A stretch of DNA of 64,000 nt, from assembly GCA_963768855.1 (NCBI GenBank), contig CAVYJM010000006.1, positions 480,001 to 544,000 on the forward strand. Reading direction: 5' to 3'. Under the pieces are notes generated by a model. It saw nothing but the letters and a program-made list of their open reading frames with translations, had not been told where the DNA came from and did no database searches. The translations under genes and the position numbers were made by a program. Each line of letters starts with the position of its first letter. Positions within the stretch are counted from its first letter, which is position 1. Shown here one piece after another: positions 1 through 64,000 of the stretch. Origin of the DNA: an uncultured Thermoplasmata archaeon (GTDB taxonomy: Archaea > Thermoplasmatota > Thermoplasmata > RBG-16-68-12).

Positions 1-1
1 G

Positions 2-3788
<3,787 letters not shown>

Positions 3789-3795
3789 GTGCCGC

Positions 3796-4221
3796 ATGGC
3801 GGAAGTCACCTTCGATGAGAAGACGATCAAATACGTGGCTCTCTTTCAGGACCTCACCCGCACGACCGTCGTGGACTGCGTCGATGCGCAGGACCGGCTC
3901 ATCTTCGTCGTGAAGGAAGGCGACATCGGCAAGGCGATTGGGAAGAAGGGTGAGAACGTCGCGAAGCTGAAGCGCCTGTTCAACAAGGACATCCACGTCG
4001 TCGAGTTCTCCGAGCAGCCCGAGAAGTTCGTGGCGAACGTCTTCCGGAACTACGACGTGAAAGGCGTCCAAATCGAGCAGCGCGGGGACGTCACCCACGC
4101 CACGGTGACGGTCGACTCGAGCAAGAAGGGCCGCGCGATCGGGAAGGAAGGCCGGAACCTGCGCGTGTCGCGGGACCTGATCGCCCGCCACCACCCGATC
4201 CAGAGCGTCAGCGTCGCCTGA
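3796..4221 (+). CDS. nusA: Archaeal NusA (KH-domain transcription elongation factor)
   Basis: Two KH motifs (GKAIGKKGENV, GRAIGKEGRNL); operon position. Confidence 0.96.
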   Translation: MAEVTFDEKTIKYVALFQDLTRTTVVDCVDAQDRLIFVVKEGDIGKAIGKKGENVAKLKRLFNKDIHVVEFSEQPEKFVANVFRNYDVKGVQIEQRGDVTHATVTVDSSKKGRAIGKEGRNLRVSRDLIARHHPIQSVSVA

Positions 4222-4356
4222 GCCCGCGCCCTCGGGGTGCCTTCGGTCGCCCGTTCCGCAGTTCGCCGCCGACTACCGAAAGCTTACATATCAGCACCGA
4301 ATCGGCGCGTCACGCAGAACGGCACGGAGCATCCCTGTCGCCGCTGAGGTGTTCCC

Positions 4357-5817
4357 ATCCAATACAAATGGACGGTCCTCCTCGTCACCACCGTCGGCGT
4401 GATCATGGCGGGGATCGACTCCCGCATCGTGATCATCGGGCTGCCCCAGGTCGCGGCCGGGATCCACGCGGATGCGGAACAGGCCATCTGGATCACCCAG
4501 GCCTACGTCCTCGGGAGCACGGTCGCCCTCCTCCTGATCGGTCGCGTGTCCGACGTGGTCGGCCGGGTCAAGATGTACTCGAGCGGGTTCGCGGTCTTCA
4601 CGGTCGGCTCCCTCCTCACGAGCCTCGCGCTGGATCCGACCCAGGTCATCATCTTCCGGTTCATCCAGGGACTCGGCTCCGCGATCCTATTCACGAACAG
4701 CGCCGCGATGATCGTGGACGCGACGCCGGACACCGAGCTCGGCTACTTCCTCGGCATTAACCAGGTCGCATTCCGGATGGGCGCCATGGCTGGCCTCACC
4801 CTGAGCGGGATCATCCTCACGGTCCTCGTGGACTGGCGCGCGCTGTTCTACATCAATGTGCCCATCGGGATCTTCGGCACCCTCTGGGCGCAGCGCAAAC
4901 TGAAGGAGATCGCGAAGCTCGAGAAAGGCGCGCCGATCGATTGGGCCGGCTTCGCCACCTTCACCGTCTTCATCTCCGCGACGTTGCTCGCCCTCACGCT
5001 GGCCGCCTACGGCATCGGGGAGGAGCTCATTGTCGCCACCCTGGCCGTCACTGCGGTCGTCTTCCTGGTGGCGTTCGTGCTCCTCGAGCTACGGACGAAG
5101 TACCCGCTGCTCGACCTCAAGCTCCTCCGGATCCGCGAGTTCTCCGGAGGCGTCGTGGCCCAGCTCCTGAACGCCGTCGCGTTCGGCGCCGTCCTGCTGC
5201 TCCTGAGCCTCTACTTCCAGCTCGTACTGGGCATGGACCCCTTGGCCGCGGGCCTCATCATCATTCCGCTGGACGTCGTCACGGTGCTCCTGGGGCCCTT
5301 GAGCGGGAAGCTCTCGGACCGCTACGGCCATCTCCCCTTCACCACGGGCGGGCTCGCGCTCGTGAGCCTTTCCTTGTTCCTCTTCGCCACGACGGACGTC
5401 AACACGAACATCTACCTGTTGATCCTGTACATGGTCATCTTCGGGGGTGGCCTGGGGATCTTCGCCTCGCCCAACATGAGCTCGATCATGGGCTCCGTCC
5501 CGTCGGAGCGGCGCGGGATCGCGTCCGCCTTCCGAGCGACCTTCTTCAACATGGGATTCGTGATCAGCCTGAACCTGGCGATCCTGATCATGACCTTCAC
5601 GATTCCCTACGGGCTCGTGTCCCAGATCATCTCGTCCACGAACCCGGTCGCGATCACCGCGGCGGACAAGATTCTCTTCGCGGACTCCCTCAAGAGCACG
5701 TACTTCTGGATGGGGGTCCTGAACACGATCGCGATCGTCCCCTCGATGCTCCGCGGCCGACGGAACCGCGCGAACGGCGAGATGGAGTCCAAGCCGACTC
5801 CCACCCTCGAGATGTGA
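4357..5817 (+). CDS. MFS transporter, DHA2 (14-TMS drug:H+ antiporter) family; start uncertain (ATC 4357 or GTG 4399)
   Basis: GRVSDVVGRVK and GKLSDRYG motif A; FRFIQGLGSA motif B; about 14 hydrophobic segments. Confidence 0.92.
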   Translation: MQYKWTVLLVTTVGVIMAGIDSRIVIIGLPQVAAGIHADAEQAIWITQAYVLGSTVALLLIGRVSDVVGRVKMYSSGFAVFTVGSLLTSLALDPTQVIIFRFIQGLGSAILFTNSAAMIVDATPDTELGYFLGINQVAFRMGAMAGLTLSGIILTVLVDWRALFYINVPIGIFGTLWAQRKLKEIAKLEKGAPIDWAGFATFTVFISATLLALTLAAYGIGEELIVATLAVTAVVFLVAFVLLELRTKYPLLDLKLLRIREFSGGVVAQLLNAVAFGAVLLLLSLYFQLVLGMDPLAAGLIIIPLDVVTVLLGPLSGKLSDRYGHLPFTTGGLALVSLSLFLFATTDVNTNIYLLILYMVIFGGGLGIFASPNMSSIMGSVPSERRGIASAFRATFFNMGFVISLNLAILIMTFTIPYGLVSQIISSTNPVAITAADKILFADSLKSTYFWMGVLNTIAIVPSMLRGRRNRANGEMESKPTPTLEM

Positions 5818-6211
5818 CGCCGATTTCGATCCGCCTTCGAACGGTGGACCCTTCCTTTCCTGCTCCCCCCGGGAACGCGAGTCGCATGTCGGGAATCGCC
5901 TCGGGCGCCGGCGCGGCCTGCAGGCTGCCCCTCGGGGACCGGGTCATCGCCATCGGATCGATTCGTGGGGCCGTGGGCGTCGCCCACGACGGACTCCTGC
6001 GACGGCTCGGCATCGCGGGGGACGACCTCACGGAGGTCCTCGACCGGCTCCGCGGGCGAGGTCTCGTCCCCCTTCACGGGTCCTCCATGGACTCGTCCTG
6101 CGTGTTCAACACGGCATGAATCCCTCCCGGAAGAGAGCCTGCACAAGGGTTATGTGAGGCCGCGGACATGGGCCGGGTGCCTGCGGTGGCAGGCGAAGGG
6201 ACCCCCACTCC

Positions 6212-7978
6212 ATGTCCACCACCGTGAGCGAGGCCTCGCCTTCGGCCGGCTCGCCGCTCTCCCTGCTCTTCGATGATGCGGACCGGGCTCTGCTGGCCTC
6301 GGTCGCCCGCGGGCCCGGCGACGGCCCGCGTGCCTGGCGTCTGAACGCCGAGGCTCACCGGCTCTCCCTCGTCCAGGGGTTCGACCGGCTCGTCAGCTGG
6401 CCCTCGCTCCGCGGCGTGTCCCGGTACGAGCACCAGGAACGCACCGCCCTCCGCGTCCTCCGGGAGATGCGCGGCCGCGCGCTCCTGGCCGACGAGGTCG
6501 GCTTGGGGAAGACCGTGGAGGCGGGCCTCATCCTCAAGGAGTACGCGATCCGGGGGCTCGTCCGCCGCGCCCTGATCCTGACCCCGCCCGCGCTCCGCAC
6601 GCAGTGGCAGGAGGAGATGCGGGAGAAGTTCTCCCTGTCCTTCGAGGTCCTCCGGTCCACACGGGATTGGGAGCGGTCGCCGTTCCTGCTCGCGTCCCTG
6701 GACACCGCGAAGCGCGAGCCCCACGCGACCCTGGCCCGCGGCATCCGCTGGGACCTCGTGATCGTGGACGAGGCGCACCGCCTGAAGAACAGTTTGAGCC
6801 GGAACTGGCGGTTCGTCGCGGGCCTCCGCAAGCGGTACATGCTCCTGCTGACCGCCACGCCGATTCAGAACGACCTGGACGAGCTGTTCAACCTGGTCAG
6901 TCTCCTCAAGCCGGGCCAGCTCCACACGTACGACGAGTACCTCGCGCGGTACGTCGCGACCCTGGACCACCGCGTGCCCGCGCGGGTCACGGAGCTCCGT
7001 GGGCGCCTCCGCGACGTCATGGTGAGGAACCGCCGCGGGGTCTCCTTCACGCTCCCTCCGAGGCGGGTACACTCGCTCCCCGTGCGGCTGACCTCGGAGG
7101 AGCGTCGTCTGTACGACGATGTCACCGGGTTCGTCCGGGACGCCTGGGGCACCTCGTCCGGCCGGCTGCCGCTCCCCGCGCGGCTCACCCTCATGGTCCT
7201 CCAGAGGGAGATCGGCAGTAGCACGTTCGCGACGGCCCAGACCCTCGCGAAGCTGGAGCACAGCCCTCTCTTCGGGCGGGAGGAGCAGGACCGACTCGCG
7301 GCCCTCCGTCGGGAGGCCGAGGCGATCCGGGACAACGTCAAGGCGACCCACCTCCGCTCCTTCCTCCGCTCATCGGACGAGAAGGTCCTCGTCTTCACGC
7401 AGTACCTACGGACCCTCGAGTACCTCCGTGGCGTACTCGAGGCGGACGGGTATTCGATCGCCGCGTACCATGGCGGCCTCTCGTCGCGTGCGAAGGACGA
7501 GGCCGTGCGCGCGTTCCGTGCGGACCGCCGGATCTTCCTCAGCACGGAGGCGGGCGGCGAGGGCCGGAACCTCCAGTTCGCCCGGACCCTCGTGAACTAC
7601 GACCTGCCGTGGAACCCGCTGCGGATCGAGCAGCGCATCGGCCGCGTCCACCGCCTGGGCCAGGAGAAGGAGGTCCACGTCGTGAACCTCTGGGCGACGG
7701 ACACCGTCGAGGAGTACCTGATCGAACTCCTCGACCGCAAGATCCACATGTTCGAGCTCGTCGTGGGGGAGCTCGATCTCATCCTGGGAGATCTCGGGTC
7801 CCGCAAGTCCTTCGAGGACCTCCTCATGGACATCTGGACCCTCAGGGAGGCGGAGGAGCGCCGCTTGGCCCTCGGCCGCCTCGGCGATTCCCTCGTGAAG
7901 GCCCGCGCCCAGTACGAGACCGTGAAGGAGAGGAACGACGCGGTGTTCAAGGACGCAAGCGAGGAGGCGGTTGCATGA
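6212..7978 (+). CDS. SNF2-family (YqhH/HepA-like) helicase-like ATPase
   Basis: LADEVGLGKT, DEAH, LLTATP, STEAGGEGRNLQF, QRIGRVHRLGQ. Confidence 0.93.
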   Translation: MSTTVSEASPSAGSPLSLLFDDADRALLASVARGPGDGPRAWRLNAEAHRLSLVQGFDRLVSWPSLRGVSRYEHQERTALRVLREMRGRALLADEVGLGKTVEAGLILKEYAIRGLVRRALILTPPALRTQWQEEMREKFSLSFEVLRSTRDWERSPFLLASLDTAKREPHATLARGIRWDLVIVDEAHRLKNSLSRNWRFVAGLRKRYMLLLTATPIQNDLDELFNLVSLLKPGQLHTYDEYLARYVATLDHRVPARVTELRGRLRDVMVRNRRGVSFTLPPRRVHSLPVRLTSEERRLYDDVTGFVRDAWGTSSGRLPLPARLTLMVLQREIGSSTFATAQTLAKLEHSPLFGREEQDRLAALRREAEAIRDNVKATHLRSFLRSSDEKVLVFTQYLRTLEYLRGVLEADGYSIAAYHGGLSSRAKDEAVRAFRADRRIFLSTEAGGEGRNLQFARTLVNYDLPWNPLRIEQRIGRVHRLGQEKEVHVVNLWATDTVEEYLIELLDRKIHMFELVVGELDLILGDLGSRKSFEDLLMDIWTLREAEERRLALGRLGDSLVKARAQYETVKERNDAVFKDASEEAVA

Positions 7979-9033
7979 GCGAGGCGGAGTCGCTCCGTGC
8001 CTTCGTCACCGCGCTCCTCGAGGACGTCGGCACGGACGTGCGGGACGACGGCACGTTCCTCTGGTTGCGGGTCCCCAACGCGATCCAGGCGAGCCTGGAC
8101 CTACCCGCCCAGGCCTGCCTCACGTTCGACCCCGATCGCGCCGGCGAGTTCGATGCGGAGCTCGTCGCGCCGGGGAGCTACCTCCTGGAGAAACTCCTCG
8201 GACTGGCCACGCGCCGGGGACGGTGGGATGTGGCGCGGGTCGCGACGCCGCCCGAGGATTGGGTCCTGGAGGCCTTGGGAGATTCTCCGGGGATCGGGCT
8301 CGACGGCGCACGAGACGTCGTCCCCTCGCAGCCGGAGCAGCTGCTCTTCCTGTTCGCCTTCCGGACCGCCCTCACGTCGGACGAGAAGCGCGAGGGGTTC
8401 CATCTGATCGCGGTCACGCCGGACGGATCGGAGGGATGGACGGTCCCCTGGCCGTTGCAGGAACAGGGGTTGGTCCCCGCGATCCTTCCCGGGTTCTCCC
8501 CGGACCTCGGATCCGCCTACCGGACGGCCCAGGAGATCCTCGGACGCGGAATCCGGGAGGACATGGAGATCTTCCGCCATTCCTGTCTCACTTCCCTCGA
8601 AGAGGAGGTCCGCCGCATCTTCCGGTACTTCGATGGGACCGTGGCCGAGGTGAAGGAGGCCGCCCCGTCCGGAGCGCAGGACGTCGTCCGCGCCATCGAG
8701 GCCGAGCGCGATCGTCGCCTCGCGGAGGCGCTCGAACGGTTCGAGCCCCACGCGGTCGCCTCCCTTTGCAGCGTGCGCATCCTCCTCGTGCCGACCGTCC
8801 ACGTGACGTTGGACCAGGGGACGGGCCCCTTTGCAGTGACCATCGACGCGCTCACACGCCATGTCCGAGGGCTTCCCGCCTCGATCAAGGAAGCCGGACC
8901 CGTTCCACTTCCAGCGGATCCGCGGTCGGGTACTCCTCGACGACGAACGACGGCCGGCCGAGCGCCGGGGCGATCTCCTCGAGGATCCACGGGGCGATCT
9001 CGATCCGCCGCCTCGCGGCGTCCAGGGTCATGA
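7975..9033 (+). CDS. Hypothetical partner of the SNF2 ATPase (YqhG-like)
   Basis: ATGA overlap with the SNF2 stop, GGAGG SD, coding-like codon usage to about 8880; last ~50 codons overlap the convergent radical SAM gene. Confidence 0.7.
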   Translation: MSEAESLRAFVTALLEDVGTDVRDDGTFLWLRVPNAIQASLDLPAQACLTFDPDRAGEFDAELVAPGSYLLEKLLGLATRRGRWDVARVATPPEDWVLEALGDSPGIGLDGARDVVPSQPEQLLFLFAFRTALTSDEKREGFHLIAVTPDGSEGWTVPWPLQEQGLVPAILPGFSPDLGSAYRTAQEILGRGIREDMEIFRHSCLTSLEEEVRRIFRYFDGTVAEVKEAAPSGAQDVVRAIEAERDRRLAEALERFEPHAVASLCSVRILLVPTVHVTLDQGTGPFAVTIDALTRHVRGLPASIKEAGPVPLPADPRSGTPRRRTTAGRAPGRSPRGSTGRSRSAASRRPGS

Positions 9034-9955
9034 GCTTCTTCGGGACGCGGTGGCGCTTCGCGAGGTCCCGCAGGAGATCGTCCAGCCCGTCGCCCTCGAT
9101 CACGCCCTTGACGAGGGTGCCATCCTCCGTGACCACATCCCAGGGCTGCGCGATGTTTTCGGCGCGCCGTTTGATCCGCGTGCGGAGCTGCCACGCGTCC
9201 TTGTAGCCGCTCGTGCAGTAGTGGACCGTCGTCGTCCAGGAGCGCTCGAGGAGGCGGACGGCGACCTGGTCCGCCCCCTTCACGCCGTACGCGAGCTCGT
9301 GCTTGACCTCGTACCCGCGCGTCTTCATCCTCGCAAAGTTCGCGTCGCTGTACTCCATCTCGTCCAGGTTGACGAAGGCGATCCCCTCGGACTCCGCCCA
9401 TTCGATCAGGGTCACGAGGTCGCCCTCGCGCTCCGGGATCAGGGGCACCTCGAGGCCCACGGTCATCCCGAGCTCCTTGGAGAGGCGCACCGCGGCGGGG
9501 AACCCCATCGCCTGCGGATGGGACCAGAGCCCCGGCGGGACGTGGAAGCGGATCTCGTCGAGGCCCGCGGCGGCCAGCTTGCGGATCTTCCCCGGGTCCG
9601 TGGACATCGTGTAGAGGTGCGTGTGGAACTGCGGGCCGAACTCCTTCTTCAGGAGCTGGATGTAGTGGGCCGTGCGGTCGACGGCCTCGAGCGGGTCGCC
9701 GCCGGTGATCCCCGCACCCTTCGCGCGGATCGCCCGCGCCTCCTCGATCACGTCGGCATCGGACTCGACGCGCTTCTCGTCCGCGAAGACAACGTCCCGA
9801 TACATCTTCTCGTCCGAGACAGGGCAGTAGAAGCAGTGGAACGAGCAGAGGCCCGTGACGAAGAGGACCATCTTGGCCCCTTCCGTGCACTGGACGCAGC
9901 CCACGGGCAGCGTGCCTTGGATCAGGGAACCGCAGGGCCGCTCGGCCACACTCAT
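8885..9955 (-). CDS. Radical SAM protein, archaeal COG2108-like, function unknown
   Basis: CSFHCFYC (CxxxCxxC), ITGGDPL, EIRFH; upstream TTTATC TATA box. Confidence 0.9.
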   Translation of the reverse strand: MSVAERPCGSLIQGTLPVGCVQCTEGAKMVLFVTGLCSFHCFYCPVSDEKMYRDVVFADEKRVESDADVIEEARAIRAKGAGITGGDPLEAVDRTAHYIQLLKKEFGPQFHTHLYTMSTDPGKIRKLAAAGLDEIRFHVPPGLWSHPQAMGFPAAVRLSKELGMTVGLEVPLIPEREGDLVTLIEWAESEGIAFVNLDEMEYSDANFARMKTRGYEVKHELAYGVKGADQVAVRLLERSWTTTVHYCTSGYKDAWQLRTRIKRRAENIAQPWDVVTEDGTLVKGVIEGDGLDDLLRDLAKRHRVPKKLMTLDAARRRIEIAPWILEEIAPALGRPSFVVEEYPTADPLEVERVRLP

Positions 9956-10031
9956 GGAGCGCGACCATTTCGGCGAGGGGAGATAAAGGTTCGCAGAGCG
10001 GCTGCCGCGCGGGAAGACCGCCCCTTCCGCG

Positions 10032-10051
10032 CATACCTCTAAGCAGAGGTA
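10032..10051. repeat. Palindromic direct repeat, copy 1 (CATACCTCT-AAGC-AGAGGTA)
   Basis: 19/20 identical to 10294-10313; self-complementary arms; contains the stop codon of the 85-aa ORF. Confidence 0.9.
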
Positions 10052-10296
10052 CGCGCGGCCTGTGCGATGGCGGCCTCCGCGGCCCGCCGACGCCGTCCGA
10101 AATCCTGCTCCGCGCGCCGGTGGTAGGCGGCCATCCTGCGGAGGAGCTCCTGCCGCGCCCGCTCGGAGTCGATGCGTCCCACGTAGTCCTCCCTCCGCCG
10201 CGAGTGATCGTCCTCCCGCTCGTAGTGCCAGAAGTACCAGTACCTCCGTCCGGCGAAATCACGGACGCGGGCGCCGCACCCGATCTCCATCTTCAT
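10039..10296 (-). CDS. 85-aa putative DNA-binding protein resembling the SSV1-type integrase N-terminal domain
   Basis: RxxxGRxYxYxxxYE...ExYVG pattern followed by a basic helix; bounded by two palindromic repeats. Confidence 0.65.
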   Translation of the reverse strand: MKMEIGCGARVRDFAGRRYWYFWHYEREDDHSRRREDYVGRIDSERARQELLRRMAAYHRRAEQDFGRRRRAAEAAIAQAARTSA

Positions 10297-10315
10297 ACCT
10301 CTAAGTAGAGGTATG
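10294..10315. repeat. Palindromic direct repeat, copy 2 (CATACCTCT-AAGT-AGAGGTATG)
   Basis: Perfect 9-bp inverted arms with a 4-bp spacer; contains the start codon of the 85-aa ORF. Confidence 0.9.
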
Positions 10316-10366
10316 GCCCGGATAGAGAAGTCCTTTCCCGGGGGAGGTCTCCGAAACTACTCGGCC

Positions 10367-10663
10367 TCACACCGGCCGCTTGCACGTCGAGCAGACGAGC
10401 CGGCAGTCCCTCTTGCATTCCTGGCACACGCCGTGCAGGAACTCTTCTCGGACGGGGGCGTGGTGGCAGTCGCTCACGGCGGTCACGAGGCGTCCGCAGT
10501 AGCGGCACAGGTGCTGCACGGGCCGTTTCTTCGCGACATACCGCTGATACGCCATCAGGATCGCGAGGACGAGGACGAGGAGACCGATGATGATCGCGAC
10601 GGCGAAGCACTGGAGGCTTCCCTCGACCGCCTGGTAGGGGAGGGAGGCCCAGGGGACGCCCAC
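10367..10663 (-). CDS. Small membrane-anchored Cys-rich (zinc-binding) protein
   Basis: One TM segment (FAVAIIIGLLVLVLAILMAY), then CRYC, CHH, CQEC, CxxxCxxC. Confidence 0.75.
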   Translation of the reverse strand: MGVPWASLPYQAVEGSLQCFAVAIIIGLLVLVLAILMAYQRYVAKKRPVQHLCRYCGRLVTAVSDCHHAPVREEFLHGVCQECKRDCRLVCSTCKRPV

Positions 10664-10740
10664 GGCCCGGCATGGGACGACATCGGTAAAAGGGTTGGCG
10701 CAGGGACAAGGATAAATCGGGACGGGACTCTCTCGCCCTC

Positions 10741-11553
10741 GTGGCGGCGGAGGATCCGCGTTCCGTCCTGCGCGAGCTGGGCGTCCGTCCGAGCAAGTCC
10801 CGGGGTCAGCATTTCCTCGTCGACACCCGGGTGGCGGCGCGCCAGCTCGGCTACGCGGACCTGCATCCGTCGGATGTGGTCCTGGAGATCGGACCCGGCC
10901 TGGGCGTGCTCACCCGGGGCCTGGTCGAGCGGGTCCGGCGGGTGATCGCGATCGAATCGGATCGTCGGTTCGCGGAATACCTGCGGAAGGCCGTCCCCGC
11001 GGCGGAGATCCTGCACGCGGACGCGCTGAAGGTCGAGTGGCCGGACTTCGACGTGATGGTCTCGAACCTCCCGTATCAGATCTCGTCCCCGCTCACCTTC
11101 CGCCTCCTGGCGATGCCGTTCGATCATGCGGTCCTCATGTACCAGTGGGAGTTCGCGAGGCGGATGGTTGCTGCCCCCGGGACGGCGGACTACTCCCGCC
11201 TGAGCGTCGGCGTGTACGTGCGCGCGGCCTGCACGATCCTCGAGCGCGTGCCCCGGAACGCCTTCCAGCCGCAGCCCAAGGTGAACTCCGCCCTCGTCCG
11301 CCTGGAGCCGCGGCCGAGCCCCTTCCCGATCGCCGATCCGGACCGCTTCGATGCGGTGGTCACGGCCCTGTTCGTGCACCGCCGCAAGATCGTGGAGAAC
11401 GGCCTTCGCCTCGCGTGGCGGTCCTTCGCCGACTCCCCGCAGGCTCTCGAGGCCGCCCTCACCGACCTCCCGTTCCGCGGGCGGCGGGTCGAGGAGCTGA
11501 GGCCCGAAGACGTCGAACAGATAGCCGAAGCGATGATACGGGCGAAAAGTTAA
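10741..11553 (+). CDS. rsmA: 16S rRNA m6,2A dimethyltransferase RsmA/KsgA
   Basis: GQHFL, VLEIGPGLG, SNLPYQISSPL, YSRLSV, FQPQPKVNSA. Confidence 0.96.
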   Translation: MAAEDPRSVLRELGVRPSKSRGQHFLVDTRVAARQLGYADLHPSDVVLEIGPGLGVLTRGLVERVRRVIAIESDRRFAEYLRKAVPAAEILHADALKVEWPDFDVMVSNLPYQISSPLTFRLLAMPFDHAVLMYQWEFARRMVAAPGTADYSRLSVGVYVRAACTILERVPRNAFQPQPKVNSALVRLEPRPSPFPIADPDRFDAVVTALFVHRRKIVENGLRLAWRSFADSPQALEAALTDLPFRGRRVEELRPEDVEQIAEAMIRAKS

Positions 11554-11598
11554 TGGCTCCACCCCAAATAGCGCCCCCTCGCTTCCCTGGGGGGCGCA

Positions 11599-12465
11599 AT
11601 GGTCCGGAAGAAGACCTTTTCTGAGCTGCAGCAGGCCGAGATCAAGCTGGAATCCCTGCTCGAGAAGCGGGACGCCCTGAACCAGGAAGCCCAACTCGCC
11701 CGCCAGGAACGGGACATGGTCCATGACAAGAAGCGGGAGATGTCCGCGGCGTTGCGGGAGATTAAGGACCGTCGCGGAACCCTCGCGGCCGAGGCCCGCG
11801 CCCACCGCGCGAAGCGCGACGAGTACCAGGGCAAGGCGAAGGCCCTCATCGAGCTGAAGCGGAAGCTCCGCTCCCAGGGCGGCCTCTCCGCGTCCGAGGA
11901 GCTTCGGAGCCTGAAGCGGCGCACCCAGGCGATGGAGCTCAAGCAGCAGACCGCCTCTCTCACCCTCGCCGAGGAGAACGAGCTCATCGACGAGATCAAG
12001 GAGCACGTCAAGCGCGTGAAGGAGCTCCAATCCTTGAAGGAGGAGCAGGACAAGATCACGAAAGAGGTCAAGGACCTCGACGGGACGATCACGGACCTCT
12101 TCGCGAAGGCGGACGCGGAGCACAAGATCGCGTCGGAGCTCAGCGACCAGGCCCAGGCGGTCCACCAGGAGACTCTCGAGCTCGTCCAAGGGATCTCGGC
12201 CCTGATCGTCGAAGGCAACCAGAAGCACGAGGCCTACCTCGAGGCGCGGTCGAAGGCGGACGAGGTCCATGCGAAGGTCGTCGAGCTGCGCGAGAAGGTC
12301 CTCTCGATTCGGGGCGCGCAGCGCGCGGAGCAGCGCGAGTCGCGCGAGCTCCTCCGCAATCAGAACCGCTCCGTGCGGCGGGCGCTCTACGACGAGAAGA
12401 AGCTCGAGGAGGCGGCCGACCAGGCCGTCAAGGCCCTCCTGCAGAAGGGCCGCGTGGAGATCTGA
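11599..12465 (+). CDS. Archaeal coiled-coil protein (COG1340-like)
   Basis: Continuous heptad-rich E/K/R helix, about 290 aa; ends ALLQKGRVEI like family members. Confidence 0.8.
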   Translation: MVRKKTFSELQQAEIKLESLLEKRDALNQEAQLARQERDMVHDKKREMSAALREIKDRRGTLAAEARAHRAKRDEYQGKAKALIELKRKLRSQGGLSASEELRSLKRRTQAMELKQQTASLTLAEENELIDEIKEHVKRVKELQSLKEEQDKITKEVKDLDGTITDLFAKADAEHKIASELSDQAQAVHQETLELVQGISALIVEGNQKHEAYLEARSKADEVHAKVVELREKVLSIRGAQRAEQRESRELLRNQNRSVRRALYDEKKLEEAADQAVKALLQKGRVEI

Positions 12466-12467
12466 CG

Positions 12468-13538
12468 ATGAAGGCGGTCGTCCTGGCGGGCGGGGAGGGG
12501 ACGCGCCTCAAGCCCCTGACGTACAAGCGGCCGAAACCGCTCATGCCCGTCGCGGGGCGGCCGTGCATCGAATACGTGATCCGGTCCCTCGTCGCCTCCG
12601 GATTCCAGGAGATCATCACGACGACTGCGTACCTCAGCGACACCCTGATCAAGAGCATCGGGGACGGCGTCGACTACAACGCGTCCATCCTGTACAGCTT
12701 CGAGGCGAACCCGGCGGGAACCGCGGGCGCGGTGCGGCGGGTCGCGAACTTCATCGACGACACGTTCGTGGTCGCGATGGGCGACATCCTCGCCGACGTG
12801 GACTTCCGTGCGTTGTACGACTTCCACAAGCGCAAGGGAGGCATCGTGACGATCGCCCTGACCGAGGTCGAGGACCCGACCCAGTATGGGATCGTGGGGC
12901 TCGACGCGCGAGGGCGGATCATCAAATTCAAGGAGAAGCCGCCGAAGGAGGAGGCGTTCTCCAACCTCGCGAACGCGGGGATCTACGTCTGCGAACCGGA
13001 CATCCTCGACTTCATCCCCGCGGATCAGAAGTTCGACTTCTCCAAGGACCTGTTTCCCAAGCTCCTCTCCAAAGGGCTCGTCCTGTACGGGCAGAAGATC
13101 GAGGGCACCTGGATGGACATCGGGCGGCCGCACGACCTGTGGAAGGCGTCCATGGAGGTCGTGCGCCGCGAGGGCAAGCCCTTGCGCCGCGCTGGGATCG
13201 TCAGTGAAGGTCCGGTGATCTTGGACCCGAGCGCGGTCCTCGAGGCTGGCGTCACGCTGACGGGCCCCTGCTACGTCGGACCCGGCGCCACCCTTCGTCG
13301 GGAGAGCGTCGCGGACAACGCCTGCCTCTATGAAGCCACGCGGCTCGAGGGAAGGGCGGTCGTCCGGAAGAGCATCGTCCTCGAGGGCAGCATCGTGGGC
13401 CCGGGGGCCGAGATCCTGGACAGCGTCGTCTCCCAGAACTGCGTGATCGGGGAGGGCGCCCACATCTCGGGCAGCATCATCGGGGACGACATGACCGTCC
13501 GCGCGGGGTCTCGCCTCGAGAATGCGACGGTCTCCTGA
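12468..13538 (+). CDS. NDP-sugar synthase (sugar-phosphate nucleotidyltransferase with C-terminal left-handed beta-helix)
   Basis: LAGGEGTRLKPLT, KPLMPVAGRP, GTAGAV, FKEKP, WMDIGRP, hexapeptide repeats. Confidence 0.92.
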   Translation: MKAVVLAGGEGTRLKPLTYKRPKPLMPVAGRPCIEYVIRSLVASGFQEIITTTAYLSDTLIKSIGDGVDYNASILYSFEANPAGTAGAVRRVANFIDDTFVVAMGDILADVDFRALYDFHKRKGGIVTIALTEVEDPTQYGIVGLDARGRIIKFKEKPPKEEAFSNLANAGIYVCEPDILDFIPADQKFDFSKDLFPKLLSKGLVLYGQKIEGTWMDIGRPHDLWKASMEVVRREGKPLRRAGIVSEGPVILDPSAVLEAGVTLTGPCYVGPGATLRRESVADNACLYEATRLEGRAVVRKSIVLEGSIVGPGAEILDSVVSQNCVIGEGAHISGSIIGDDMTVRAGSRLENATVS

Positions 13539-13574
13539 GTCACGCAGGCCCGTCCGAGACCGCCCCATCACGAC

Positions 13575-14891
13575 CTAACGGGTGAGAGCCCGTCCCTTGC
13601 GGATCCGACCGCGTTTCACGACGGCTTCCGCCGAGTCGCCGCCCAGGCGGTAGCCGAGATGATGGTACGTGGGGGCATCCAACACCACCAGGTCCGCGAG
13701 CTTGCCCCGCTCGATTGAACCGACCTCGTCGCCGCGACCGATCGCGCATGCGGCGTTCATCGTGGCCGCGACGATGGCCTCCGCGGGCAGGAGGCGGTTG
13801 TGGTGGCATGCGAGGGCGATCACGAACTGCATCGACTCGCACCAGGCGTTCGGGTTGAAGTCCGTCCCCAGCGCGACGGGCACCCCGGCCGCGATCCATC
13901 GGCGGCCGTCCACGTAGGGCACCCGCGAAGCGAGCGAGGTGGCGGGGAGCACGGTGGCGATGACCCCTGTGCGGGCCATGGCCTCCATGCCCGCGTCCGA
14001 GGTGTGGAGGAGATGATCTGCGGACACGGCCCGGACGTCCGCCGCGACGGCGGCGCCCCCGGAGTCCCCCAGTTCATCGGCATGGATCTTCGGCCGCAAC
14101 CCGAGGGAGGCTGCCTTCCCCAGGAGGCGTCGCGCCTGCTCGGCCGAGAAGTATCCTTCGTCCACGAAGATGTCGCAGAACGTCGCGGCCCGGGCCAGGG
14201 ATACGGCCGGGAGGCTCTCCGAGAGCAGGAGCTCGATGTATGCATCCGAGCGGCCCTCGAACTCGGGCGGGATCGCGTGCGCCCCCAGGAACGTAGGCAC
14301 CACGTCCACGCCGGCCACGCGGCCCGCCTCGGCCGCGGCGCGGAGCATCTTCAGCTCGTCCGCCGTGCGCAGGCCATACCCGCTCTTGACCTCGACGGTC
14401 GTGGTGCCGAAGGAGACGAAGGTCAGGAGCCGGTCAAGGGCCAGGCGCACGAGCGCGGACTCCTCGGCCTCGCGCGTCGCCCGCACCGTGTGCAGGATGC
14501 CGCCGCCCCTCGCTGCGATCTCCGCGTAGGACAGCCCCTGGGCCTTCCACTCGACCTCCCGTTCGCGGGAGCCTGCGAAGACGGTATGGGTGTGCGCGTC
14601 GACGAGCCCGGGCAGCACGACCTTGCCGGATGCGTCCAGCGTGGTCGCGGCCCGCGGGTGCCGAGACAGGATCTCCGGGGTCGTCCCGAGGTCCACGATC
14701 CGCTCCCCCTCGACGTACACGGCCCCGTCCTCGATGATGCCGAGCTGGGAGGCGGCCTCCCGGATGCGAGGACCGCGGGGACCGCGGAGGGTGAGCAGCT
14801 CGCTCGCGTGAACGACGAGCAGGGACCGGGGCGCCACCGCGGCCTCGCCGCGGACCGCGCGGATCTTGTGCGCCTGTGCGGCGGGTCTCAT
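13575..14891 (-). CDS. hutI: Imidazolonepropionase
   Basis: DAHTH, GGGILHTV, EVKSGYGL, FLGAHA, KIHADEL, SADHL, ALGTDFNP. Confidence 0.93.
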   Translation of the reverse strand: MRPAAQAHKIRAVRGEAAVAPRSLLVVHASELLTLRGPRGPRIREAASQLGIIEDGAVYVEGERIVDLGTTPEILSRHPRAATTLDASGKVVLPGLVDAHTHTVFAGSREREVEWKAQGLSYAEIAARGGGILHTVRATREAEESALVRLALDRLLTFVSFGTTTVEVKSGYGLRTADELKMLRAAAEAGRVAGVDVVPTFLGAHAIPPEFEGRSDAYIELLLSESLPAVSLARAATFCDIFVDEGYFSAEQARRLLGKAASLGLRPKIHADELGDSGGAAVAADVRAVSADHLLHTSDAGMEAMARTGVIATVLPATSLASRVPYVDGRRWIAAGVPVALGTDFNPNAWCESMQFVIALACHHNRLLPAEAIVAATMNAACAIGRGDEVGSIERGKLADLVVLDAPTYHHLGYRLGGDSAEAVVKRGRIRKGRALTR

Positions 14892-15811
14892 GGGAGCCTC
14901 CGCACGCCGTCCGGGTCCGAGCGGACCAGGAAGGGCTTCCCGCCCGCCTCACGGATCGCGCGGGCCGTCTTCTCCGGGTCATCCGTCAGGGCGAACATGC
15001 TCCCGCCACCCCCGGCCCCCGTGAGCTTCGCCCCGTAGCTCGAGCCGCGCGCGGCGTAGACGAGTCGGTCGAGGAGCGGGTGGCCGACCCCGAGCGCATT
15101 GAGGAGCTCGTGGTCCCGGTCCATGAGGCGCCCGGCGGCCTCGAAGTCCTTGCGGCGGAGCGCGTCGAGCCCGTCCACGGCGATCTGGCCGATCTCCTTC
15201 ACCATGGCCGCCGCATCGGGCGAGGCATCCACGCGTTTCTTGACGCCCGCGACGAGCGGCCCCGTCGCGGCGCTGAGACCGGTGTTCCCGATCACGAGCG
15301 TGAGCTCGGGCAGGCGGCAGCGGTGGAGGGACCATGCACGCGCGTCGCGGCGGATGGTCCACAGGAGGTCGTCGCCCTCATCCGGTCGGACGAGCACGCC
15401 GCCTCCCGCGGTCGCCGTCGTCGTGTCGATCGGGCTGGCCCGGCCCTGCACCTCGTGCTCGATCTCGAACGCCTCGCGGGCGATACCCTCCCGGTTGAGA
15501 TCCCCCTCCGCCGCGGACACGGCGGCGAGGGTGGCCACGGTCACGGCCGCGGACGATCCGAGCCCCGCGGCGGTGGGGATCATGGATCGGATCTCGATCC
15601 AGAGGGGCCCGCCTTTCCACGACCGTTGCAGGGCCGCCTTCACGTATCGGTACTTCGGCGCGTCCAGGGACGCCCCGTCCACGAGCCACTCGCGGTTCGG
15701 CCGCGCGAAAACCTCCGTCCGCAGGTGAATTGCGGTGCTCAGGGCGGGCTCCCCAAAGACCACCGCGTGCTCTCCGAACAGGATGAGCTTCCCCGGTGCG
15801 GAGGCGGCCAT
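14888..15811 (-). CDS. mvk: Mevalonate kinase (GHMP family)
   Basis: APGKLILFGEHAVV, GLGSSAA, QGRASPID, GAKLTGAGGGG. Confidence 0.93.
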   Translation of the reverse strand: MAASAPGKLILFGEHAVVFGEPALSTAIHLRTEVFARPNREWLVDGASLDAPKYRYVKAALQRSWKGGPLWIEIRSMIPTAAGLGSSAAVTVATLAAVSAAEGDLNREGIAREAFEIEHEVQGRASPIDTTTATAGGGVLVRPDEGDDLLWTIRRDARAWSLHRCRLPELTLVIGNTGLSAATGPLVAGVKKRVDASPDAAAMVKEIGQIAVDGLDALRRKDFEAAGRLMDRDHELLNALGVGHPLLDRLVYAARGSSYGAKLTGAGGGGSMFALTDDPEKTARAIREAGGKPFLVRSDPDGVRRLP

Positions 15812-15850
15812 GCGGCCGGCCATTGCTGCAGCCCCGACTTAACCCTATCC

Positions 15851-18052
<2,202 letters not shown>

Positions 18053-18155
18053 TCAGGGGTTCGGGTCGTTCCGCCACGGAGACGGCGACCCATCTCATGA
18101 CTCGGGATAAGCTTCGTGTTGTTCTCCCTCCGTACAGAAAGGGAAAGGGGCCGGG

Positions 18156-18680
18156 TCATTCGACCCGGACCTGCACGGGCTCGCGCGCGTGGTCCGGCTC
18201 CTTCTTGGGGAGGCGGACCTCGAGCACGCCGTCCTTCAGCTTCGCGTCCACCCGATCCGCGACGACTTCCGCGGGGAAGGCGATGCGGCGGTGGAAGGAC
18301 TCATACGCCCGTTCGCGGTACGCGTAGTCCCGTCCGTTCTCCTCTTTCTCGCGGCTCGTCTGCGCCGCCAGCTCGAGGCCGTCCGGGGTCACGCGGAGGT
18401 CAAGGTCCTCCTTCCGGACGCCGGGGAGTTCGGCCGTCAGGACGTACTCCGAGCCGCGGTCCGCGAGGTCCATGAGGGGCCGGCGAACCGCGAGTCCCGC
18501 CTCGCGGTCGAAGGGCGTGAGCGGGACCCCGAGCTTGCGTTCGAACTCCGTGCGGAGGTCGTCGAACCAGCGGTCCAAGTCCTGGAACCAATCCCACGAG
18601 TCGCGGGAGACCAGGCTCGGTCCCGACACGCCCTCCGCGGGCTTCGCAGCGAGATCCGTCTTCTTCTGCTTGCGCATCAT
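18156..18680 (-). CDS. Small heat shock protein Hsp20
   Basis: Alpha-crystallin domain (AELPGVRKEDL, YRERAYESFHR, AKLKDGVLEVRLPK); C-terminal VQV (IXI motif); GGAGG SD. Confidence 0.95.
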   Translation of the reverse strand: MMRKQKKTDLAAKPAEGVSGPSLVSRDSWDWFQDLDRWFDDLRTEFERKLGVPLTPFDREAGLAVRRPLMDLADRGSEYVLTAELPGVRKEDLDLRVTPDGLELAAQTSREKEENGRDYAYRERAYESFHRRIAFPAEVVADRVDAKLKDGVLEVRLPKKEPDHAREPVQVRVE

Positions 18681-18733
18681 GTTCGATTCCTCCTGGTGGA
18701 AGACCATTCTGACCAATAATGTGTTTGCAGTTC

Positions 18734-18750
18734 TATATAAACATTGTTAA
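18734..18750 (-). promoter_or_regulatory. hsp20 TATA box (TTTATATA) with adjacent imperfect palindrome
   Basis: TTAACAATGTTTATATA on the minus strand, about 55 nt upstream of the ATG, in an otherwise GC-rich context. Confidence 0.7.
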
Positions 18751-18857
18751 TTCGGTCCCCCCCGCGTACGTTGCCGCGGCTGGACAACCGCGGCCCTCAA
18801 AGTTCTTAGGCCGGAGGAATCCTGCCTCGCTGGTTGCCCGACCCCAGTCCCGACGAG

Positions 18858-19484
18858 ATGCACGGTCCGGTCCGGGAGACATCCCTGGAGGCTCCGTGCC
18901 CGGTCTGCGGCCACAGTCCCCTCTCCGTGCGGTCCCTGCAGATGAACCTGCCCTACTTCGGCGACGCCCTCCAGACCACTCTGGTCTGTCTCGCGTGCGG
19001 CTACCGCCACGGCGACCTGCTCCTGACGCGCCACGGGGAGCCGATGCGCGTCACCCTCCGCGTCGAGCGGCCTGACGCGCTCTCGGCCCGGGTCGCCCGC
19101 TCCTCCTCCGCGACAATCCGAATCCCGGAGCTGGGTGCTTCGATGGAGCCGGGGCCGCGCGCGGAGGCGTTCGTGAGCAACGTCGAAGGCGTCCTCCGCA
19201 AGTTCCTGGACGTCGTCCAGGGCCAGGAGGCGGTCGCCGATTCCCGCTCCCGGCGCGCGACCCTCGCCGCGGTCCGCCGTCGAATCGGCGGCATGATCGA
19301 GGGCAAGGAGCCGTTCACGTTCATCCTGGAGGACCCCACGGGGAACAGCGACGTGCAGCACGAGGATGCCGTGCGGGAAGTGCTTTCCAAAGAGGAGGCG
19401 GCGCGGCTCAAGTCCTCCGAGATGAGCATCGACCTGTCGGACCTCGCGCGGGCCGATGAGGACAGACCGGGGCGTCCCGCCTAG
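18858..19484 (+). CDS. ZPR1 zinc-finger domain protein (COG1779-like)
   Basis: CPVC...[42 protein letters not shown]. Confidence 0.93.
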
Positions 19485-19654
19485 AGTTCCCGCTTGACCG
19501 TGATCGGGATCGCCTCCGCGTTGAACTCCGTCCAAGCGATCTCGATGGGGTCCACCATACCCACGGGGACGTCCAGCACGATCGGCGCCCCCATGCTGAT
19601 CTGCAGGGCTCGCGCTCCGATGATACGGGCCTTCTCGAAACGGGTGTAACGCAA
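19481..19654 (-). CDS. rpoK: RNA polymerase subunit K (Rpo6)
   Basis: [22 protein letters not shown]; TTG start inferred. Confidence 0.95.
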
Positions 19655-19932
19655 GGGGCTCCCTCGCCAGGTGGCGGGCTGGAGGTCACCCTGGTGCTCG
19701 GGACAGGGCGGCCGTGGCGGCTCGGTAGTGATAGCATCTACTTCAATCTTCGCCATCGGTCCGGGGCGATGCGGCCCGGGCACGGCCCCTGGAGGGTAGC
19801 GGGGGTCGCGTAGCCTGGTGGTTCTGCGCGTAGAGAATCTCTCGTGAGAATTGGACGGGACGCTTCTTGACCCCCCAGGTCTACGACGGTTAGACTTCCC
19901 ACCCCCTTCGAGCCCATCCGCTAGAGGTTCCC

Positions 19933-20553
19933 ATGGATACCGAGACGTTCCGACAGGCCGCCACCCTCCTTTCCGGCGAGTACAGCCTCTCAATCCTGCG
20001 GGAGCTCCGGGACGGGGGGTGGCACCTCTCGAGCGAGGTCGCCCGGGCGCTGAACATCCACGTGTCCACGGCGTCCCGGTTCCTCCAGCGCCTCGCGGAG
20101 CTCGGCCTCGTGGAGCGGCGGCGGCACGACGCCCGGACGTCGGAGTACCGCGTCCGCTCCGCCCGGGTGTCCCTCGAGGTCGACCTGACGGACGACTCCG
20201 GCCCGTTGCGCGAGGCGGTCGACTTCTATGTCGCGTACTTCCAGTTCCTCTTCCAGGAGATTCGCCATCTCGGACTCCCCAAGATCGAGGGCGAGCTGGA
20301 GCACACCCTGGTCGCGGAACACCAGGAGCTCCGCTCCGTCGTGTTCGAGCAGATGATCGCGGGCAGCCAGGGCGGCATCGACCACCTGCGCGACCTCATG
20401 GCCGCGTTGCACCGAGACCTCTGGGACGTGTGCGCCCAGAGCCTCGGCCGGCCGACGGCCCGCAGGGTGTTCCAGACGGCCCTCCAGGAGGCGATCGGCG
20501 TCCACCCCGACCTCGCCCTCCGCTGCGGACTCGCGCGTCCCCTTGAGGCGTGA
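19933..20553 (+). CDS. ArsR-like winged-helix regulator with helical C-terminal domain
   Basis: SILRELR...[31 protein letters not shown]; GTGA overlap with the next gene. Confidence 0.85.
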
Positions 20554-21953
20554 TCCCCATGGTGCGGCTGGCCAGCGGGATTGAGGGATTCGACGACCTC
20601 GTGTCCGGGGGTCTCCCGGCCGACGCGAGCGTCATCTTGCAGGGCCCCCCCGGTCAGGAGAAGCTCGCATTCGCGCTCGCCTTCCTGGCGGAGGGGCTCC
20701 GCACGGGCGGGTCGGGCTTGGCGGTCGTTGCCTCCCAGTCCCCTGAATCATTCCTCCGGACGCTCCGCGGCCTCGGGGTCGACGTGGACCTCGTGCTCCG
20801 GGAGAACCGGCTCCGAGTCGTGGATTGGTATTCGTGGGGTGAGGAGACCGTCACGGAGGTCGAGGAACGCGGGGTCATCCTTCGGTCCTCGGTGGACCTG
20901 GCAAACGCCGGCGCTGCGGTGAGCCGGGCGATTGCGGGTCTTCCCGGAGAAGGCCCGAAGCGCGCGATCGTCGAAATGCTCTCTCCCGCATTGAACATCT
21001 ACGAGCTGAGTCAGGTCTTCGCGTTTGCTCAATCTACGAAGCGCAAGTTCGACCGCTTCCACCTCACCGCTCTGTTCCTCGTAGAGAAGGAGATGCACAC
21101 CGCGTCCGTCCTGTCGACACTCCACCAGCCGTTCGACGGGGTTGTCGAGATGGAGCGGACCCGGAGCGGGGACCGCATCCTGCGGAAGATCGGCGTGCTC
21201 CATTTGAGGGACACTCGCCCCCCATCCGACTTCGTCCCGTTCGAGTTCACGGAGCAAGGCATCCGCGTGGGCCTCCGGCCGCCTGCCCCCGTCTCAACTC
21301 CCCCCGTCGGTCCCTCGCCCGTGCCTCGTCCCACCCCCCCGCGGCCCCGTCCCCTGGAGGGAACCTCGAACCGCGTGCGCTTGATCATGGAGATCGCGCG
21401 GGAGCGGCTTCGCCAAGACCCCGAAGACTGCGACGCGCTGTTCTCCCTCGCCGCCGCCCTCGCGACCGTGGACGATCCGCGGGATGCGGTCCGGACTCTC
21501 GAGCGCCTAGAGACGATCAACCCGAACTACCCGGGACTCTGGGCGTTCGAGATGAAGCTCTTCGCCCGCCTGGGCGACGCGGAACGGTGGCAGCGGAGCC
21601 GGAAGAAGGCGCTCGCCGAGTCGCCCATTTCGGACAGCGTCGGGTCGCCCCCGTGTCCCTTCTGTCACGAACCTGTCTCCGCCGGGAGCGCGCAGTGCCC
21701 GCACTGCATGGCGGACCTCCGAGAGGAAACGGACATGCTCCACGGGCTCGAGAAGCTCGTCCGGGATACGGTTCAGGAAACGGTGCCGGAAGCGGGAGAG
21801 GCGAAACCGCCCGCCCCCCAAGCGCCGCCGGTCCCCTTGCGCCCGGTGCCACAGTCGCCGGCGCTGAGACCCGTCCCTCGAGCGAAGGGAATGACGAACG
21901 GCCTCGTCTTGGAGCGGCGGCCGGTGCGACCCGTCCCCGTCACCAAGCGCGGC

Positions 21954-22133
21954 CGGACGAATGGACTGACGAACGGTCTCGGCGGTCGTACGAACGGGTT
22001 GACGAACGGACTCCGCGATCGAACGAACGGACTAACGAACGGCCTGGGACGCACGAACGGCTTGACGAATGGGGTGGGCCGGACCAATGGTCTCACGAAC
22101 GGCGTGGGCCGGACGAACGGGCTCTCGAAGGGA
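21954..22133 (+). repeat. Coding tandem repeat, 6 x RTNGL(T/S)(N/K)G with 10-11 aa period
   Basis: Direct translation; synonymous codons vary between units. Confidence 0.95.
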
Positions 22134-24296
22134 CTCGAGAAGGCGGCGCGCTCCCGTGGATTCCTCGGGAACACCGGCATGCCGAAATGGCAGCGGGTCG
22201 CCCTGCCCGCCGCGCTCGTCGCCCTCTTGGTGCTCCTCCCGCTGGTCTTCCTGTGGAGCTCCCCGGTCACGCCGCGCCCCATCCAGATTGACGGCAACTT
22301 CGCCGACTGGACGGCCCAGTCCCTCGTCAGCGTCCCGTCGTCGGTATCGCCGAACCCGAACATCCAGATCGCCCGGATCGGGGTCGCCGACAACCTGGGC
22401 GACCTTGCCTCTACGTGGAGGTCACGGGCACGATCCTCGAGGGCGGCGGCCCCTCCCCCGGGCTCATGGACGCGGCCCGTATCTTCCTGGACACGGACAA
22501 TTCGAGTTCGACCGGATATCGGATCGGAGGCATCGGAGCAGATCGGCTCCTCGAGGCGTCGGGATACGGGGGTCATGTGCTGTCGAGCATCCTCTACGAG
22601 TTCGACGCGAATCGGGATGCCCGCGACTGGAGCGGCTGGATCAAGGGAACGCCGGTCCCAGCGGCCGCCTCCGGCTCCCGACTCGAGGCCCAGGCTTCGT
22701 GGATCGAGCTTGGAGGCGGGTCGGTCCCCGTCCGCGCGACGGTCGACACGCAGGCATGGGACGGCCAGACGGACACCTCCTCCCTGATCGTCTCACCCTC
22801 TGAGGGCACACTCGCGATCGACCAGGCGTCCGTCGCCCCGGCGGTCCTCTCCGGTGCGGACGTGCCTCTCCTGACCCTCAACGCCACGGCCCTCGGAAAG
22901 GGGGCGGCGTTCAACTCCCTCACCGTCGAGCTCCAGGGCACGGCCCCGTTCAGCGCCGTCTCCTCGCTCCGGCTCGTTGCCGCGGGCGGCATCGACTTGG
23001 TCCAGGCCAACCCCGCGGGCCGCGATGTGACCTTCCGGTTCGCGACGCAGACGATCGACCCCGCGACCCCGCGATCCTACACGATTCTCGGGGACGTCGC
23101 GGGTTCGAGCGGAGACACCTTCGGCGTGCGGGTCGCCTCGCCGGATGCGATCGGAATGTTGGATGGCGTCGCCTGCGTGCGCAGCCTGCCCTCGACCGCC
23201 TCGTTGAGCTACCTGGGTGCGATCCCGGGGGTGCCCCGAATCGACGGGGGGTTCGCCGAGTGGTCGTCCACGATTCCCGACGCGGTCGGCGAGGCGTCAA
23301 CCCGCGGGAACGCGAACATCGACGTGGCCCACCTCGGCGCCATCCCGAACGCCCCTTCGCTCTACCTCTATATGGATGTCTCGGGGCGAATGTTCGCAGG
23401 GACGAGCCAGCCGGATGCTCCCCAGCCCGCCCCCCTGACGAACGCGACGCCTGTGGCCGACACGGATCGCGACACGGTCCCGGATACCCTCGATCCAATG
23501 CCCTTCGACTTCAACAACGACGGCACCCCTGACGCGCGAACGAACGGGGACTACGACGGGGACGGCATCACCGACTACGGGTTCCCGGGCGGGACGGATG
23601 CCTGGCTGAACACCACGCTGCCCGCCAGCTTCCCCGCCCCGTACGCAGGGCTGAGCGTGAGCGTATACATCGGGCCGACGGTACGGCCGCCCGCGCTCGG
23701 CGAGGACGTCCTCCGGTTCTTCCTCGACATCGACAACCGCACGTCGACCGGCTTCTCGATTGGCGGAATCGGCGCGGACCGGCTCGTCGAGATCCACGGG
23801 AAGGACGCCCAGGTGTCCCAGTCCGCCCTGCTCGCGTTCACGGGCTCCTATCCGGGAGAATGGTCGTGGAGCGCGATCTCCCCCGTGACGGTCGCCACGG
23901 GCGCCCGCGCGGTCGAACTCGCGGTGAACCTTAGCGCATCCCGGGTCTACCTGGAGATGGGAGACTTCTGGGGCGGCGTGGACGCATCGAGCCCAGTTTC
24001 CCCCGCGACCCTGGCTGTCGCATCCCTCTCATCGATGACGTCGTCTTCGTTCCGCCAGGCCCCCGCCACATCGGCCTTGGCCGTTCCGTGGTACCAGGAT
24101 GGTCCCCAGGCGTCCGCGACCCTGATCGATCCTGGATCGAGCTCGTCGACCTCCCTCTACAACCAACAGCGGAAAGTGGTCCGCGCGCCCGACGTCGCCG
24201 GCCAGACCGGCCTGCGATGCGACGAACGCGGACGGATGCTGGTACGTCGTCCTGAACGATCAGCTGAGCGAGGACACGTTCACGTCCGCTCCATCC

Positions 24297-26110
24297 ACGG
24301 AGACCGTCGCCACCGGCACGAAGGTGTCCGGGACGTTCTTCCTCCGGCGTCGATTCGAGCAACAACGCGTACATCCAGTACCGCGAGGCGAACACAGGCA
24401 CCACGACGGTCACGGCCAAGAACCCGACCGCAGCGGGGACGAACCCGGTATGCGACTGGGCGACCTGCGCGAGCGGCGAGACCTCGGACAACGCATACAC
24501 GACCTCGAGCCAGAACAACCAGATACTTTCGTTCAAGTCCTTCGGCTTCGCCGTCCCGAGCGGGGCCGCGATTACCCAGGTCCGAATCGGCATCGAGGCG
24601 TTCCAGGCGGCGGGCGGAGACGACCAGATCACCGGCATCAAGCTTTCGTGGAACGCCGGGACGCCGAGCTGCAGCAACACGCTCGCGGGCGACCCGTTCG
24701 TCCCGGTGACTCCGAACGATCCAAACACGTACTCGTACTTCGACTCGACCGCCTGTACGGGCCACACTTGGGCTCAAGCCGACTTCGCCACCGGAACCGA
24801 CAACATCGCCTTCCAGGCCACGTACAAGAGGTCCGGAGGCGTGGCAACCGTGATCTCGGTCGATGCAGTCGTCGTCGAGGTCTCCTACGTTCCCGGCTCG
24901 TACCAGATGTCCGTCCGGTACGACTGGACCTCCGTCCCCGCAGGCGATGCGGTCACCCTGAACGTCGAGGCCTATCACGGCTCGGACGAGAACGTCAACA
25001 TTCAGGTCCTCACGCCTCCGTCCACCTGGAACACCCGGATCACGGTCACGGCCACGACCGATTCGAACCTGGCGCAGACCTACGCCCTCACCACGATCGA
25101 GTTCAACGCAGGCTCGCCCTCCATCCGCTTCGTCGACAGCCTCGGTGCGGACACGACCCAGACGGACCTCTGGGTCGATACGGCCGTCCTTGTGACCACC
25201 ATGACGAGGTCGCCCGGCACGGAGACGCTCACGACAGGTTCGCGCGTGAGCGGAACGTTCCCCACAGGCATCGGTGCCGCGGATGGCACTTACATCCAGT
25301 ACCGCGAGGCGAACACCGGGACCACAACGGTCACGGCCAAGAACCCGACGGCGGTGGGCACGGCCCCCGCGTGTACGGCCGGGGCATGTGCCAGCGGCGG
25401 AGCCTCGGACAACGCGTACGCCACGGTGAACAACAATCAACTCCTCTCCCTGAAGACTTTCGGCTTCGCCGTCCCGAGCGGGGCCACGATCACCCTAGTC
25501 CGCATCGGGATGGAAGCGTTCCAGGTTGCGGGCGGAGACGACCAGATCGCCGGGATCAAGCTGTCGTGGAACGCCGGCGCTTCCCCTTGTGGCAACACGC
25601 TCTCGGGCGATCCTTACACGCCGGTGAACACAGGCGACCCCAACACGTACCACTATTTCGACACGACGACGTGCACAGGGCACACGTGGGCCGCGGCGGA
25701 CTTCGCGAGCGGCACGGACAACGTCGCGTTCCAGGCCTCGTATTCGAAGGTCGGGTCCCCGACTCAGATCTCGGTGGACGCCGTAGCCGTGGAGGTCACA
25801 TACCTTCCGGCCACCTACCAGGTCTCCGTCCGGTATGACTGGACGGGCGTGCCGGCCGGGGACGCGCATACGCTGACCGTCCAAGGCTACCGCCAGGACG
25901 AGGACATCAGTGTTCAGGTGCTCACCCCGCCCTCCACCTGGACCACTCGGCTCACGATCTCCTCGGCGTCCAACGCTCTCTACACTTACCCCCTCACCAC
26001 GACGGAGTACAACGCCGGTTCGCCAGCGGTTCGGTTCGTCGACGCGGCCGGCGCAGACACCACGCAGTCCGACTTCTGGCTCGACCAAGTCGTCGTCACG
26101 ACCCGGACCG
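24297..26110 (+). repeat. Intragenic tandem duplication of a ~307-aa extracellular module
   Basis: Shared YIQYREANTGTTTVTAKNPTA, FGFAVPSGA, GGDDQI.GIKLSWNAG, CTGHTWA.ADFA.GTDN, QVLTPPSTW.TR; copies start at 24297 and 25219. Confidence 0.92.
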
Positions 26111-27165
26111 TGTGGGACCGCGTGATCCTGATGCGCAGCGCGGACGTGGGAGGTACGATCTGGGGATCCCAGGTCATCCTGGCCTCCGGGCGGACCGGGG
26201 ACGATCCGCTCCTCCACGCGTACGATTCCTCGGTACCGGCCCTCGCAATGGACTCGGCTGGCTTCCTCCACATCGTCTGGGTCTCCTCCGCGAGCCCGGG
26301 CAACCAGGCCACGATGGACCGGGTCCGGTATGTGAAGAGCACGGTGGCCTACCCGAACCAGGGCCAGATCGCGCTCGCGTCCACCTGGCAGGCTGTGACC
26401 TCGGTGGACGCTGCGAACCCGGGCACCATGCCGACCGTCTCGACGGACAGCTCGAACTACCCGCACATCGCGTGGAGCGGCTCGAAGACGAGCGGATCCG
26501 TCTTCTACAAGAACCAGTACGGGGGCTCGTGGCGGCCGACGGTCACCTGGGGGACGACCTACACCGGGATCTCCGTGGACGTATCGCCGACGACCAACTA
26601 CGTGAGCCTTGGGCGCTACTACGAGGCGGCCCCGAACGAGATTCAGTATACGGCGTGCAAGAACGTGGCCGTGAGCAACTGCGACGCATCCGCGGAGTTC
26701 ACCAAGTGGGACGGGACCGCAGGATACGACACGGTGGCGACCGGGGTCGAGAGCCACGTCTATCCGAGCCTCGCGACCACGTACGATGCGAACGGGGATC
26801 TCTGGATCGCGTACGCCAAGGACGTGGACGGGAGCACCCGCGCGATCTACGCGCGCCTCCTCGACTACCCGAGCGCAGGGTTTGCGGCCCCGGAGACGGT
26901 GGACGCCCTGACGGGCACGATCTTCACGCGGCCCGTGATCGGCGTGGACAGCTCGAACCGCGTCCACGCGCTCTACGTGGCCACGGCGGGGCCCCAGCTG
27001 TACTACAAGATGCGGTCGGGCGGAGTATGGGGATCGCGCCAGCTGATGGACGCATCCTCCGACGATCCGTCGATCATGGTCCGCGCCCCCAACGACGCGA
27101 CGTACGGATCCACGCCCGGGGCGATCTACTGGAAGTCGACCACATCCGGGACGTACTTCGTGGCG

Positions 27166-27300
27166 ATCCCCGAGTTCGAGTCGGTCGCCCTGCCGATCGT
27201 CGCCATCCTGGGTCTCGTCCTCGTGCTCCGCCGCAGGGCTTCGAGAAAGACCGGCTCCTGCGATGCGGGTGCGGAGACGTCCCGCAACCGACCGCGCTAG
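27166..27300 (+). other. PEF-CTERM archaeosortase-type sorting signal
   Basis: IPEF + TM helix (VALPIVAILGLVLVL) + RRR basic cluster at the C-terminus. Confidence 0.88.
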
Positions 27301-27612
27301 AGCCCGAGGACGGGATGTCCCTCGGCATTAACAGCGCGTTTCATGGCCAAGCTCTGCTCACTCGACGCCCTGACCCATGCCGAGGGATTGTTGGACGCCG
27401 CGTTGTCCCCCTGTCACGGTGCGCCCCGTCCCGGGGCTATCGAGGAGGGACCCATGCGGCGTTCTCTCCCGGCTTGCATCGCGCGTCACGGTTCGGCGCG
27501 ACCATACGCGGGAGCAAGCTATCCATGGACCGGCGAGGGGATAAACGTTCGCCCCGTCCGCACGTTTAATTAGGCCCCGCCCCTTCGCACGCCCTCAGCC
27601 TTCGGGAACCCC

Positions 27613-28083
27613 ATGGACGACCTGCGCTACGCGATCGCTCTCCTCTTCAAGAGGAAGGGCCGCGACGAGCTCACGGAGCGGGAGTTCGTCCTGTCGGCCT
27701 CGATGGACCTCCGCTGGTTCCCGCCCCGCGACGCCCAGCGCCTCCTGCAGCTCGGCCTCGCGACGAGCCTCCTCGAGTCCCACGGCGGAAACATCCGCCC
27801 GGCCTTCCCGATCGACTCGGTCGAAGTCCCGCGGGACTTCGTCCCGACCGCGAAGACCCTCGAGGTCGCCACACCCGCCTCGGAGGACACGTTCCTCCGC
27901 ATCGTGGACGCGATCGTGACGCACACGAAGTCGGATCGACGGGGCGTGATCGCCTCCGTGAACGCGGTCCAGGAGAAGATGGACGTCGACGTGGAAGTCG
28001 CGGCGCTCGTCGCGGCTCGCCAGGCCGGCCTCGATGTCACCCCGTTCCTCGCCCCGGTGAAGGCCCACCTCGGGCTTCCCTGA
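27613..28083 (+). CDS. DUF2240-family archaeal protein
   Basis: LFKRKG..L...EFVLSASMDLRWF.P.DA..L signature; TTTAATTA TATA upstream. Confidence 0.8.
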   Translation: MDDLRYAIALLFKRKGRDELTEREFVLSASMDLRWFPPRDAQRLLQLGLATSLLESHGGNIRPAFPIDSVEVPRDFVPTAKTLEVATPASEDTFLRIVDAIVTHTKSDRRGVIASVNAVQEKMDVDVEVAALVAARQAGLDVTPFLAPVKAHLGLP

Positions 28084-28581
28084 TCACTCGTCCTTGTCCT
28101 GCATCTTGATCAGGTCGCCCAGGGTCAGGCTTCCCGAGGCGGCCTGCTTCTTCATCGCGACGGGCTCCACCTTCTCCTTGAGCTTGATGCCGAGCGTGTG
28201 CTCGAGCTTCCGCACGAGGCTGTCCCCCGGGGAGATCGCACCGGACTCGAGCTGGGAGATGACGCTGACCTTCTCGTTGATCTTCGCCCCGAGGTCCGCC
28301 TGCTTCCATCCCCTCTCCTCGCGCGCGCGACGTATGCGCTGCGGGAAGTCCTCCGCCAGTTCCATCTCCCCGGCCTCGGCGTACACGTCGCGGGGTGTCT
28401 GACGCCGTTTCCGGGCCTCGAGCCGCTGGGCGATGACCGGGGGCATGTTCCCGCGTCGGACAACGGGAGTGGAGACCTCGTCCCCGAACTTCGCGCAGTT
28501 GCTGCAGACGGCCAGGATCGTGCTCTCGATGGCCACGTTCTTCGTGTGGGGAACGTCCGCGCCGCACAATTCGCAGATCAC
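28084..28581 (-). CDS. mbf1: Archaeal multiprotein bridging factor 1 (Zn ribbon + HTH)
   Basis: CELCG...CSNC.KFG; IRRAREERGWKQADLG; ESG...P; TLGDL C-terminal motif. Confidence 0.93.
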   Translation of the reverse strand: MICELCGADVPHTKNVAIESTILAVCSNCAKFGDEVSTPVVRRGNMPPVIAQRLEARKRRQTPRDVYAEAGEMELAEDFPQRIRRAREERGWKQADLGAKINEKVSVISQLESGAISPGDSLVRKLEHTLGIKLKEKVEPVAMKKQAASGSLTLGDLIKMQDKDE

Positions 28582-28600
28582 GATTTCAAGTCCGCAACCG

Positions 28601-28626
28601 CTAAATAAAAGGTGTTGGGTATATAG
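28601..28626. promoter_or_regulatory. Divergent TATA boxes for mbf1 (minus) and pan (plus)
   Basis: CTAAATAAAA and GTATATAG, AT-rich boxes 22 nt and 36 nt from the two start codons. Confidence 0.7.
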
Positions 28627-28661
28627 GCTTCGTCCTCCGCCGGCCCACCGGACGAGATTGC

Positions 28662-29873
28662 ATGGACGAAGAACAGATCCGAGAATTCTCGGAGAAACTC
28701 TCTGAGCGAATCGCCTCGCTCGAAGATCGGAACGACAAACTCCTGGAGACCGCGCGCCGCGTGGAGGGTGAGAAGCGGTACGTGGAGACGGAGCTGATCC
28801 GGCTCCAGAAGGAGATCAAGAGGCTCAAGCAGGAGCTCGACCGCCTGAAGAGCCCGCCCTTGATTATCGGGAACATCCGCGATGTCCTCGCGGACGGCCG
28901 GGTCGTGGTGAAGTCGTCGACCGGTCCGGACTTCATCGTGAACGCGGCGGACTACATCACGAAGGAGAACCTGCTCGTCGGCGCGCGGGTCGCGCTCAAC
29001 AAGCAGACGCTCGCCGTGATGGGCGTGCTGCCGCCGTCCTACGATCCGATCGTCACGGGCGCGGAGATCATCGACAAGCCCGACGTCACCTACACGGAGA
29101 TCGGCGGCCTCGACCAGCAGATCCTCGAGCTCAAGGAGGCGGTGGAGGACCCGCTCCTCAAGCCGGACCTCTATCGAAAGGTGGGCATCGAGCCGCCGAA
29201 GGGCGTTCTCCTCGTCGGTCCGCCGGGCACGGGCAAGACGCTCCTCGCCAAGGCGGTCGCGAACCGCACGAAGGCCACGTTCATCCGGTTCGTCGGTTCC
29301 GAGCTGGTCCAGAAATACATCGGCGAGGGCGCGCGTCTCGTGCGGGAGCTGTTCGAGCTGGCCCGGAAGAAGTCGCCCTCGATCGTGTTCATCGACGAAC
29401 TGGACAGCGTGGGCGCGAAGCGCCTCGAGGTCGCGACGTCCGGGGACCGGGAGGTCCAGCGGACCCTGATGCAGTTGCTCGCGGAGCTCGACGGGTTCAA
29501 CCCGCTCGGCGAGGTCAAGATCATCGGGGCCACGAACCGTCCGGACATCCTCGACGACGCGCTCCTCCGGCCGGGCCGCTTCGACCGCATCATCGAGATT
29601 CCGATCCCCAGCTACGAGGGCCGCCTGTCCATCTTCAAGATCCATACGCACAAGATGAGCATCGGGACCGAGGTCGACTTCGACACCCTCGCCCAGCGCA
29701 CGGACGGCGCGACGGGCGCGGACCTCAAGGCGATGTGCACGGAGGCGGGCATGTTCGCGATCCGGGAAGACCGGGACTCCGTGACCATGACCGACTTCGA
29801 GCTCGCGGTGGACAAGGTCCTCGGGGAGAGCCGCGTGCGGCACGAGACCGCGAGCGGCGCGATGTACGCGTGA
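28662..29873 (+). CDS. pan: Proteasome-activating nucleotidase
   Basis: N-terminal coiled coil + OB fold, [35 protein letters not shown]-terminal HbYX (MYA). Confidence 0.97.
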
Positions 29874-29954
29874 AACCCGCATCCGCAATGTGCGACGCCC
29901 TCCGAGCGTCGCACCATAACCTTTATTCGGACCTCTAGATTAGCCCGGCCGGTC

Positions 29955-30830
29955 ATGGTTCGTTCCCTAGCCAGGGACGACTCCGCCCTCAGCGACTGGA
30001 TCGTCCTGCTGGCCCTCGTCGTCGCTGCCGCTGTCGTCCTCGGCGCCTACTACGTCGTCTTCACGCCGACGAGACCCGGCTCGCCCCCGCTCGCCCAGCT
30101 CGGCGACACGGTCTACATCGACTACATCGGCACCTTCCAGAATGACAACCTCGTGTTCGACACGAGCATCCAGTCCGTCGCGGCGGACAACGCGACCTAT
30201 CCGAAGGCGTTCAGCTTCAGCTGGCGGGCCACGTACTCGAACCTGCAGTTCGTGATCGGCGACGGGTCCGTGGTCCAGGGCTTCGACCAGGGCGTCCGAG
30301 GCCTGGCCGCGGGACAGACCACGACGGTCGTCGTGCCCCAGGACATGGGGTACGGCCCCGCGGATGCGAGCAAGATCCACACCTACCCGCTCGTCCAGAC
30401 CTTCCCCATCCGGGTCACGATGAACGAGACCGCCTTCACGAGCTACTACGGCGAGACCGCGGTCTCCGCCACGAACGTCTCCGATCCCATCTACGGATGG
30501 AGTGTGACGGTCGCGATCCTGAATGGCCTCGTTGTCGTGACGAACAGCCCCTATCCCTCCCAGGTCATCCATCCGTACGGATTGTGGAAGGCGACGGTCC
30601 TCAGCGTCGATGATGCGGCGAACAACGGCACGGGCCTCATCACGATCCAGAACCGCATCGACCCGACCCTCGTGGACAAGATCGGCGGGACGCTTTCGAG
30701 CGGGGGCACGTTCTACCTGTCCGCCGTGGACCTCAACGCAGGGACGTATACGCTGAACTTCAACCGACAGGTCGTCGGCCGGACCTTGGTGTTCCAGGTG
30801 ACCCTCGTTCGACTCTCGAGCCTCGCCTGA
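29955..30830 (+). CDS. Membrane-anchored FKBP-type peptidyl-prolyl isomerase with large insertion
   Basis: N-terminal TM helix; GDTVYIDYIG..FDTS; G.G.VVQGFD.GV.GL..G; split C-terminal strand NRQVVGRTLVFQV. Confidence 0.85.
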   Translation: MVRSLARDDSALSDWIVLLALVVAAAVVLGAYYVVFTPTRPGSPPLAQLGDTVYIDYIGTFQNDNLVFDTSIQSVAADNATYPKAFSFSWRATYSNLQFVIGDGSVVQGFDQGVRGLAAGQTTTVVVPQDMGYGPADASKIHTYPLVQTFPIRVTMNETAFTSYYGETAVSATNVSDPIYGWSVTVAILNGLVVVTNSPYPSQVIHPYGLWKATVLSVDDAANNGTGLITIQNRIDPTLVDKIGGTLSSGGTFYLSAVDLNAGTYTLNFNRQVVGRTLVFQVTLVRLSSLA

Positions 30831-30841
30831 GGGCCGCCGCC

Positions 30842-31462
30842 ATGGCCTCCGTGGCGGACTGGCTCTCCGGGCTGTTCGCATTCCTCGGTCCCGCGGGCAC
30901 CCTCCTCGCGCTCTTCTTCGTCTTCGTGATCGACGCGGCGGTCATCCCCGCCCTCCCCGAGCTTGCCGTCGTGCTGAGTTTCCTCTACCGCGCGCCCGGC
31001 GAGGACCCGTTCACCTGGGCCCTGCTCCTGCTCGGGATGGCGATCGGCGGGGAGGCCGTCGGCAACACGCTGATGTACCTCTGGGTCCGGAAGCTCGTGG
31101 TCGACCGGGGCCATCTTCCGAAGTTCGTGAACCGGTTGATGAAGGGCTGGACCCAGCTCCTCCTGGTCCGGGACGAGCGCATCATCCTGCTGAACCGGGT
31201 CGCCCCCGTCGTCCCGTTCGTCGGGGCGTTCATCGCGGTCGTCGGCTGGAACTACACGAAGTCCCTCGCGTACATCGTCCTCGGCGCGGCGGTGAAGTAC
31301 AGCCTGTTGATCGTCCTCGTCGGCTACCTCGGCGTGGCGTACGACCCGAACACGGCGACGCTGATCACGGTCGGAGCCATCGTGGTGCTCGTGGCCGCAT
31401 CCCTCGGCGCATCGATCCTCTTGCGACGTCGGATGGCCGCCCCGCCCTCCGGGTCGTCCTAG
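30842..31462 (+). CDS. DedA/VTT-domain membrane protein
   Basis: IDAAVIPALPE, GGEAVGNTLMY..., ILLNRVAPVVP; multiple TM segments. Confidence 0.75.
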   Translation: MASVADWLSGLFAFLGPAGTLLALFFVFVIDAAVIPALPELAVVLSFLYRAPGEDPFTWALLLLGMAIGGEAVGNTLMYLWVRKLVVDRGHLPKFVNRLMKGWTQLLLVRDERIILLNRVAPVVPFVGAFIAVVGWNYTKSLAYIVLGAAVKYSLLIVLVGYLGVAYDPNTATLITVGAIVVLVAASLGASILLRRRMAAPPSGSS

Positions 31463-32163
31463 TACTCCTGGCGGGCGTACTCCTTCGCTTCGATCGATTG
31501 GCCCGCGAGGAGCTTGAGGTCTCCCTGGAGCCACAGGAAGAGGGTCCGCAGGTATCCGTTCTTCTCGAGCCGCCGCACGCTGAGCTCGACGTAGAGGCGG
31601 GCATCGTAGACGATGCGCCCCTTCGCCTTGATGCGGATGCCCACGTCCACATCGTCCGAGTGCGGGAGGTTCCGGTAGCCGCCGATCTCGAGGAACGCGT
31701 CCTTCCGGAAGGCCGAGTTCGTCCCGCCCGTGCCGTACAGCCCCGCGAGGGCCGCGAGGCGAATGATCCCGCGGACGAAGAAGTAGATGAACCGGGCCTT
31801 CCGCCCTCCGTCGAAGGGTCCGTCCGGGCCGCAGACGGCCACCACCTCCGGATCCCGGAAGTCCTCGACGATGTGCTCGAGCCAGTCCGGCGGTAGCCGG
31901 CAGTCCGCGTCCGTCGTGGCGATGATCTCCGCGTTCGCGATCCGCACCCCGTCGTTCCGTGCGCCCCCGATCCCTGGGGACGTCTGCACGATCACCCGAT
32001 CGGCGCGCTTCGCGGCTCGTTCGCGGGTTCCATCGCGGCTCTCCCCATCGACGATCAGGATCTCATACTCTGCGCGGGGCAGGGTCTGCCGCTCGAACTG
32101 GGAGAGGAACGCATCGATCCCCTTCGCCTCCTGGTAGGTCGGCACGACGACGGAGACCTTCAT
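31459..32163 (-). CDS. GT2 family glycosyltransferase
   Basis: VSVVVPTYQE, IVDGESRDGT, ARNDG, TTDAD (DxD), FRKDAF..IGGY, SVRR. Confidence 0.93.
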   Translation of the reverse strand: MKVSVVVPTYQEAKGIDAFLSQFERQTLPRAEYEILIVDGESRDGTRERAAKRADRVIVQTSPGIGGARNDGVRIANAEIIATTDADCRLPPDWLEHIVEDFRDPEVVAVCGPDGPFDGGRKARFIYFFVRGIIRLAALAGLYGTGGTNSAFRKDAFLEIGGYRNLPHSDDVDVGIRIKAKGRIVYDARLYVELSVRRLEKNGYLRTLFLWLQGDLKLLAGQSIEAKEYARQEY

Positions 32164-33464
32164 GCGGCCGCCTCCAGTTCCCGCGCGAGGCCGAGCGCCC
32201 GCAGGATGACCTGGTCCGTGTTGATGTAGTCGAACTGTCCGAAGCGGCCGAGCAGCCGGAGCCCGATCCGCGCCGCGTAGGCCTCCACGACATCGAGGTT
32301 CTTGCGGTGCGCGCGGTCGAAGACCACGTAGGCGTAGCGCGTGCGCGCGACGCGGGAGATGAGGATCTCGGACCTCTTGAACACGCCCAGGTGATCCGCG
32401 CGCTCGACGACGTGCTCGATCAGATCCTCATCCGGCGCAGACCAGACCGGGTCGCCGACGTCGCATGTGATCTCGGCCATCGCGGAGCTCGCGCCCGCCG
32501 GGGCCACCCGATCCGAGAAGTTGCTCGGGAACGAGATTCGGTTGAACTTGCCGTCGGCGGGCGTGGGGAAGTAGACCCAGCTGAAGTCGTTCAGGTCGGG
32601 CCGGTCGAAGCCGACCATCACGGTCACGAGGGACCGGTGGACGAGGGCGGCTCCCGCGGCCCGCACCTCCTTGGGCGCGTCCTCCAGGGCCGCGACGAGT
32701 TCGGGGATCGGGATCGTGGCGACGAGGCCCTCATACTCCTTCTCGTCGTGGCCATCGGAGACGACCCACGTTCCCCCCTTCTTGCGGATCGACGTCACCC
32801 GGAATTGGGGACGGACCTTCGGGACTTGGGGCAGGAGGCCCCGGATCAGGCTCTCCACCCCGCCTTCGCGGGGGTACAGGAAATGGAGCTGGTGGGTGTA
32901 CCCCTCCGTCGGGATGCCGAGGCTCGACTTGATCACGTCCTCGAGCGGCGGGTCGGGAACTCGGCCCTCGACCCACTCGATGCCCATGTCCGCGGCGGGC
33001 GTCTTCCAGATCTTCTCGTTGTACGGGAGGAGGTAGCACTCCGTGATGCCGCGGCCGAACCGGTGGTACATCCACTCGCGGAAGTTCGTCGGCTTCGGGG
33101 CGGAGCCCGTCGCCCGCGCGACGTATGCCTCGATGTAGCCGAGGACGCAACGCAGGTTGTCCTCGGCGGGGAGCTCGGAGAGGCCGTTCTCGAAGGGATA
33201 CTTGACGTACCGACCCTTGTAGAAGACCTTCGTGTTCCGCCGCCGGCGGGAGACGTTCGGGCCGAGGAGACCCTCGTAGAACGCCATCGCCTCCGCGTTA
33301 CGGGAGAACAAGATGTGCGATCCGTGCGGATCGAAGGTGAAGCCCTCCGTCGTCAGGCTGCGGCAGAGCCCGCCGGGCCGGTCGTCCTGCTCGAGGACCT
33401 CGGCGTCTCGAAGCCGCGACGCGAGGACGAGCCCGGAGAGCCCGCCTCCGAGGATCCCGATCAC
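32160..33464 (-). CDS. FAD-dependent oxidoreductase (UDP-galactopyranose mutase / HemY-like)
   Basis: GxGxxG (ILGGGLSGL), GGLCRS, FDPHGSHILF, PYNEKIW, GRFGQFDYINTD. Confidence 0.85.
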   Translation of the reverse strand: MIGILGGGLSGLVLASRLRDAEVLEQDDRPGGLCRSLTTEGFTFDPHGSHILFSRNAEAMAFYEGLLGPNVSRRRRNTKVFYKGRYVKYPFENGLSELPAEDNLRCVLGYIEAYVARATGSAPKPTNFREWMYHRFGRGITECYLLPYNEKIWKTPAADMGIEWVEGRVPDPPLEDVIKSSLGIPTEGYTHQLHFLYPREGGVESLIRGLLPQVPKVRPQFRVTSIRKKGGTWVVSDGHDEKEYEGLVATIPIPELVAALEDAPKEVRAAGAALVHRSLVTVMVGFDRPDLNDFSWVYFPTPADGKFNRISFPSNFSDRVAPAGASSAMAEITCDVGDPVWSAPDEDLIEHVVERADHLGVFKRSEILISRVARTRYAYVVFDRAHRKNLDVVEAYAARIGLRLLGRFGQFDYINTDQVILRALGLARELEAAA

Positions 33465-33506
33465 GGCGGCTCCAGAAGGGGCCGGTGTATTAAGCTCTAC
33501 CCCGGC

Positions 33507-34652
33507 TCACGCCGTCAGGAGGCGTTCGTACAGGTGCTCGAGGCGACGCGTGCACTTTGCGACGGAGAAGGGGAGCGCGCTCTCCCGCGCCGCGTCCCGC
33601 ATCGCGTCGCGGTGGGCGAGGCACTGGAGGATGGCGTCCGCGCATCCCGCCACGTCGTTCGGGTCGAACAGGAAACCGTTCTCCCCCTCGTGGACGAACT
33701 CGGGGATCGCGCGGAAGTTCGCGCCTGCGACGGGCCGCCCGGCCGCGAGCGCCTCGAGGATGACGAGGCCCTGCGTCTCGAACTTGGAGGCGATCGCGAA
33801 GGCGTCGGCGGCCGCGTAGTACTTCGGCAGGTCCGCGTCGGGAACAAAGCCCGTGAAGATCACGTCTCCGGAGAGATCCATGTGCCGCACGAGCTCGTAG
33901 TACCGCTCGAGGTACGGGCCTGAGCCGACGACGAGCAGCTTCGTGTCCGGGTTTGCCTCCTTGATGCGCGGGAACGCGTGGATCAGCGTGTGCAGGTTCT
34001 TCTCCGGCGCGACGCGGCCCACGTGGAGGATGACGTCGCTGCCGTTGAGCCCCCACTTGGTCCGGATGCTCCGCCCCGAGACCGCGGGGGAGAAGCGGTC
34101 CGGGTCCACGCCGGTCGGGATGACGTCCGTGATGGCGGCCTCGGGCGAGAGCTCGAGGATTTCGTTCAAGATCGCGCGGCTCGGGACCACGACGCCCGTC
34201 GACTTCCTCAGGAAGACCCGGAGGTAGAGGCGCAGCCCGCGTTCGAGCATGTGGAGATTGATGCCGAAGGGCGAGTAGAACGGGAGCGTGTCCTGGATCA
34301 TCGTGTGGAAGGTCTGGACGCTCGGGATCTTCGCCTGCCAGGAGGCCCAAAGGCCCTTGATCCCGACCGTGCCGACGCCATGGATGTGGATCACGTCGAT
34401 GCCGAGTTCCTTGACCTGGTCCACCTCGCGGCCCGGGAACATCGCGAGCCGGTAGCCGGGATAGTGGCGGAGCTCGTGGGCGCGCACGAAGATCGTGTTC
34501 CGCTCGCGTTTCACGTGGCGCCTCGGATCCGCGGGGGCGAACACAACGACCTCGTGGCCGTCCGCCTCGAGCTGGTGGCGGGTCGTCAGGACGGACGTCA
34601 CCACGCCGTCGATCGTGGGCAGGTAGCTGTCCGTGAACAGCGCGATCTTCAC
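33507..34652 (-). CDS. GT4 family glycosyltransferase
   Basis: MKIALFTDSYLPTIDGV, HVGRVAPEKN, S..ETQGLVILEALAAG.PV; GTG overlaps the thiD stop. Confidence 0.93.
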   Translation of the reverse strand: MKIALFTDSYLPTIDGVVTSVLTTRHQLEADGHEVVVFAPADPRRHVKRERNTIFVRAHELRHYPGYRLAMFPGREVDQVKELGIDVIHIHGVGTVGIKGLWASWQAKIPSVQTFHTMIQDTLPFYSPFGINLHMLERGLRLYLRVFLRKSTGVVVPSRAILNEILELSPEAAITDVIPTGVDPDRFSPAVSGRSIRTKWGLNGSDVILHVGRVAPEKNLHTLIHAFPRIKEANPDTKLLVVGSGPYLERYYELVRHMDLSGDVIFTGFVPDADLPKYYAAADAFAIASKFETQGLVILEALAAGRPVAGANFRAIPEFVHEGENGFLFDPNDVAGCADAILQCLAHRDAMRDAARESALPFSVAKCTRRLEHLYERLLTA

Positions 34653-35923
34653 GGGAGGCCTCCGCGCACGAGACGGCGGGCCTTCCTCAGGACCCGCTCC
34701 GGATCTTCGCCGAGGACTCGAATCGTCGTTCCACTGCCTCCGTTCCTCGCGTCCACGAGGACGTCCGGCGCCGTCCCCGCCTCCACGATCTCGCGCTCCA
34801 TCCAGCCCGCCCCGACCGTCCTGCCCGGACCACGGTGGCGGCCCAGGGTCACGATCCCGAGGCGCCGGTAGAGGAGCCGGTTGGCATTTTTGGGCGGGTA
34901 CTTTAAGGTTGCCGAGGCGCGGAGGGTCGGGTTGACATGGAGGACCGCAAGCATCGCCGAGGCGGTGTCGGCCCGCGCACCGAACTCCGCGGAGCGGGAC
35001 CGTTCCCTCCATGCGCAGAGGTCGGCGGCCGCCATCGCGCCAGGGAGCGCGAACACCAGTTCCGTGCCTTCCCGGGGCTTGAGGCGCGGCGGGATGGCTC
35101 TTGACAATGCGGGTCCGACGCGGGTCACCTCAAGCCACACCGCGTAGCGGTCGGGCTGGACGTGGGAGTTGATGATCTCGACGCCGCGGCCCGCGCGGTA
35201 GGACTCGAGGAAGCCCGAGGCGACCCGCCGCCGCGCGGATTCCACGGCCCTCCCCAGCCGCTGGCCCTGGGCCAGGTACGCCGCGACTGAGGCGGCGAGC
35301 GTGCAGCCGGCGCCGTGCAGTTCCTTCGGGTAGCGGAAGCTCCTCAGCCGCCGGACGCTCCGGCCGTCGTAGAGCACGTCGACGAGCTCGCCGGCCACGT
35401 GTCCTCCCTTGACGAGGACTGCGCGGGGGCCGAGGCTGTGGAGCCGGCGGGCGGCCTTCTCCATGTCCTCGAGCCCGCGGACTGGGAAGCCTGCGAGGCG
35501 CTCCGCCTCCGGACGGTTGGGAGTGAGGAGATCCGCCCGGGGGAGGAGCCGTCTCACGAGGGCATCCTTGAAATCGTCCCGTTCGAGGCGCGCGCCCACC
35601 GTCGCGACCATGACCGGGTCCACGACGAGCGGGAAGCCCTTGCCTCGCAGCTCGTCCGCGACCGTCTCGACGATCTCCGCGGAGTACAGCATCCCCGTCT
35701 TCGCGCCCCGCACCTCAAAGTCGTCGAGCACCGCGCGGAGTTGCGCTCGGATCTCCGCAGGCGGGAGAGGGAAGATGGACGTCACGGCCCGCGTGTTCTG
35801 CGCCGTGACGCACGTGATCACGGACGTCCCGTGGACCCCGACCGCCGCGAACGACTTGAGGTCCGCCTGGATCCCGGCGCCGCCGCCGGAATCGCTGCCG
35901 GCAATCGTCAGGGCGGTCTTCAT
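34649..35923 (-). CDS. thiD: HMP/HMP-P kinase ThiD fused to a degenerate ThiN-like domain
   Basis: LTIAGSDSGGGAGIQADLK, TAQNT, KTGML, VVDPVMVA, LLTPN..EA, HGAGCT. Confidence 0.93.
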   Translation of the reverse strand: MKTALTIAGSDSGGGAGIQADLKSFAAVGVHGTSVITCVTAQNTRAVTSIFPLPPAEIRAQLRAVLDDFEVRGAKTGMLYSAEIVETVADELRGKGFPLVVDPVMVATVGARLERDDFKDALVRRLLPRADLLTPNRPEAERLAGFPVRGLEDMEKAARRLHSLGPRAVLVKGGHVAGELVDVLYDGRSVRRLRSFRYPKELHGAGCTLAASVAAYLAQGQRLGRAVESARRRVASGFLESYRAGRGVEIINSHVQPDRYAVWLEVTRVGPALSRAIPPRLKPREGTELVFALPGAMAAADLCAWRERSRSAEFGARADTASAMLAVLHVNPTLRASATLKYPPKNANRLLYRRLGIVTLGRHRGPGRTVGAGWMEREIVEAGTAPDVLVDARNGGSGTTIRVLGEDPERVLRKARRLVRGGLP

Positions 35924-36030
35924 CACCGCGACGATGAGGCAGCTCCGCTTAAGGATGCCGCCGCGGGTCGCCTCGTCTCCGAGGCACGCGGCCGTATCGT
36001 TAAATAGAACGTGGCTCATCCGAACGTCTC

Positions 36031-36411
36031 ATGCGGGCGCGGAGCGGCCACATCAAGTTCGACAAGAAGGTGAAATGGAAGAACCTCGTGCCCGCCTTCA
36101 AGCCGATGTTCCTCAAGTTCCTCGAGGAGACGCAGCAGCTCCCCGAAGACATGGAGAGCGTCGAGGTCCTCGTTGAGGAGAACCTGCGCGACCTGCGTCT
36201 CAACCGGAAACCCGAGGGTTACAACCGCGAGAGCGCGATGCGGCTCATCTTCCCGATTTCGAACGACGTCGAGTTCTATATCTATGGCCGCGGGAAGACC
36301 GTGGAGGTCGCGCGCGTGACGGAGCAGGTGAGCCACGTGCTGCAGAAGTACCGCCTCAAGCACACGATCGAGTGGGACAAGCTGCGCCTCTTCGCGGACA
36401 AGAAGGAATGA
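36031..36411 (+). CDS. Hypothetical protein (126 aa)
   Basis: Own TATA (GTTAAATA) about 25 nt upstream, coding-like codon usage, fills the gap; no recognisable motif. Confidence 0.75.
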   Translation: MRARSGHIKFDKKVKWKNLVPAFKPMFLKFLEETQQLPEDMESVEVLVEENLRDLRLNRKPEGYNRESAMRLIFPISNDVEFYIYGRGKTVEVARVTEQVSHVLQKYRLKHTIEWDKLRLFADKKE

Positions 36412-36424
36412 GCGGGCGGCGGTC

Positions 36425-37015
36425 CTAGCCTTCGAGGCGGACGGATTCGACGGTCGTGTATTCGGGGCCCTGCGGCTGCAGGACGCTCTTCTTGAGCCGG
36501 ATCTCCTCGACCCGGACCCGCGCAAACTCCTGGCTCGACCGCTCTTCGAGGATCTGCCGGACCCGATCCAGGCCGCGGGGTATCCGGACCCGGGCCAGAG
36601 TCACGTGAGGCGACCACGCTCGGTGTTCGACCTCGAAGCCCAGGGCCTCGAGGTTCGCGTTCAGCGACTTGGCCATCTTCCCGAGGGCCTCGGCTCCCTC
36701 GACGCCCACCCAGATCACGTTCGGCCGCGCAGGGTTCGGGAAGGCTCCCATCCCGCGGACGCGGAGGTCCAGCGGCCCGACTCCAACACTGGCCTCCCGC
36801 ATCGCGGAGACGATCTCCGGGACGAGCCCCTCCTCCGTGTCGCCCAAGAACTTGAGCGTGAGGTGGAGGTGGTCCGGGGAGATGAGCTTCAGCTCGCGGC
36901 TCGCCGAACGCAGGTCCTGCACGAGGGCCTCGATGGGCGGCAGCGTGGGGAGGTCCGCGGAGATGAACGCGCGGAAGCGCAGGCCTACGCACCTCCCGGG
37001 ATCGCGGCCCCGCAC
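36425..37015 (-). CDS. thpR: RNA 2',3'-cyclic phosphodiesterase (2H family); start uncertain
   Basis: FRAFISAD, HLTLKFLG and PHVTLAR (two HxT motifs), LKKSVL...GPEY. Confidence 0.92.
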   Translation of the reverse strand: MRGRDPGRCVGLRFRAFISADLPTLPPIEALVQDLRSASRELKLISPDHLHLTLKFLGDTEEGLVPEIVSAMREASVGVGPLDLRVRGMGAFPNPARPNVIWVGVEGAEALGKMAKSLNANLEALGFEVEHRAWSPHVTLARVRIPRGLDRVRQILEERSSQEFARVRVEEIRLKKSVLQPQGPEYTTVESVRLEG

Positions 37016-37452
37016 GACGGGCAGGCCCCCGCTTTCGTACTCCGAGGGATCGCCCCCCCGCACGCGGGGCAGCGCGGCGCGGTCGCGGCAACGAACCGTC
37101 CCCGCTTGTCGACCTCACCCTCGAAATGGCCTTCCCGGATCGCGGTCCGGAGGATCTTCGCCGCGTCCGCCTCGGAGACTTCCAGTTGCGCGCCGAGTGC
37201 CTTCCCGTCCGTGACGCCCGCCTCCTCCGCAAGCTTGGCCGCGTGGGCGAGCGCGAGGTCCCGCGCATACAGCTGTCGCCAGTAGCGGAGGAACAGGAGC
37301 CCGGGGACGAAGAACAACGCCGCGCACAGCCCGGCGGCGCTCGCCTCGAAGAGCCGGGAGAGGACGATCGCCACGACCATCAGGACGGCGGCAGCCCCCG
37401 AGGCCCAGAGGCAGAACAGCGTCAGGATGCGATACAGGCGGACCCGCCGCAC
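36985..37452 (-). CDS. Membrane protein with helical/wHTH-like segment and C-terminal zinc ribbon
   Basis: Two TM helices, then L...L.VS..DA..IL..AI.EG...G.VD, CPACG...CPSCG. Confidence 0.75.
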   Translation of the reverse strand: MRRVRLYRILTLFCLWASGAAAVLMVVAIVLSRLFEASAAGLCAALFFVPGLLFLRYWRQLYARDLALAHAAKLAEEAGVTDGKALGAQLEVSEADAAKILRTAIREGHFEGEVDKRGRFVAATAPRCPACGGAIPRSTKAGACPSCGAAIPGGA

Positions 37453-37465
37453 GCGCTGCCCTCCC

Positions 37466-38149
37466 TCAGTCGGAGACCAGGGTCCCGTGGAACGGTCTCC
37501 CCAGGATCGCGGCCTCTAGAGCCTCGAGGTCCCGGCCGCGGACGACGCTGAGGGGGATGCGGTCCCGGGCGAGGACGCGCGCGGCGACCGGGTCGAACAC
37601 GACGCTCGGGCCCGCGGCGCGGTGGCCTTCGCCCGCGAGCCGGACCAGGTCCTCGAACCCGATCCGTTTCAGGAGCCGCGCGTCCGTGTGCTTACGGGGG
37701 TCGGCCGTGTACACGCCGTCGACGGACGTCGCGTTCACGATGCGGGCTGCGCCCACGACGCGAGCGAGGGAGGCGCTGACGCGGTCCGTGGTGTGGCCTG
37801 GCCGCGTGCCCGCCATGAGGACGATTGGATAGCGTCGCGCGAGGCGAGCCGCCCCCGCGTAGGATCGCGCAGGCTCGCGATTGGCCTGGCCTTTCAGCGC
37901 CGCTCCCAGGAGCCGCGCGTTCATGCGCGTAATCCCGATGCCGAGCTCGTCGAGGCGCCGCTCCGGGATCCCCAGAGCACGCCCCGTCTCGATGTAGTAC
38001 CGCGCGATTCGCCCACCGCCCGTTACCGCGAACAGTCTCACGTGGCGGGATGCCGCGCGGAGCAGGCGAGTGAGGTCCGTGAGATAGCGTTCGTCGTCTT
38101 CGTCCGGCACGAGGACGGAACCACCGAGGGAGACGACGACTTTCTCCAT
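37466..38149 (-). CDS. pyrH: Uridylate kinase (archaeal type)
   Basis: VVVSLGGS, TGGGRIARYYI, GTRPGHTTD, NATSVDGVY..DP, FDPVA. Confidence 0.96.
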   Translation of the reverse strand: MEKVVVSLGGSVLVPDEDDERYLTDLTRLLRAASRHVRLFAVTGGGRIARYYIETGRALGIPERRLDELGIGITRMNARLLGAALKGQANREPARSYAGAARLARRYPIVLMAGTRPGHTTDRVSASLARVVGAARIVNATSVDGVYTADPRKHTDARLLKRIGFEDLVRLAGEGHRAAGPSVVFDPVAARVLARDRIPLSVVRGRDLEALEAAILGRPFHGTLVSD

Positions 38150-38273
38150 GCAACTCGCATCCCGCGCGAAGGGCGCTGGACGATAAAAAGTGTTCGACGA
38201 TGACGCGGTCGCCGCGGCGCCTCGCGTCCCCTCGGGAACTGCTTTATAGCGCAAGCACGGTTGGGTCGGTGAA

Positions 38274-39503
38274 ATGGCCGAAATGTCGGATATGGACAAG
38301 TACAAGTTCCGTCGCGCCCTCGAGCAGATCGAGCAGGCGCAAGGCCGGGGCACGGAGCTCGTCAGCGTCTACATCCCGCCGAACCGGCCCATCTTCGACG
38401 TCACGAACTACCTGCGCGGGGAAGTCTCCCAGTCGTCCAACATCAAGAGCGCGAGCACGCGCAAGCACGTGCAGCAGGCGATCGAGTCGTGCGTCTCCCG
38501 CATCAAGGGGTATCGCATGCCGCCGGCGAACGGCCTCGTCGTCTTCGCCGGGCACAAGCAGATCGGGGCAGACCAGACCGAGATGGTCGCGTTCGTCCTC
38601 GAGCCGCCGGAAGCCGTTCAGTCCTTCCTCTACCGGTGCGACTCCAAGTTCTACACGGAGCCGCTCCACGAGATGATGATGGAGAAGGACGTCTACGGCC
38701 TCGTCGTCATCGACCGCTCCGAGGCGACGGTGGGGCTCCTCCGGGGAAAGCGGATCGAGGTCCTGAAGAACATGCAGTCCCTCGTCCCCTCGAAGCACCG
38801 GATGGGCGGCCAGAGCGCGCGCCGCTTCGAGCGCCTCATCGAGATCGCGGCCCACGAGTGGTACGAGAAGGTCGCGAACGTGATGGCGGATGCGTTCCTG
38901 AGCCGGCCCGAGATGAAGGGCATCCTGATCGGCGGCCCGGGCTACACGAAGGAGTACTTCGCGACGCAGGACTTCCTCCACCACGAGCTGAAGAAGAAGA
39001 TCCTCGAGCCGTTCCTCGACACCGGGTACACGGACGAGTACGGCCTGCGGGAGCTCGTCGAGAAGGCCCGGACCGTCCTCTCCGATCTGGACCTCATGCG
39101 GGAGAAGACCCTCGTGCAGAAGCTCCTCGATGAGATCCGGAAGGAGGAGGGCGGTCTCGCGGCGTACGGTGAGGACCAGGTCCGCCACGCGCTCGAGCTC
39201 GGCGCCGTGGACACGCTCCTGGTCTCCGAGGGCATCCGGAAGCTGCGCCTCAAGCTCAAGTGCGCGAACGGGGACTGGGAAGGCGAGAGGACCGTGGCCG
39301 ACGAGGCCGCGATCCCCAAGTGCCCCCAGGACGGCGGGGTGCTCACTGTGGTCGAAAAGAGGGACATCATCGAGGAATTCAGCACCCTCGCGGGCCAGTC
39401 CGGGACGAAGGTCGAGCTCATCTCCAAGGAATCCGAGGAAGGGGTGCTGTTCCTCCGCGCGTTCGGCGGGATGGCCGCGATCCTGCGTTACCGGGTGACG
39501 TGA
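38274..39503 (+). CDS. prf1: Peptide chain release factor aRF1
   Basis: GTELVSVYIP, NIKS, YRCDSKF, HRMGGQSARRFER, FGGMAAILRY. Confidence 0.98.
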   Translation: MAEMSDMDKYKFRRALEQIEQAQGRGTELVSVYIPPNRPIFDVTNYLRGEVSQSSNIKSASTRKHVQQAIESCVSRIKGYRMPPANGLVVFAGHKQIGADQTEMVAFVLEPPEAVQSFLYRCDSKFYTEPLHEMMMEKDVYGLVVIDRSEATVGLLRGKRIEVLKNMQSLVPSKHRMGGQSARRFERLIEIAAHEWYEKVANVMADAFLSRPEMKGILIGGPGYTKEYFATQDFLHHELKKKILEPFLDTGYTDEYGLRELVEKARTVLSDLDLMREKTLVQKLLDEIRKEEGGLAAYGEDQVRHALELGAVDTLLVSEGIRKLRLKLKCANGDWEGERTVADEAAIPKCPQDGGVLTVVEKRDIIEEFSTLAGQSGTKVELISKESEEGVLFLRAFGGMAAILRYRVT

Positions 39504-41218
39504 TGCTCGGCGATCCGTGGGCGGACCTCAAGGGCCGCGCGGAGGCCGTCCGAAGCGCGATCGAGTCCCAGCTCGGGGTCCACGAGCACGGGGACCTCGT
39601 CGAGGCCCCGGAGGACAAGGGGCTCTTCTCCCTCGCCATGTTCCCGTTCGCGAAGGAGCTTCACAGGCCGCCGCAGGATCTCGCCCGGCAGTCCGCAGTC
39701 CTCCCGGTCCCCGCCCCCTTCGGGCCGCTCCAGGCCGTCGGCGGCTACGTGAACTTCGTCGCGAACCCGAGCGCGTTCGCGGCCCACGTCCTGGAGTCGG
39801 TGGCATCCGCCGGTGCGGCGTACGGATCTTCGCCGCCCTCTTCGACGAGGATCCTCCTCGAGCACACGAGCACGAACCCGACGGGACCACTCCACGTGGG
39901 CCGCGCGCGGAACCCGATCTTCGCGGACGCCCTCGGCCGGCTGCTCAAAATGGCGGGATTCCAGGTCACCCGCGAGTACCTCGTCAACGACGTCGGCCGG
40001 CAGATGGTCGTGCAGTACTGGGGGACGAAGCACCTGACGCCCGCCGAGGTCGGCCTGCCGGACGTCGACAAGCCGGACTACCGCTACCTCAAGTACTACC
40101 AGAAAGCCACCACGATCTTCGAGACGGATGCCCAGGCCAAGTCGGACGTCGCGGAGATGATCCAGCGCTTCGAGCGCGGGGACGTCGCACTCACGAAGGA
40201 GGTCCGGAAGGTCGCGGAGGAAATCCTGTCGGGGATCCTCCAGTCCCTCGACCGGATCGGCGTGGGCTTCGACACCTTCTTCTGGGAGAGCGACGCGATC
40301 CTCGACGGGAGCGTCCAGAAGGTTATCGACCGCCTCATGCCTCTGGGCCGCGAGGAGGACGGCGCGCATTACCTGGACCTGTCCCCGTTCGGCCTCGAGG
40401 GCGACGCGGCGAAGTACGTCTTCGTCCGCAAGGACGGCACGTCCCTTTACACGACGCGCGACATCGCCTACCACCTGGACAAGATGAGGCGTTGCGACGT
40501 CGCGATCAACGTCCTCGGAGAGGACCAGAAGCTGACCTTCCTGCGTCTCAAGGCGGCCTTCCAGCTCATGGGGATCGACTGGGCCCCGGAGACCGTGTTC
40601 TACGCGTTCGTGAGCCTCCCGGAGGGGAAGATGTCGACCCGCAAGGGTCGCGTCGTGAACCTCGACGACTTGATCGACGAGGCCGTGGAGCTCGCGTACG
40701 CGGAGGTCTCGAAGCGCCGCGAGGATCTGACCGAGTCCCGGAAGCGGGAGATCGCCGAGTTCGTGGGTATCGGATCGGTGCGGTACAACATCGTGCGCGT
40801 CCAGGCGGAGAAGCGGATCGTGTTCAAGTGGGAGGAGGCCCTCAACTTCGAGGGGAACTCTGCTCCCTTCCTCCAATACGCACACGCCCGCGCGTGCAGC
40901 ATCCTGGACAAGGCGGGGGCACGGACGAAAGGGGACGCACAACTCCTCGTGCATCCGCAGGAGCAGGTCCTCCTGCGGCGGATCGCCCGGTTCCCTTCCG
41001 AGGTCCGGGATGCCGCGACGAGCCGCCGCGTCCATGCGGTGGCCACGTACGCAGCGGATGCCGCGGCCCGGTTCAACCAGTTCTACCGGGACTGCCCCGT
41101 GCTCACGGCGGAGACCCCGGCGCTCCGCGCGGCGCGCCTCGATCTCGTGGCGGCTTTCCAGGTCGTCCTCCAGAACGCCCTCGAGGGGCTCGGGCTCCGG
41201 GCTCCGCGAGAAATGTGA
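39503..41218 (+). CDS. argS: Arginine--tRNA ligase
   Basis: EHTSTNPTGPLHVGRARN, RKDGTSLYTTRDIAYH, KMSTRKG, FEGNSAPFLQYAHAR, APREM C-terminus. Confidence 0.97.
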   Translation: MLGDPWADLKGRAEAVRSAIESQLGVHEHGDLVEAPEDKGLFSLAMFPFAKELHRPPQDLARQSAVLPVPAPFGPLQAVGGYVNFVANPSAFAAHVLESVASAGAAYGSSPPSSTRILLEHTSTNPTGPLHVGRARNPIFADALGRLLKMAGFQVTREYLVNDVGRQMVVQYWGTKHLTPAEVGLPDVDKPDYRYLKYYQKATTIFETDAQAKSDVAEMIQRFERGDVALTKEVRKVAEEILSGILQSLDRIGVGFDTFFWESDAILDGSVQKVIDRLMPLGREEDGAHYLDLSPFGLEGDAAKYVFVRKDGTSLYTTRDIAYHLDKMRRCDVAINVLGEDQKLTFLRLKAAFQLMGIDWAPETVFYAFVSLPEGKMSTRKGRVVNLDDLIDEAVELAYAEVSKRREDLTESRKREIAEFVGIGSVRYNIVRVQAEKRIVFKWEEALNFEGNSAPFLQYAHARACSILDKAGARTKGDAQLLVHPQEQVLLRRIARFPSEVRDAATSRRVHAVATYAADAAARFNQFYRDCPVLTAETPALRAARLDLVAAFQVVLQNALEGLGLRAPREM

Positions 41219-41250
41219 AAAAGGGGAAAACAAAAGGGAAAAGGGAAGAG
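41218..41250 (-). terminator. Oligo-pyrimidine (T-rich) terminator of the surface-protein gene
   Basis: CTTCCCTTTTCCCTTTTGTTTTCCCCTTTTT on the minus strand just after the stop at 41259. Confidence 0.6.
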
Positions 41251-41258
41251 ACGCACCT

Positions 41259-44200
41259 TCAAAGGCGCTTCTTCTCTTCCTTGGCTTCCTTCTCCTTCCG
41301 GGGCTTCTCTCTGCCGCCCTCGTCCCTGCCGCCCTTGCTACGGCGGAACCGAGGCTGCCAGTCGCCAGCCTTCACCTTGCGCCGGTAGTACATCGCGAAG
41401 ATGACGACGCCGAACACGGCCAGCACACTGACGACGATCGCGAGGTTCACCCAACCGGGCTGGTTCACGACGATTTCCTGGGCCGCCGTGTTCTCGGACG
41501 TGATCCAAGTGTACGGCTCCTTGCTGTCCGCCACCAGGATCGTGAGGGTCTTGTTGCCTTGCCCGACGACGGTCACCGTGATCTTCATGGTCCCGGTGCT
41601 GCCGGAGGTCAGGTTGGTCAGGGCGTTGCCGTTCTTGTCCGTCAACGACCACGTCGTCGACAGATCGGTCTTCTGCGTTCCGGTGCCCTCCGTTACCTTC
41701 ACGTATAGCTCGTTCGCAGCGCCGTGGTTCGCCTTGTTCGTCACGTTCAACGTGACCGTGATTGTCTGTCCGCTCTCCGGGTTCGTGTTGTCGATTTTCA
41801 CGGAGTCCACGACGATGGCCAGGTCGGGGTGCAGCTTCGGGTCGATCTGCACGCTGATGTTCTGCGAGAGCGTCCCGTTGTTCGGTTTGTTCGACCCGAA
41901 TCCCGTGTCTCTGACGGTGAGGACGACCGCGTAGCTCAGGTTCCATTCGTTCCATCCGAACGTGATGTTCATTCCGTAGAGCGGGCGGGTGGTTCCCTGC
42001 ATCCCGATGACCGGCCCGGGGATCGTCCAGGTGAAGTTGAGGGCCGAGAGCTTGTCGTAGTTGTCCGTCGTCGTGGACGCGTTGAACGTATAGTTCCGCA
42101 GCTCCGTCAGGGTCGAGGTCGGGGAGTACTCGTTCGTCGGGTCCAGGATTGTGAAACCCGGGGCGGGTGCCTGCGTGTCGTTCACAGTCATCGTCATTGT
42201 CGCGTTCGTGACGCCCGGCAAGCCGACCGCATCCGTCACGTTCAGGGTGACGTTGAAATTGCCCGGCTGGTTGAACGTCCAGTTCACGATCCGTCCCGTG
42301 GCGTCGACGACATGGTCGCCGTTGAAGTCCCAGGCGTACCCGGAGTTCGGAATCACGTTCGCCTTGCCCACATACGCCAGATCCGAGGACAGGCCGCCGT
42401 CGAAGCGGATGATCGTGCCCTGGTTCATCTGCAGGCTGCGCCCCACTGCGGACCCGCTGCCCGTCACGTTCGTCTTGAAGTCGGGCGTCGGGGGCGAACC
42501 GTCGGCCCAGATCGTGATCTCCCGATAGCTGACGTTCCCTCCGGAGCCGACCGCGGTGAGGTTCACGATATACGGCCCGGCGAGCGGGAACGAGAAGCTC
42601 GGCTGAATCCCGTACCGCACGTTGTTCGGCGGGTTCGGGATGCTCGAGCCGTTCGCCAGGAAGCGCCACGTGAAGTTGTCCCGCGTGGAGTCGTTCGAGG
42701 GCGGGTTCGAGGTCTCCGCCGCGCTGAAGGAGATGTCGGTGTTGCTCGCGACGAAGGCCTGGTAGTTCTGGTACGTCGAATTGACGACCGAGAACTTGCC
42801 GCTCGGCCCGATGACCTTGGCCCGGGCGATGCCCACGGTCGACTGCTGGAGGACCATCCGGATCGCCTGTCCGGTCGTGCTCGGATCGATCGTGATGTCC
42901 GTGTAGTTGTAGGTCGCGATCGCCGAGGGGTTCGGCAGGATCGTATCCGAGACCATCTCATAGTCCACGGGGAGCTCCACTAGGTATGTCACGTTGTGGT
43001 AGACCGTGGTGTTCGTGTCCGGGTAGACCGTCACGTTGAGGTAGTCGTTGGGTTGCCCGTACCTGATCCACGCGGTCGACTTCAGCTGGTACGTGGCCGA
43101 GCTGTTGATCCAGACGCGCTCGCCGGGCGTGTTGATGCTGTTGCTCACGGAGACCGAGTACGACGCGGCGCTCGAGATGAAGGACTTGCCGTTCAGAAGG
43201 AGGAACGCGTCCGTCGTGACGTACAGGGGGCCGTTGCGCAAGAGCCACGCTTGGAAGGCCGCGACATCGCCGGCGCTCACCGTGCCGGCGCCCGCCCCGG
43301 TCCCCAGCGTGTAGTTGATCTGCTGGCGCAGGTCCCGGAGTCCCGCCGGCTGGAGGCCGGCGAGCATGCTGTCTGGGTTCAGGGTGAGGTTGCGATACAC
43401 GGTGAAGTTGTTCCAGTCCCTCGCCCCGAAGGCGACCGTGATGTGGTCGAGCTCCTGGGGGGAGGCCTGCAGCGTGACGTCCTTCGGGTTCGTCGTGGGG
43501 ATCGTGACCGACTGCTCGTCGGCCGTGTAGCCGTTCGCGTCGACGATCATCTGGTAGGTCCCCGGGGGCGCGCTGAAACTGAACAGGCTCCCGTTCACGA
43601 ACGCCGGGATGAGTTTCGACCCGCTGGACTTCGAGGCCGACGGACTGTAGAGCCAGCCCGTGAGGCCAGTCGAGACGAACTGTCCGTCTGCGTTCAACGC
43701 GTGCCCGACGATGGACACTCCGGCGGTCAGGGTGATCGAGACGGTCGTGGGTCCGGAGACCGTGATCGTCTGCGTGACGTCGTACAGCTCGTATCCGTTC
43801 GCCGAGACGCGGACGTCAAAGGAGCCCGTCCATAGGTTGGCGAGGCTCTGGCCGGTCGTCTTGTTCGTCGTGTTCGTGAAGATCAGCGCGGAGTACGGCG
43901 TGGAGAGACGCGCGGAGTCGTAGACGGAGATACTGGCGCCGCCGATCGGCGTGGCCCCGTTCGAGACCGCGAAAGTCACGACGCCTGTGCTCGCGGGCTG
44001 CGCGTCGAGGCAGACGTTCGCGGTCGCCGTCGTGCTCCCGTCGAAGCGGAAGGGCGAGACCTGCGGTGCGAGGGGCGTGTTGTTGCTGTAGTACCCCGAC
44101 TTCGTGACGGAGATCGTGTAACTCGATGCGGGCGGTGCGAAGGTGTAGACCCCTGCTCCATCCGTCGTCGTGGTGAGGGATGGGAGCATGCCGTTCGCAT

Positions 44201-44378
44201 CATTCAGGGTCACCGTGGCTCCCGCAAGGTAGATGGGCGTCGGTCCGCACTGACTCACCAGGCCGGTGATCTGCGCACTGGAGGCCTGGGCTCTCGCGGG
44301 GAGCAGCGCCATCGCGCTCAGGACGAGCGCTAGGAGCATGAGCACGGCCGCGATTCCTCGGTGACCACGGGGGTTCAT
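41259..44378 (-). CDS. Large secreted cell-surface protein (carboxypeptidase-regulatory-like, PKD and CARDB-like domains, C-terminal TM anchor)
   Basis: Signal peptide ending ARAQA; TTTDGAGVYTF; YAWDFNGD, FNQPGNFNVTLNVTD; many N-x-S/T sequons; TM helix + basic tail. Confidence 0.88.
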   Translation of the reverse strand: MNPRGHRGIAAVLMLLALVLSAMALLPARAQASSAQITGLVSQCGPTPIYLAGATVTLNDANGMLPSLTTTTDGAGVYTFAPPASSYTISVTKSGYYSNNTPLAPQVSPFRFDGSTTATANVCLDAQPASTGVVTFAVSNGATPIGGASISVYDSARLSTPYSALIFTNTTNKTTGQSLANLWTGSFDVRVSANGYELYDVTQTITVSGPTTVSITLTAGVSIVGHALNADGQFVSTGLTGWLYSPSASKSSGSKLIPAFVNGSLFSFSAPPGTYQMIVDANGYTADEQSVTIPTTNPKDVTLQASPQELDHITVAFGARDWNNFTVYRNLTLNPDSMLAGLQPAGLRDLRQQINYTLGTGAGAGTVSAGDVAAFQAWLLRNGPLYVTTDAFLLLNGKSFISSAASYSVSVSNSINTPGERVWINSSATYQLKSTAWIRYGQPNDYLNVTVYPDTNTTVYHNVTYLVELPVDYEMVSDTILPNPSAIATYNYTDITIDPSTTGQAIRMVLQQSTVGIARAKVIGPSGKFSVVNSTYQNYQAFVASNTDISFSAAETSNPPSNDSTRDNFTWRFLANGSSIPNPPNNVRYGIQPSFSFPLAGPYIVNLTAVGSGGNVSYREITIWADGSPPTPDFKTNVTGSGSAVGRSLQMNQGTIIRFDGGLSSDLAYVGKANVIPNSGYAWDFNGDHVVDATGRIVNWTFNQPGNFNVTLNVTDAVGLPGVTNATMTMTVNDTQAPAPGFTILDPTNEYSPTSTLTELRNYTFNASTTTDNYDKLSALNFTWTIPGPVIGMQGTTRPLYGMNITFGWNEWNLSYAVVLTVRDTGFGSNKPNNGTLSQNISVQIDPKLHPDLAIVVDSVKIDNTNPESGQTITVTLNVTNKANHGAANELYVKVTEGTGTQKTDLSTTWSLTDKNGNALTNLTSGSTGTMKITVTVVGQGNKTLTILVADSKEPYTWITSENTAAQEIVVNQPGWVNLAIVVSVLAVFGVVIFAMYYRRKVKAGDWQPRFRRSKGGRDEGGREKPRKEKEAKEEKKRL

Positions 44379-44618
44379 CCGGTTTCTCTCCTATTCAGCA
44401 CTTCATTCCGCTCCCTCCCGAGCCGTCGGGCGGGCGCGGAGGATGCGGCGAATTGAGTGGGGGTATTTAAGAGTGCTGGAATCACACCGGTTGCTCTCCT
44501 TTTGGTACGGCTTTGGAACTCGCCGGGTTTCCTCCCGTTCCGGCACCACCGCGAGGACTCCGCCTGCGTCGTTCGGATGATCTCGTCTCCAGACGAAAGT
44601 TCCTTGGTCCGCGCCCGC

Positions 44619-45896
44619 ATGCGGCGCGCGTTGGCATCGGACTACGTGCTGGTTGCGGCGACCGTCATCTTCGTGGCCACGTACGTGCTCATCTCGATGC
44701 GCAACCTGGGTCGCTTCCCTCTCGACCGGCCCGCGGTCGCCCTCCTGGGGGGCGCCCTCATGCTGGTCGCGGGGATCCTGACGCCCGCCCAGGCGATCGG
44801 CGCGATCAACCTCGACGTGATCCTGCTCCTTGTCGGCATGATGCTCCTCGTCTCCGGGCTCGATGTCTGTGGATTCTTCGATCTCGTGTCAACGTGGATC
44901 GCGCGACACGCGAAGAGCCAGCTGTCGTTCCTCGCAGGGCTCATGGTCGCCGCGGCGTTCCTGTCCGCCCTCGTGCTGAATGATGCGATCGCGCTCCTCA
45001 TGGCTCCCATCGTCGTGCGTAGCGCCCGGTCGCTCAAGGTGCGCCCGGTGCCCTACCTCGTCGCCCTTGCGCTCGCCGCGAACATCGGGAGCGTGGCCAC
45101 GGAGATCGGGAATCCCCAGAACGCGTACATCGCGATCGCGTCGGGCATCCCCTTCCTCGAGTTCACGGCCACCTTGCTCCCGGTCATGCTCGTCTGCCTC
45201 GGACTTTCGATCGGGATCGTCTGGCTCGCCTTCCGCAAGGATCTCGCCGCGCCCCTCTCCCGCGGGGCCGCACTCCCTCCGATCCGGCTCCAGCGGAACG
45301 GGCTCACGGTCACCCTGGGGATCGGCCTGGGCGTGGTGGCCGGGTTCTTCCTCTCGACGCCGCCGTGGCTTCCCCTCATCGCGATTGCCGGCGGCGCCTT
45401 CGTCCTCTTCTTCCTCCCGTTCGTCTCGACGACGAGCGCGCGCCTCCTGGTCGCCAAGGTGGACTGGACGATCGTCCTCTTCTTCGTCGGCCTCTTCGTC
45501 CTCCTCGAGGGCGTCCAGGTGTCGGGCCTCTCCGCCGGGATCCAGTCGGGGTTCACGATGGCTTTCGGTGGCCAGACCGGCGGCCTCGGATGGCTCACCG
45601 GCCTGTCCGCGCTTCTCTCGAACCTCATCAGCAACGTCCCCGCGGTCCTCCTGCTCGCGCAGGTCGTCCAGGGCGCCGGGGGCTCCCACCTGCTCTGGCT
45701 CGCCCTCGCCTCGAGCTCCACCCTTGCGGGGAACGCGACGATCCTCGGAGCCGCCTGCAACGTGATCGTGGTGCAGATCGCGAACCGCGAGGGCGTCGAG
45801 GTCTCCATGAAGGAATTCGTGAAGGCGGGGCTCCCCGTGACCCTGGCCACCCTCGCCGTCTCCACGCTCCTCCTGGCCCTCTTCGTGCCCGCATGA
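44619..45896 (+). CDS. ArsB/NhaD-family (SLC13-like) anion permease
   Basis: DRPAVALLG, SALVLNDAIAL, ANIGSVATEIGNPQN, SNLISNVPAVL, STLAGNATILGAACN. Confidence 0.9.
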   Translation: MRRALASDYVLVAATVIFVATYVLISMRNLGRFPLDRPAVALLGGALMLVAGILTPAQAIGAINLDVILLLVGMMLLVSGLDVCGFFDLVSTWIARHAKSQLSFLAGLMVAAAFLSALVLNDAIALLMAPIVVRSARSLKVRPVPYLVALALAANIGSVATEIGNPQNAYIAIASGIPFLEFTATLLPVMLVCLGLSIGIVWLAFRKDLAAPLSRGAALPPIRLQRNGLTVTLGIGLGVVAGFFLSTPPWLPLIAIAGGAFVLFFLPFVSTTSARLLVAKVDWTIVLFFVGLFVLLEGVQVSGLSAGIQSGFTMAFGGQTGGLGWLTGLSALLSNLISNVPAVLLLAQVVQGAGGSHLLWLALASSSTLAGNATILGAACNVIVVQIANREGVEVSMKEFVKAGLPVTLATLAVSTLLLALFVPA

Positions 45897-45941
45897 GGCT
45901 CCTCCGAGGCTTTATCCCTCATCCCGCCGCTCCGTGTCCGG

Positions 45942-46610
45942 ATGGTCCGAGAGCCCGACTTCCGTCCGGAGCGGACGCGCCTGGTGGACGACCTCTTGCG
46001 CGTGCGGGACATCCGCAGCGCCGCGGTGCGGGACGCGTTCCTCCGGGTGCCCCGGGAGGCGTTCGTGCCGGAGGAGCACCGCCAGGACGCGTACGAGGAC
46101 GTGCCGCTCCCGATCGGGGAGGGTCAGACCATCTCCGCTCCTTCCATGATCGCGATCATGCTGGAGGAAGCCGCTCTCCGAGAAGGGGAGCATGTGCTCG
46201 AGATTGGGACGGGGTCCGGCTACCATGCGGCCCTCCTGGCGTGTCTCGTCGGGGCCGAGAACGTGGTCACGATCGAGCGGATTCCCCGCCTAGCGGCCTG
46301 GGGCGGCTCCAACCTGGCACGCGCGGGGTTCGGCGGCGTGAGCGTGGTCACGGGAGACGGGAGCCTCGGGTATCCCCCGCGCGCCCCCTACGACGCGATC
46401 CTGGCGACGGCCGGGGCGCCCCGGCTGCCCGCCGCATGGACGACCCAGCTCACGGATTGCGGCCGCATCCTGGCTCCGGTGGGCGATTCGAGGTACACGC
46501 AAGACCTCCTCATCGCGCGGCGACGGGCCGACGGAGGCCTGGACATCCGTCGCGGCACCCCGTGCGCGTTCGTTCCACTGATCGGGGAGCAGGCGTGGTC
46601 CGGTGCCTGA
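45942..46610 (+). CDS. pcm: Protein-L-isoaspartate O-methyltransferase
   Basis: VPREAFV, AYED.PLPIGEGQTISAP, VLEIGTGSGYHAA, GDGSLG...APYDAI, FVPLIG. Confidence 0.96.
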   Translation: MVREPDFRPERTRLVDDLLRVRDIRSAAVRDAFLRVPREAFVPEEHRQDAYEDVPLPIGEGQTISAPSMIAIMLEEAALREGEHVLEIGTGSGYHAALLACLVGAENVVTIERIPRLAAWGGSNLARAGFGGVSVVTGDGSLGYPPRAPYDAILATAGAPRLPAAWTTQLTDCGRILAPVGDSRYTQDLLIARRRADGGLDIRRGTPCAFVPLIGEQAWSGA

Positions 46611-46611
46611 G

Positions 46612-46971
46612 TCACAGCACCGCAGGCGGGTGGCTCCACGCCTCGTCCGGGAGCGTCTGGTAGAGCTGGTCCTCGGTCGGGGCCGCTTCTCCGCGGGTAA
46701 GACGTTCCAGCACCTTCTCGTCGAGCTGCCAGTAGAAGATGCGCCAGTGGCGGCCGTCCAGGAGCGGCACGGTCTCCCAGTAGCTGTGCAGGATGCCGGC
46801 CTCCTGGAGGGCATAGAGGAGCTTGCGGTCCTGCGGCTCCACGGCGTTATCGATGATCGTGTCCTCGAACCCGAAGTAGTTCATCACGATGCGCGCTTCC
46901 TCGAGCGCCTCATCGGGGGCGCGTGCGAGTCGCTTCTCAATCCCGGCTGCAAGCTTCCTGACGGTGATCAT
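46612..46971 (-). CDS. DUF6015-like Thermoplasmata protein
   Basis: MNYFGFEDTIIDN..EP.DR..LY.L...GIL....E...L.DGR.WRIFYW resembles the family as recalled. Confidence 0.7.
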   Translation of the reverse strand: MITVRKLAAGIEKRLARAPDEALEEARIVMNYFGFEDTIIDNAVEPQDRKLLYALQEAGILHSYWETVPLLDGRHWRIFYWQLDEKVLERLTRGEAAPTEDQLYQTLPDEAWSHPPAVL

Positions 46972-47171
46972 TTCCCCTCGCTCAAGTTCTTCAGTGTCTA
47001 TTGCGGTTCCGTCGATATTAATAGTTGGCCCGGAAGCACGGAGCGTGCCTAACGGTACCGCGCAATCGGGCTCCTCGGCGCCCCTTTCGGTACTACGATT
47101 ATCGATAGCGACTTTCGAGGACTGAGGCTTAAGTAGTCACTCGGGCGTGTTTTCCAGGCGAGGAGACCTGC

Positions 47172-47333
47172 ATGAAGCGCAAGTCCGGAAAAGCGATGGT
47201 GGACTTTGACAAGAAGGTCAGTGTCATCCATTTCAACGTCGGCTCGGGGTACCTGACGTACCTCGAGGAGGAGACGCCCGATGGCGCTCCGCGGCTGAAG
47301 TCCATCACGATCCCGAAGGACGAGACGGACTGA
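47172..47333 (+). CDS. Small hypothetical protein (53 aa), not in the ORF track
   Basis: AGGAG SD 6 nt before ATG, CTTAAGTA TATA upstream, coding-like codons: MKRKSGKAMVDFDKKVSVIHFNVGSGYLTYLEEETPDGAPRLKSITIPKDETD. Confidence 0.55.
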   Translation: MKRKSGKAMVDFDKKVSVIHFNVGSGYLTYLEEETPDGAPRLKSITIPKDETD

Positions 47334-47372
47334 GTGCGAACCTTTTATCGACACGTAGCGGTTCCTCCAGCG

Positions 47373-47729
47373 ATGGCGTTCCCTCCCGAGGATGAGGTCC
47401 CCGTGGAGGAGGCCCCACCCGTCCGCCCCGAGCTCCGGCTCATCGAGGCCTCGGACGCTCGGGAGCGGCGGTGCGCGGATTGCGGCAAGCCGAGCGCGAC
47501 CTGGAAACCCGTCCACCGCAAGGGGGTGGCCGTCATCCTCTGCGCCGAGTGCGCGGCGAGGCCGCAGCCCGAGGAGGGCGGCTGCCCCCAGTGCGGCGCG
47601 CGGCTCGGCCCCCGCGACACCTTCTGCGGCCGTTGCGGCACGCGGATCGAATACGAGTGCCCGCAGTGCGGCGGCGCCCTCGATCTCGAGGACGCCTTCT
47701 GCGGGAAGTGCGGGACGCGGCTGGGCTGA
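47373..47729 (+). CDS. Multi zinc-ribbon (DZR-like) protein
   Basis: Six CxxC motifs (CADC, CAEC, CPQC, CGRC, CPQC, CGKC); TTTTATC TATA upstream. Confidence 0.85.
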   Translation: MAFPPEDEVPVEEAPPVRPELRLIEASDARERRCADCGKPSATWKPVHRKGVAVILCAECAARPQPEEGGCPQCGARLGPRDTFCGRCGTRIEYECPQCGGALDLEDAFCGKCGTRLG

Positions 47730-47739
47730 AGCGGAGAAG

Positions 47740-47811
47740 TGGACCGGGTGGGATTTGAACCCACGGCTTCCGCCTTGCGAAGGCGGCGATCTTCCGCTGA
47801 TCTACCGGCCC
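47740..47811 (-). tRNA. tRNA-Ala(CGC)
   Basis: 72-nt cloverleaf: GGGCCGG/CCGGTCC acceptor, CCGCC-TTCGCAA-GGCGG anticodon arm, GGTTCAAATCC T arm; no encoded CCA. Confidence 0.97.
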
Positions 47812-47928
47812 AGCGAGGCGCCACAAAGGGCCGGTCCGCAAATAGGTTTCGCTCCCGTCGGACCTCCAGTGAGACGAGGGGCCAAGGGTCTAATAGCGCC
47901 CTCGCCTAACGCGCCCCCGAAGGCCATT

Positions 47929-49164
47929 ATGGTCCTGCGAATCTACAACACCCGCTCCCGGCGCAAGGAGCCCTTCGAGCCACGCGAGGGCCGTCAGGTT
48001 CGCATGTACGTGTGCGGACCGACGACATACGATTACAGCCACCTCGGCCACGCGAAGTCCTACGTGAGCTTCGACACGGTCCGCCGGTACCTCGAGTCCC
48101 TCAATTACCGCGTCACCCTGGTCCAGAACTTTACGGACATCGAGGAGGTCATCATCCGCCGCGCGGCCCAGGCGGGGAAGCCACCCCTCGACTACGCGCA
48201 GTTCTACATCGACGCGTTCCTCGAGGACATGCGCGCGCTGAACGTCTCCGCCGCGACGCACTACCCCAAGGTCTCCGAACACATCCTCGAGATCCAGACG
48301 CTCATCGCCCTCCTGGTCGACCGGGGCTTCGCATACCCGGTCGACGGCGACGTGTACTTTCGCACGCGCAAGGCGAAGCGATCCTTCGGGATCCTCACCC
48401 ACCAGAGATTCGAGGACGTCGTCGTGGATCCGCTCCCGCCCGGGAGCAAGCGGGAGGACCCGCTCGACTTCGCCCTCTGGAAGGCGTCCAAGGAGGGTGA
48501 GCCCGCGTGGCCCAGCCCCTGGGGTGACGGCCGTCCGGGGTGGCACGTCGAGTGCAACGCGATGGCGTTCAAGTATCTTGGAGCGCCGCTCGACATCCAC
48601 GGGGGAGGCTCGGACCTCAAGTTCCCGCACCACGAGAGCGAAGCGATGATCTGCGAGGGCGCCTGGGGCGTCGAGTGGACGCGGACCTGGATGCACAACG
48701 GCTTCCTGACGCTCGAGCAGGACAAGATGTCCAAGAGCCTCGGCAACTTCGTCACGATCCGCTCGGTCCTCGCCGAGTATCCTGGCGAGGTCGTGCGGCT
48801 CTGCCTGCTGAAGGCCCACTACCGTGAGGACGTCGAGTACGACAAAGACTGCTTCCACCGCACCCACGAGGAGTATGATGCGATGCGCGCCGCGATCCGC
48901 GTCGCCTCGGCCGCGCACGGCGCCGGGACGGATGGAGAGGTCGCGGCGCTCCTGGAGACGACACGGGTCGGCTTCCTCGCTGCGATGGACGACGACTTCA
49001 ACACACCCGATGCGGTCTATCGCCTCATGCAGATGACCGAGGCCCTCGCGCAGCTCGATGCAGTCTCTGTCGACGAGGGCCGGAGGATCGTCGCGCTCTA
49101 CCGGGAACTCGGTCACATCTTGGGCCTGTTCTCCGACCTGCGCCCGGATCCGCGCTCGGCGTGA
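47929..49164 (+). CDS. cysS: Cysteine--tRNA ligase-like protein lacking the C-terminal anticodon-binding domain (411 aa)
   Basis: MYVCGPTTYD..HLGH, DFALWK, GRPGWHVEC, DIHGGGSDLKFPHHE, KMSKSLGN, MDDDFNT. Confidence 0.85.
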   Translation: MVLRIYNTRSRRKEPFEPREGRQVRMYVCGPTTYDYSHLGHAKSYVSFDTVRRYLESLNYRVTLVQNFTDIEEVIIRRAAQAGKPPLDYAQFYIDAFLEDMRALNVSAATHYPKVSEHILEIQTLIALLVDRGFAYPVDGDVYFRTRKAKRSFGILTHQRFEDVVVDPLPPGSKREDPLDFALWKASKEGEPAWPSPWGDGRPGWHVECNAMAFKYLGAPLDIHGGGSDLKFPHHESEAMICEGAWGVEWTRTWMHNGFLTLEQDKMSKSLGNFVTIRSVLAEYPGEVVRLCLLKAHYREDVEYDKDCFHRTHEEYDAMRAAIRVASAAHGAGTDGEVAALLETTRVGFLAAMDDDFNTPDAVYRLMQMTEALAQLDAVSVDEGRRIVALYRELGHILGLFSDLRPDPRSA

Positions 49165-49252
49165 GCCCGGCTCCTTCTCCCGAGGCAGAGGCCGACCCCA
49201 AAACCCTTTTATGAATGGCCCGCATCAGCGCGTACCCCGCGGGAGATCCCTC

Positions 49253-49642
49253 ATGGCTGAGTTCAAGGCGATCATCGCCGACACGAAGAGCGGCAAGACG
49301 TACAAGCACGACATCACGGGCCACTACGCGAACGCGCTCGTGGGGAAGAAGATCGGCGACGAGGTCGATGGCCTGTATGTCGGCCTGCCGGGATACAAGC
49401 TCCAGGTAACGGGCGGGAGCGACAAGGACGGATTCCCCATGCGTTCGGACCTGCCGGGCCCGCGGCGCAAGCGCCTCCTCGTGAGCGGGGGCGTGGGCTT
49501 CCACCCCCCGAGGCCGGGCATGCGCAAGAAGAAGACCGTGCGCGGGAACACGATCTCCCCGGACATCCTTCAGCTCAACCTGAAGATCGTCCTGCGCGGC
49601 CCCAAGTCGATCGAGGACGCGTGGAAGGAGCAGGCGCGATGA
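49253..49642 (+). CDS. rps6e: 30S ribosomal protein S6e
   Basis: [41 protein letters not shown]. Confidence 0.96.
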
Positions 49643-50871
49643 AAGTCCCGGGCCAGCCGGAGGTCAACATCGGCGTCGTCGGTCATGTGGACCATGGCAA
49701 GTCGACCCTGACGGAACGGCTGACCGGGGAACGCACCGACCGACATTCCGAGGAGATCAAGCGCGGCATCTCGATCCGCCTCGGCTATGCCGACATGGCG
49801 ATCTACAAGTGTCCCCAGTGCGAGGAGCCCGTGTGCTATTCGACCACGGAGGCGTGCAAGATTCACAACGTCAAAGGACAGCTCCTCCGCATCGTCTCCT
49901 TCGTGGACTCGCCGGGCCACGAGACGCTCATGGCGACGATGCTGAGCGGCGCGGCGCTCATGGACGGCGCGCTCCTCGTGATCGCCGCGAACGAGAAGTG
50001 CCCCCAGCCCCAGACGAAGGAGCACCTCATGGCCCTGGGGATCATCGGCGTGGACAAGATCATCATCGTCCAGAACAAGATCGACATCGTCGACCCGAAG
50101 CAGGCGGAGGAGAACTACCGCCAGATCGAGGCGTTCGTCAAGGGGACCGTGGCGGAGAAGGCGCCGATCCTTCCCGTGAGCGCCCACCACGAGGTCAACC
50201 TGGACGTCCTCCTCATGCTCCTCTACCAGACGATTCCGCCGCGGCCTCACGACGAGATGAAGCCTCCGAAGATGTACGTCGCCCGGTCGTTCGACATCAA
50301 CCAGCCGGGCATCCTGCCGGAGAAGATCGTGGGCGGCGTCCTCGGTGGCAGCCTCATGCAGGGCCGCCTCCGAGTGGGGGACGAGATCGAAATCTCCCCC
50401 GGGCGGCAGGTGACGCTCGGCAACAAGACCGAGTGGAAGAACATCACGACCGAGGTGCGGAGCCTCCACTCGGGCGGCGCCCCGCGCAAGGAGGCCCGCC
50501 CGGGCGGCCTCATCGCGATTGGCACGAACCTGGATCCCGTCTTGACGAAGGCGGACGGCCTCGTCGGGCGGGTCGTCGGGAAGCCCGGCACCCTCCCTGA
50601 GATCGTGGCCAAGATGTCCGTCGAGGTGCACCTCCTGGAGCGCGTGGTCGGGACGGAGGAAGAGTTGAGCGTGGAGGGCATCAAGACCTCCGAGCCGCTG
50701 ATGATCTCCGTGGGCACGGCGACCACCGTGGGCGTCGTGACGTCCGCGCGGGAGAGCTTCGCGGACATGACCCTGAAGATCCCTGTCGTTGCTGATCCGG
50801 GCCAGCGGGTCGCGGTCTCCCGCCGGATCGGGGGCAAGTGGCGGCTCATCGGCTACGGCGTGATTCGCTGA
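49639..50871 (+). CDS. eif2g: Translation initiation factor aIF-2 gamma
   Basis: [52 protein letters not shown]. Confidence 0.98.
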
Positions 50872-50942
50872 TATCGGATTCGAATACCACCCGTGATAGG
50901 CGGGGCGGCTCCCTTAAGAGCGCCCACGCGCACGCAGATGCA

Positions 50943-51061
50943 GAAGGCGGGTAGAGATAGGTCGGCTCTCCGTGGCAGACGCATCGTCGTCCTGCTCTGG
51001 AATCAGACCTTGGAGGCCGCGCTCGACAGGAATACCCGGAAGGGATTGCCTGCCCGCCTTC
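50943..51061 (+). ncRNA. Candidate structured RNA (unassigned family)
   Basis: 12-bp terminal helix enclosing several hairpins, including a GGAA-capped stem; TTAAG box about 25 nt upstream; hand-folded only. Confidence 0.35.
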
Positions 51062-51209
51062 CGAACCCTAACCTGCTGGAAACCACGCCCCGCGACGAAG
51101 AGTCATCTCCGGGTCCTTTGCTGACATTGTGGCGCGCTTACCGTCCCGCCGTTCTTCGTTTCGAGCTTAGGTCCTTATCCCGGCACACGAATGCGGGAGG
51201 GGCGATGTC

Positions 51210-51314
51210 GTGGCCCGTATCTCGGAGAACATGAAGTACGTCACTCTTTTCCTCGTGCTGAGCGTCGTCGCGTCGCTCCTCCTGTTCATCCCCGGCTGGC
51301 TCTTCCCTCCCTGA
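51210..51314 (+). CDS. Small single-TM protein (34 aa, or 27 aa from ATG 51231), not in the ORF track
   Basis: MARISENMKYVTLFLVLSVVASLLLFIPGWLFPP; GGAGG/GGAG SD candidates; clean hydrophobic helix. Confidence 0.55.
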   Translation: MARISENMKYVTLFLVLSVVASLLLFIPGWLFPP

Positions 51315-51461
51315 GGGACGAGCGACCCGTCCCAGCACCGCCCTTATGGCTGCTCGCGGCCGACGGGGCAGGGCACCGTCGCCTCGTTCGCCGTGCCGCT
51401 CGTTGGCCCCGTCCCCGGGCCCTCCCCCGGCCGTCAGGTCTCAGGTGTCGCGTCTTTTCCA

Positions 51462-51476
51462 GGGGGGGGGGGGGGG
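51462..51476 (+). repeat. G15 homopolymer
   Basis: 15 consecutive G in an intergenic region. Confidence 0.9.
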
Positions 51477-51662
51477 TAGAATCTAGGTTGGATGGCTTCT
51501 GTCCCAACTTTGCACCGCACTTTGTGGGGTTCCGCGTAGTAGAACGGGAAAACGGGAGGACTTCAAGCACGCTCGCACGGCAACGGGGTCGAGCTTGGTT
51601 TGCAGTTCTCTGGACTGCGGTCGATATCGAGAAATAAGGACTGATCCCTTGGCCAGCCGCCC

Positions 51663-52697
51663 ATGCGTGTCCTCCATCGGGATCCGCGGACCGGGGAGAT
51701 CAAGCTCCGGGTCGAGAACGCGGACGACCTCTGGCACCTGAGCAACCTCGTGCAGCCGGGAGATCAGGTGCGCGCCTCGACGTACCGCCGCGAGGAATCG
51801 AAAACGGACAAGATCCGCCCCGAGAAGGCGGAGAAGGTCCGCGTCACGATCACCCTGCGCGTCGAGAAGACGGAGTTCCAGGCGTTCTCGGACCGCCTTC
51901 GCATCAGCGGGGTGATCGTCGAAGCGCCGCAGGACCTCGGGCGGCATCACACGCTGAACGTCGCGGTCGATGACGTCCTCTCGATCATCAAGACGTGGAA
52001 ACGCCACGAGCTGCAGCGGATCGACGAGGCCGTGGCCGCGACGCAGAAACCGCTCGTCACGTTCCTGAGCCTGGACGACGAGGAGGCCCTCGTGGCGCAG
52101 CTCCGCCAGTACGGTGTGCAGGAGCTCGCGACGATCCACGCGCCGGGCCACGGCAAGATGTTCGACACGGGGGACGCCGTGACCGCGTATTTTGAAGACA
52201 TCCTTGAGAAGCTGAAGACAACCCCGCTCGGCGAGGCGCTCGTCCTCGTGGGCCCGGGTTTTACGAGGGAGGGCTTCCTGTCCTTCCTCCAGGCCCATGA
52301 TCCCGCCCTCGCGACGAAGGTCCACATGCAGGGCACCTCCCAGCCCGGGATGCGGGGGATCCAAGAGGCCTTGCGGTCCGGGATGGGGACAAAGCTCTTC
52401 GCGGACAGCCGCGTCGCCCTCGAGACCCGGCTCGTGGAGAAGGTCCTCGAAGGGATCGCGACGAACCGCCCCGTCGCATACGGCCGCAAGGAGGTCGAGG
52501 AGGCAATCGAGGCGGGTGCGGCGGAGACACTCCTCGTGAGCGACTCCGCCGTTCGCGACCTCGGGATCGAGCGGATGATGCACGACGCGGAATCCGCCCG
52601 GGGGACCGTGGTCCTCGTGAGCCCGCATCACGAGGCGGGCGCGAAGCTCGAGGGACTCGGAGGAATCGCGGCCCTGCTGCGGTTCCCGATCCGGTGA
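51663..52697 (+). CDS. pelA: Pelota / aDom34 ribosome rescue factor
   Basis: VENADDLWHLSNL, FSDRLRISGVI, GRHHTLN, LVGPGF, AYGRKEV, GLGGIAALLRF. Confidence 0.96.
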   Translation: MRVLHRDPRTGEIKLRVENADDLWHLSNLVQPGDQVRASTYRREESKTDKIRPEKAEKVRVTITLRVEKTEFQAFSDRLRISGVIVEAPQDLGRHHTLNVAVDDVLSIIKTWKRHELQRIDEAVAATQKPLVTFLSLDDEEALVAQLRQYGVQELATIHAPGHGKMFDTGDAVTAYFEDILEKLKTTPLGEALVLVGPGFTREGFLSFLQAHDPALATKVHMQGTSQPGMRGIQEALRSGMGTKLFADSRVALETRLVEKVLEGIATNRPVAYGRKEVEEAIEAGAAETLLVSDSAVRDLGIERMMHDAESARGTVVLVSPHHEAGAKLEGLGGIAALLRFPIR

Positions 52698-52779
52698 GTT
52701 AGCGGCCTGTCGGATCGCGTCTCCCTTCGATCGGGAACGCGAACGGGGCGTAAACCGGGTCGCCTTCTCGCCAGGTCGG

Positions 52780-53142
52780 TCAGGGACTCCTCGTGTCGAC
52801 GACACAGAAAAGATTGCCCTCGGGGTCCGCGAGAACGATGAAGTCCTCCCCAGGCTCGCGCGCTTGGTAGAGCGTAGCGCCGAGGCGGAGCAGCCGCTCG
52901 ACCTCTCCCTCCGGGTCCTCGGTGTACAGGTCGAGATGCAACCGGCCTCGCAGGGGCTCCATCTGGTCGATGGACACGTTGGGCCCTCGCCCGCTGGGGT
53001 CCTTGAGGACGATGAACTCATCCCCTGGGGCCGGTGGGTTCCGCGGAGCGTAGCCAAGCGCCTCCTGCCAGAACGCCATCATCCGAGAGAAGTCCTTGCA
53101 GTCGATGACGATGGATCCGACACGAACCTTGCCCTTCTCCAT
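52780..53142 (-). CDS. VOC / glyoxalase superfamily protein
   Basis: IVIDCKD....AFWQEALG, RLHLDL, LADPEGNLFCV. Confidence 0.9.
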   Translation of the reverse strand: MEKGKVRVGSIVIDCKDFSRMMAFWQEALGYAPRNPPAPGDEFIVLKDPSGRGPNVSIDQMEPLRGRLHLDLYTEDPEGEVERLLRLGATLYQAREPGEDFIVLADPEGNLFCVVDTRSP

Positions 53143-53271
53143 GACATCCATGACTCGGCGATTGGGCGATAAACTTGCCTCGTTCAGCCGAGGGCCCGCT
53201 TCCCTCCGATCGTCCGGTAGAGCGTCCTGGGGACCGCGCTCTCCCCTTCCCTGTCTCCCGGTCGACCGCAG

Positions 53272-53844
53272 TCAGGCGCGCCCGTGCGACTCGCCTTTCA
53301 CCGTCGCTGCGGCAACCAGGTGCGCGACCCGCAGCGGCTCCGGGAGCGCACCCCGGACCGTCGTGAGGGTGATCCCTTCCAAAATCTCGGCGCGGGTCGC
53401 CCCCACGTACGTCACGCGCAAGGGCGTGTGGCGCGTGGTGACCTCCTCGATCCGGTGATCTTTGATGAGGGCCCATCGCTCCTCCCAGTCGTCGAACTTC
53501 CGGCGCAGGGCGGCCCGGATCGCGTCCAGGTCCGGCGCGCGGCGGGTCACGGTCACGACGGGAACATCGAGCTCCTCGTGGAGGGCGTCCAGGTCAATCA
53601 CGTTGAACCCGCCGACCGCGATGCCGTTCAGGAAGACCATTCGCAATCCTTCGCGGTACCGCGAGGTGCGGATCATCCCCAGGATGCGCTCCGTCGCGTC
53701 CCGCCCGTCGACGTGAGCGCGGCCCATGAGGACTCCCTCGATGTACGAGGGCGCCTGGACCGCGACCCCGACGAGGGGGACCTCGTCGTCTCCAAAGTGG
53801 AACGGGCCATCGTCGATCCCGAGGAATCGGGACTTGGATTTCAT
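53272..53844 (-). CDS. DUF99 family (endonuclease V-like fold) protein
   Basis: LGIDDGPF, DGRDATE, GIAVGGFNVID, PEPLRVAHL. Confidence 0.88.
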   Translation of the reverse strand: MKSKSRFLGIDDGPFHFGDDEVPLVGVAVQAPSYIEGVLMGRAHVDGRDATERILGMIRTSRYREGLRMVFLNGIAVGGFNVIDLDALHEELDVPVVTVTRRAPDLDAIRAALRRKFDDWEERWALIKDHRIEEVTTRHTPLRVTYVGATRAEILEGITLTTVRGALPEPLRVAHLVAAATVKGESHGRA

Positions 53845-53847
53845 CGC

Positions 53848-54201
53848 TCACACGAGCTTCAGGTGGCCGGTGACTTGGTCGACGACCTCGTTGGGCCCTG
53901 GCCCCACGGCCAGGCAGGTGACCGTACCGGGTGGGAGTTCCGTCAGCCCGGCGTCTTCGACGAGGGCCGTCGTCAGTCCGAGGGAACGGGCCTTGTTCTG
54001 GAGCAGGTGGAGCTCATGGAGGTCCGCCGCCTTGACGACGACCTTCTTCTGGCCTTCGTCGTACCAGTCCGAGAAGGCTTTGCGGTGCCTCGCCTTGGCG
54101 TCGAGCGCCGCCATGACCGCAGCGTGCGCGACCTGAACGGCGAGCTTCCCGCGGGACAGCTCGAGGTCCGCCCGGACCGCCACAACGAGCTTGTGTCTCA
54201 T
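53848..54201 (-). CDS. pth2: Peptidyl-tRNA hydrolase type 2
   Basis: KLVVAVRADL.LSRGKLAVQVAHA, GQKKVVVK, VEDAGLTELPPGT.TCLAVGP. Confidence 0.96.
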   Translation of the reverse strand: MRHKLVVAVRADLELSRGKLAVQVAHAAVMAALDAKARHRKAFSDWYDEGQKKVVVKAADLHELHLLQNKARSLGLTTALVEDAGLTELPPGTVTCLAVGPGPNEVVDQVTGHLKLV

Positions 54202-54209
54202 TCCGCTCA

Positions 54210-54842
54210 TCATCCGTACAGCTCCGTCGCGCGCTCCTCCTCCAGCTTCCGGAGCTCCGTCTCGACACGCTTCAGGTCCGCTTTCGCCTCGTCCCGTTTC
54301 TGCTCGTAGTGGGACCGTGCGTCCGCCGAGTGGAGCTGCATCCGGCGCTCAAGGTCCTTGACCGTGCGGCGGAGCCGTTCGCGCTCCTCCGCGAGGGCTT
54401 CGAGCTTCATTCGGATCCGGTGGTCCTTCTCGTCATCCGTCAGGAGGGACTCCGGTCCCGCTTTCGGCATGCGGGTCAGGGCGGGATGCAGCCGCGCCAT
54501 CCACGGATACGCGCCGCGCCACCAGCCCACGACGAAGAACAGGACGCTGAGCCCGACCAGCCCGGAGGCGATGTACGGAGTCTGTACGTAGCCGAGCCCC
54601 GTCGACTCGTTCACTCCGAGGGAGTTGAGGAGGAATCCCCAGAGCACGGTGACCGCGATGGAGAGGACGATTCCGAGGGTGAGCCGATACAGGAGGTCGT
54701 ATTCCCGGTCGAGTTCTCCGCGCCTCGGGTAGAGGACGTTCACGAGGAGGAGCCCGGGGACGACAAAGGTGAGGAGGATGGCCCCGAGGACGCGCAGGAC
54801 CCCGAGGAATCCGAGCAGGGCGTCGGTTAGGGCGTCGGCCAC
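54210..54842 (-). CDS. DUF1616-like membrane protein with C-terminal coiled coil
   Basis: FVVPG.LLV..LYP...ELD...RL.LGIVLS; 4 TM segments, then an E/R/K helix. Confidence 0.72.
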   Translation of the reverse strand: MADALTDALLGFLGVLRVLGAILLTFVVPGLLLVNVLYPRRGELDREYDLLYRLTLGIVLSIAVTVLWGFLLNSLGVNESTGLGYVQTPYIASGLVGLSVLFFVVGWWRGAYPWMARLHPALTRMPKAGPESLLTDDEKDHRIRMKLEALAEERERLRRTVKDLERRMQLHSADARSHYEQKRDEAKADLKRVETELRKLEEERATELYG

Positions 54843-54952
54843 CGCAATCGGCGAGCCTCCGGAGTCTATTTGAAGGTTGTGCGGCGCTCGCTCCTTCCCG
54901 GAAAGTCTTTCCTCTCCGCGGCCTATGCACGCGTGTTCCCAGGGGGAATCGC

Positions 54953-55669
54953 GTGGAGAGGACCCGGATCAAGACCTACATACGCGGCTTCGATGAGGCG
55001 GTCGGAGGCGGACTGCCGGAAGGGTACGTCGTCCTCATCTCCGGGGCCCCGGGCACGATGAAGTCGTCGCTCGCCTTCTCGATCCTCTACCAGAACGCGC
55101 TCCGAGAGGGCAAGCGGGGCGCCTACTTCACCCTCGAGCAGAGCAAGGACCTGCTCCTGGAGCACATGGCCTCCATGGGGATGGCGGACGACAAGGCGTG
55201 GGAGAACCTCGTCATGATGGACATGGGGAACATCCGCAAGAACCTCAACTACCTCCAGGGCCGTGGCACGTGGCTCGAGCTCTTCAAGATGTACTGCAAC
55301 AACGTGATGAAGTCGGAGAAGATCTCCTGCCTCGTCGTCGATTCGCTGGACGTGCTCGAGACGATGGCGAAGATGCAGGACCGGCGGTCCGACCTGTATT
55401 TCCTGTTCGAATGGCTCCGCGACCTGGGGCCGCTGACCCTCCTCCTCTCCGAGCAGCCCCTTGAGACGGGCGGCGGCCGCCAGCCGGACGAGGCCTACCT
55501 CGCGGACGGGATCATCCAGCTCGAGATGCACGCCGCCTCGGACCTCTTCGTCCAGCGCCGTGTGCGGGTCGCGAAGCTGCGCGCGACGAGACACAACACG
55601 GGCTACTACGCCCTGACCTACGAGGACGGCGGGTTCGAGGTCGCCCGGGCCGTCTCGGGCTCCGGCTGA
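54953..55669 (+). CDS. KaiC/RAD55-like RecA-superfamily ATPase (single domain)
   Basis: TYIRGFDEAVGGGLP, GAPGTMKSS Walker A, YFTLEQ, LVVDSL, YLADGII, KLRATRH. Confidence 0.92.
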   Translation: MERTRIKTYIRGFDEAVGGGLPEGYVVLISGAPGTMKSSLAFSILYQNALREGKRGAYFTLEQSKDLLLEHMASMGMADDKAWENLVMMDMGNIRKNLNYLQGRGTWLELFKMYCNNVMKSEKISCLVVDSLDVLETMAKMQDRRSDLYFLFEWLRDLGPLTLLLSEQPLETGGGRQPDEAYLADGIIQLEMHAASDLFVQRRVRVAKLRATRHNTGYYALTYEDGGFEVARAVSGSG

Positions 55670-55701
55670 GCGGCGAACGTATCCTCCGAGAGAACGGGAC
55701 C

Positions 55702-55715
55702 GAAGGACTTTATAC
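55702..55715 (+). promoter_or_regulatory. BRE/TATA promoter of the histidine kinase operon
   Basis: GAAGGA-CTTTATAC; same pattern as other promoters in the window. Confidence 0.6.
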
Positions 55716-55781
55716 CCGGCCCGTCGGATACGAAAGAGACCCGTCGGGCTACCCTGCGGGTTCCACGAGACCGCAGACCCC

Positions 55782-58700
55782 ATGCAGGACCTAGAAGAGA
55801 GCGAGCGCCGATTCCGCCTGGCACTCTCCCAGGCACCGGTGATCGCATGGACCACGGATGTCGATCTGAGGTTCACCTGGGGCGTTGGAACGGCCCTCGC
55901 CGATGTTCAACTCGACGCGAAGATTTTCGCCCACCAGAGGGTCGCGGACTTCTTCCCGGGCGAAGGGCCGTCCGCGCCCGTCGAACAGCATCGTCGCGCC
56001 CTGGCCGGCGAATCCGTCCGGTACGAGTTCGAGTGGATGGGGCGCTGGTTCGACGTCCATCTCGAGCCCCTGCGGGACGCGGATGGCGTAATCGTCGGCG
56101 TCATCGGGATGGCGCTCGATCTCACCGAGCGCAGGAAGGCGGAGGAGGCCCTCCGTCTCAGCGAGGACCGCTTCGTCCTCCTCGGCCGCGCCACGAGCGA
56201 CATGGCTTGGGACTGGGACCTGGAGACGGACAGCATCTGGAGGAACGAGAACCTCCAGATCATCTTCGGCTACTCCGCGGAGGACATGGAGCCGGCGGGG
56301 AGCTGGTGGGAGCTCCGGATGCATCCCGACGACCGCGGACGGGTCATGAAGAGCCTCCGGGAAGCGATCGCCGGAGAGGGCTCCTTCTGGAGCGAAGAGT
56401 ACCGCTGGCAGCGGAAGGATGGTAGCTACGCCGTCATCCTGGACCGGGGCTACGTGATCCGCGACGAGCAAGGCACGCCCGTGCGGATGATTGGCTCCAC
56501 GATGGACATCACGAAGCACCGGCGCGAGGAGAAGATCCGCGAGGCAATCTACAAGATCTCTGAGGCGGGGGCGACCGCGAAGGACCTGCCCGCCTTCTAT
56601 GCGGAGGTCCACAAGATCGTGGGCCAGCTCATGCCCGCGCAGAACTTCTATATCGCGCTCCATGATCCGAATACCGATCTCCTGAGCTTCCCCTACTTCT
56701 TGGACGAGCAGGAGGAGCCCCCCGAATCGTACAAGGCGGGTCGCGGCCTCACGGAATACGTCCTGCGCTCGGGGAAGCCGTTCTACGCCTCGACGGAAGG
56801 CTACGAGCGACTCGTGGCCACCGGCGAGGTCGTCCGCGTCGGTCCGATGTCGATCGACTGGGTCGGCGTCCCTCTCGTGGCGAAGGGGAAGACGCTCGGC
56901 GCTCTCGTCCTCCAGACGTACGCCGAAGGCGTTCGGTATGGCGAGGAGGAGCGGGACGTGCTCAGCTTCGTCTCCGAGCAGATCGCGATGGCGATCGAAC
57001 GCAAGCGCGCCGAGGAATCGCTCCGCGACGAGGAGGGCCGCTACCGCCTCCTTTTTGAGTCCAACCCGACCCCCATGTGGGTCTATGACCTCGAGGACCT
57101 CCGGTTCCTTGCCGTGAACGACATGGCGGTCGAGCACTACGGCTACTCGCGGGAGGAGTTCCTCTCGATGACGATTAAGGACATCCGTCTCCCCGAGGAT
57201 GTCGAGGCCCTCGTCGCCTCCGTCATGGGGCCTCGCCAAGTCATCGAGCACTCCGGCGTCTGGAGGCACCGCACGAAAGATGGCCGGTTGATCGACGTCG
57301 AGATCACTTCCCACACCCTGGAGTTCTCCGGTCGGCGCGCCGTCCTCGTGATGGCCAACGACATCACGAAACGCAAGCACGACCAGGAGGCCCTCGTGGC
57401 CGCCGAAGGGAAGTACCGAGGCCTCGTCGAGCAATCCCTCGTCGGCACCTACATCATCCAAGGCGACCGGTTCGTCTATGTCAATCCGAAGCTCGCGGAC
57501 ATCTTCGGCTACACCCCCGACGAGGTCGTCCGCTCGAAGGTGGTCGCGGATCTCGTGGCCCCGGAGGACCGGGCCAAGGTCCTCGAGAACATCCGGACTC
57601 GGCTCGAAAGGGAGACGAAGAGCCTGCAGTATCGCTTCCAGGGAGTCCGCAAGGACGGTTCGCGGATTGCGGTCGAAGTCCACGGGAGCGAGGTGGAGTT
57701 CAACGGAGCCCCTGCGATCATCGGGTCGCTCCTGGATATCACGCAGCGGGAACAGGCCGAAGACCGGCTTCGCCGGTCCGAGACGCGGTTCCGGACCCTG
57801 TTCGAGGCCGCCGCCGATGCGATTCTGCTCGTCAACGCGAAGGGAACCATCCTCGACGCAAACCCGACCGCAGGATTGATCGTGGAGAAGGAACGGGAGT
57901 TCCTCCTTGGAGCGAACCTGGAAGACTTCCTCATGCCGGAGGACCTCGAGCGTGCCCGCGCGTACCTGCGCCGGTGCTTCAAGGGAAACTCGCCCCCGGA
58001 GCGGTTCGAGGTCGCGATTGCGCTCCCCCGGGGAGTCCGGAAGTCCCTGGCCGTCCGCTCGCAGCTGGTCTCCGAGCCCGGTTCCGACCCCTACGTGGAG
58101 ATGATCGTCCGCGACGTCACGGAGCAGATCGAGATGCAGAGACGCCTGCTGGCCAGCGAACGCCTCGCGTCCGTCGGCCAGATGGCCGCCTACATCGCGC
58201 ACGAGATCAACACGCCTCTCGCGAACATCTCCCTGCTCGCCGCCGCGAGCAAACGGAGGACCCAGGACCCCGAGGTGCGCGAGCGCCTCGAGAAGATCGA
58301 CGCGCAGCGCCGGCAGGCGGCGTCCATCATCGCGGACCTCTTGGGCTTCTCCAAGCACCGGGACATCGAACCGGTCGAGGTCGATCTCCGGACCATCCTG
58401 GTGACTGCCGTCGACCAGATCGAGCCCTACCGCTCCCCCAATGTCGTGCTCGTCCAGGACTACGGCGAGACTCCGGTCCCAGCCTACGTGGACCCCCTCC
58501 AGATCCAGGAGGTCTTCGTGAACCTCTTGCGGAACGCCTTCGAGGCGACGACCCGCGGGTCGGTCACCGTCCGGCTCGAGGCCCGGAGTGGCTACCGCAT
58601 CGTGACCGTGACGGACACGGGCCCTGGCATCCCGGCGGAGGTGCAGGGACGCCTCTTCCAGCCATTCGTCACGACGAAGCGGAACAAGGGCGGGACGGGG

Positions 58701-58820
58701 CTGGGGCTCGCGGTCTGCCGGAACATCCTGGCAGCCCACGGAGGCGAAATTCATTTCACCACGACCCCCGGTAAAGGGACCACGTTCACGGTCGTGCTTC
58801 CCCAGAGGGAGAACCCATGA
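55782..58820 (+). CDS. Cytoplasmic multi-sensor histidine kinase (PAS-PAS-GAF-PAS-PAS-PAS-HisKA-HATPase)
   Basis: H box AHEINTPL, N box NLLRNAFEA, G1 DTGPGIP, F box LFQPFVTTK, G2 GTGLGL; repeated PAS/PAC motifs; no TM segment. Confidence 0.95.
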   Translation: MQDLEESERRFRLALSQAPVIAWTTDVDLRFTWGVGTALADVQLDAKIFAHQRVADFFPGEGPSAPVEQHRRALAGESVRYEFEWMGRWFDVHLEPLRDADGVIVGVIGMALDLTERRKAEEALRLSEDRFVLLGRATSDMAWDWDLETDSIWRNENLQIIFGYSAEDMEPAGSWWELRMHPDDRGRVMKSLREAIAGEGSFWSEEYRWQRKDGSYAVILDRGYVIRDEQGTPVRMIGSTMDITKHRREEKIREAIYKISEAGATAKDLPAFYAEVHKIVGQLMPAQNFYIALHDPNTDLLSFPYFLDEQEEPPESYKAGRGLTEYVLRSGKPFYASTEGYERLVATGEVVRVGPMSIDWVGVPLVAKGKTLGALVLQTYAEGVRYGEEERDVLSFVSEQIAMAIERKRAEESLRDEEGRYRLLFESNPTPMWVYDLEDLRFLAVNDMAVEHYGYSREEFLSMTIKDIRLPEDVEALVASVMGPRQVIEHSGVWRHRTKDGRLIDVEITSHTLEFSGRRAVLVMANDITKRKHDQEALVAAEGKYRGLVEQSLVGTYIIQGDRFVYVNPKLADIFGYTPDEVVRSKVVADLVAPEDRAKVLENIRTRLERETKSLQYRFQGVRKDGSRIAVEVHGSEVEFNGAPAIIGSLLDITQREQAEDRLRRSETRFRTLFEAAADAILLVNAKGTILDANPTAGLIVEKEREFLLGANLEDFLMPEDLERARAYLRRCFKGNSPPERFEVAIALPRGVRKSLAVRSQLVSEPGSDPYVEMIVRDVTEQIEMQRRLLASERLASVGQMAAYIAHEINTPLANISLLAAASKRRTQDPEVRERLEKIDAQRRQAASIIADLLGFSKHRDIEPVEVDLRTILVTAVDQIEPYRSPNVVLVQDYGETPVPAYVDPLQIQEVFVNLLRNAFEATTRGSVTVRLEARSGYRIVTVTDTGPGIPAEVQGRLFQPFVTTKRNKGGTGLGLAVCRNILAAHGGEIHFTTTPGKGTTFTVVLPQRENP

Positions 58821-59887
58821 AGATCCTGATCGCCGACGACGACCCGACGCTGCGTTCGGAGCTCGCCGAGCTCCTCCGAGCGGACGGGCATGACGTGTAC
58901 GTCGCTGCAGATGGCGGTGAGGCGCTCGAGCAGCTTCAGGCGGACGCGTTCGAGATCGCGCTGCTGGACCTCGTGATGCCGCGCGCGACCGGCCTCGAGA
59001 TCCTGCACCGCCTCCAAGTCATCCGGCCCGACACCGCGGTGGTCATGATCACCGGGCATGGCTCGGTCGATGTCGCGGTGGAAGCGATGAAGGGAGGTGC
59101 GGTCGACTTCGTCGTGAAGCCCTTCGAGATCGAGGCCCTCCAGCGAATCCTGCAGTCCGTCCAGGACGAGCGGCAGGCACGGGAGATGATCACCCAGCCC
59201 GCCCAGGGGCCCCAGGCGGTGCAGTCGATCCTCGAGGATGCCGCGCGCCGCAAATCCCTCCTGGCCGTGTTGGGACCCGAGGCGGCCCCGCCGAAGGGGG
59301 CCGTCCGCATCCTTCGGCTCGACGACGAGCCGAAGCCTCCGAACGTGTTCACGGCCTCCCAGCTTTATCAGCTCAACGCCGCGATCGAGGACCATGTGTC
59401 CAAGACGGAGGCCCCGGTGGTCTACGCCGCCGAGCTGAAGCGCCTGGAAGACCTCCACGGCCGCGCCGACCTCGAGGCCTGGGTGCGCCACGTCAGCGGA
59501 CGATGCGAAGCCCGGGGCGGCACCTTGGTCGTCAAGGACCTCTCGCCGGAGGTCGTGTCCGACCTCGAGGCAGGGTTCGGCGTGGCCCACACGGAACCGG
59601 GACTGCAGGGGATGCTCGAGTCCCTCGCGAACCCGATCCGGCGGGCCATCGTGTCATTCGTCTTTTCCTCCGGTCCCGTGTCCTATTCATCCATCCTGAA
59701 GATGAACTTCGTCGACTCGTCGTCGAAGCTCTCCTTCCACCTCCAGAAGCTCCAAACGGACAGCCTCCTGACGAAGGCCGAGGGGGGCGCCTACGTCCTG
59801 ACGGAGGAGGGCCGGCAGGCTTGGCGCGTCGTCCGTGCCCTCGGGAACGAACGGCGTCGCCCGCCCCTCCTCTTCGACTCCCGCTAG
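58817..59887 (+). CDS. Response regulator: REC + DUF835-like + C-terminal ArsR-type wHTH
   Basis: ILIADDD, LLDLVMP, ITGHG, VVKPF; LANPIRRAIV...SYSSIL...SSKLSFHLQKL....LL.K; ATGA overlap with the kinase. Confidence 0.88.
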   Translation: MKILIADDDPTLRSELAELLRADGHDVYVAADGGEALEQLQADAFEIALLDLVMPRATGLEILHRLQVIRPDTAVVMITGHGSVDVAVEAMKGGAVDFVVKPFEIEALQRILQSVQDERQAREMITQPAQGPQAVQSILEDAARRKSLLAVLGPEAAPPKGAVRILRLDDEPKPPNVFTASQLYQLNAAIEDHVSKTEAPVVYAAELKRLEDLHGRADLEAWVRHVSGRCEARGGTLVVKDLSPEVVSDLEAGFGVAHTEPGLQGMLESLANPIRRAIVSFVFSSGPVSYSSILKMNFVDSSSKLSFHLQKLQTDSLLTKAEGGAYVLTEEGRQAWRVVRALGNERRRPPLLFDSR

Positions 59888-59957
59888 ACCCCGGTTCTCT
59901 CTGTCAAACGCTCTCAACCAAGGCCTATAAAAGCTCCCGGCCGCATCGAAGTTCCCC

Positions 59958-60368
59958 GTGCAGGATGTGGTGTCTCTGCCGTTGACCGGGAATCTCCCGA
60001 AGTGCCGCCTTCTCATCGTCGACGACGACGAGGGCATGAGGGAGAACCTCGCGGAGCTGTTCGAGTCCGTGGGCTACTCGGTCCGCACCGCCGCGAACGC
60101 GCCCGAGGCGCTCGAGATTCTCGATGCGAACGACGTGGACATACTGCTGACCGACTACAAGATGCCCGGTCCGACCGGCGTGGAGCTGATCGAGAAGGCC
60201 CGGAACCGCCAGCCGGGCCTGCGCGCGGTCCTGATGACCGCGTTCGGAGACAGTTTCACGGAGATCGAGAGCGCCCGCCGAGGGGCCGCCGGATACCTGA
60301 AGAAGCCGTTCGAAGCGGACCAAGTCGTCGCCTTCGTGGAGAAGATCCTGGCGTTGCGGGGGGATTGA
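59958..60368 (+). CDS. Stand-alone receiver-domain response regulator
   Basis: LLIVDDD, LLTDYKMP, MTAFG, LKKPF; CTATAAAA TATA at 59925-59932. Confidence 0.92.
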   Translation: MQDVVSLPLTGNLPKCRLLIVDDDEGMRENLAELFESVGYSVRTAANAPEALEILDANDVDILLTDYKMPGPTGVELIEKARNRQPGLRAVLMTAFGDSFTEIESARRGAAGYLKKPFEADQVVAFVEKILALRGD

Positions 60369-60387
60369 GCGCGTGCAAGCCCTGGCA

Positions 60388-60726
60388 ATGAGCCAAACCG
60401 TGATGGACCCGTACAGCGCCCGGATCCTGTTGGGGACCTGCGAGAGCGCAGTCTCGGCCCTGGACCTGAGCCATCGCTTCGGGATCCCGATCGCCGCGTG
60501 CTACCGCCGCATCCGCCAGCTCGAACACCTCGGCCTCGTCTACTGCGAACGCGCGTTGCCCTCCCGGAACGGGAAGGGCCTCCAGCTCTTCCGGTCGCGG
60601 TTGAAGTCCGTCCGGGTGAGCCTCGAGGAAGGTCGCTTGAAGGCGAGCATCGTGATCGACGACGGCGCGCAGCCCCTCGCCTCGGAGCAGGTCATCAACC
60701 TGACCGAGACGCCTCTGAACCCCTAG
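60388..60726 (+). CDS. Small winged-helix DNA-binding protein
   Basis: DPYSARIL......SALDLSHRFGIPIAACYRRIRQLEHLGLV. Confidence 0.85.
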   Translation: MSQTVMDPYSARILLGTCESAVSALDLSHRFGIPIAACYRRIRQLEHLGLVYCERALPSRNGKGLQLFRSRLKSVRVSLEEGRLKASIVIDDGAQPLASEQVINLTETPLNP

Positions 60727-61540
60727 GTGGGACGGCCGCGGCCCGGGGCACGTTTCTGTCCCGGGCCCGTTCGAGCTGATCCGCCGTCACGAATCCCCGG
60801 TCCAGCGCGAGCGCGCGGAGGGCGGTGTACGCGAACTCGGCCAGGGGCTCTAGGTTCACGACGTCCTCGAGGTTGTACGCGACGAGGGTCTCGAGCGCAT
60901 CGTCGTTCCCCGCTTCGTATTCGCCCCACAGACGGATCGCGTCGAATCCGCTCATTCCCGCCGTCTCGTCGCTGCGCTCGATGCCGAGGCGGCGCTCGAT
61001 CTTCTTCAGCCCTCCCCAGTACCCGAGCCTGTGCAGGGGATTCATCAGGTCGAGGTGGAGCTGGTCGAGCCGCAGGCGCGGGAAGGCGCGCCGCAGGAAG
61101 GGCACGTCGAACCGCATCCCGTTGAACGTGACGAGCAGCTGCGCCTCGTCCAGGGCTTCGGCCAGCTCCTCGAGGTTGACTCCCTTGATGAAGGACCGCT
61201 TGCGGCGGCCGTCGTACACGCCCACCACAGTGACCGCGTCCCGGCCGATGTCGAGTCCCGTGGTCTCGATGTCTAGGTACGCGACGCGGCTCCGGAACTC
61301 GGGCCACGCCCGCCAATGCTCCCGCGTCGGGAGGCGGCGGGTGAAGTACCGGTAGCGCCCGCGGCGCAGCGCTTCTTCGGATCGTCCGATCTCCTCCTCG
61401 AGGGTCGCCCGGAGATGCGGGGGTAGCGCGGACACCCTCTCCGTCCCGATGTCGTCCCAGGAACTGAGGCCCAGTTGCCAGAGCCGTTCCTCCGTCCGGT
61501 ACCCGACCCCGGGGACGTGGACGAAGGTCTGGCGCAGCAT
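60695..61540 (-). CDS. YprB-like RNase H-fold (DnaQ-like) exonuclease with N-terminal HhH
   Basis: HVPGVGYRTE..LW..G; YLDIETTGL, LVTFNG..FDVPFL, HLDL, GGLK.IE, YNLEDV.NL. Confidence 0.88.
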   Translation of the reverse strand: MLRQTFVHVPGVGYRTEERLWQLGLSSWDDIGTERVSALPPHLRATLEEEIGRSEEALRRGRYRYFTRRLPTREHWRAWPEFRSRVAYLDIETTGLDIGRDAVTVVGVYDGRRKRSFIKGVNLEELAEALDEAQLLVTFNGMRFDVPFLRRAFPRLRLDQLHLDLMNPLHRLGYWGGLKKIERRLGIERSDETAGMSGFDAIRLWGEYEAGNDDALETLVAYNLEDVVNLEPLAEFAYTALRALALDRGFVTADQLERARDRNVPRAAAVPPRGSEASRSG

Positions 61541-61634
61541 CGCTCCGGGCGGAGTGGGAGGCAGGGCATAGCCGTTGCGGCCGGGTGCGCGAAGCGCTCG
61601 CAAAGCCCTTTACCGTGGGCCCCCATGGCCGCGC

Positions 61635-63590
61635 GTGTTCGAGCTGACGGCCCGGGATGGTCTGGCCCGCCAGGGGGTCCTCGAGACGCGCCACGGCCGG
61701 GTCGCGACCCCGGCGCTCCTCCCTGTCGTGAACCCGAACCATCCGATCGTGTCGCCGAAGGACCTCGCCGTCCGCTTCGGCGCCGAGATTCTGATCACGA
61801 ACGCCTACATCCTGGGAAAGGGCGCCCTGCGGGAGCCTGTCCTCCGCCAGGGCGTGCACGGATTGCTCGACTTCCCCCGCGTCATCATGACGGACTCCGG
61901 GGCCTTCCAGTCCCACGTCTACGGGGACGTCGAGGTCACGAACCCCGAGGTCATCGGGTTCCAGCGGGCCATCGGCTCCGACCTGGGGACGATGCTCGAC
62001 CCGTTCTCCGAACCGGAGCATCCGCTCGCCCGCGCCCAGGCCGACGTCGACGAGACGATCGCCCGGGCGAAGGAGGCCGTCGCCCTGCGCGGGGAGATGG
62101 ATCTCGTCGGCGCGGTCCAGGGAGGCCTCCACGAGCCGTTGCGGGAGCGCTGCGCACGCGAGGTCTCCTCGCTGGACATCGCGGTGGCCGCAATCGGCGG
62201 CGTGGTCCCCCTCATGGAATCGTACCGCTTCCGGGACCTGGTCCGCGTGATCCTCGCCTCGAAGAAAGGGCTCGACCCCTCGAAGCCCGTGCACCTGTTC
62301 GGCGCGGGACACCCCCTCGTGTTCCCCCTCGCAGCCCTCCTGGGATGCGACCTGTTCGATTCTGCGGCCTACGCGAAGTACGCCCGGGACGGACGCATGC
62401 TGTTCGCGGACGGCACGCGGCACGCTTCGGAGGTCCGGGAGAGCGGCTGCGCGTGTCCAGTCTGCGCAGCGCACCCCATGGCCGAGATCGCGAAGGACGA
62501 GGTCCTCCTCGCGGAGCACAACCTGCACGTCTCCTTCGCCGCGGTCCGCGAGGTCCGCCGGGCCATCGGCGCAGGGGAGATCTGGGAACTCGCGGAACGG
62601 CGGGCCCGCGCGCACCCCGCCCTCCTCGACGCGATGCGGGAGCTGCGCCGCCACAACGACTTCCTCGAGGAGTCCGAGCCGCTGTCCAGGCCTGGCGCAA
62701 TGTACTACGTGGGCCCGGAGACCGCGCACCGCCCGGTCCTGCACCGGTACCGGCGCCGACTCGAGGAACGCTATGCGACGCCGCCGGCGCGAGGTCTCCT
62801 CGTGCTTCCGGAAGGGCCCCGACCCTATGGGGAGCGGTACCGCGGCATCGTCGAGCGGGCCCTCTCCGCCGCGGATGTTCATCCCGTGGTCAAGTCCGTC
62901 TGGGGGCCCGTGCCGATCGAGCTGGACGCCGTCTGGCCTCTGTCCCAGTCGATCATTCCCGACACCCTGGATCCCGAAGCCCTGGAGGCCGCGGAGGTGT
63001 TCTTCCGCCAGTGGGCCGCGGGAGCCGGATACGGTTTCGGCGTGCTGTGGGAAGGGGACGCAACCCTCGGGGAGCTCCGCGCCCGAGCGCCCGGTCCTCG
63101 GTCCGTCGAGTGGAACCTGCTGCGTGTGCGAGCGACGGCCGATTTCCAGTTCGGGCGGGGCGCCGCCGAGACCCTCCTCCGCGGTCCGCTTTCGTTCGTG
63201 GTTTCGAAGAACACGGGCAAGGTCCGCAACGTGTTGGCCGACGGCCAGCACATCCTGTCCCTGCGCGCGGAGGACGGCTTGTTCACGCTGAAGGCCGCGG
63301 GCGCGGTGCGGCTCCACGCCGCTTTCCCGTCCCCGCGCCTCCGGGTCGTCGCCCACCCGGACGCAATCCCTTTCCTCCGAGACGGGAAGAACCTGTTCGC
63401 GAAGTTCGTAAAGGAGGCCGACCCGGGGATCCGGCCCGGCGACGAGGTCCTCGTCGTGTCCCCCGAGGACGAGCTGGGCGCGGTCGCGCGTGCGGCGATG
63501 AACCGCCGCGAGATGCTCGCCTTCAAGCGCGGCGTCGCCGCCTTCGTCCGCGAGGGCGTGCCGCCTCCGCCGTCCGCTCCGCCACGCTGA
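61635..63590 (+). CDS. tgtA: Archaeosine tRNA-guanine(15) transglycosylase with C-terminal PUA domain
   Basis: DGLARQG, TPALLPVVNP, MTDSGAFQ, IGGVVPLMESY, HLFGAGHP, DLFDSA.Y, CACPVC, PUA (NLFAKFV..AD..IRPGDEV). Confidence 0.96.
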   Translation: MFELTARDGLARQGVLETRHGRVATPALLPVVNPNHPIVSPKDLAVRFGAEILITNAYILGKGALREPVLRQGVHGLLDFPRVIMTDSGAFQSHVYGDVEVTNPEVIGFQRAIGSDLGTMLDPFSEPEHPLARAQADVDETIARAKEAVALRGEMDLVGAVQGGLHEPLRERCAREVSSLDIAVAAIGGVVPLMESYRFRDLVRVILASKKGLDPSKPVHLFGAGHPLVFPLAALLGCDLFDSAAYAKYARDGRMLFADGTRHASEVRESGCACPVCAAHPMAEIAKDEVLLAEHNLHVSFAAVREVRRAIGAGEIWELAERRARAHPALLDAMRELRRHNDFLEESEPLSRPGAMYYVGPETAHRPVLHRYRRRLEERYATPPARGLLVLPEGPRPYGERYRGIVERALSAADVHPVVKSVWGPVPIELDAVWPLSQSIIPDTLDPEALEAAEVFFRQWAAGAGYGFGVLWEGDATLGELRARAPGPRSVEWNLLRVRATADFQFGRGAAETLLRGPLSFVVSKNTGKVRNVLADGQHILSLRAEDGLFTLKAAGAVRLHAAFPSPRLRVVAHPDAIPFLRDGKNLFAKFVKEADPGIRPGDEVLVVSPEDELGAVARAAMNRREMLAFKRGVAAFVREGVPPPPSAPPR

Positions 63591-63780
63591 CGCATGCGAG
63601 GTAGTCGTCGAGCGTGTGGAGGAGGGACATCGGGGCGTCCGCCGTCGCCGTCGCGAAGATTGTCGTCCCCTTGCGGCGCGTCCGGATGTACCCCTGGTCG
63701 TCCAGGGAGACGGACTCGGCGACGGCCTTTGCGAGGGCGGCGTCCGGGTAGGTCAGCGTGACCGTCGCGCGGGACTTCAT
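63523..63780 (-). CDS. pcc1: KEOPS complex subunit Pcc1
   Basis: 85 aa; A.AVAES...DD; A.ATAD...SL.HTLDDYL..V..A pattern. Confidence 0.8.
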   Translation of the reverse strand: MKSRATVTLTYPDAALAKAVAESVSLDDQGYIRTRRKGTTIFATATADAPMSLLHTLDDYLACVSVAERTAEAARPRGRRRRRRA

Positions 63781-63784
63781 GGGA

Positions 63785-63857
63785 TAGCCCCGGGCAGATT
63801 CGAACTGCCGTCGCGGGTTCCAAAGACCCGAATGCTTGACCACTACACCACGGGGCT
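63785..63857 (-). tRNA. tRNA-Gln(TTG)
   Basis: 73-nt cloverleaf: AGCCCCG/CGGGGCT acceptor, CGGGT-CTTTGGA-ACCCG anticodon arm, GGCAG-TTCGAAT-CTGCC T arm. Confidence 0.97.
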
Positions 63858-63998
63858 GCGGGCGTGCATTTCCTCGGGCGTATAAAGCCCATCCGTCACG
63901 ACGTGCCCGAAGAGGTCCGTCGCGCGCGCAGCATCGATCCGCACCCGGACGAATTCGCCCAGGGGCGCGTCCTCGTGAATCACGACCTGCCGGTAGTC
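63843..63998 (-). CDS. C-terminal TRAM domain of a probable MtaB/MiaB-like methylthiotransferase (partial; gene begins outside the window)
   Basis: DYRQVVI.....LGEFVRVRI..A....LFGHV is a typical TRAM ending; only 51 aa are visible. Confidence 0.65.
   Translation of the reverse strand, partial: DYRQVVIHEDAPLGEFVRVRIDAARATDLFGHVVTDGLYTPEEMHARSPVV
63881..63890 (-). promoter_or_regulatory. tRNA-Gln TATA box
   Basis: GGGCTTTATA on the minus strand, 24 nt upstream of the tRNA 5' end. Confidence 0.75.
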
Positions 63999-64000
63999 CG

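Follow-up and report, generated by a model that had tools for sequence, protein, structure and literature searches.

Autoregulated small DNA-binding proteins, such as the RHH repressors of the CopG/Arc type and the type II antitoxins, combine a small protein with a palindromic site at its own 5' end. Each paralogue goes with a different site that matches it; the arms comprise 7-10 bp, and the half-site centres lie about one helical turn apart. In the ParB/parS and MatP/matS systems a small protein goes together with a handful to a few dozen strictly conserved, dispersed palindromes, which are conserved between species. Integron cassettes with attC are short ORFs bounded by a palindromic element, and filled as well as empty alleles occur. 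For the REP/RAYT elements (Y1 HUH) of bacteria a layout has been described (PMC2817692) in which a gene is flanked by palindromes that are also dispersed, often between convergent genes, and separate pairs coexist in one genome. A search of the literature on archaeal genes flanked by palindromes yielded only papers on REP/RAYT and CRISPR.

Traits of each of these systems recur in a small archaeal gene that is bracketed by two copies of a palindrome. It lies in the window, i.e. the whole stretch of 64,000 nucleotides from an uncultured Thermoplasmata archaeon that was analysed, together with the following features:

8885 to 9955, minus strand: downstream neighbour, gene of a radical SAM protein (Pfam PF04055, E 5e-11)
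10034 to 10051, minus strand: 3' palindrome, on the coding strand TACCTCTGCTTAGAGGTA, carrying the last codons T-S-A and the TAG stop
10039 to 10290, minus strand: small gene of 83 aa (MEIGCGARVRDF...RTSA), defined by the ORF list, the conserved start and the homologues
10296 to 10313, minus strand: 5' palindrome, on the coding strand TACCTCTACTTAGAGGTA, with arms extending to 9 bp at 10294-10315
10314 to 10362, minus strand: conserved leader, a motif common to nearly all cassettes
10367 to 10663, minus strand: upstream neighbour, gene of a 98-aa membrane protein with Cys-rich (CxxC) motifs, taken from the ORF list

The palindromes belong to two direct repeats, CATACCTCTAAGCAGAGGTA at 10032-10051 and CATACCTCTAAGTAGAGGTATG at 10294-10315, which lie 262 bp apart and are identical in 19 of 20 positions. 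Both contain the 18-bp core TACCTCT-N4-AGAGGTA (10034-10051 and 10296-10313), and copy 2 (10294-10315) is a perfect 9-4-9 palindrome, exactly as the preliminary description of this DNA had read it. The core greatly exceeds chance expectation, with four matches (two sites on both strands) where 0.01 were expected from 100 shuffles. Genome-wide, 7 sites were detected, compared with 1 for the reversed control.

The minus-strand ORF (10296..10039, 85 codons) has its ATG inside copy 2 and its TAG inside copy 1, and it had been proposed that the gene spans the distance from palindrome to palindrome. This holds for the stop but not for the start: among 49 homologous cassettes, only 12 have an in-frame ATG within the palindrome, while in 25 it is in another frame and 12 have none. 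Instead, a conserved start ATG/GTG-GAR-ATY-GGN-TGY (MEIGCG) is always found 5-8 nt past GAGGT in these cassettes, corresponding here to the third codon of the 85-codon ORF at position 10290. Since the MEIGCG start is conserved and the ATG in the palindrome is not, the real gene comprises 10290..10039 and encodes 83 aa; public gene calls for the homologues give 81-83 aa. The right arm GAGGT (10301-10297) of the 5' palindrome is Shine-Dalgarno-like (SD) and lies 6 nt before the start codon, and SD-like words peak at the same distance from starts genome-wide. Judged by the substitution pattern among its homologues (median dN/dS 0.16; dS about 1, i.e. saturated synonymous sites), the small ORF is a real gene.

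In the leader, a GTTTC box (10357-10353, coding strand), a candidate TATA/promoter element, is followed by ACCTCCCCCGGGAAAGGAC (10348-10330) and about 15 variable nt. Homology among the six copies of genome G011 begins at the leader, not at the palindrome, and the conserved, duplicated unit reaches about 48 nt upstream of the 5' palindrome. We are inclined, by a little, to regard the gene unit of about 330 bp as self-contained: a leader, which probably includes the promoter, is followed by the 5' site, the ORF and finally the 3' site. The gene of the 98-aa membrane protein, which had no significant match in Pfam and other family libraries, stops about 10 nt before the leader and lies upstream of the radical SAM gene in relatives both with and without the cassette. 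Orthologues of the radical SAM gene are present in 37 of the 38 genomes of the genus. A TATA-like box of its own (CCTTTATC, coding strand 9989-9982) precedes the gene, with the 3' palindrome 44 nt upstream of it. This box is conserved in all three situations, with the cassette, with a solo site (a single palindrome) and with neither.

Missing conservation of the palindromes around homologues had been named as an outcome that would speak against the preliminary description. In fact both copies are in register in 49 of 50 cassettes, which come from about 25 species of one Thermoplasmata genus. The 3' palindrome keeps its position in the same proportion, with the stop codon inside it throughout the subfamily, and the 5' palindrome is the exact 18-mer in all but two of the 50, the exceptions being one inverted spacer and one single mismatch. 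Unlike the palindromes themselves, the spacer DNA beside them is not alignable among the cassettes. Near-invariant 18-mers despite saturated synonymous sites indicate that the palindromes are under strong selection. The asymmetric spacer ACTT has the same orientation in nearly all cassettes and at a locus behind a HAD-like gene, which a symmetric dimer on duplex DNA would not obviously require.

Besides this cassette, the genome contains a second palindrome-bracketed paralogue and three solo palindromes. The palindrome families of G000, each paired with different paralogues, comprise 7, 12 and 3 copies. Every subfamily, also in other genera and families of the order, has its own different palindrome with a 4-nt spacer beside the gene. 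These palindromes are AT-rich and lie 20-65 nt before a conserved GCG motif near the ORF start, often also 19-63 nt after the ORF, and in some cases the upstream copy is present three times at intervals of about 62 nt. The subfamily palindromes include TCAACCTT-AAAC-AAGGTTGA and GTTATCGTT-ATTC-AACGATAAC, further ones TTGTGGAT-AAGT-ATCCACAA and GTTATCCTT-AGGT-AAGGATAAC. Across these subfamilies protein and palindrome evidently change together. Type-ii palindromes either precede TATA-like boxes by 14-60 nt or follow stops at a distance of 36-48 nt. The co-occurrence of type-ii palindrome and type-ii protein across the genus is muddled by uncertain orthology and site variants, and only the joint absence in G001 (89% complete), which has no family member and neither palindrome type, is clean. 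Per genome we counted 0 to 30 palindromes and 0 to 6 cassette copies, and more cassettes go along with more palindromes. One to six near-identical paralogues with one common site would be odd for a plain regulator.

The 83-aa protein, a member of an uncharacterised Thermoplasmata family, has 408 close homologues, all of them annotated as hypothetical and belonging to no Pfam family. By sequence, no informative match was obtained in Pfam, NCBIfam, PHROGs, PADLOC or PDB, and a tblastn search of phage and archaeal-virus records and plasmids found nothing. Likewise, 26 family members compared with Pfam at E up to 10 gave no family match. The protein had been called integrase-N-like for a resemblance to the N-terminal motif of the SSV1 integrase. 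None of the sequence searches bore this out, and no integrase family was matched, neither in Pfam, NCBIfam and PHROGs at E up to 1 nor with the 26 members at E up to 10. The fold agrees weakly with this impression, which probably corresponds to a three-stranded sheet packed on a helix. The AlphaFold2 model (pLDDT 93.6) consists of a basic and aromatic three-stranded antiparallel sheet (residues 5-39) and a long helix (43-81, 39 residues), and in its overall topology resembles the DNA-binding domains of the AP2 and integrase arm types. Structural matches were obtained with the AP2 domain SIP2 (6sy0_A, Z 5.6, rmsd 3.0, 55 residues aligned) and with P4-like integrase arm-type domains (3rmp_C, Z 4.0; 3jtz, Z 3.8). 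The best Z overall was 6.7, all matches are below the level for claiming a shared fold, and Foldseek against PDB gave nothing at E 0.001 or better. With AP2/ERF and the arm-type domains known from tyrosine integrases (N-termini of Tn916 and lambda Int; 3rmp and 3jtz) the model appears to share an Arg/Trp/Tyr-rich antiparallel sheet on a following helix. It differs in that no sequence similarity was found, in the length of the helix (39 residues) and in never being fused to a recombinase: all 76 representatives of the family, from a search of 1.8 billion representatives, are small proteins without such a fusion. Longer or fused forms, e.g. a 472-aa fusion with the radical SAM gene, were rejected as read-through or frameshift products. 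A homodimer prediction (score 0.21, mark 0.42) speaks neither for nor against a dimer.

Another short N-terminal sheet domain is Pfam DUF6788 (PF20586). Atlas look-alikes carrying it resemble the protein in features (0.87) and shape (TM 0.47-0.56), and some of them are fused to nucleotidyltransferases or Fic, whereas in the present protein the domain has no fusion partner and is combined with a long helix. The PF20586 model matched none of the six paralogues in the genome and none of the 26 family members (E up to 10), and our literature search found no paper naming DUF6788. We take this link via shape and features as a lead only.

Solo sites of the palindrome are mostly situated 33-55 nt behind stop codons, often midway between convergent genes; among 16 further solo sites, 14 lie 33-77 nt past a stop codon, and four occupy the middle of a convergent intergenic region. 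Positions behind stop codons are unusual for operators. The solo palindrome behind the HAD-like gene is kept with at most one mismatch in 16 of the 30 sampled loci, at an identity of the HAD protein of only 46-73%, and at this locus it is conserved genus-wide without any filled state. By this comparison, the solo palindromes are old, conserved elements. The HAD-like ORF ends in the solo palindrome only in G000, G013 and G014, and a general rule of a stop in the loop was rejected.

Filled, solo and none states were observed at three or more orthologous loci. The locus upstream of the radical SAM gene was filled in 17 cases, clean solo in 2, degenerate in 2, occupied by a decayed pseudogene in 1 and without either in 5. 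Behind the DNA ligase gene, 7-10 loci are filled, 4 have neither state, and about 12 are solo, with the spacer in either orientation; the C12 locus is solo in G000 and filled in G011. In the solo alleles of G013 and G051 the leader and one palindrome are kept, which looks like an exact deletion between the two palindromes. The additional copies and empty single-copy sites that the preliminary description had suggested to look for in the genome and its relatives were thus found. Since empty alleles with a single palindrome exist, the ORF has, as these alleles show, evidently been lost through deletion between its two sites. At shallow depth, cassettes from the same locus group together and are inherited vertically, and G011 has 5-6 copies which are only 2-7% apart and occur in different contexts. 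Among contigs of wetland, sediment and soil metagenomes we detected relatives without the cassette between the radical SAM gene and the zinc-finger gene, where position 9945 is joined to 10362 or to 10367. A 10034-to-10296 junction did not occur in the metagenome contigs, which cannot show rare forms. One RNA-library contig (depth 2) covers 10066-10216, with no usable transcript ends.

The different states of these loci could also stem from a mobile gene cassette, as had been suggested beforehand: a trans-acting recombinase would join the direct palindromes, thereby free the ORF and one palindrome as a circle of about 260 bp, and re-insert this circle at solo palindromes, comparable to an integron with dispersed attachment sites. 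The states at the radical SAM, DNA ligase and C12 loci fit this, as do the deletion-like solo sites of G013 and G051, the closely related G011 copies in different contexts, the varying copy number per genome and the several tyrosine recombinases encoded in the genome. As in integrons, empty and filled alleles differ exactly by the cassette (G013, G051; ligase locus), but simple deletion explains this too, and between direct repeats of 18-22 bp it needs no dedicated enzyme. Furthermore, the leader of about 48 nt belongs to the unit but would not be carried by a palindrome-to-palindrome exchange, and the freed circle would be without leader and probable promoter. The shallow clustering of same-locus copies by locus and the HAD-locus site, solo in the whole genus, point in the same direction, and the tight G011 clade can result from gene conversion. 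A recombinase acting in trans had been sought; in G000, PF00589 matched seven times, in one case below the curated cut-off, and none of these matches, which are spread over contigs C6, C7, C11, C12 and C18, adjoins a cassette. Compared with integron cassettes, the palindromes here are perfect and 18 bp long (versus 57-141 bp imperfect attC), the units are single and dispersed instead of forming arrays, no integrase is adjacent, and a conserved leader of their own (candidate promoter) lies outside the repeats. Because there is no linked recombinase, no excision junction in the contigs and a leader outside the palindromes, a recombining cassette becomes less likely, and we regard it as unlikely. 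A selfish or domesticated REP/RAYT-like system, in which the small protein mobilises or maintains its own dispersed palindromes as RAYT transposases do for bacterial REPs, appears still more remote and very improbable to us. It would agree with a gene whose flanking palindrome is also scattered outside genes, with several paralogue/palindrome pairs in one genome, with the preference for 3' ends and convergent intergenic space, and with copy numbers that differ strongly between species. However, the 83-aa protein was not recognised as an HUH/Y1 transposase in any search, and its model is a sheet with a helix. Palindromes number tens at most in a genome, not hundreds, the host is an archaeon, and the spacer indicates that the flanking copies are direct repeats. 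Solo sites at orthologous positions have long been stable, and no recent burst of solo copies was seen.

Alternatively it might be that the palindromes act as RNA. The 5' hairpin would then sequester the SD, the protein would possibly be an RNA-binding autorepressor, and 3' and solo hairpins would stabilise or end mRNAs. For such an RNA-level element speaks that the right arm forms a correctly spaced SD with the left arm as its complement, and that both hairpins are stable as RNA (5' copy: 9 bp, -16.3 kcal/mol, z -3.7; 3' copy: a longer 14-bp stem, -27.1 kcal/mol, z -5.6). The 14-bp stem was rejected as a conserved hairpin; at least 6 extra pairs occur in 2 of 49 cassettes only. The location of most solo sites shortly after stops and between convergent genes resembles that of bacterial REP hairpins. 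Read in the sense direction of the gene upstream, the loop is ACUU in the cassettes, at the HAD locus and in the three solo sites of G000 (ACAU at C12), and at the ligase locus each of the two spacer orientations is sense to one of two convergent genes. In addition, PC4 and Pur-alpha, which bind single-stranded nucleic acids, are among the weak fold look-alikes. Recognition of a hairpin of RNA or of single-stranded DNA, with the SD sequestered in the 9-bp stem at the 5' site, may take the place of duplex DNA recognition. On the other hand, among 34 sequences 7 of 9 stem pairs are invariant, and compensatory changes were not found. Covariation support for an RNA structure is therefore lacking, and it is the letters themselves that are conserved; RNAalifold predicted for these 34 leaders the palindrome stem alone, without covariation, a result that is uninformative for RNA versus DNA. 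The palindromes of other subfamilies upstream of TATA-like boxes would not be transcribed with the gene, the region 9800-10500 matched no Rfam family, and hairpins are not known to be required for archaeal termination. We consider an RNA-level element improbable, to the same degree as the recombining cassette.

Of the two readings offered in the preliminary description, the mobile cassette has thus lost ground and the autoregulated DNA-binding protein is favoured. The latter preference is based on the subfamily-specific palindromes, the old solo sites, the 48-nt leader within the unit, the vertical inheritance and the absence of a nearby recombinase. We lean slightly towards the view that the 83-aa protein is an undescribed sequence-specific nucleic-acid-binding protein with the cognate site TACCTCT-N4-AGAGGTA, which it would most likely bind as a dimer on duplex DNA. 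Invariant arms without compensatory changes would fit recognition of letters rather than shape. The cognate palindrome lies in the gene's own 5' region and changes with the protein subfamily, as is typical of an autoregulator, and the protein probably represses itself via this palindrome. It would shut off its own expression by occupying the 5' site, which lies downstream of the presumed transcription start and ahead of the start codon; this site embeds the ribosome-binding GAGGT and the 3' site the stop codon. The 3' and solo sites may be further targets, located at transcription-unit ends (as roadblock or insulator) or serving the regulation of neighbouring genes. In contrast to CopG/Arc-type repressors and antitoxins, the protein has no sequence or Pfam match and another predicted fold, a second site carries the stop codon, one to six gene copies share a site, and solo sites lie behind stops and not at promoters. 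From ParB/parS and MatP/matS it is set apart by the lack of homology and by sites that bracket the protein's own gene.

A more far-reaching interpretation, which we put forward as rather doubtful, is a new archaeal system of genome punctuation or mobility. Either protein-bound palindromes about 40 nt past stops would form sequence-specific and bidirectional transcription-unit ends, the protein's own gene being insulated on both sides, or the protein would maintain or mobilise its own dispersed palindromes as an archaeal counterpart of REP/RAYT with an AP2-like fold in place of an HUH transposase, the bracketed gene being the master copy.

The filled, solo and empty alleles provide a clear natural example of the decay of a unit through deletion between its own sites. 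It is rare for a function to be assigned to a small archaeal protein that belongs to no Pfam family, and here the genome itself points to the ligand; the subfamily-specific pairs of protein and palindrome amount to a ready-made specificity code, which is accessible to simple binding assays. The placement of the sites is unusual, as they enclose the gene, overlap both its ribosome-binding site and its stop codon, and elsewhere lie at a regular distance behind the stops of unrelated genes. If they mark transcript ends or insulate neighbouring genes, this would bear on how archaeal transcription units are delimited.

The palindromes lie in the window as the preliminary description had read them, in a direct repeat 262 bp apart and with a perfect 9-4-9 palindrome as copy 2. 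The features are:

10294-10315, 5' palindrome (copy 2), CATACCTCTAAGTAGAGGTATG
10032-10051, 3' palindrome (copy 1), CATACCTCTAAGCAGAGGTA, read from the sequence
10290..10039, minus strand, small-protein gene, 83 aa
10330-10357, leader of the unit
9982-9989, minus strand, box AACCTTTATC of the downstream radical SAM gene
10367-10663, minus strand, gene of a 98-aa protein (one membrane helix, several CxxC motifs)

The 18-bp core TACCTCT-N4-AGAGGTA (type i) is matched 4 times in the window, by two sites read on both strands, compared to 0.01 expected, which is beyond chance. In the whole source genome (G000; 2.87 Mb, 65% G+C, window C6:480001-544000) seven sites were detected, compared to one for the reversed control.

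The minus-strand ORF extends from an ATG within copy 2 (10296) to a TAG within copy 1 (10039-10041). Its proposed stop in one palindrome was thereby confirmed, but not its proposed start in the other, as the conserved start lies 6 nt further on. This start is an ATG or GTG followed by GAR-ATY-GGN-TGY (MEIGCG), while, of 49 cassettes, only 12 have the palindrome-internal ATG in frame, 25 have it out of frame and 12 lack it. GAGGT in the right arm of the 5' palindrome is located 5-8 nt ahead of the conserved start, the same distance at which SD-like words are most frequent genome-wide. The conserved start and this spacing define the gene given in the list. Thus, the predicted ribosome-binding site is within the 5' palindrome and the stop codon within the 3' palindrome. 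Public data contain 408 close homologues of the protein, all annotated as hypothetical and nearly all of 81-83 aa, none of them with a Pfam domain; where a source is named, it is a metagenome bin of Thermoplasmata or "Methanobacteriota". When 1.8 billion representatives were searched exhaustively and without a profile, only 76 matches were obtained, all small proteins. With a median dN/dS of 0.16 at a dS of about 1 (48 cassette ORFs), the small gene is real on sequence grounds.

A paralogue (C17:81087-81335, 69% identical) exhibits the same two palindromes and the same spacers, and the family is present in 23 of 24 sampled genomes of the genus, with 3-11 matches each. Conservation of the palindromes around homologues, raised in the preliminary description, was found in 49 of 50 collected cassettes, which carry both in register. 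The identical 18-mer occurs in all but two of the 5' copies, with zero compensatory changes in the arms; the DNA between leader motif and palindrome is not alignable. As synonymous sites are saturated, such near-identity implies strong selection on the 18 letters themselves.

Four distant paralogues in G000 (34-43% identical) each adjoin palindromes other than type i, and a palindrome of its own also accompanies each member taken from further species, genera and families of the order:

AGTCAACCTT-AAAC-AAGGTTGACT, paralogues in G000, 12 copies (type ii)
GTTAACCTT-AAGT-AAGGTTGC, paralogues in G000
GTTATCGTT-ATTC-AACGATAAC, paralogues in G000, 3 copies
TGTTATGGTT-AAGT-AACCATAACA, other taxon
TTGTGGAT-AAGT-ATCCACAA, other taxon
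GTTATCCTT-AGGT-AAGGATAAC, other taxon
AGTTAACCAT-GTTT-ATGGTTAACT, other taxon
CTACCTCT-AAAC-AGAGGTAG, other taxon

All follow a common plan of 7-10 bp arms, a 4-nt spacer and an AT-rich centre. They are usually situated 20-65 nt ahead of the GCG motif, with a second copy 19-63 nt past the stop; some members have three upstream copies at about 62 nt spacing. Palindromes number 0 to 30 per genome, more where cassettes are more numerous, and genome G001 (89% complete) lacks the small protein as well as either palindrome type. This matching by subfamily and the joint absence are the pattern of a protein with its cognate site. The type-ii palindrome (spacer GTTT/AAAC) has 0-18 copies in relatives (reversed control 0-1). 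In G000 it is found on C6, C10 and C11 (loci L057, L059, L161-L170) but not inside the window, and two copies adjoin distant paralogues. At L163 (G000:C10:6085-6150) a leader-like motif, CACTTTCGGGGACCTCTCCCGGG, directly follows a type-ii palindrome, with an ATG about 30 nt further on; the type-i-like leader may be a promoter type common to the family or genus.

The AlphaFold2 model of the protein (pLDDT 93.6, 26-sequence alignment) comprises antiparallel strands 5-12, 15-26 and 29-39, in a sheet rich in Arg, Tyr and Trp, and one helix (43-81). Residues G4, C5, G6, W21, Y36 and G38 are invariant. Foldseek detected nothing significant in the PDB. An exhaustive structural aligner gave a best Z of 6.7 (Toxoplasma mitoribosomal protein) and 5.6 for the AP2 domain 6sy0_A (rmsd 3.0, 55 residues), and a second structural look gave 6.7 for PI-SceI and 4.0 and 3.8 for arm-type domains of P4-like integrases, all below the tool's level for claiming a shared fold. 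The description as integrase-N-like therefore applies to the general topology and not beyond it. Atlas look-alikes by features and shape include DUF6788 proteins; the DUF6788 Pfam model did not match the family.

G000 has three solo palindromes, i.e. single copies without the ORF, each behind an unrelated gene:

solo site 1, flanked by a DNA ligase gene and a convergent transporter gene (EamA-like by eye)
solo site 2, behind a GST-like gene
solo site 3, behind a HAD-like gene

Among 16 further solo sites of four well-assembled relatives, 14 follow a stop codon at 33-77 nt, in most cases 33-55 nt, and four are centred between convergent genes (45/44, 43/38, 35/34 and 43/48 nt). The three G000 sites are placed alike. 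Six of the 12 type-ii palindromes in G000 lie 36-48 nt behind a stop, most others 14-60 nt upstream of TATA-like boxes. All these distances are approximate because gene calls were self-made from third-position G+C. The HAD-like gene of G000 (L004/L091, C17:54174-54878), G013 and G014 (L092, L096) extends into the solo palindrome, whose TAG serves as its stop codon, and thereby shares the ...TST tail of the small protein; in other genomes its stop is 36-47 nt earlier.

The conserved TATA-like box of the radical SAM gene (local consensus CTTTAT) follows the window's 3' palindrome at a distance of 44 nt. This box, 27 nt before the ATG, is strictly conserved in all relatives (L025-L054), which suggests a leaderless transcript or one with a short leader. 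The 98-aa protein, for which no family match was found, is encoded upstream of the radical SAM gene across the genus, cassette present or not. A public 472-aa protein (P0199) joins the small-protein N-terminus to a radical SAM domain and is probably the product of a read-through or frameshift that carries the cassette of some relative into the gene downstream.

Taken together, the best-supported reading is that of a putative small site-specific binding protein, its own gene bracketed by its own sites. By occupying the 5' site, which overlaps the SD and lies downstream of the presumed promoter, it would exert negative autoregulation; the 3' and solo sites would be additional targets at transcription-unit borders. 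Binding, dimerisation, DNA or a hairpin as ligand and an effect on transcription are what we infer here. Three rival explanations keep real weight, namely RNA-level hairpins, a cassette that recombines and a system of REP/RAYT type, because the spacer is asymmetric with a conserved orientation, the small gene is multi-copy, and operators do not usually sit behind stop codons.

Empty sites with one palindrome copy, looked for with a mobile cassette in mind, were found at several loci. Upstream of the radical SAM orthologue, 17 genomes have the full unit and five none of it; the leader and one palindrome are present in G013 and G051, the solo copies of G048 and G044 are degenerate, and the nearest relatives of G000 lack the ORF. 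In G041 (L033) a decayed pseudogene remains, with both palindromes degenerate, about 20 initial codons (MKVGCAARVRDFSGRR...) and an internal deletion, which shows that cassettes are lost through decay in addition to clean deletion. At the ligase locus a solo palindrome follows the ligase gene in G000 and some eleven further genomes, both spacer orientations being represented, and seven to ten genomes are filled; the C12 locus is solo in G000 and filled in G011. The ORF is thus repeatedly lost by deletion between the two palindromes. Several results nevertheless argue against mobility from one palindrome to another. Homology among the six G011 copies begins some 48 nt ahead of the 5' palindrome and ends 2-4 nt beyond the 3' palindrome, and the leader (RTTTCRC, then ACCYCCCCGGAAGG) is kept in nearly all cassettes. 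Small-protein clades are coherent by locus at shallow depth, and gene conversion can explain the within-genome clusters of G011, G002 and G008. No recombinase is linked to the cassettes. Of 30 sampled loci of the HAD-like gene, 16 retain the solo palindrome behind it and none is filled. Metagenome contigs, which cannot show rare forms, revealed no excision junction; relatives without the cassette were present among them. The G011 copies (L121-L126) are 2-7% apart with unrelated flanks, except that L123 and L126 have the right flank in common, too; this genome has 30 palindromes, and its fragmented assembly (220 contigs, 5% contamination) means that some copies may reflect strain mixture.

The family has no model in Pfam, NCBIfam, PHROG or PADLOC, and a literature search found no paper on it. 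That a regulator has palindromic sites of its own is a well-known principle. New are the small-protein family itself, a bracket in which both the stop codon and the predicted SD are embedded, the regular distance at which sites follow stop codons, and the occurrence of a bracketed gene as filled, solo and empty alleles.

Follow-up and report, generated by a model that had tools for sequence, protein, structure and literature searches.

Makarova, Galperin and Koonin reportedly described inactivated KaiC-like (iKaiC) domains in 2017 (mBio 8:e01959-17) and proposed KaiC proteins as signalling hubs of archaea. Their work is cited in PMC5847659 and PMC6393860; following the former, an iKaiC is a KaiC fold whose catalytic motifs are degenerate and which fusion or gene order ties to input and output domains. 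The locus analyzed here lies in a 64,000-nucleotide stretch of DNA from an uncultured Thermoplasmata archaeon (the window) and holds a giant gene whose family displays a KaiC fold, lost motifs, and linkage by both fusion and gene order. The giant family is a variety of these signalling proteins, themselves predictions, with "inactivated KaiC" domains: in both, the catalytic motifs are lost, putative input and output modules (here a winged-helix, or wHTH, protein) are joined or adjacent, occurrence is archaea-specific, and the assignment is predicted from genomics alone. It differs in that the apparently dead KaiC forms the head, on the cytoplasmic side, of a type-II membrane protein as large as 1,800–3,900 aa, with a mosaic carbohydrate-binding-like ectodomain and a PEF-CTERM tail.

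Other described systems share single features with the giant protein. ArlH (FlaH) of the archaellum motor is a KaiC-like single-domain protein that serves a membrane machine in a nucleotide-dependent way, but it is soluble and retains a canonical Walker A, whereas in the giant protein (weak ArlH NCBIfam match, E 0.002) the motif is degenerate, the domain is membrane-tethered and there is no archaellum context. Archaeosortase substrates of the PGF-CTERM/ArtA and PEF-CTERM/ArtC types are said to have been described by Haft et al. in 2012. The giant protein shares with such substrates a tripartite C-terminal signal above the model cut-off, in a genome with an archaeosortase-family gene. Typical substrates are exported by way of an N-terminal signal peptide, whereas the giant protein begins with a large cytoplasmic region followed by an internal signal anchor and would thus be held at both ends. 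A possible working likeness is to bacterial single-pass transmembrane regulators that keep a transcription factor at the membrane (anti-sigma factors, ToxR/CadC type), with an extracytoplasmic sensor, one transmembrane (TM) helix and a cytoplasmic domain that controls an adjacently encoded DNA-binding protein. These are unrelated in sequence and fold, however; here the partner would be an ArsR/MarR-like wHTH protein rather than a sigma factor, a KaiC-like module stands on the cytoplasmic side, and the ectodomain exceeds theirs in size more than tenfold. Neither the giant architecture nor a KaiC/wHTH/giant operon was found described in the searchable literature, the text of the 2017 paper of Makarova et al. 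not included.

Reading frame and relatives of the giant gene

The giant gene (20550–27300, forward strand, about 2,249 codons) is cut by three single-base indels (22409/10, ~24212 and ~24340), and the annotation splits it into pieces. A sequence-only reading of the window had proposed one open reading frame after three corrections; we rebuilt that frame from four forward-strand pieces (Table 1), found no in-frame stops across about 2,246 corrected codons, and recovered every element listed in that reading. Past its break, each piece continues as Arg-rich out-of-frame text, and each piece retains the coding GC3 signal. The nucleotide alignment to the syntenic orthologue in genome G009 crosses the first break with only a single-base gap. 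The second break is near GGCCTGCGAT / GGCCTGC, and at the third ACGTTCTTCC stands against ACGTTC-CCC in the gene's own second repeat.

Table 1. Features of the giant gene and its upstream neighbour, by position in the window.
Feature	Position	Strand	Length or basis
Giant gene piece 1	20550-22409	+	620 aa
Giant gene piece 2	22412-24211	+	600 aa
Giant gene piece 3	24213-24338	+	42 aa
Giant gene piece 4	24346-27297	+	984 aa
Frameshift 1	22409/22410	+	1-nt deletion vs G009 orthologue (GCC-TC vs GCCTTC)
Frameshift 2	24211-24213	+	frame 2 to frame 0; one base extra or two missing
Frameshift 3	24338-24345	+	frame 0 to frame 1; 1-nt insertion vs repeat copy 2
206-aa winged-helix (ArsR/MarR-like) regulator	19933-20553	+	Pfam HTH_20/MarR, E ~3e-7
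KaiC/RecA-like domain, predicted inactivated	20574-21272	+	PF06745 match; alignment to solved KaiC
TPR-like helical region	21400-21640	+	weak TPR_14 match; block conserved in family alignment
Cys4 zinc ribbon (CPFC...CPHC)	21654-21707	+	weak DZR_2 match
(G)RTNGLTNG repeat array	21891-22133	+	cytoplasmic side, directly N-terminal of TM helix
Single internal TM helix, residues 550-571	22197-22262	+	hydropathy and flanking charge; signal anchor, N-terminus inside
CBM9/DOMON-like module 1 (IDGNFADW ... FLDTDNSSSTGYRIGGIGADRL)	22272-22802	+	fold inferred from module 2
CBM9/DOMON-like module 2	23213-24061	+	AF2 model, pLDDT 76.5; VIA-align and Foldseek
Repeat copy 1, ~300 aa	24213-25197	+	similarity to copy 2
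Repeat copy 2	25267-26103	+	similarity to copy 1
Predicted beta-propeller region	26116-27150	+	AF2 model and Foldseek
PEF-CTERM sorting signal (IPEF, hydrophobic helix, RRR)	27166-27237	+	TIGR03024

Uninterrupted fused frames of 1,829–3,914 aa with the same ends were identified in six relatives (G009, G007, G005, G033, G034 and G036), one of which, G034, carries three fused giant genes in tandem. Their domain order begins with a dead KaiC-like domain, as judged from its motifs, followed by TPR, zinc ribbon, TNG repeats and one TM helix, then CBM9/DOMON-like modules, a variable ectodomain and PEF-CTERM. Orthologues and paralogues are uninterrupted in many relatives, and the single-chain fusion is therefore genuine; among orthologues of the giant gene, we did not find the KaiC-like and surface parts encoded by separate genes. 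At least 208 long protein clusters belong to the family, all from Thermoplasmata-type metagenome assemblies and all with generic names only. The fused form is absent from 6 of 40 relatives, indicating that the family is dispensable.

The two halves of the protein evolve decoupled from one another, with a conserved cytoplasmic half and a mosaic ectodomain. Cytoplasmic and ectodomain identities are 86% and 29.5% to the G009 orthologue, 79% and 34% to P0006, and 58% and 49% to G005. In relatives, FG-GAP/VCBS, LTD, Sortilin/BNR and Laminin_G modules have been exchanged into the ectodomain.

Domains on the two sides of the membrane

The giant protein has only two hydrophobic segments, the internal TM helix, at a position also hydrophobic in homologues, and the C-terminal helix. 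No N-terminal signal peptide was detected in the protein, whose only internal hydrophobic segment is preceded by about 549 cytoplasmic residues. The N side of the TM helix carries a charge of +6, as the positive-inside rule would have it; Lys and Arg make up 12.9% of the cytoplasmic part and 4.8% of the outer part, and there are no N-glycosylation sequons in the former versus six in the latter. These contrasts agree with the proposal that the KaiC-like part is inside and the array outside, and place the two halves on opposite sides of the membrane in the predicted topology.

The KaiC-like domain (residues 9–241) matches PF06745 at E 2.8e-24 (86.2 bits versus a cut-off of 26.6), and solved KaiC chains match it at E 4.5e-25. 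Alignment to solved KaiC upheld the degenerate motifs seen in the sequence-only reading. Instead of the Walker A GxxxxGK[ST], the giant protein has GPPGQEKL (GTGKT to GQEKL); the catalytic EE is replaced by SQ (KaiC "FEESP" aligns with "ASQSP"), and the Walker B Asp by Glu ("VIDS" with "IVEMLS"). These changes are family-wide (GK[ST] to EK[LDE], EE to S-x, D to E), with GPxGxEK[LDE] at the Walker A position in all ten aligned members and GPxGxEK invariant. Judged from these motifs, the domain is catalytically dead. The TPR-like helices and the zinc ribbon, whose Pfam matches are weak, are supported by alignment conservation; relatives' proteins have several clear TPR Pfam matches, and the ribbon cysteines C369, C372, C383 and C386 (CPxC...CPxC) are nearly invariant. 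As peptides, the TNG repeats are kept throughout the family and also in the split paralogue described below.

Outside are about 1,650 aa. They include two IDG modules related to one another (core 42%, E 6e-14) and two ~300-aa repeats that likewise match each other (66.5% identity over 284 aa, E 4.6e-137), so that internal comparison bears out both proposed pairs. Module 1 is split by the first frameshift. For the module 2 model, VIA-align Z-scores were 10.7 (1i82_A), 10.3 (7uwu_A), 10.2 (2ivf_C) and 9.0 (1ulv_A); these matches to CBM9, Sas6 and the glucodextranase C-domain (Z 9–10.7) stand above the Ig-like background (unrelated chains Z ≤7.8), and Foldseek recovered the same top families, weakly. 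The Asp-rich motifs, located at 23459–23566, fall in a module 2 insert of about 95 aa (23459–23582) that resembles calcium-binding sequences.

The proposed propeller-like C-terminal region was also modelled as a beta-propeller. Foldseek against the PDB matched it to seven-bladed Photorhabdus lectins and GH33 sialidases (E ~1e-9, probability 1.0), with a target-normalised TM-score of ~0.58 and rmsd of 7–13 Å on a low-confidence model (mean pLDDT 59.9, core 70–90). The Atlas lead for this region was a BNR_2 / PEFG-CTERM cluster (score 0.76), and a Pfam search gave no BNR match in the giant protein. At the fold level the ectodomain modules match CBM9/DOMON/glucodextranase C-domain sandwiches and, in the putative propeller, PLL/PHL lectins and GH33 sialidases, with only 10–17% sequence identity and no Pfam match.

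The C-terminal tail scored 27.6 bits with TIGR03024 against a cut-off of 23, in accord with the PEF-CTERM claim, and homologues have the same tail. The genome has one archaeosortase-family gene (TIGR04178, 50.4 bits, above cut-off), whose best specific match is ArtC (TIGR03762, 45.4 bits versus a cut-off of 100). Only about three PEF-CTERM-type ORFs were identified in the genome, two of them the two giants.

Neighbouring genes and the split operon

The giant gene starts with a GTG that overlaps the stop codon of the wHTH gene. The regulator has a C-terminal helical domain of about 120 aa, and its PDB profile matches are ArsR-family wHTH proteins. Such a gene adjoins the giant gene in nearly all loci, lying immediately upstream in about 55 (27–94% identity). 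In eight more distant loci, an active small KaiC (GPAGSGKS, LEE, DSLS) is located between the wHTH and giant genes; G000 has no close orthologue of this operon-type KaiC (best 36% identity). The same genome carries, 17 kb upstream, a split version consisting of an active KaiC, a double wHTH and an intact 1,459-aa surface protein of the TNG/TM/CBM9-like/PEF type. This operon was also present in 9 of 12 relatives' loci tested, and its KaiC is a separate active paralogue (22–28% identity).

Together, the fusion and the neighbourhood of KaiC, wHTH and surface protein are evidence for a physical link. The proposed receptor or scaffold coupling the surface layer to KaiC-family signalling gained from the fusion, the topology and the KaiC/wHTH context, a gene order on which the sequence-only reading had not drawn. 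Two parts of it found no support. One is the "surface layer" assignment: the ectodomain comprises sandwiches of the CBM9/DOMON-like kind and a predicted propeller resembling lectins or sialidases. The other is the suggested partner KaiC (54953–55669), which shares just 30% identity with the small KaiC of the operon type, comes seventh among the genome's matches to it, and has a response regulator and a histidine kinase of the PAS/GAF type as neighbours.

A possible signalling role and its alternatives

A dead KaiC inside, a fast-changing array outside and an adjacent DNA-binding regulator resemble an undescribed outside-to-inside signalling device. Our best explanation, which we hold at about even chances, is that the giant protein spans the membrane as a receptor or scaffold and feeds into a circuit of KaiC and wHTH proteins. 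The single TM helix would insert the protein N-terminus-in, leaving the presumably dead KaiC/RecA-like domain, TPR region, zinc ribbon and TNG-repeat tail inside, the two sandwiches, two 300-aa repeats and propeller outside, and at the far end the PEF-CTERM signal for the archaeosortase. The gene would be co-transcribed with that of its own wHTH regulator and, in some family members, with that of an active small KaiC ATPase. The variable ectodomain may bind a glycan, a surface or another cell, upon which the dead-KaiC/TPR platform would change its clustering or conformation and bind or release the wHTH regulator, together with the active ATPase where present, altering transcription. What we observed is the domain order, the topology signals, the conserved fusion, the operon partners and the decoupled evolution of the halves; that the protein binds ligands, oligomerises, binds partners or signals at all is inferred, and CBM-like and propeller folds are no proof of ligand binding. 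The wHTH gene could simply encode the transcriptional regulator of the giant gene. Also counting against this explanation are the frameshifts in the present copy, the missing close orthologue of the operon-type KaiC in G000 and the relatives that do without the fused form. A more specific version, which we regard as a long shot, is a polymorphic receptor recognizing kin, partner cells or viruses, with ectodomain cassettes shuffled from lineage to lineage on a conserved dead-KaiC/TPR platform that reports to the wHTH protein and KaiC ATPase. If true, this would be an archaea-specific, KaiC-based transmembrane signalling pathway free of histidine kinases.

KaiC-family domains, such as those of KaiC and ArlH, typically hexamerise, and the dead KaiC might instead assemble into a ring like those of RecA and KaiC and so gather several chains in a spike or lattice at the surface, with the active KaiC in assembly or quality control and the wHTH protein merely controlling expression of a costly protein. 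The predicted anchoring at both ends, the wide conservation of the split-type giant and the giants' share of the few PEF-CTERM-type ORFs, which fits major envelope components, are in keeping with such an anchor. However, it leaves unexplained the tight coupling to a DNA-binding gene (the stop/start overlap, ~55 loci) and the adaptor-type TPR and zinc-ribbon modules on the cytoplasmic tail, and a mosaic, poorly conserved ectodomain would be unusual in a lattice-forming protein; we consider this structural role possible but unlikely. That the fusion arose by assembly chimerism or read-through of separate KaiC-like and surface-protein genes is already contradicted, and we give it almost no credence. 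A split version with separate genes does exist in this genome and in relatives, and the first break lies soon downstream of the TM helix, but orthologous fused frames are uninterrupted in many independent assemblies, the G009 alignment spans that break, and the KaiC of the split version is another paralogue, an active one.

As for the copy in this organism, the gene either died recently or was miscalled in the consensus; that it is a pseudogene seems to us an even call. If the three frameshifts are real, the gene can yield at most a truncated, membrane-anchored stub of 745 aa. A crude screen of the whole genome (2.87 Mb) gave no more than 56 candidate frameshifts, so three independent 1-nt indels within 6.75 kb are a cluster, and they fall in a dispensable family. 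The open corrected frame, the GC3 signal in every piece and the intact upstream wHTH gene, 94% identical to that of G009, argue against decay, as does the 7.7% contamination or heterogeneity of the bin. Two of three other verified frameshifts are also in large surface-protein genes, as expected from consensus errors in strain-variable regions.

Among the putative signalling proteins of archaea, none are more expanded than the KaiC-like ATPases, and almost none of these has a known input. In the giant family an apparently dead KaiC is physically fused to a huge, fast-evolving extracellular array, and the paralogous operon, with the same three functions as separate genes, provides a testable wiring of surface protein, KaiC and wHTH. 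New here are the wHTH gene overlapping the giant-gene start and the active KaiC inserted in more distant loci. In addition, the giant protein is an example of a predicted archaeosortase substrate that would be anchored at either end, and its family shows how domains of surface proteins are shuffled in its hosts, Thermoplasmata that are abundant in soil and sediment and have no cultured members. A 1,698-aa variant is present in another family of the same phylum.

Fusion of a KaiC-like domain to a surface array

Comparison of the N-terminal 620 aa of the giant protein with 40 relatives identified uninterrupted frames of 1,800–3,900 aa, bearing out the sequence-only reading that a KaiC-like domain and a surface array are joined in a single chain. 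The head was common to all nine of the relatives' frames that were fetched, and a PEF-type tail was present in eight (the frame from genome G028 leaves the contig end). Judged from these frames, the fusion is real, and an assembly artefact as its source is excluded for practical purposes.

Residues 9–241 matched Pfam KaiC (PF06745, E 2.8e-24) and, with scores under the cut-offs, the archaeal KaiC models of NCBIfam; against solved KaiC chains the E-value was 4.5e-25. Three catalytic features were altered relative to solved KaiC: Walker A (GTGKT to GQEKL), FEESP (to ASQSP) and Walker B (VIDS to IVEMLS). Since the P-loop was GPxGxEK[L/D/E] in all ten family members compared, we consider the domain, from its motifs, to be a conserved pseudo-ATPase rather than the product of decay peculiar to the copy in G000, the genome of the window. 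It is followed by a TPR-like block, a CPxC...CPxC zinc ribbon, Pro-rich linkers and a (G)RTNGLTNG array, each conserved at the peptide level. The Pfam match, the motif alignment and the family conservation thus upheld the cytoplasmic part as it had been read, degenerate KaiC-like domain included.

The giant protein has exactly two hydrophobic segments, a TM helix and a C-terminal helix. Six K/R lie within the 25 residues flanking the TM helix on its N side, K+R is 12.9% before the helix versus 4.8% after it, S+T is 12% versus 21%, and N-glycosylation sequons number zero versus six. The predicted topology has the N-terminus inside and ~1,650 residues outside.

A one-genome-per-species scan identified 54 family loci, all in Thermoplasmata, Methanomassiliicoccales-type, “Methanobacteriota” or “Euryarchaeota” MAGs, whose source, where the record name shows one, is soil, sediment or groundwater. 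In the protein database the family accounts for at least 208 clusters above 1,085 aa, all of whose names are generic (“ATPase domain-containing”, “KaiC/GvpD/RAD55 family” or “hypothetical”). The relative G034 shows a local family expansion, with three head-to-tail members (3,873, 1,591 and 2,533 aa) that each have their own dead-KaiC head. Elsewhere in the phylum, a related dead-KaiC domain is found chiefly in one further family, within frames of 500–750 aa. In a variant from genome G115 the dead KaiC, its P-loop reduced to AASGAESE, is mid-protein; the region before it (~700 aa) looks mostly helical by eye, and coiled-coil-like sequence, TNG repeats, a TM helix, two CBM9-like modules and PEF-CTERM follow.

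The ectodomain and its variation among relatives

Searches of Pfam and NCBIfam over 1,580 ectodomain residues gave no matches besides PEF-CTERM. Two modules with the pattern IDGxFxDW ... FLDxDNxxSTGxxIGGIGADRL are mutually related, and the second, in which an Asp-rich insert sits, was modelled with 34 homologous modules (pLDDT 76.5). Its best VIA-align alignments were to CBM9 (1i82_A, Z 10.7) and Sas6 (7uwu_A, 10.3), with the ethylbenzene dehydrogenase gamma subunit (2ivf_C, 10.2) and the glucodextranase C-domain (1ulv_A, 9.0) also aligning, against a background of Z 7.8 or less for unrelated Ig-like chains; Foldseek agreed on these families but with weak matches only. The two copies of a ~300-aa repeat are 66.5% identical to each other. 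The last ~350 residues before the tail gave a beta-propeller model (core pLDDT 70–90, overall mean 59.9), to which seven-bladed Photorhabdus lectins and GH33 sialidases were the nearest solved structures (Foldseek, E about 1e-9), and the tail scored over the cut-off for a PEF-CTERM signal. By comparison, modelling and tail score, the IDG modules, Asp-rich motifs, two repeats, propeller-like region and PEF-CTERM noted earlier were all recovered. Only about three ORFs in G000 have a PEF-CTERM-type tail, and its single archaeosortase-family gene had ArtC as best specific match, under the ArtC cut-off.

Between flanks syntenic with G009, the genome of the syntenic orthologue, 4.6 kb is replaced and a different ectodomain is encoded. 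Identity in the cytoplasmic part and the ectodomain, respectively, was 86% and 29.5% to G009, 79% and 34% to P0006 (a protein relative), 58% and 49% to the relative G005, and 46% and 41.5% to G034a. Family members from other genomes share pieces of the propeller and repeats at 55–70% identity, and alternative modules in other members include FG-GAP/VCBS, LTD, Sortilin/BNR, DUF2341 or Laminin_G. Based on these comparisons, the family ectodomain is mosaic and the cytoplasmic part stable. The locus is flanked by proteostasis genes (CDC48-type AAA ATPase, Hsp20, ZPR1-like, DUF2240, HTH_3, a PAN-type proteasome-activating AAA ATPase and FKBP).

Coordinates of the giant gene, its neighbours and related loci (window positions unless a contig or fetched locus, L, is named)
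Feature	Position	Strand	Remark
Proteostasis flanks	15851-19484; 27613-30830		downstream block G009-syntenic, 88% nucleotide identity
G009 synteny, upstream	19684-22694		80% nucleotide identity
G009 synteny, downstream	27312-30984		88% nucleotide identity
wHTH regulator	19933-20553	+	206 aa
Giant gene, piece 1	20550-22409	+	620 aa
Giant gene, piece 2	22412-24211	+	600 aa
Giant gene, piece 3	24213-24338	+	42 aa
Giant gene, piece 4	24346-27297	+	984 aa
TM helix	22197-22262	+	residues 550-571
Asp-rich insert	23459-23582	+	
Frame switch	33507-36028	minus	at ~34680-35090
KaiC-like ATPase	54953-55669		238 aa
KaiC-plus-two-component genes	54953-59887		
Split operon	G000:C6:460315-466337 = L079:3315-9337		14-20 kb before window start
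Ras-family GTPase	L079:10676-11332		PF00071, E 5.5e-33
P-type ATPase, two frames	L084:528-3063 (G000:C6:428028-430563)	minus	
Surface-protein genes, frameshifted	L082:642-4801 (G000:C17); L081:759-4785 (G000:C15)		both near 58.6 kb
G034:C2 tandem	L015:3084-19474; L016:474-8072		
G115 variant	L099:4358-9451	minus	1,698 aa

Operon partners and proposed role

The gene upstream encodes an ArsR/MarR-like winged-helix (wHTH) protein whose C-terminal domain is helical. The stop of this wHTH gene overlaps the giant-gene start, and about 55 fetched loci have it as the immediate upstream neighbour (27–94% identity). At 8 more distant loci a 230-aa KaiC-like gene with intact GPAGSGK[ST], LEE and DSLS motifs lies between the two, its end abutting the giant-gene start. 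PADLOC assigned neither the giant protein nor the KaiC proteins to a defence system, and its only match for the wHTH protein was to the HTH part of Csa3/CARF models.

G000 also has a split operon of three genes: one for an active KaiC-like protein (289 aa, GRSGAGKT), one for a double-wHTH protein (231 aa) and one, intact, for a surface protein of 1,459 aa. The surface protein shares TNG repeats, a TM helix and the same CBM9-like modules with the giant protein and has zinc ribbons and TPR; it also contains LTD and two copies of DUF11, and a PEL-type anchor forms its C-terminus. This three-gene order was found in 9 of 12 relatives' loci tested, genomes without the fused form included. Such a pairing, a fused gene in one paralogue and neighbouring genes in the other, is a classic sign of proteins that function together. 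A Ras-family small GTPase gene lies ~1.3 kb downstream of the split-type surface-protein gene.

The KaiC-like ATPase at 54953, which the sequence-only reading had offered as a possible partner, was rejected, as it is only 30% identical to the operon-type KaiC, the seventh best in the genome, its gene directly precedes those of a histidine kinase (1,012 aa, multi-PAS/GAF) and a response regulator with DUF7347 output, and nothing links it to the giant gene. These genes look like a separate KaiC-plus-two-component cluster.

Inactivated KaiC domains are known as predicted signalling modules (Makarova et al. 2017, as relayed in PMC5847659 and PMC6393860). Our literature search identified no account of the dead-KaiC giant architecture, the TNG/TM/CBM9-like stalk or the three-gene operon. 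We give about an even chance to the giant protein being a receptor or scaffold by which a KaiC/wHTH transcriptional circuit would be linked to an ectodomain that putatively binds glycans or a surface. The main rival, which we consider rather unlikely, is a structural role: a ring of dead-KaiC domains would bundle the chains of an envelope component like a rivet, and the wHTH protein would set expression only. Less likely still, the family would be a polymorphic recognition receptor whose ectodomain cassettes are shuffled.

The interrupted gene in G000

G+C was 64–71% across window 18000–30000. Beyond each junction of the four giant-gene pieces the old frame was Arg-rich nonsense, and the corrected gene had ~2,246 codons plus three break codons with no in-frame stop; the three indels and ~2,249 aa proposed from the sequence were therefore right. 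Junction 1 is a 1-base deletion relative to the closest orthologue (window GCC-TCTAC, G009 GCCTTCTAC), junction 2 is at ~24212, near GGCCTGCGAT, and at junction 3 one base is inserted compared with the second repeat of the gene itself (ACGTTCTTCC versus ACGTTC-CCC). No close ectodomain homologue was found to date or verify the second and third breaks; the best relatives (~60% identical) begin past them, and P0006 is only 34% identical over that region. Programmed frameshifting was rejected because the three shifts are separate and differ in direction, and homologues need none.

The giant gene is the only fused-type copy in G000. A crude composition-based screen, which served as an upper bound only (antisense shadows interfere and sensitivity is roughly one in three), identified at most 56 frameshift candidates in 2.87 Mb. 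If one frameshift per 19 kb is generously assumed, three indels in 6.75 kb have a Poisson P of about 0.006 by our own calculation, an unlikely chance event, and the indels are therefore concentrated in the giant gene. This concentration would be expected of a recent pseudogene, and it fits consensus errors in a strain-variable, repeat-bearing region equally well, in a bin with 7.7% contamination; we regard the two explanations as about equally probable. The lack of in-frame stops, the preserved coding signal and the intact wHTH regulator gene speak against a pseudogene, so any decay would be very recent. Because the G000 copy is interrupted it matters less than the family, which as such is of moderate to high interest.

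Three of four frameshift candidates checked were real splits, namely a P-type ATPase and two large surface proteins; candidate C18, near 6.2 kb, was not convincing. In the P-type cation ATPase, one frame encodes E1-E2 ATPase, Cation_ATPase_N and a portion of the hydrolase domain and the other encodes Cation_ATPase_C; this is a further frameshift or consensus error in the G000 assembly. Of the two surface-protein genes, both apparently frameshifted, one has an archaeal pilin N-terminus and FG-GAP repeats and the other HYR domains, with the same ELWxTDGT repeat flanking its break. Within the window, the coding signal at 33507–36028 changes frame without an obvious gene boundary, a pattern that an additional frameshift or an overlap between two ORFs may explain.
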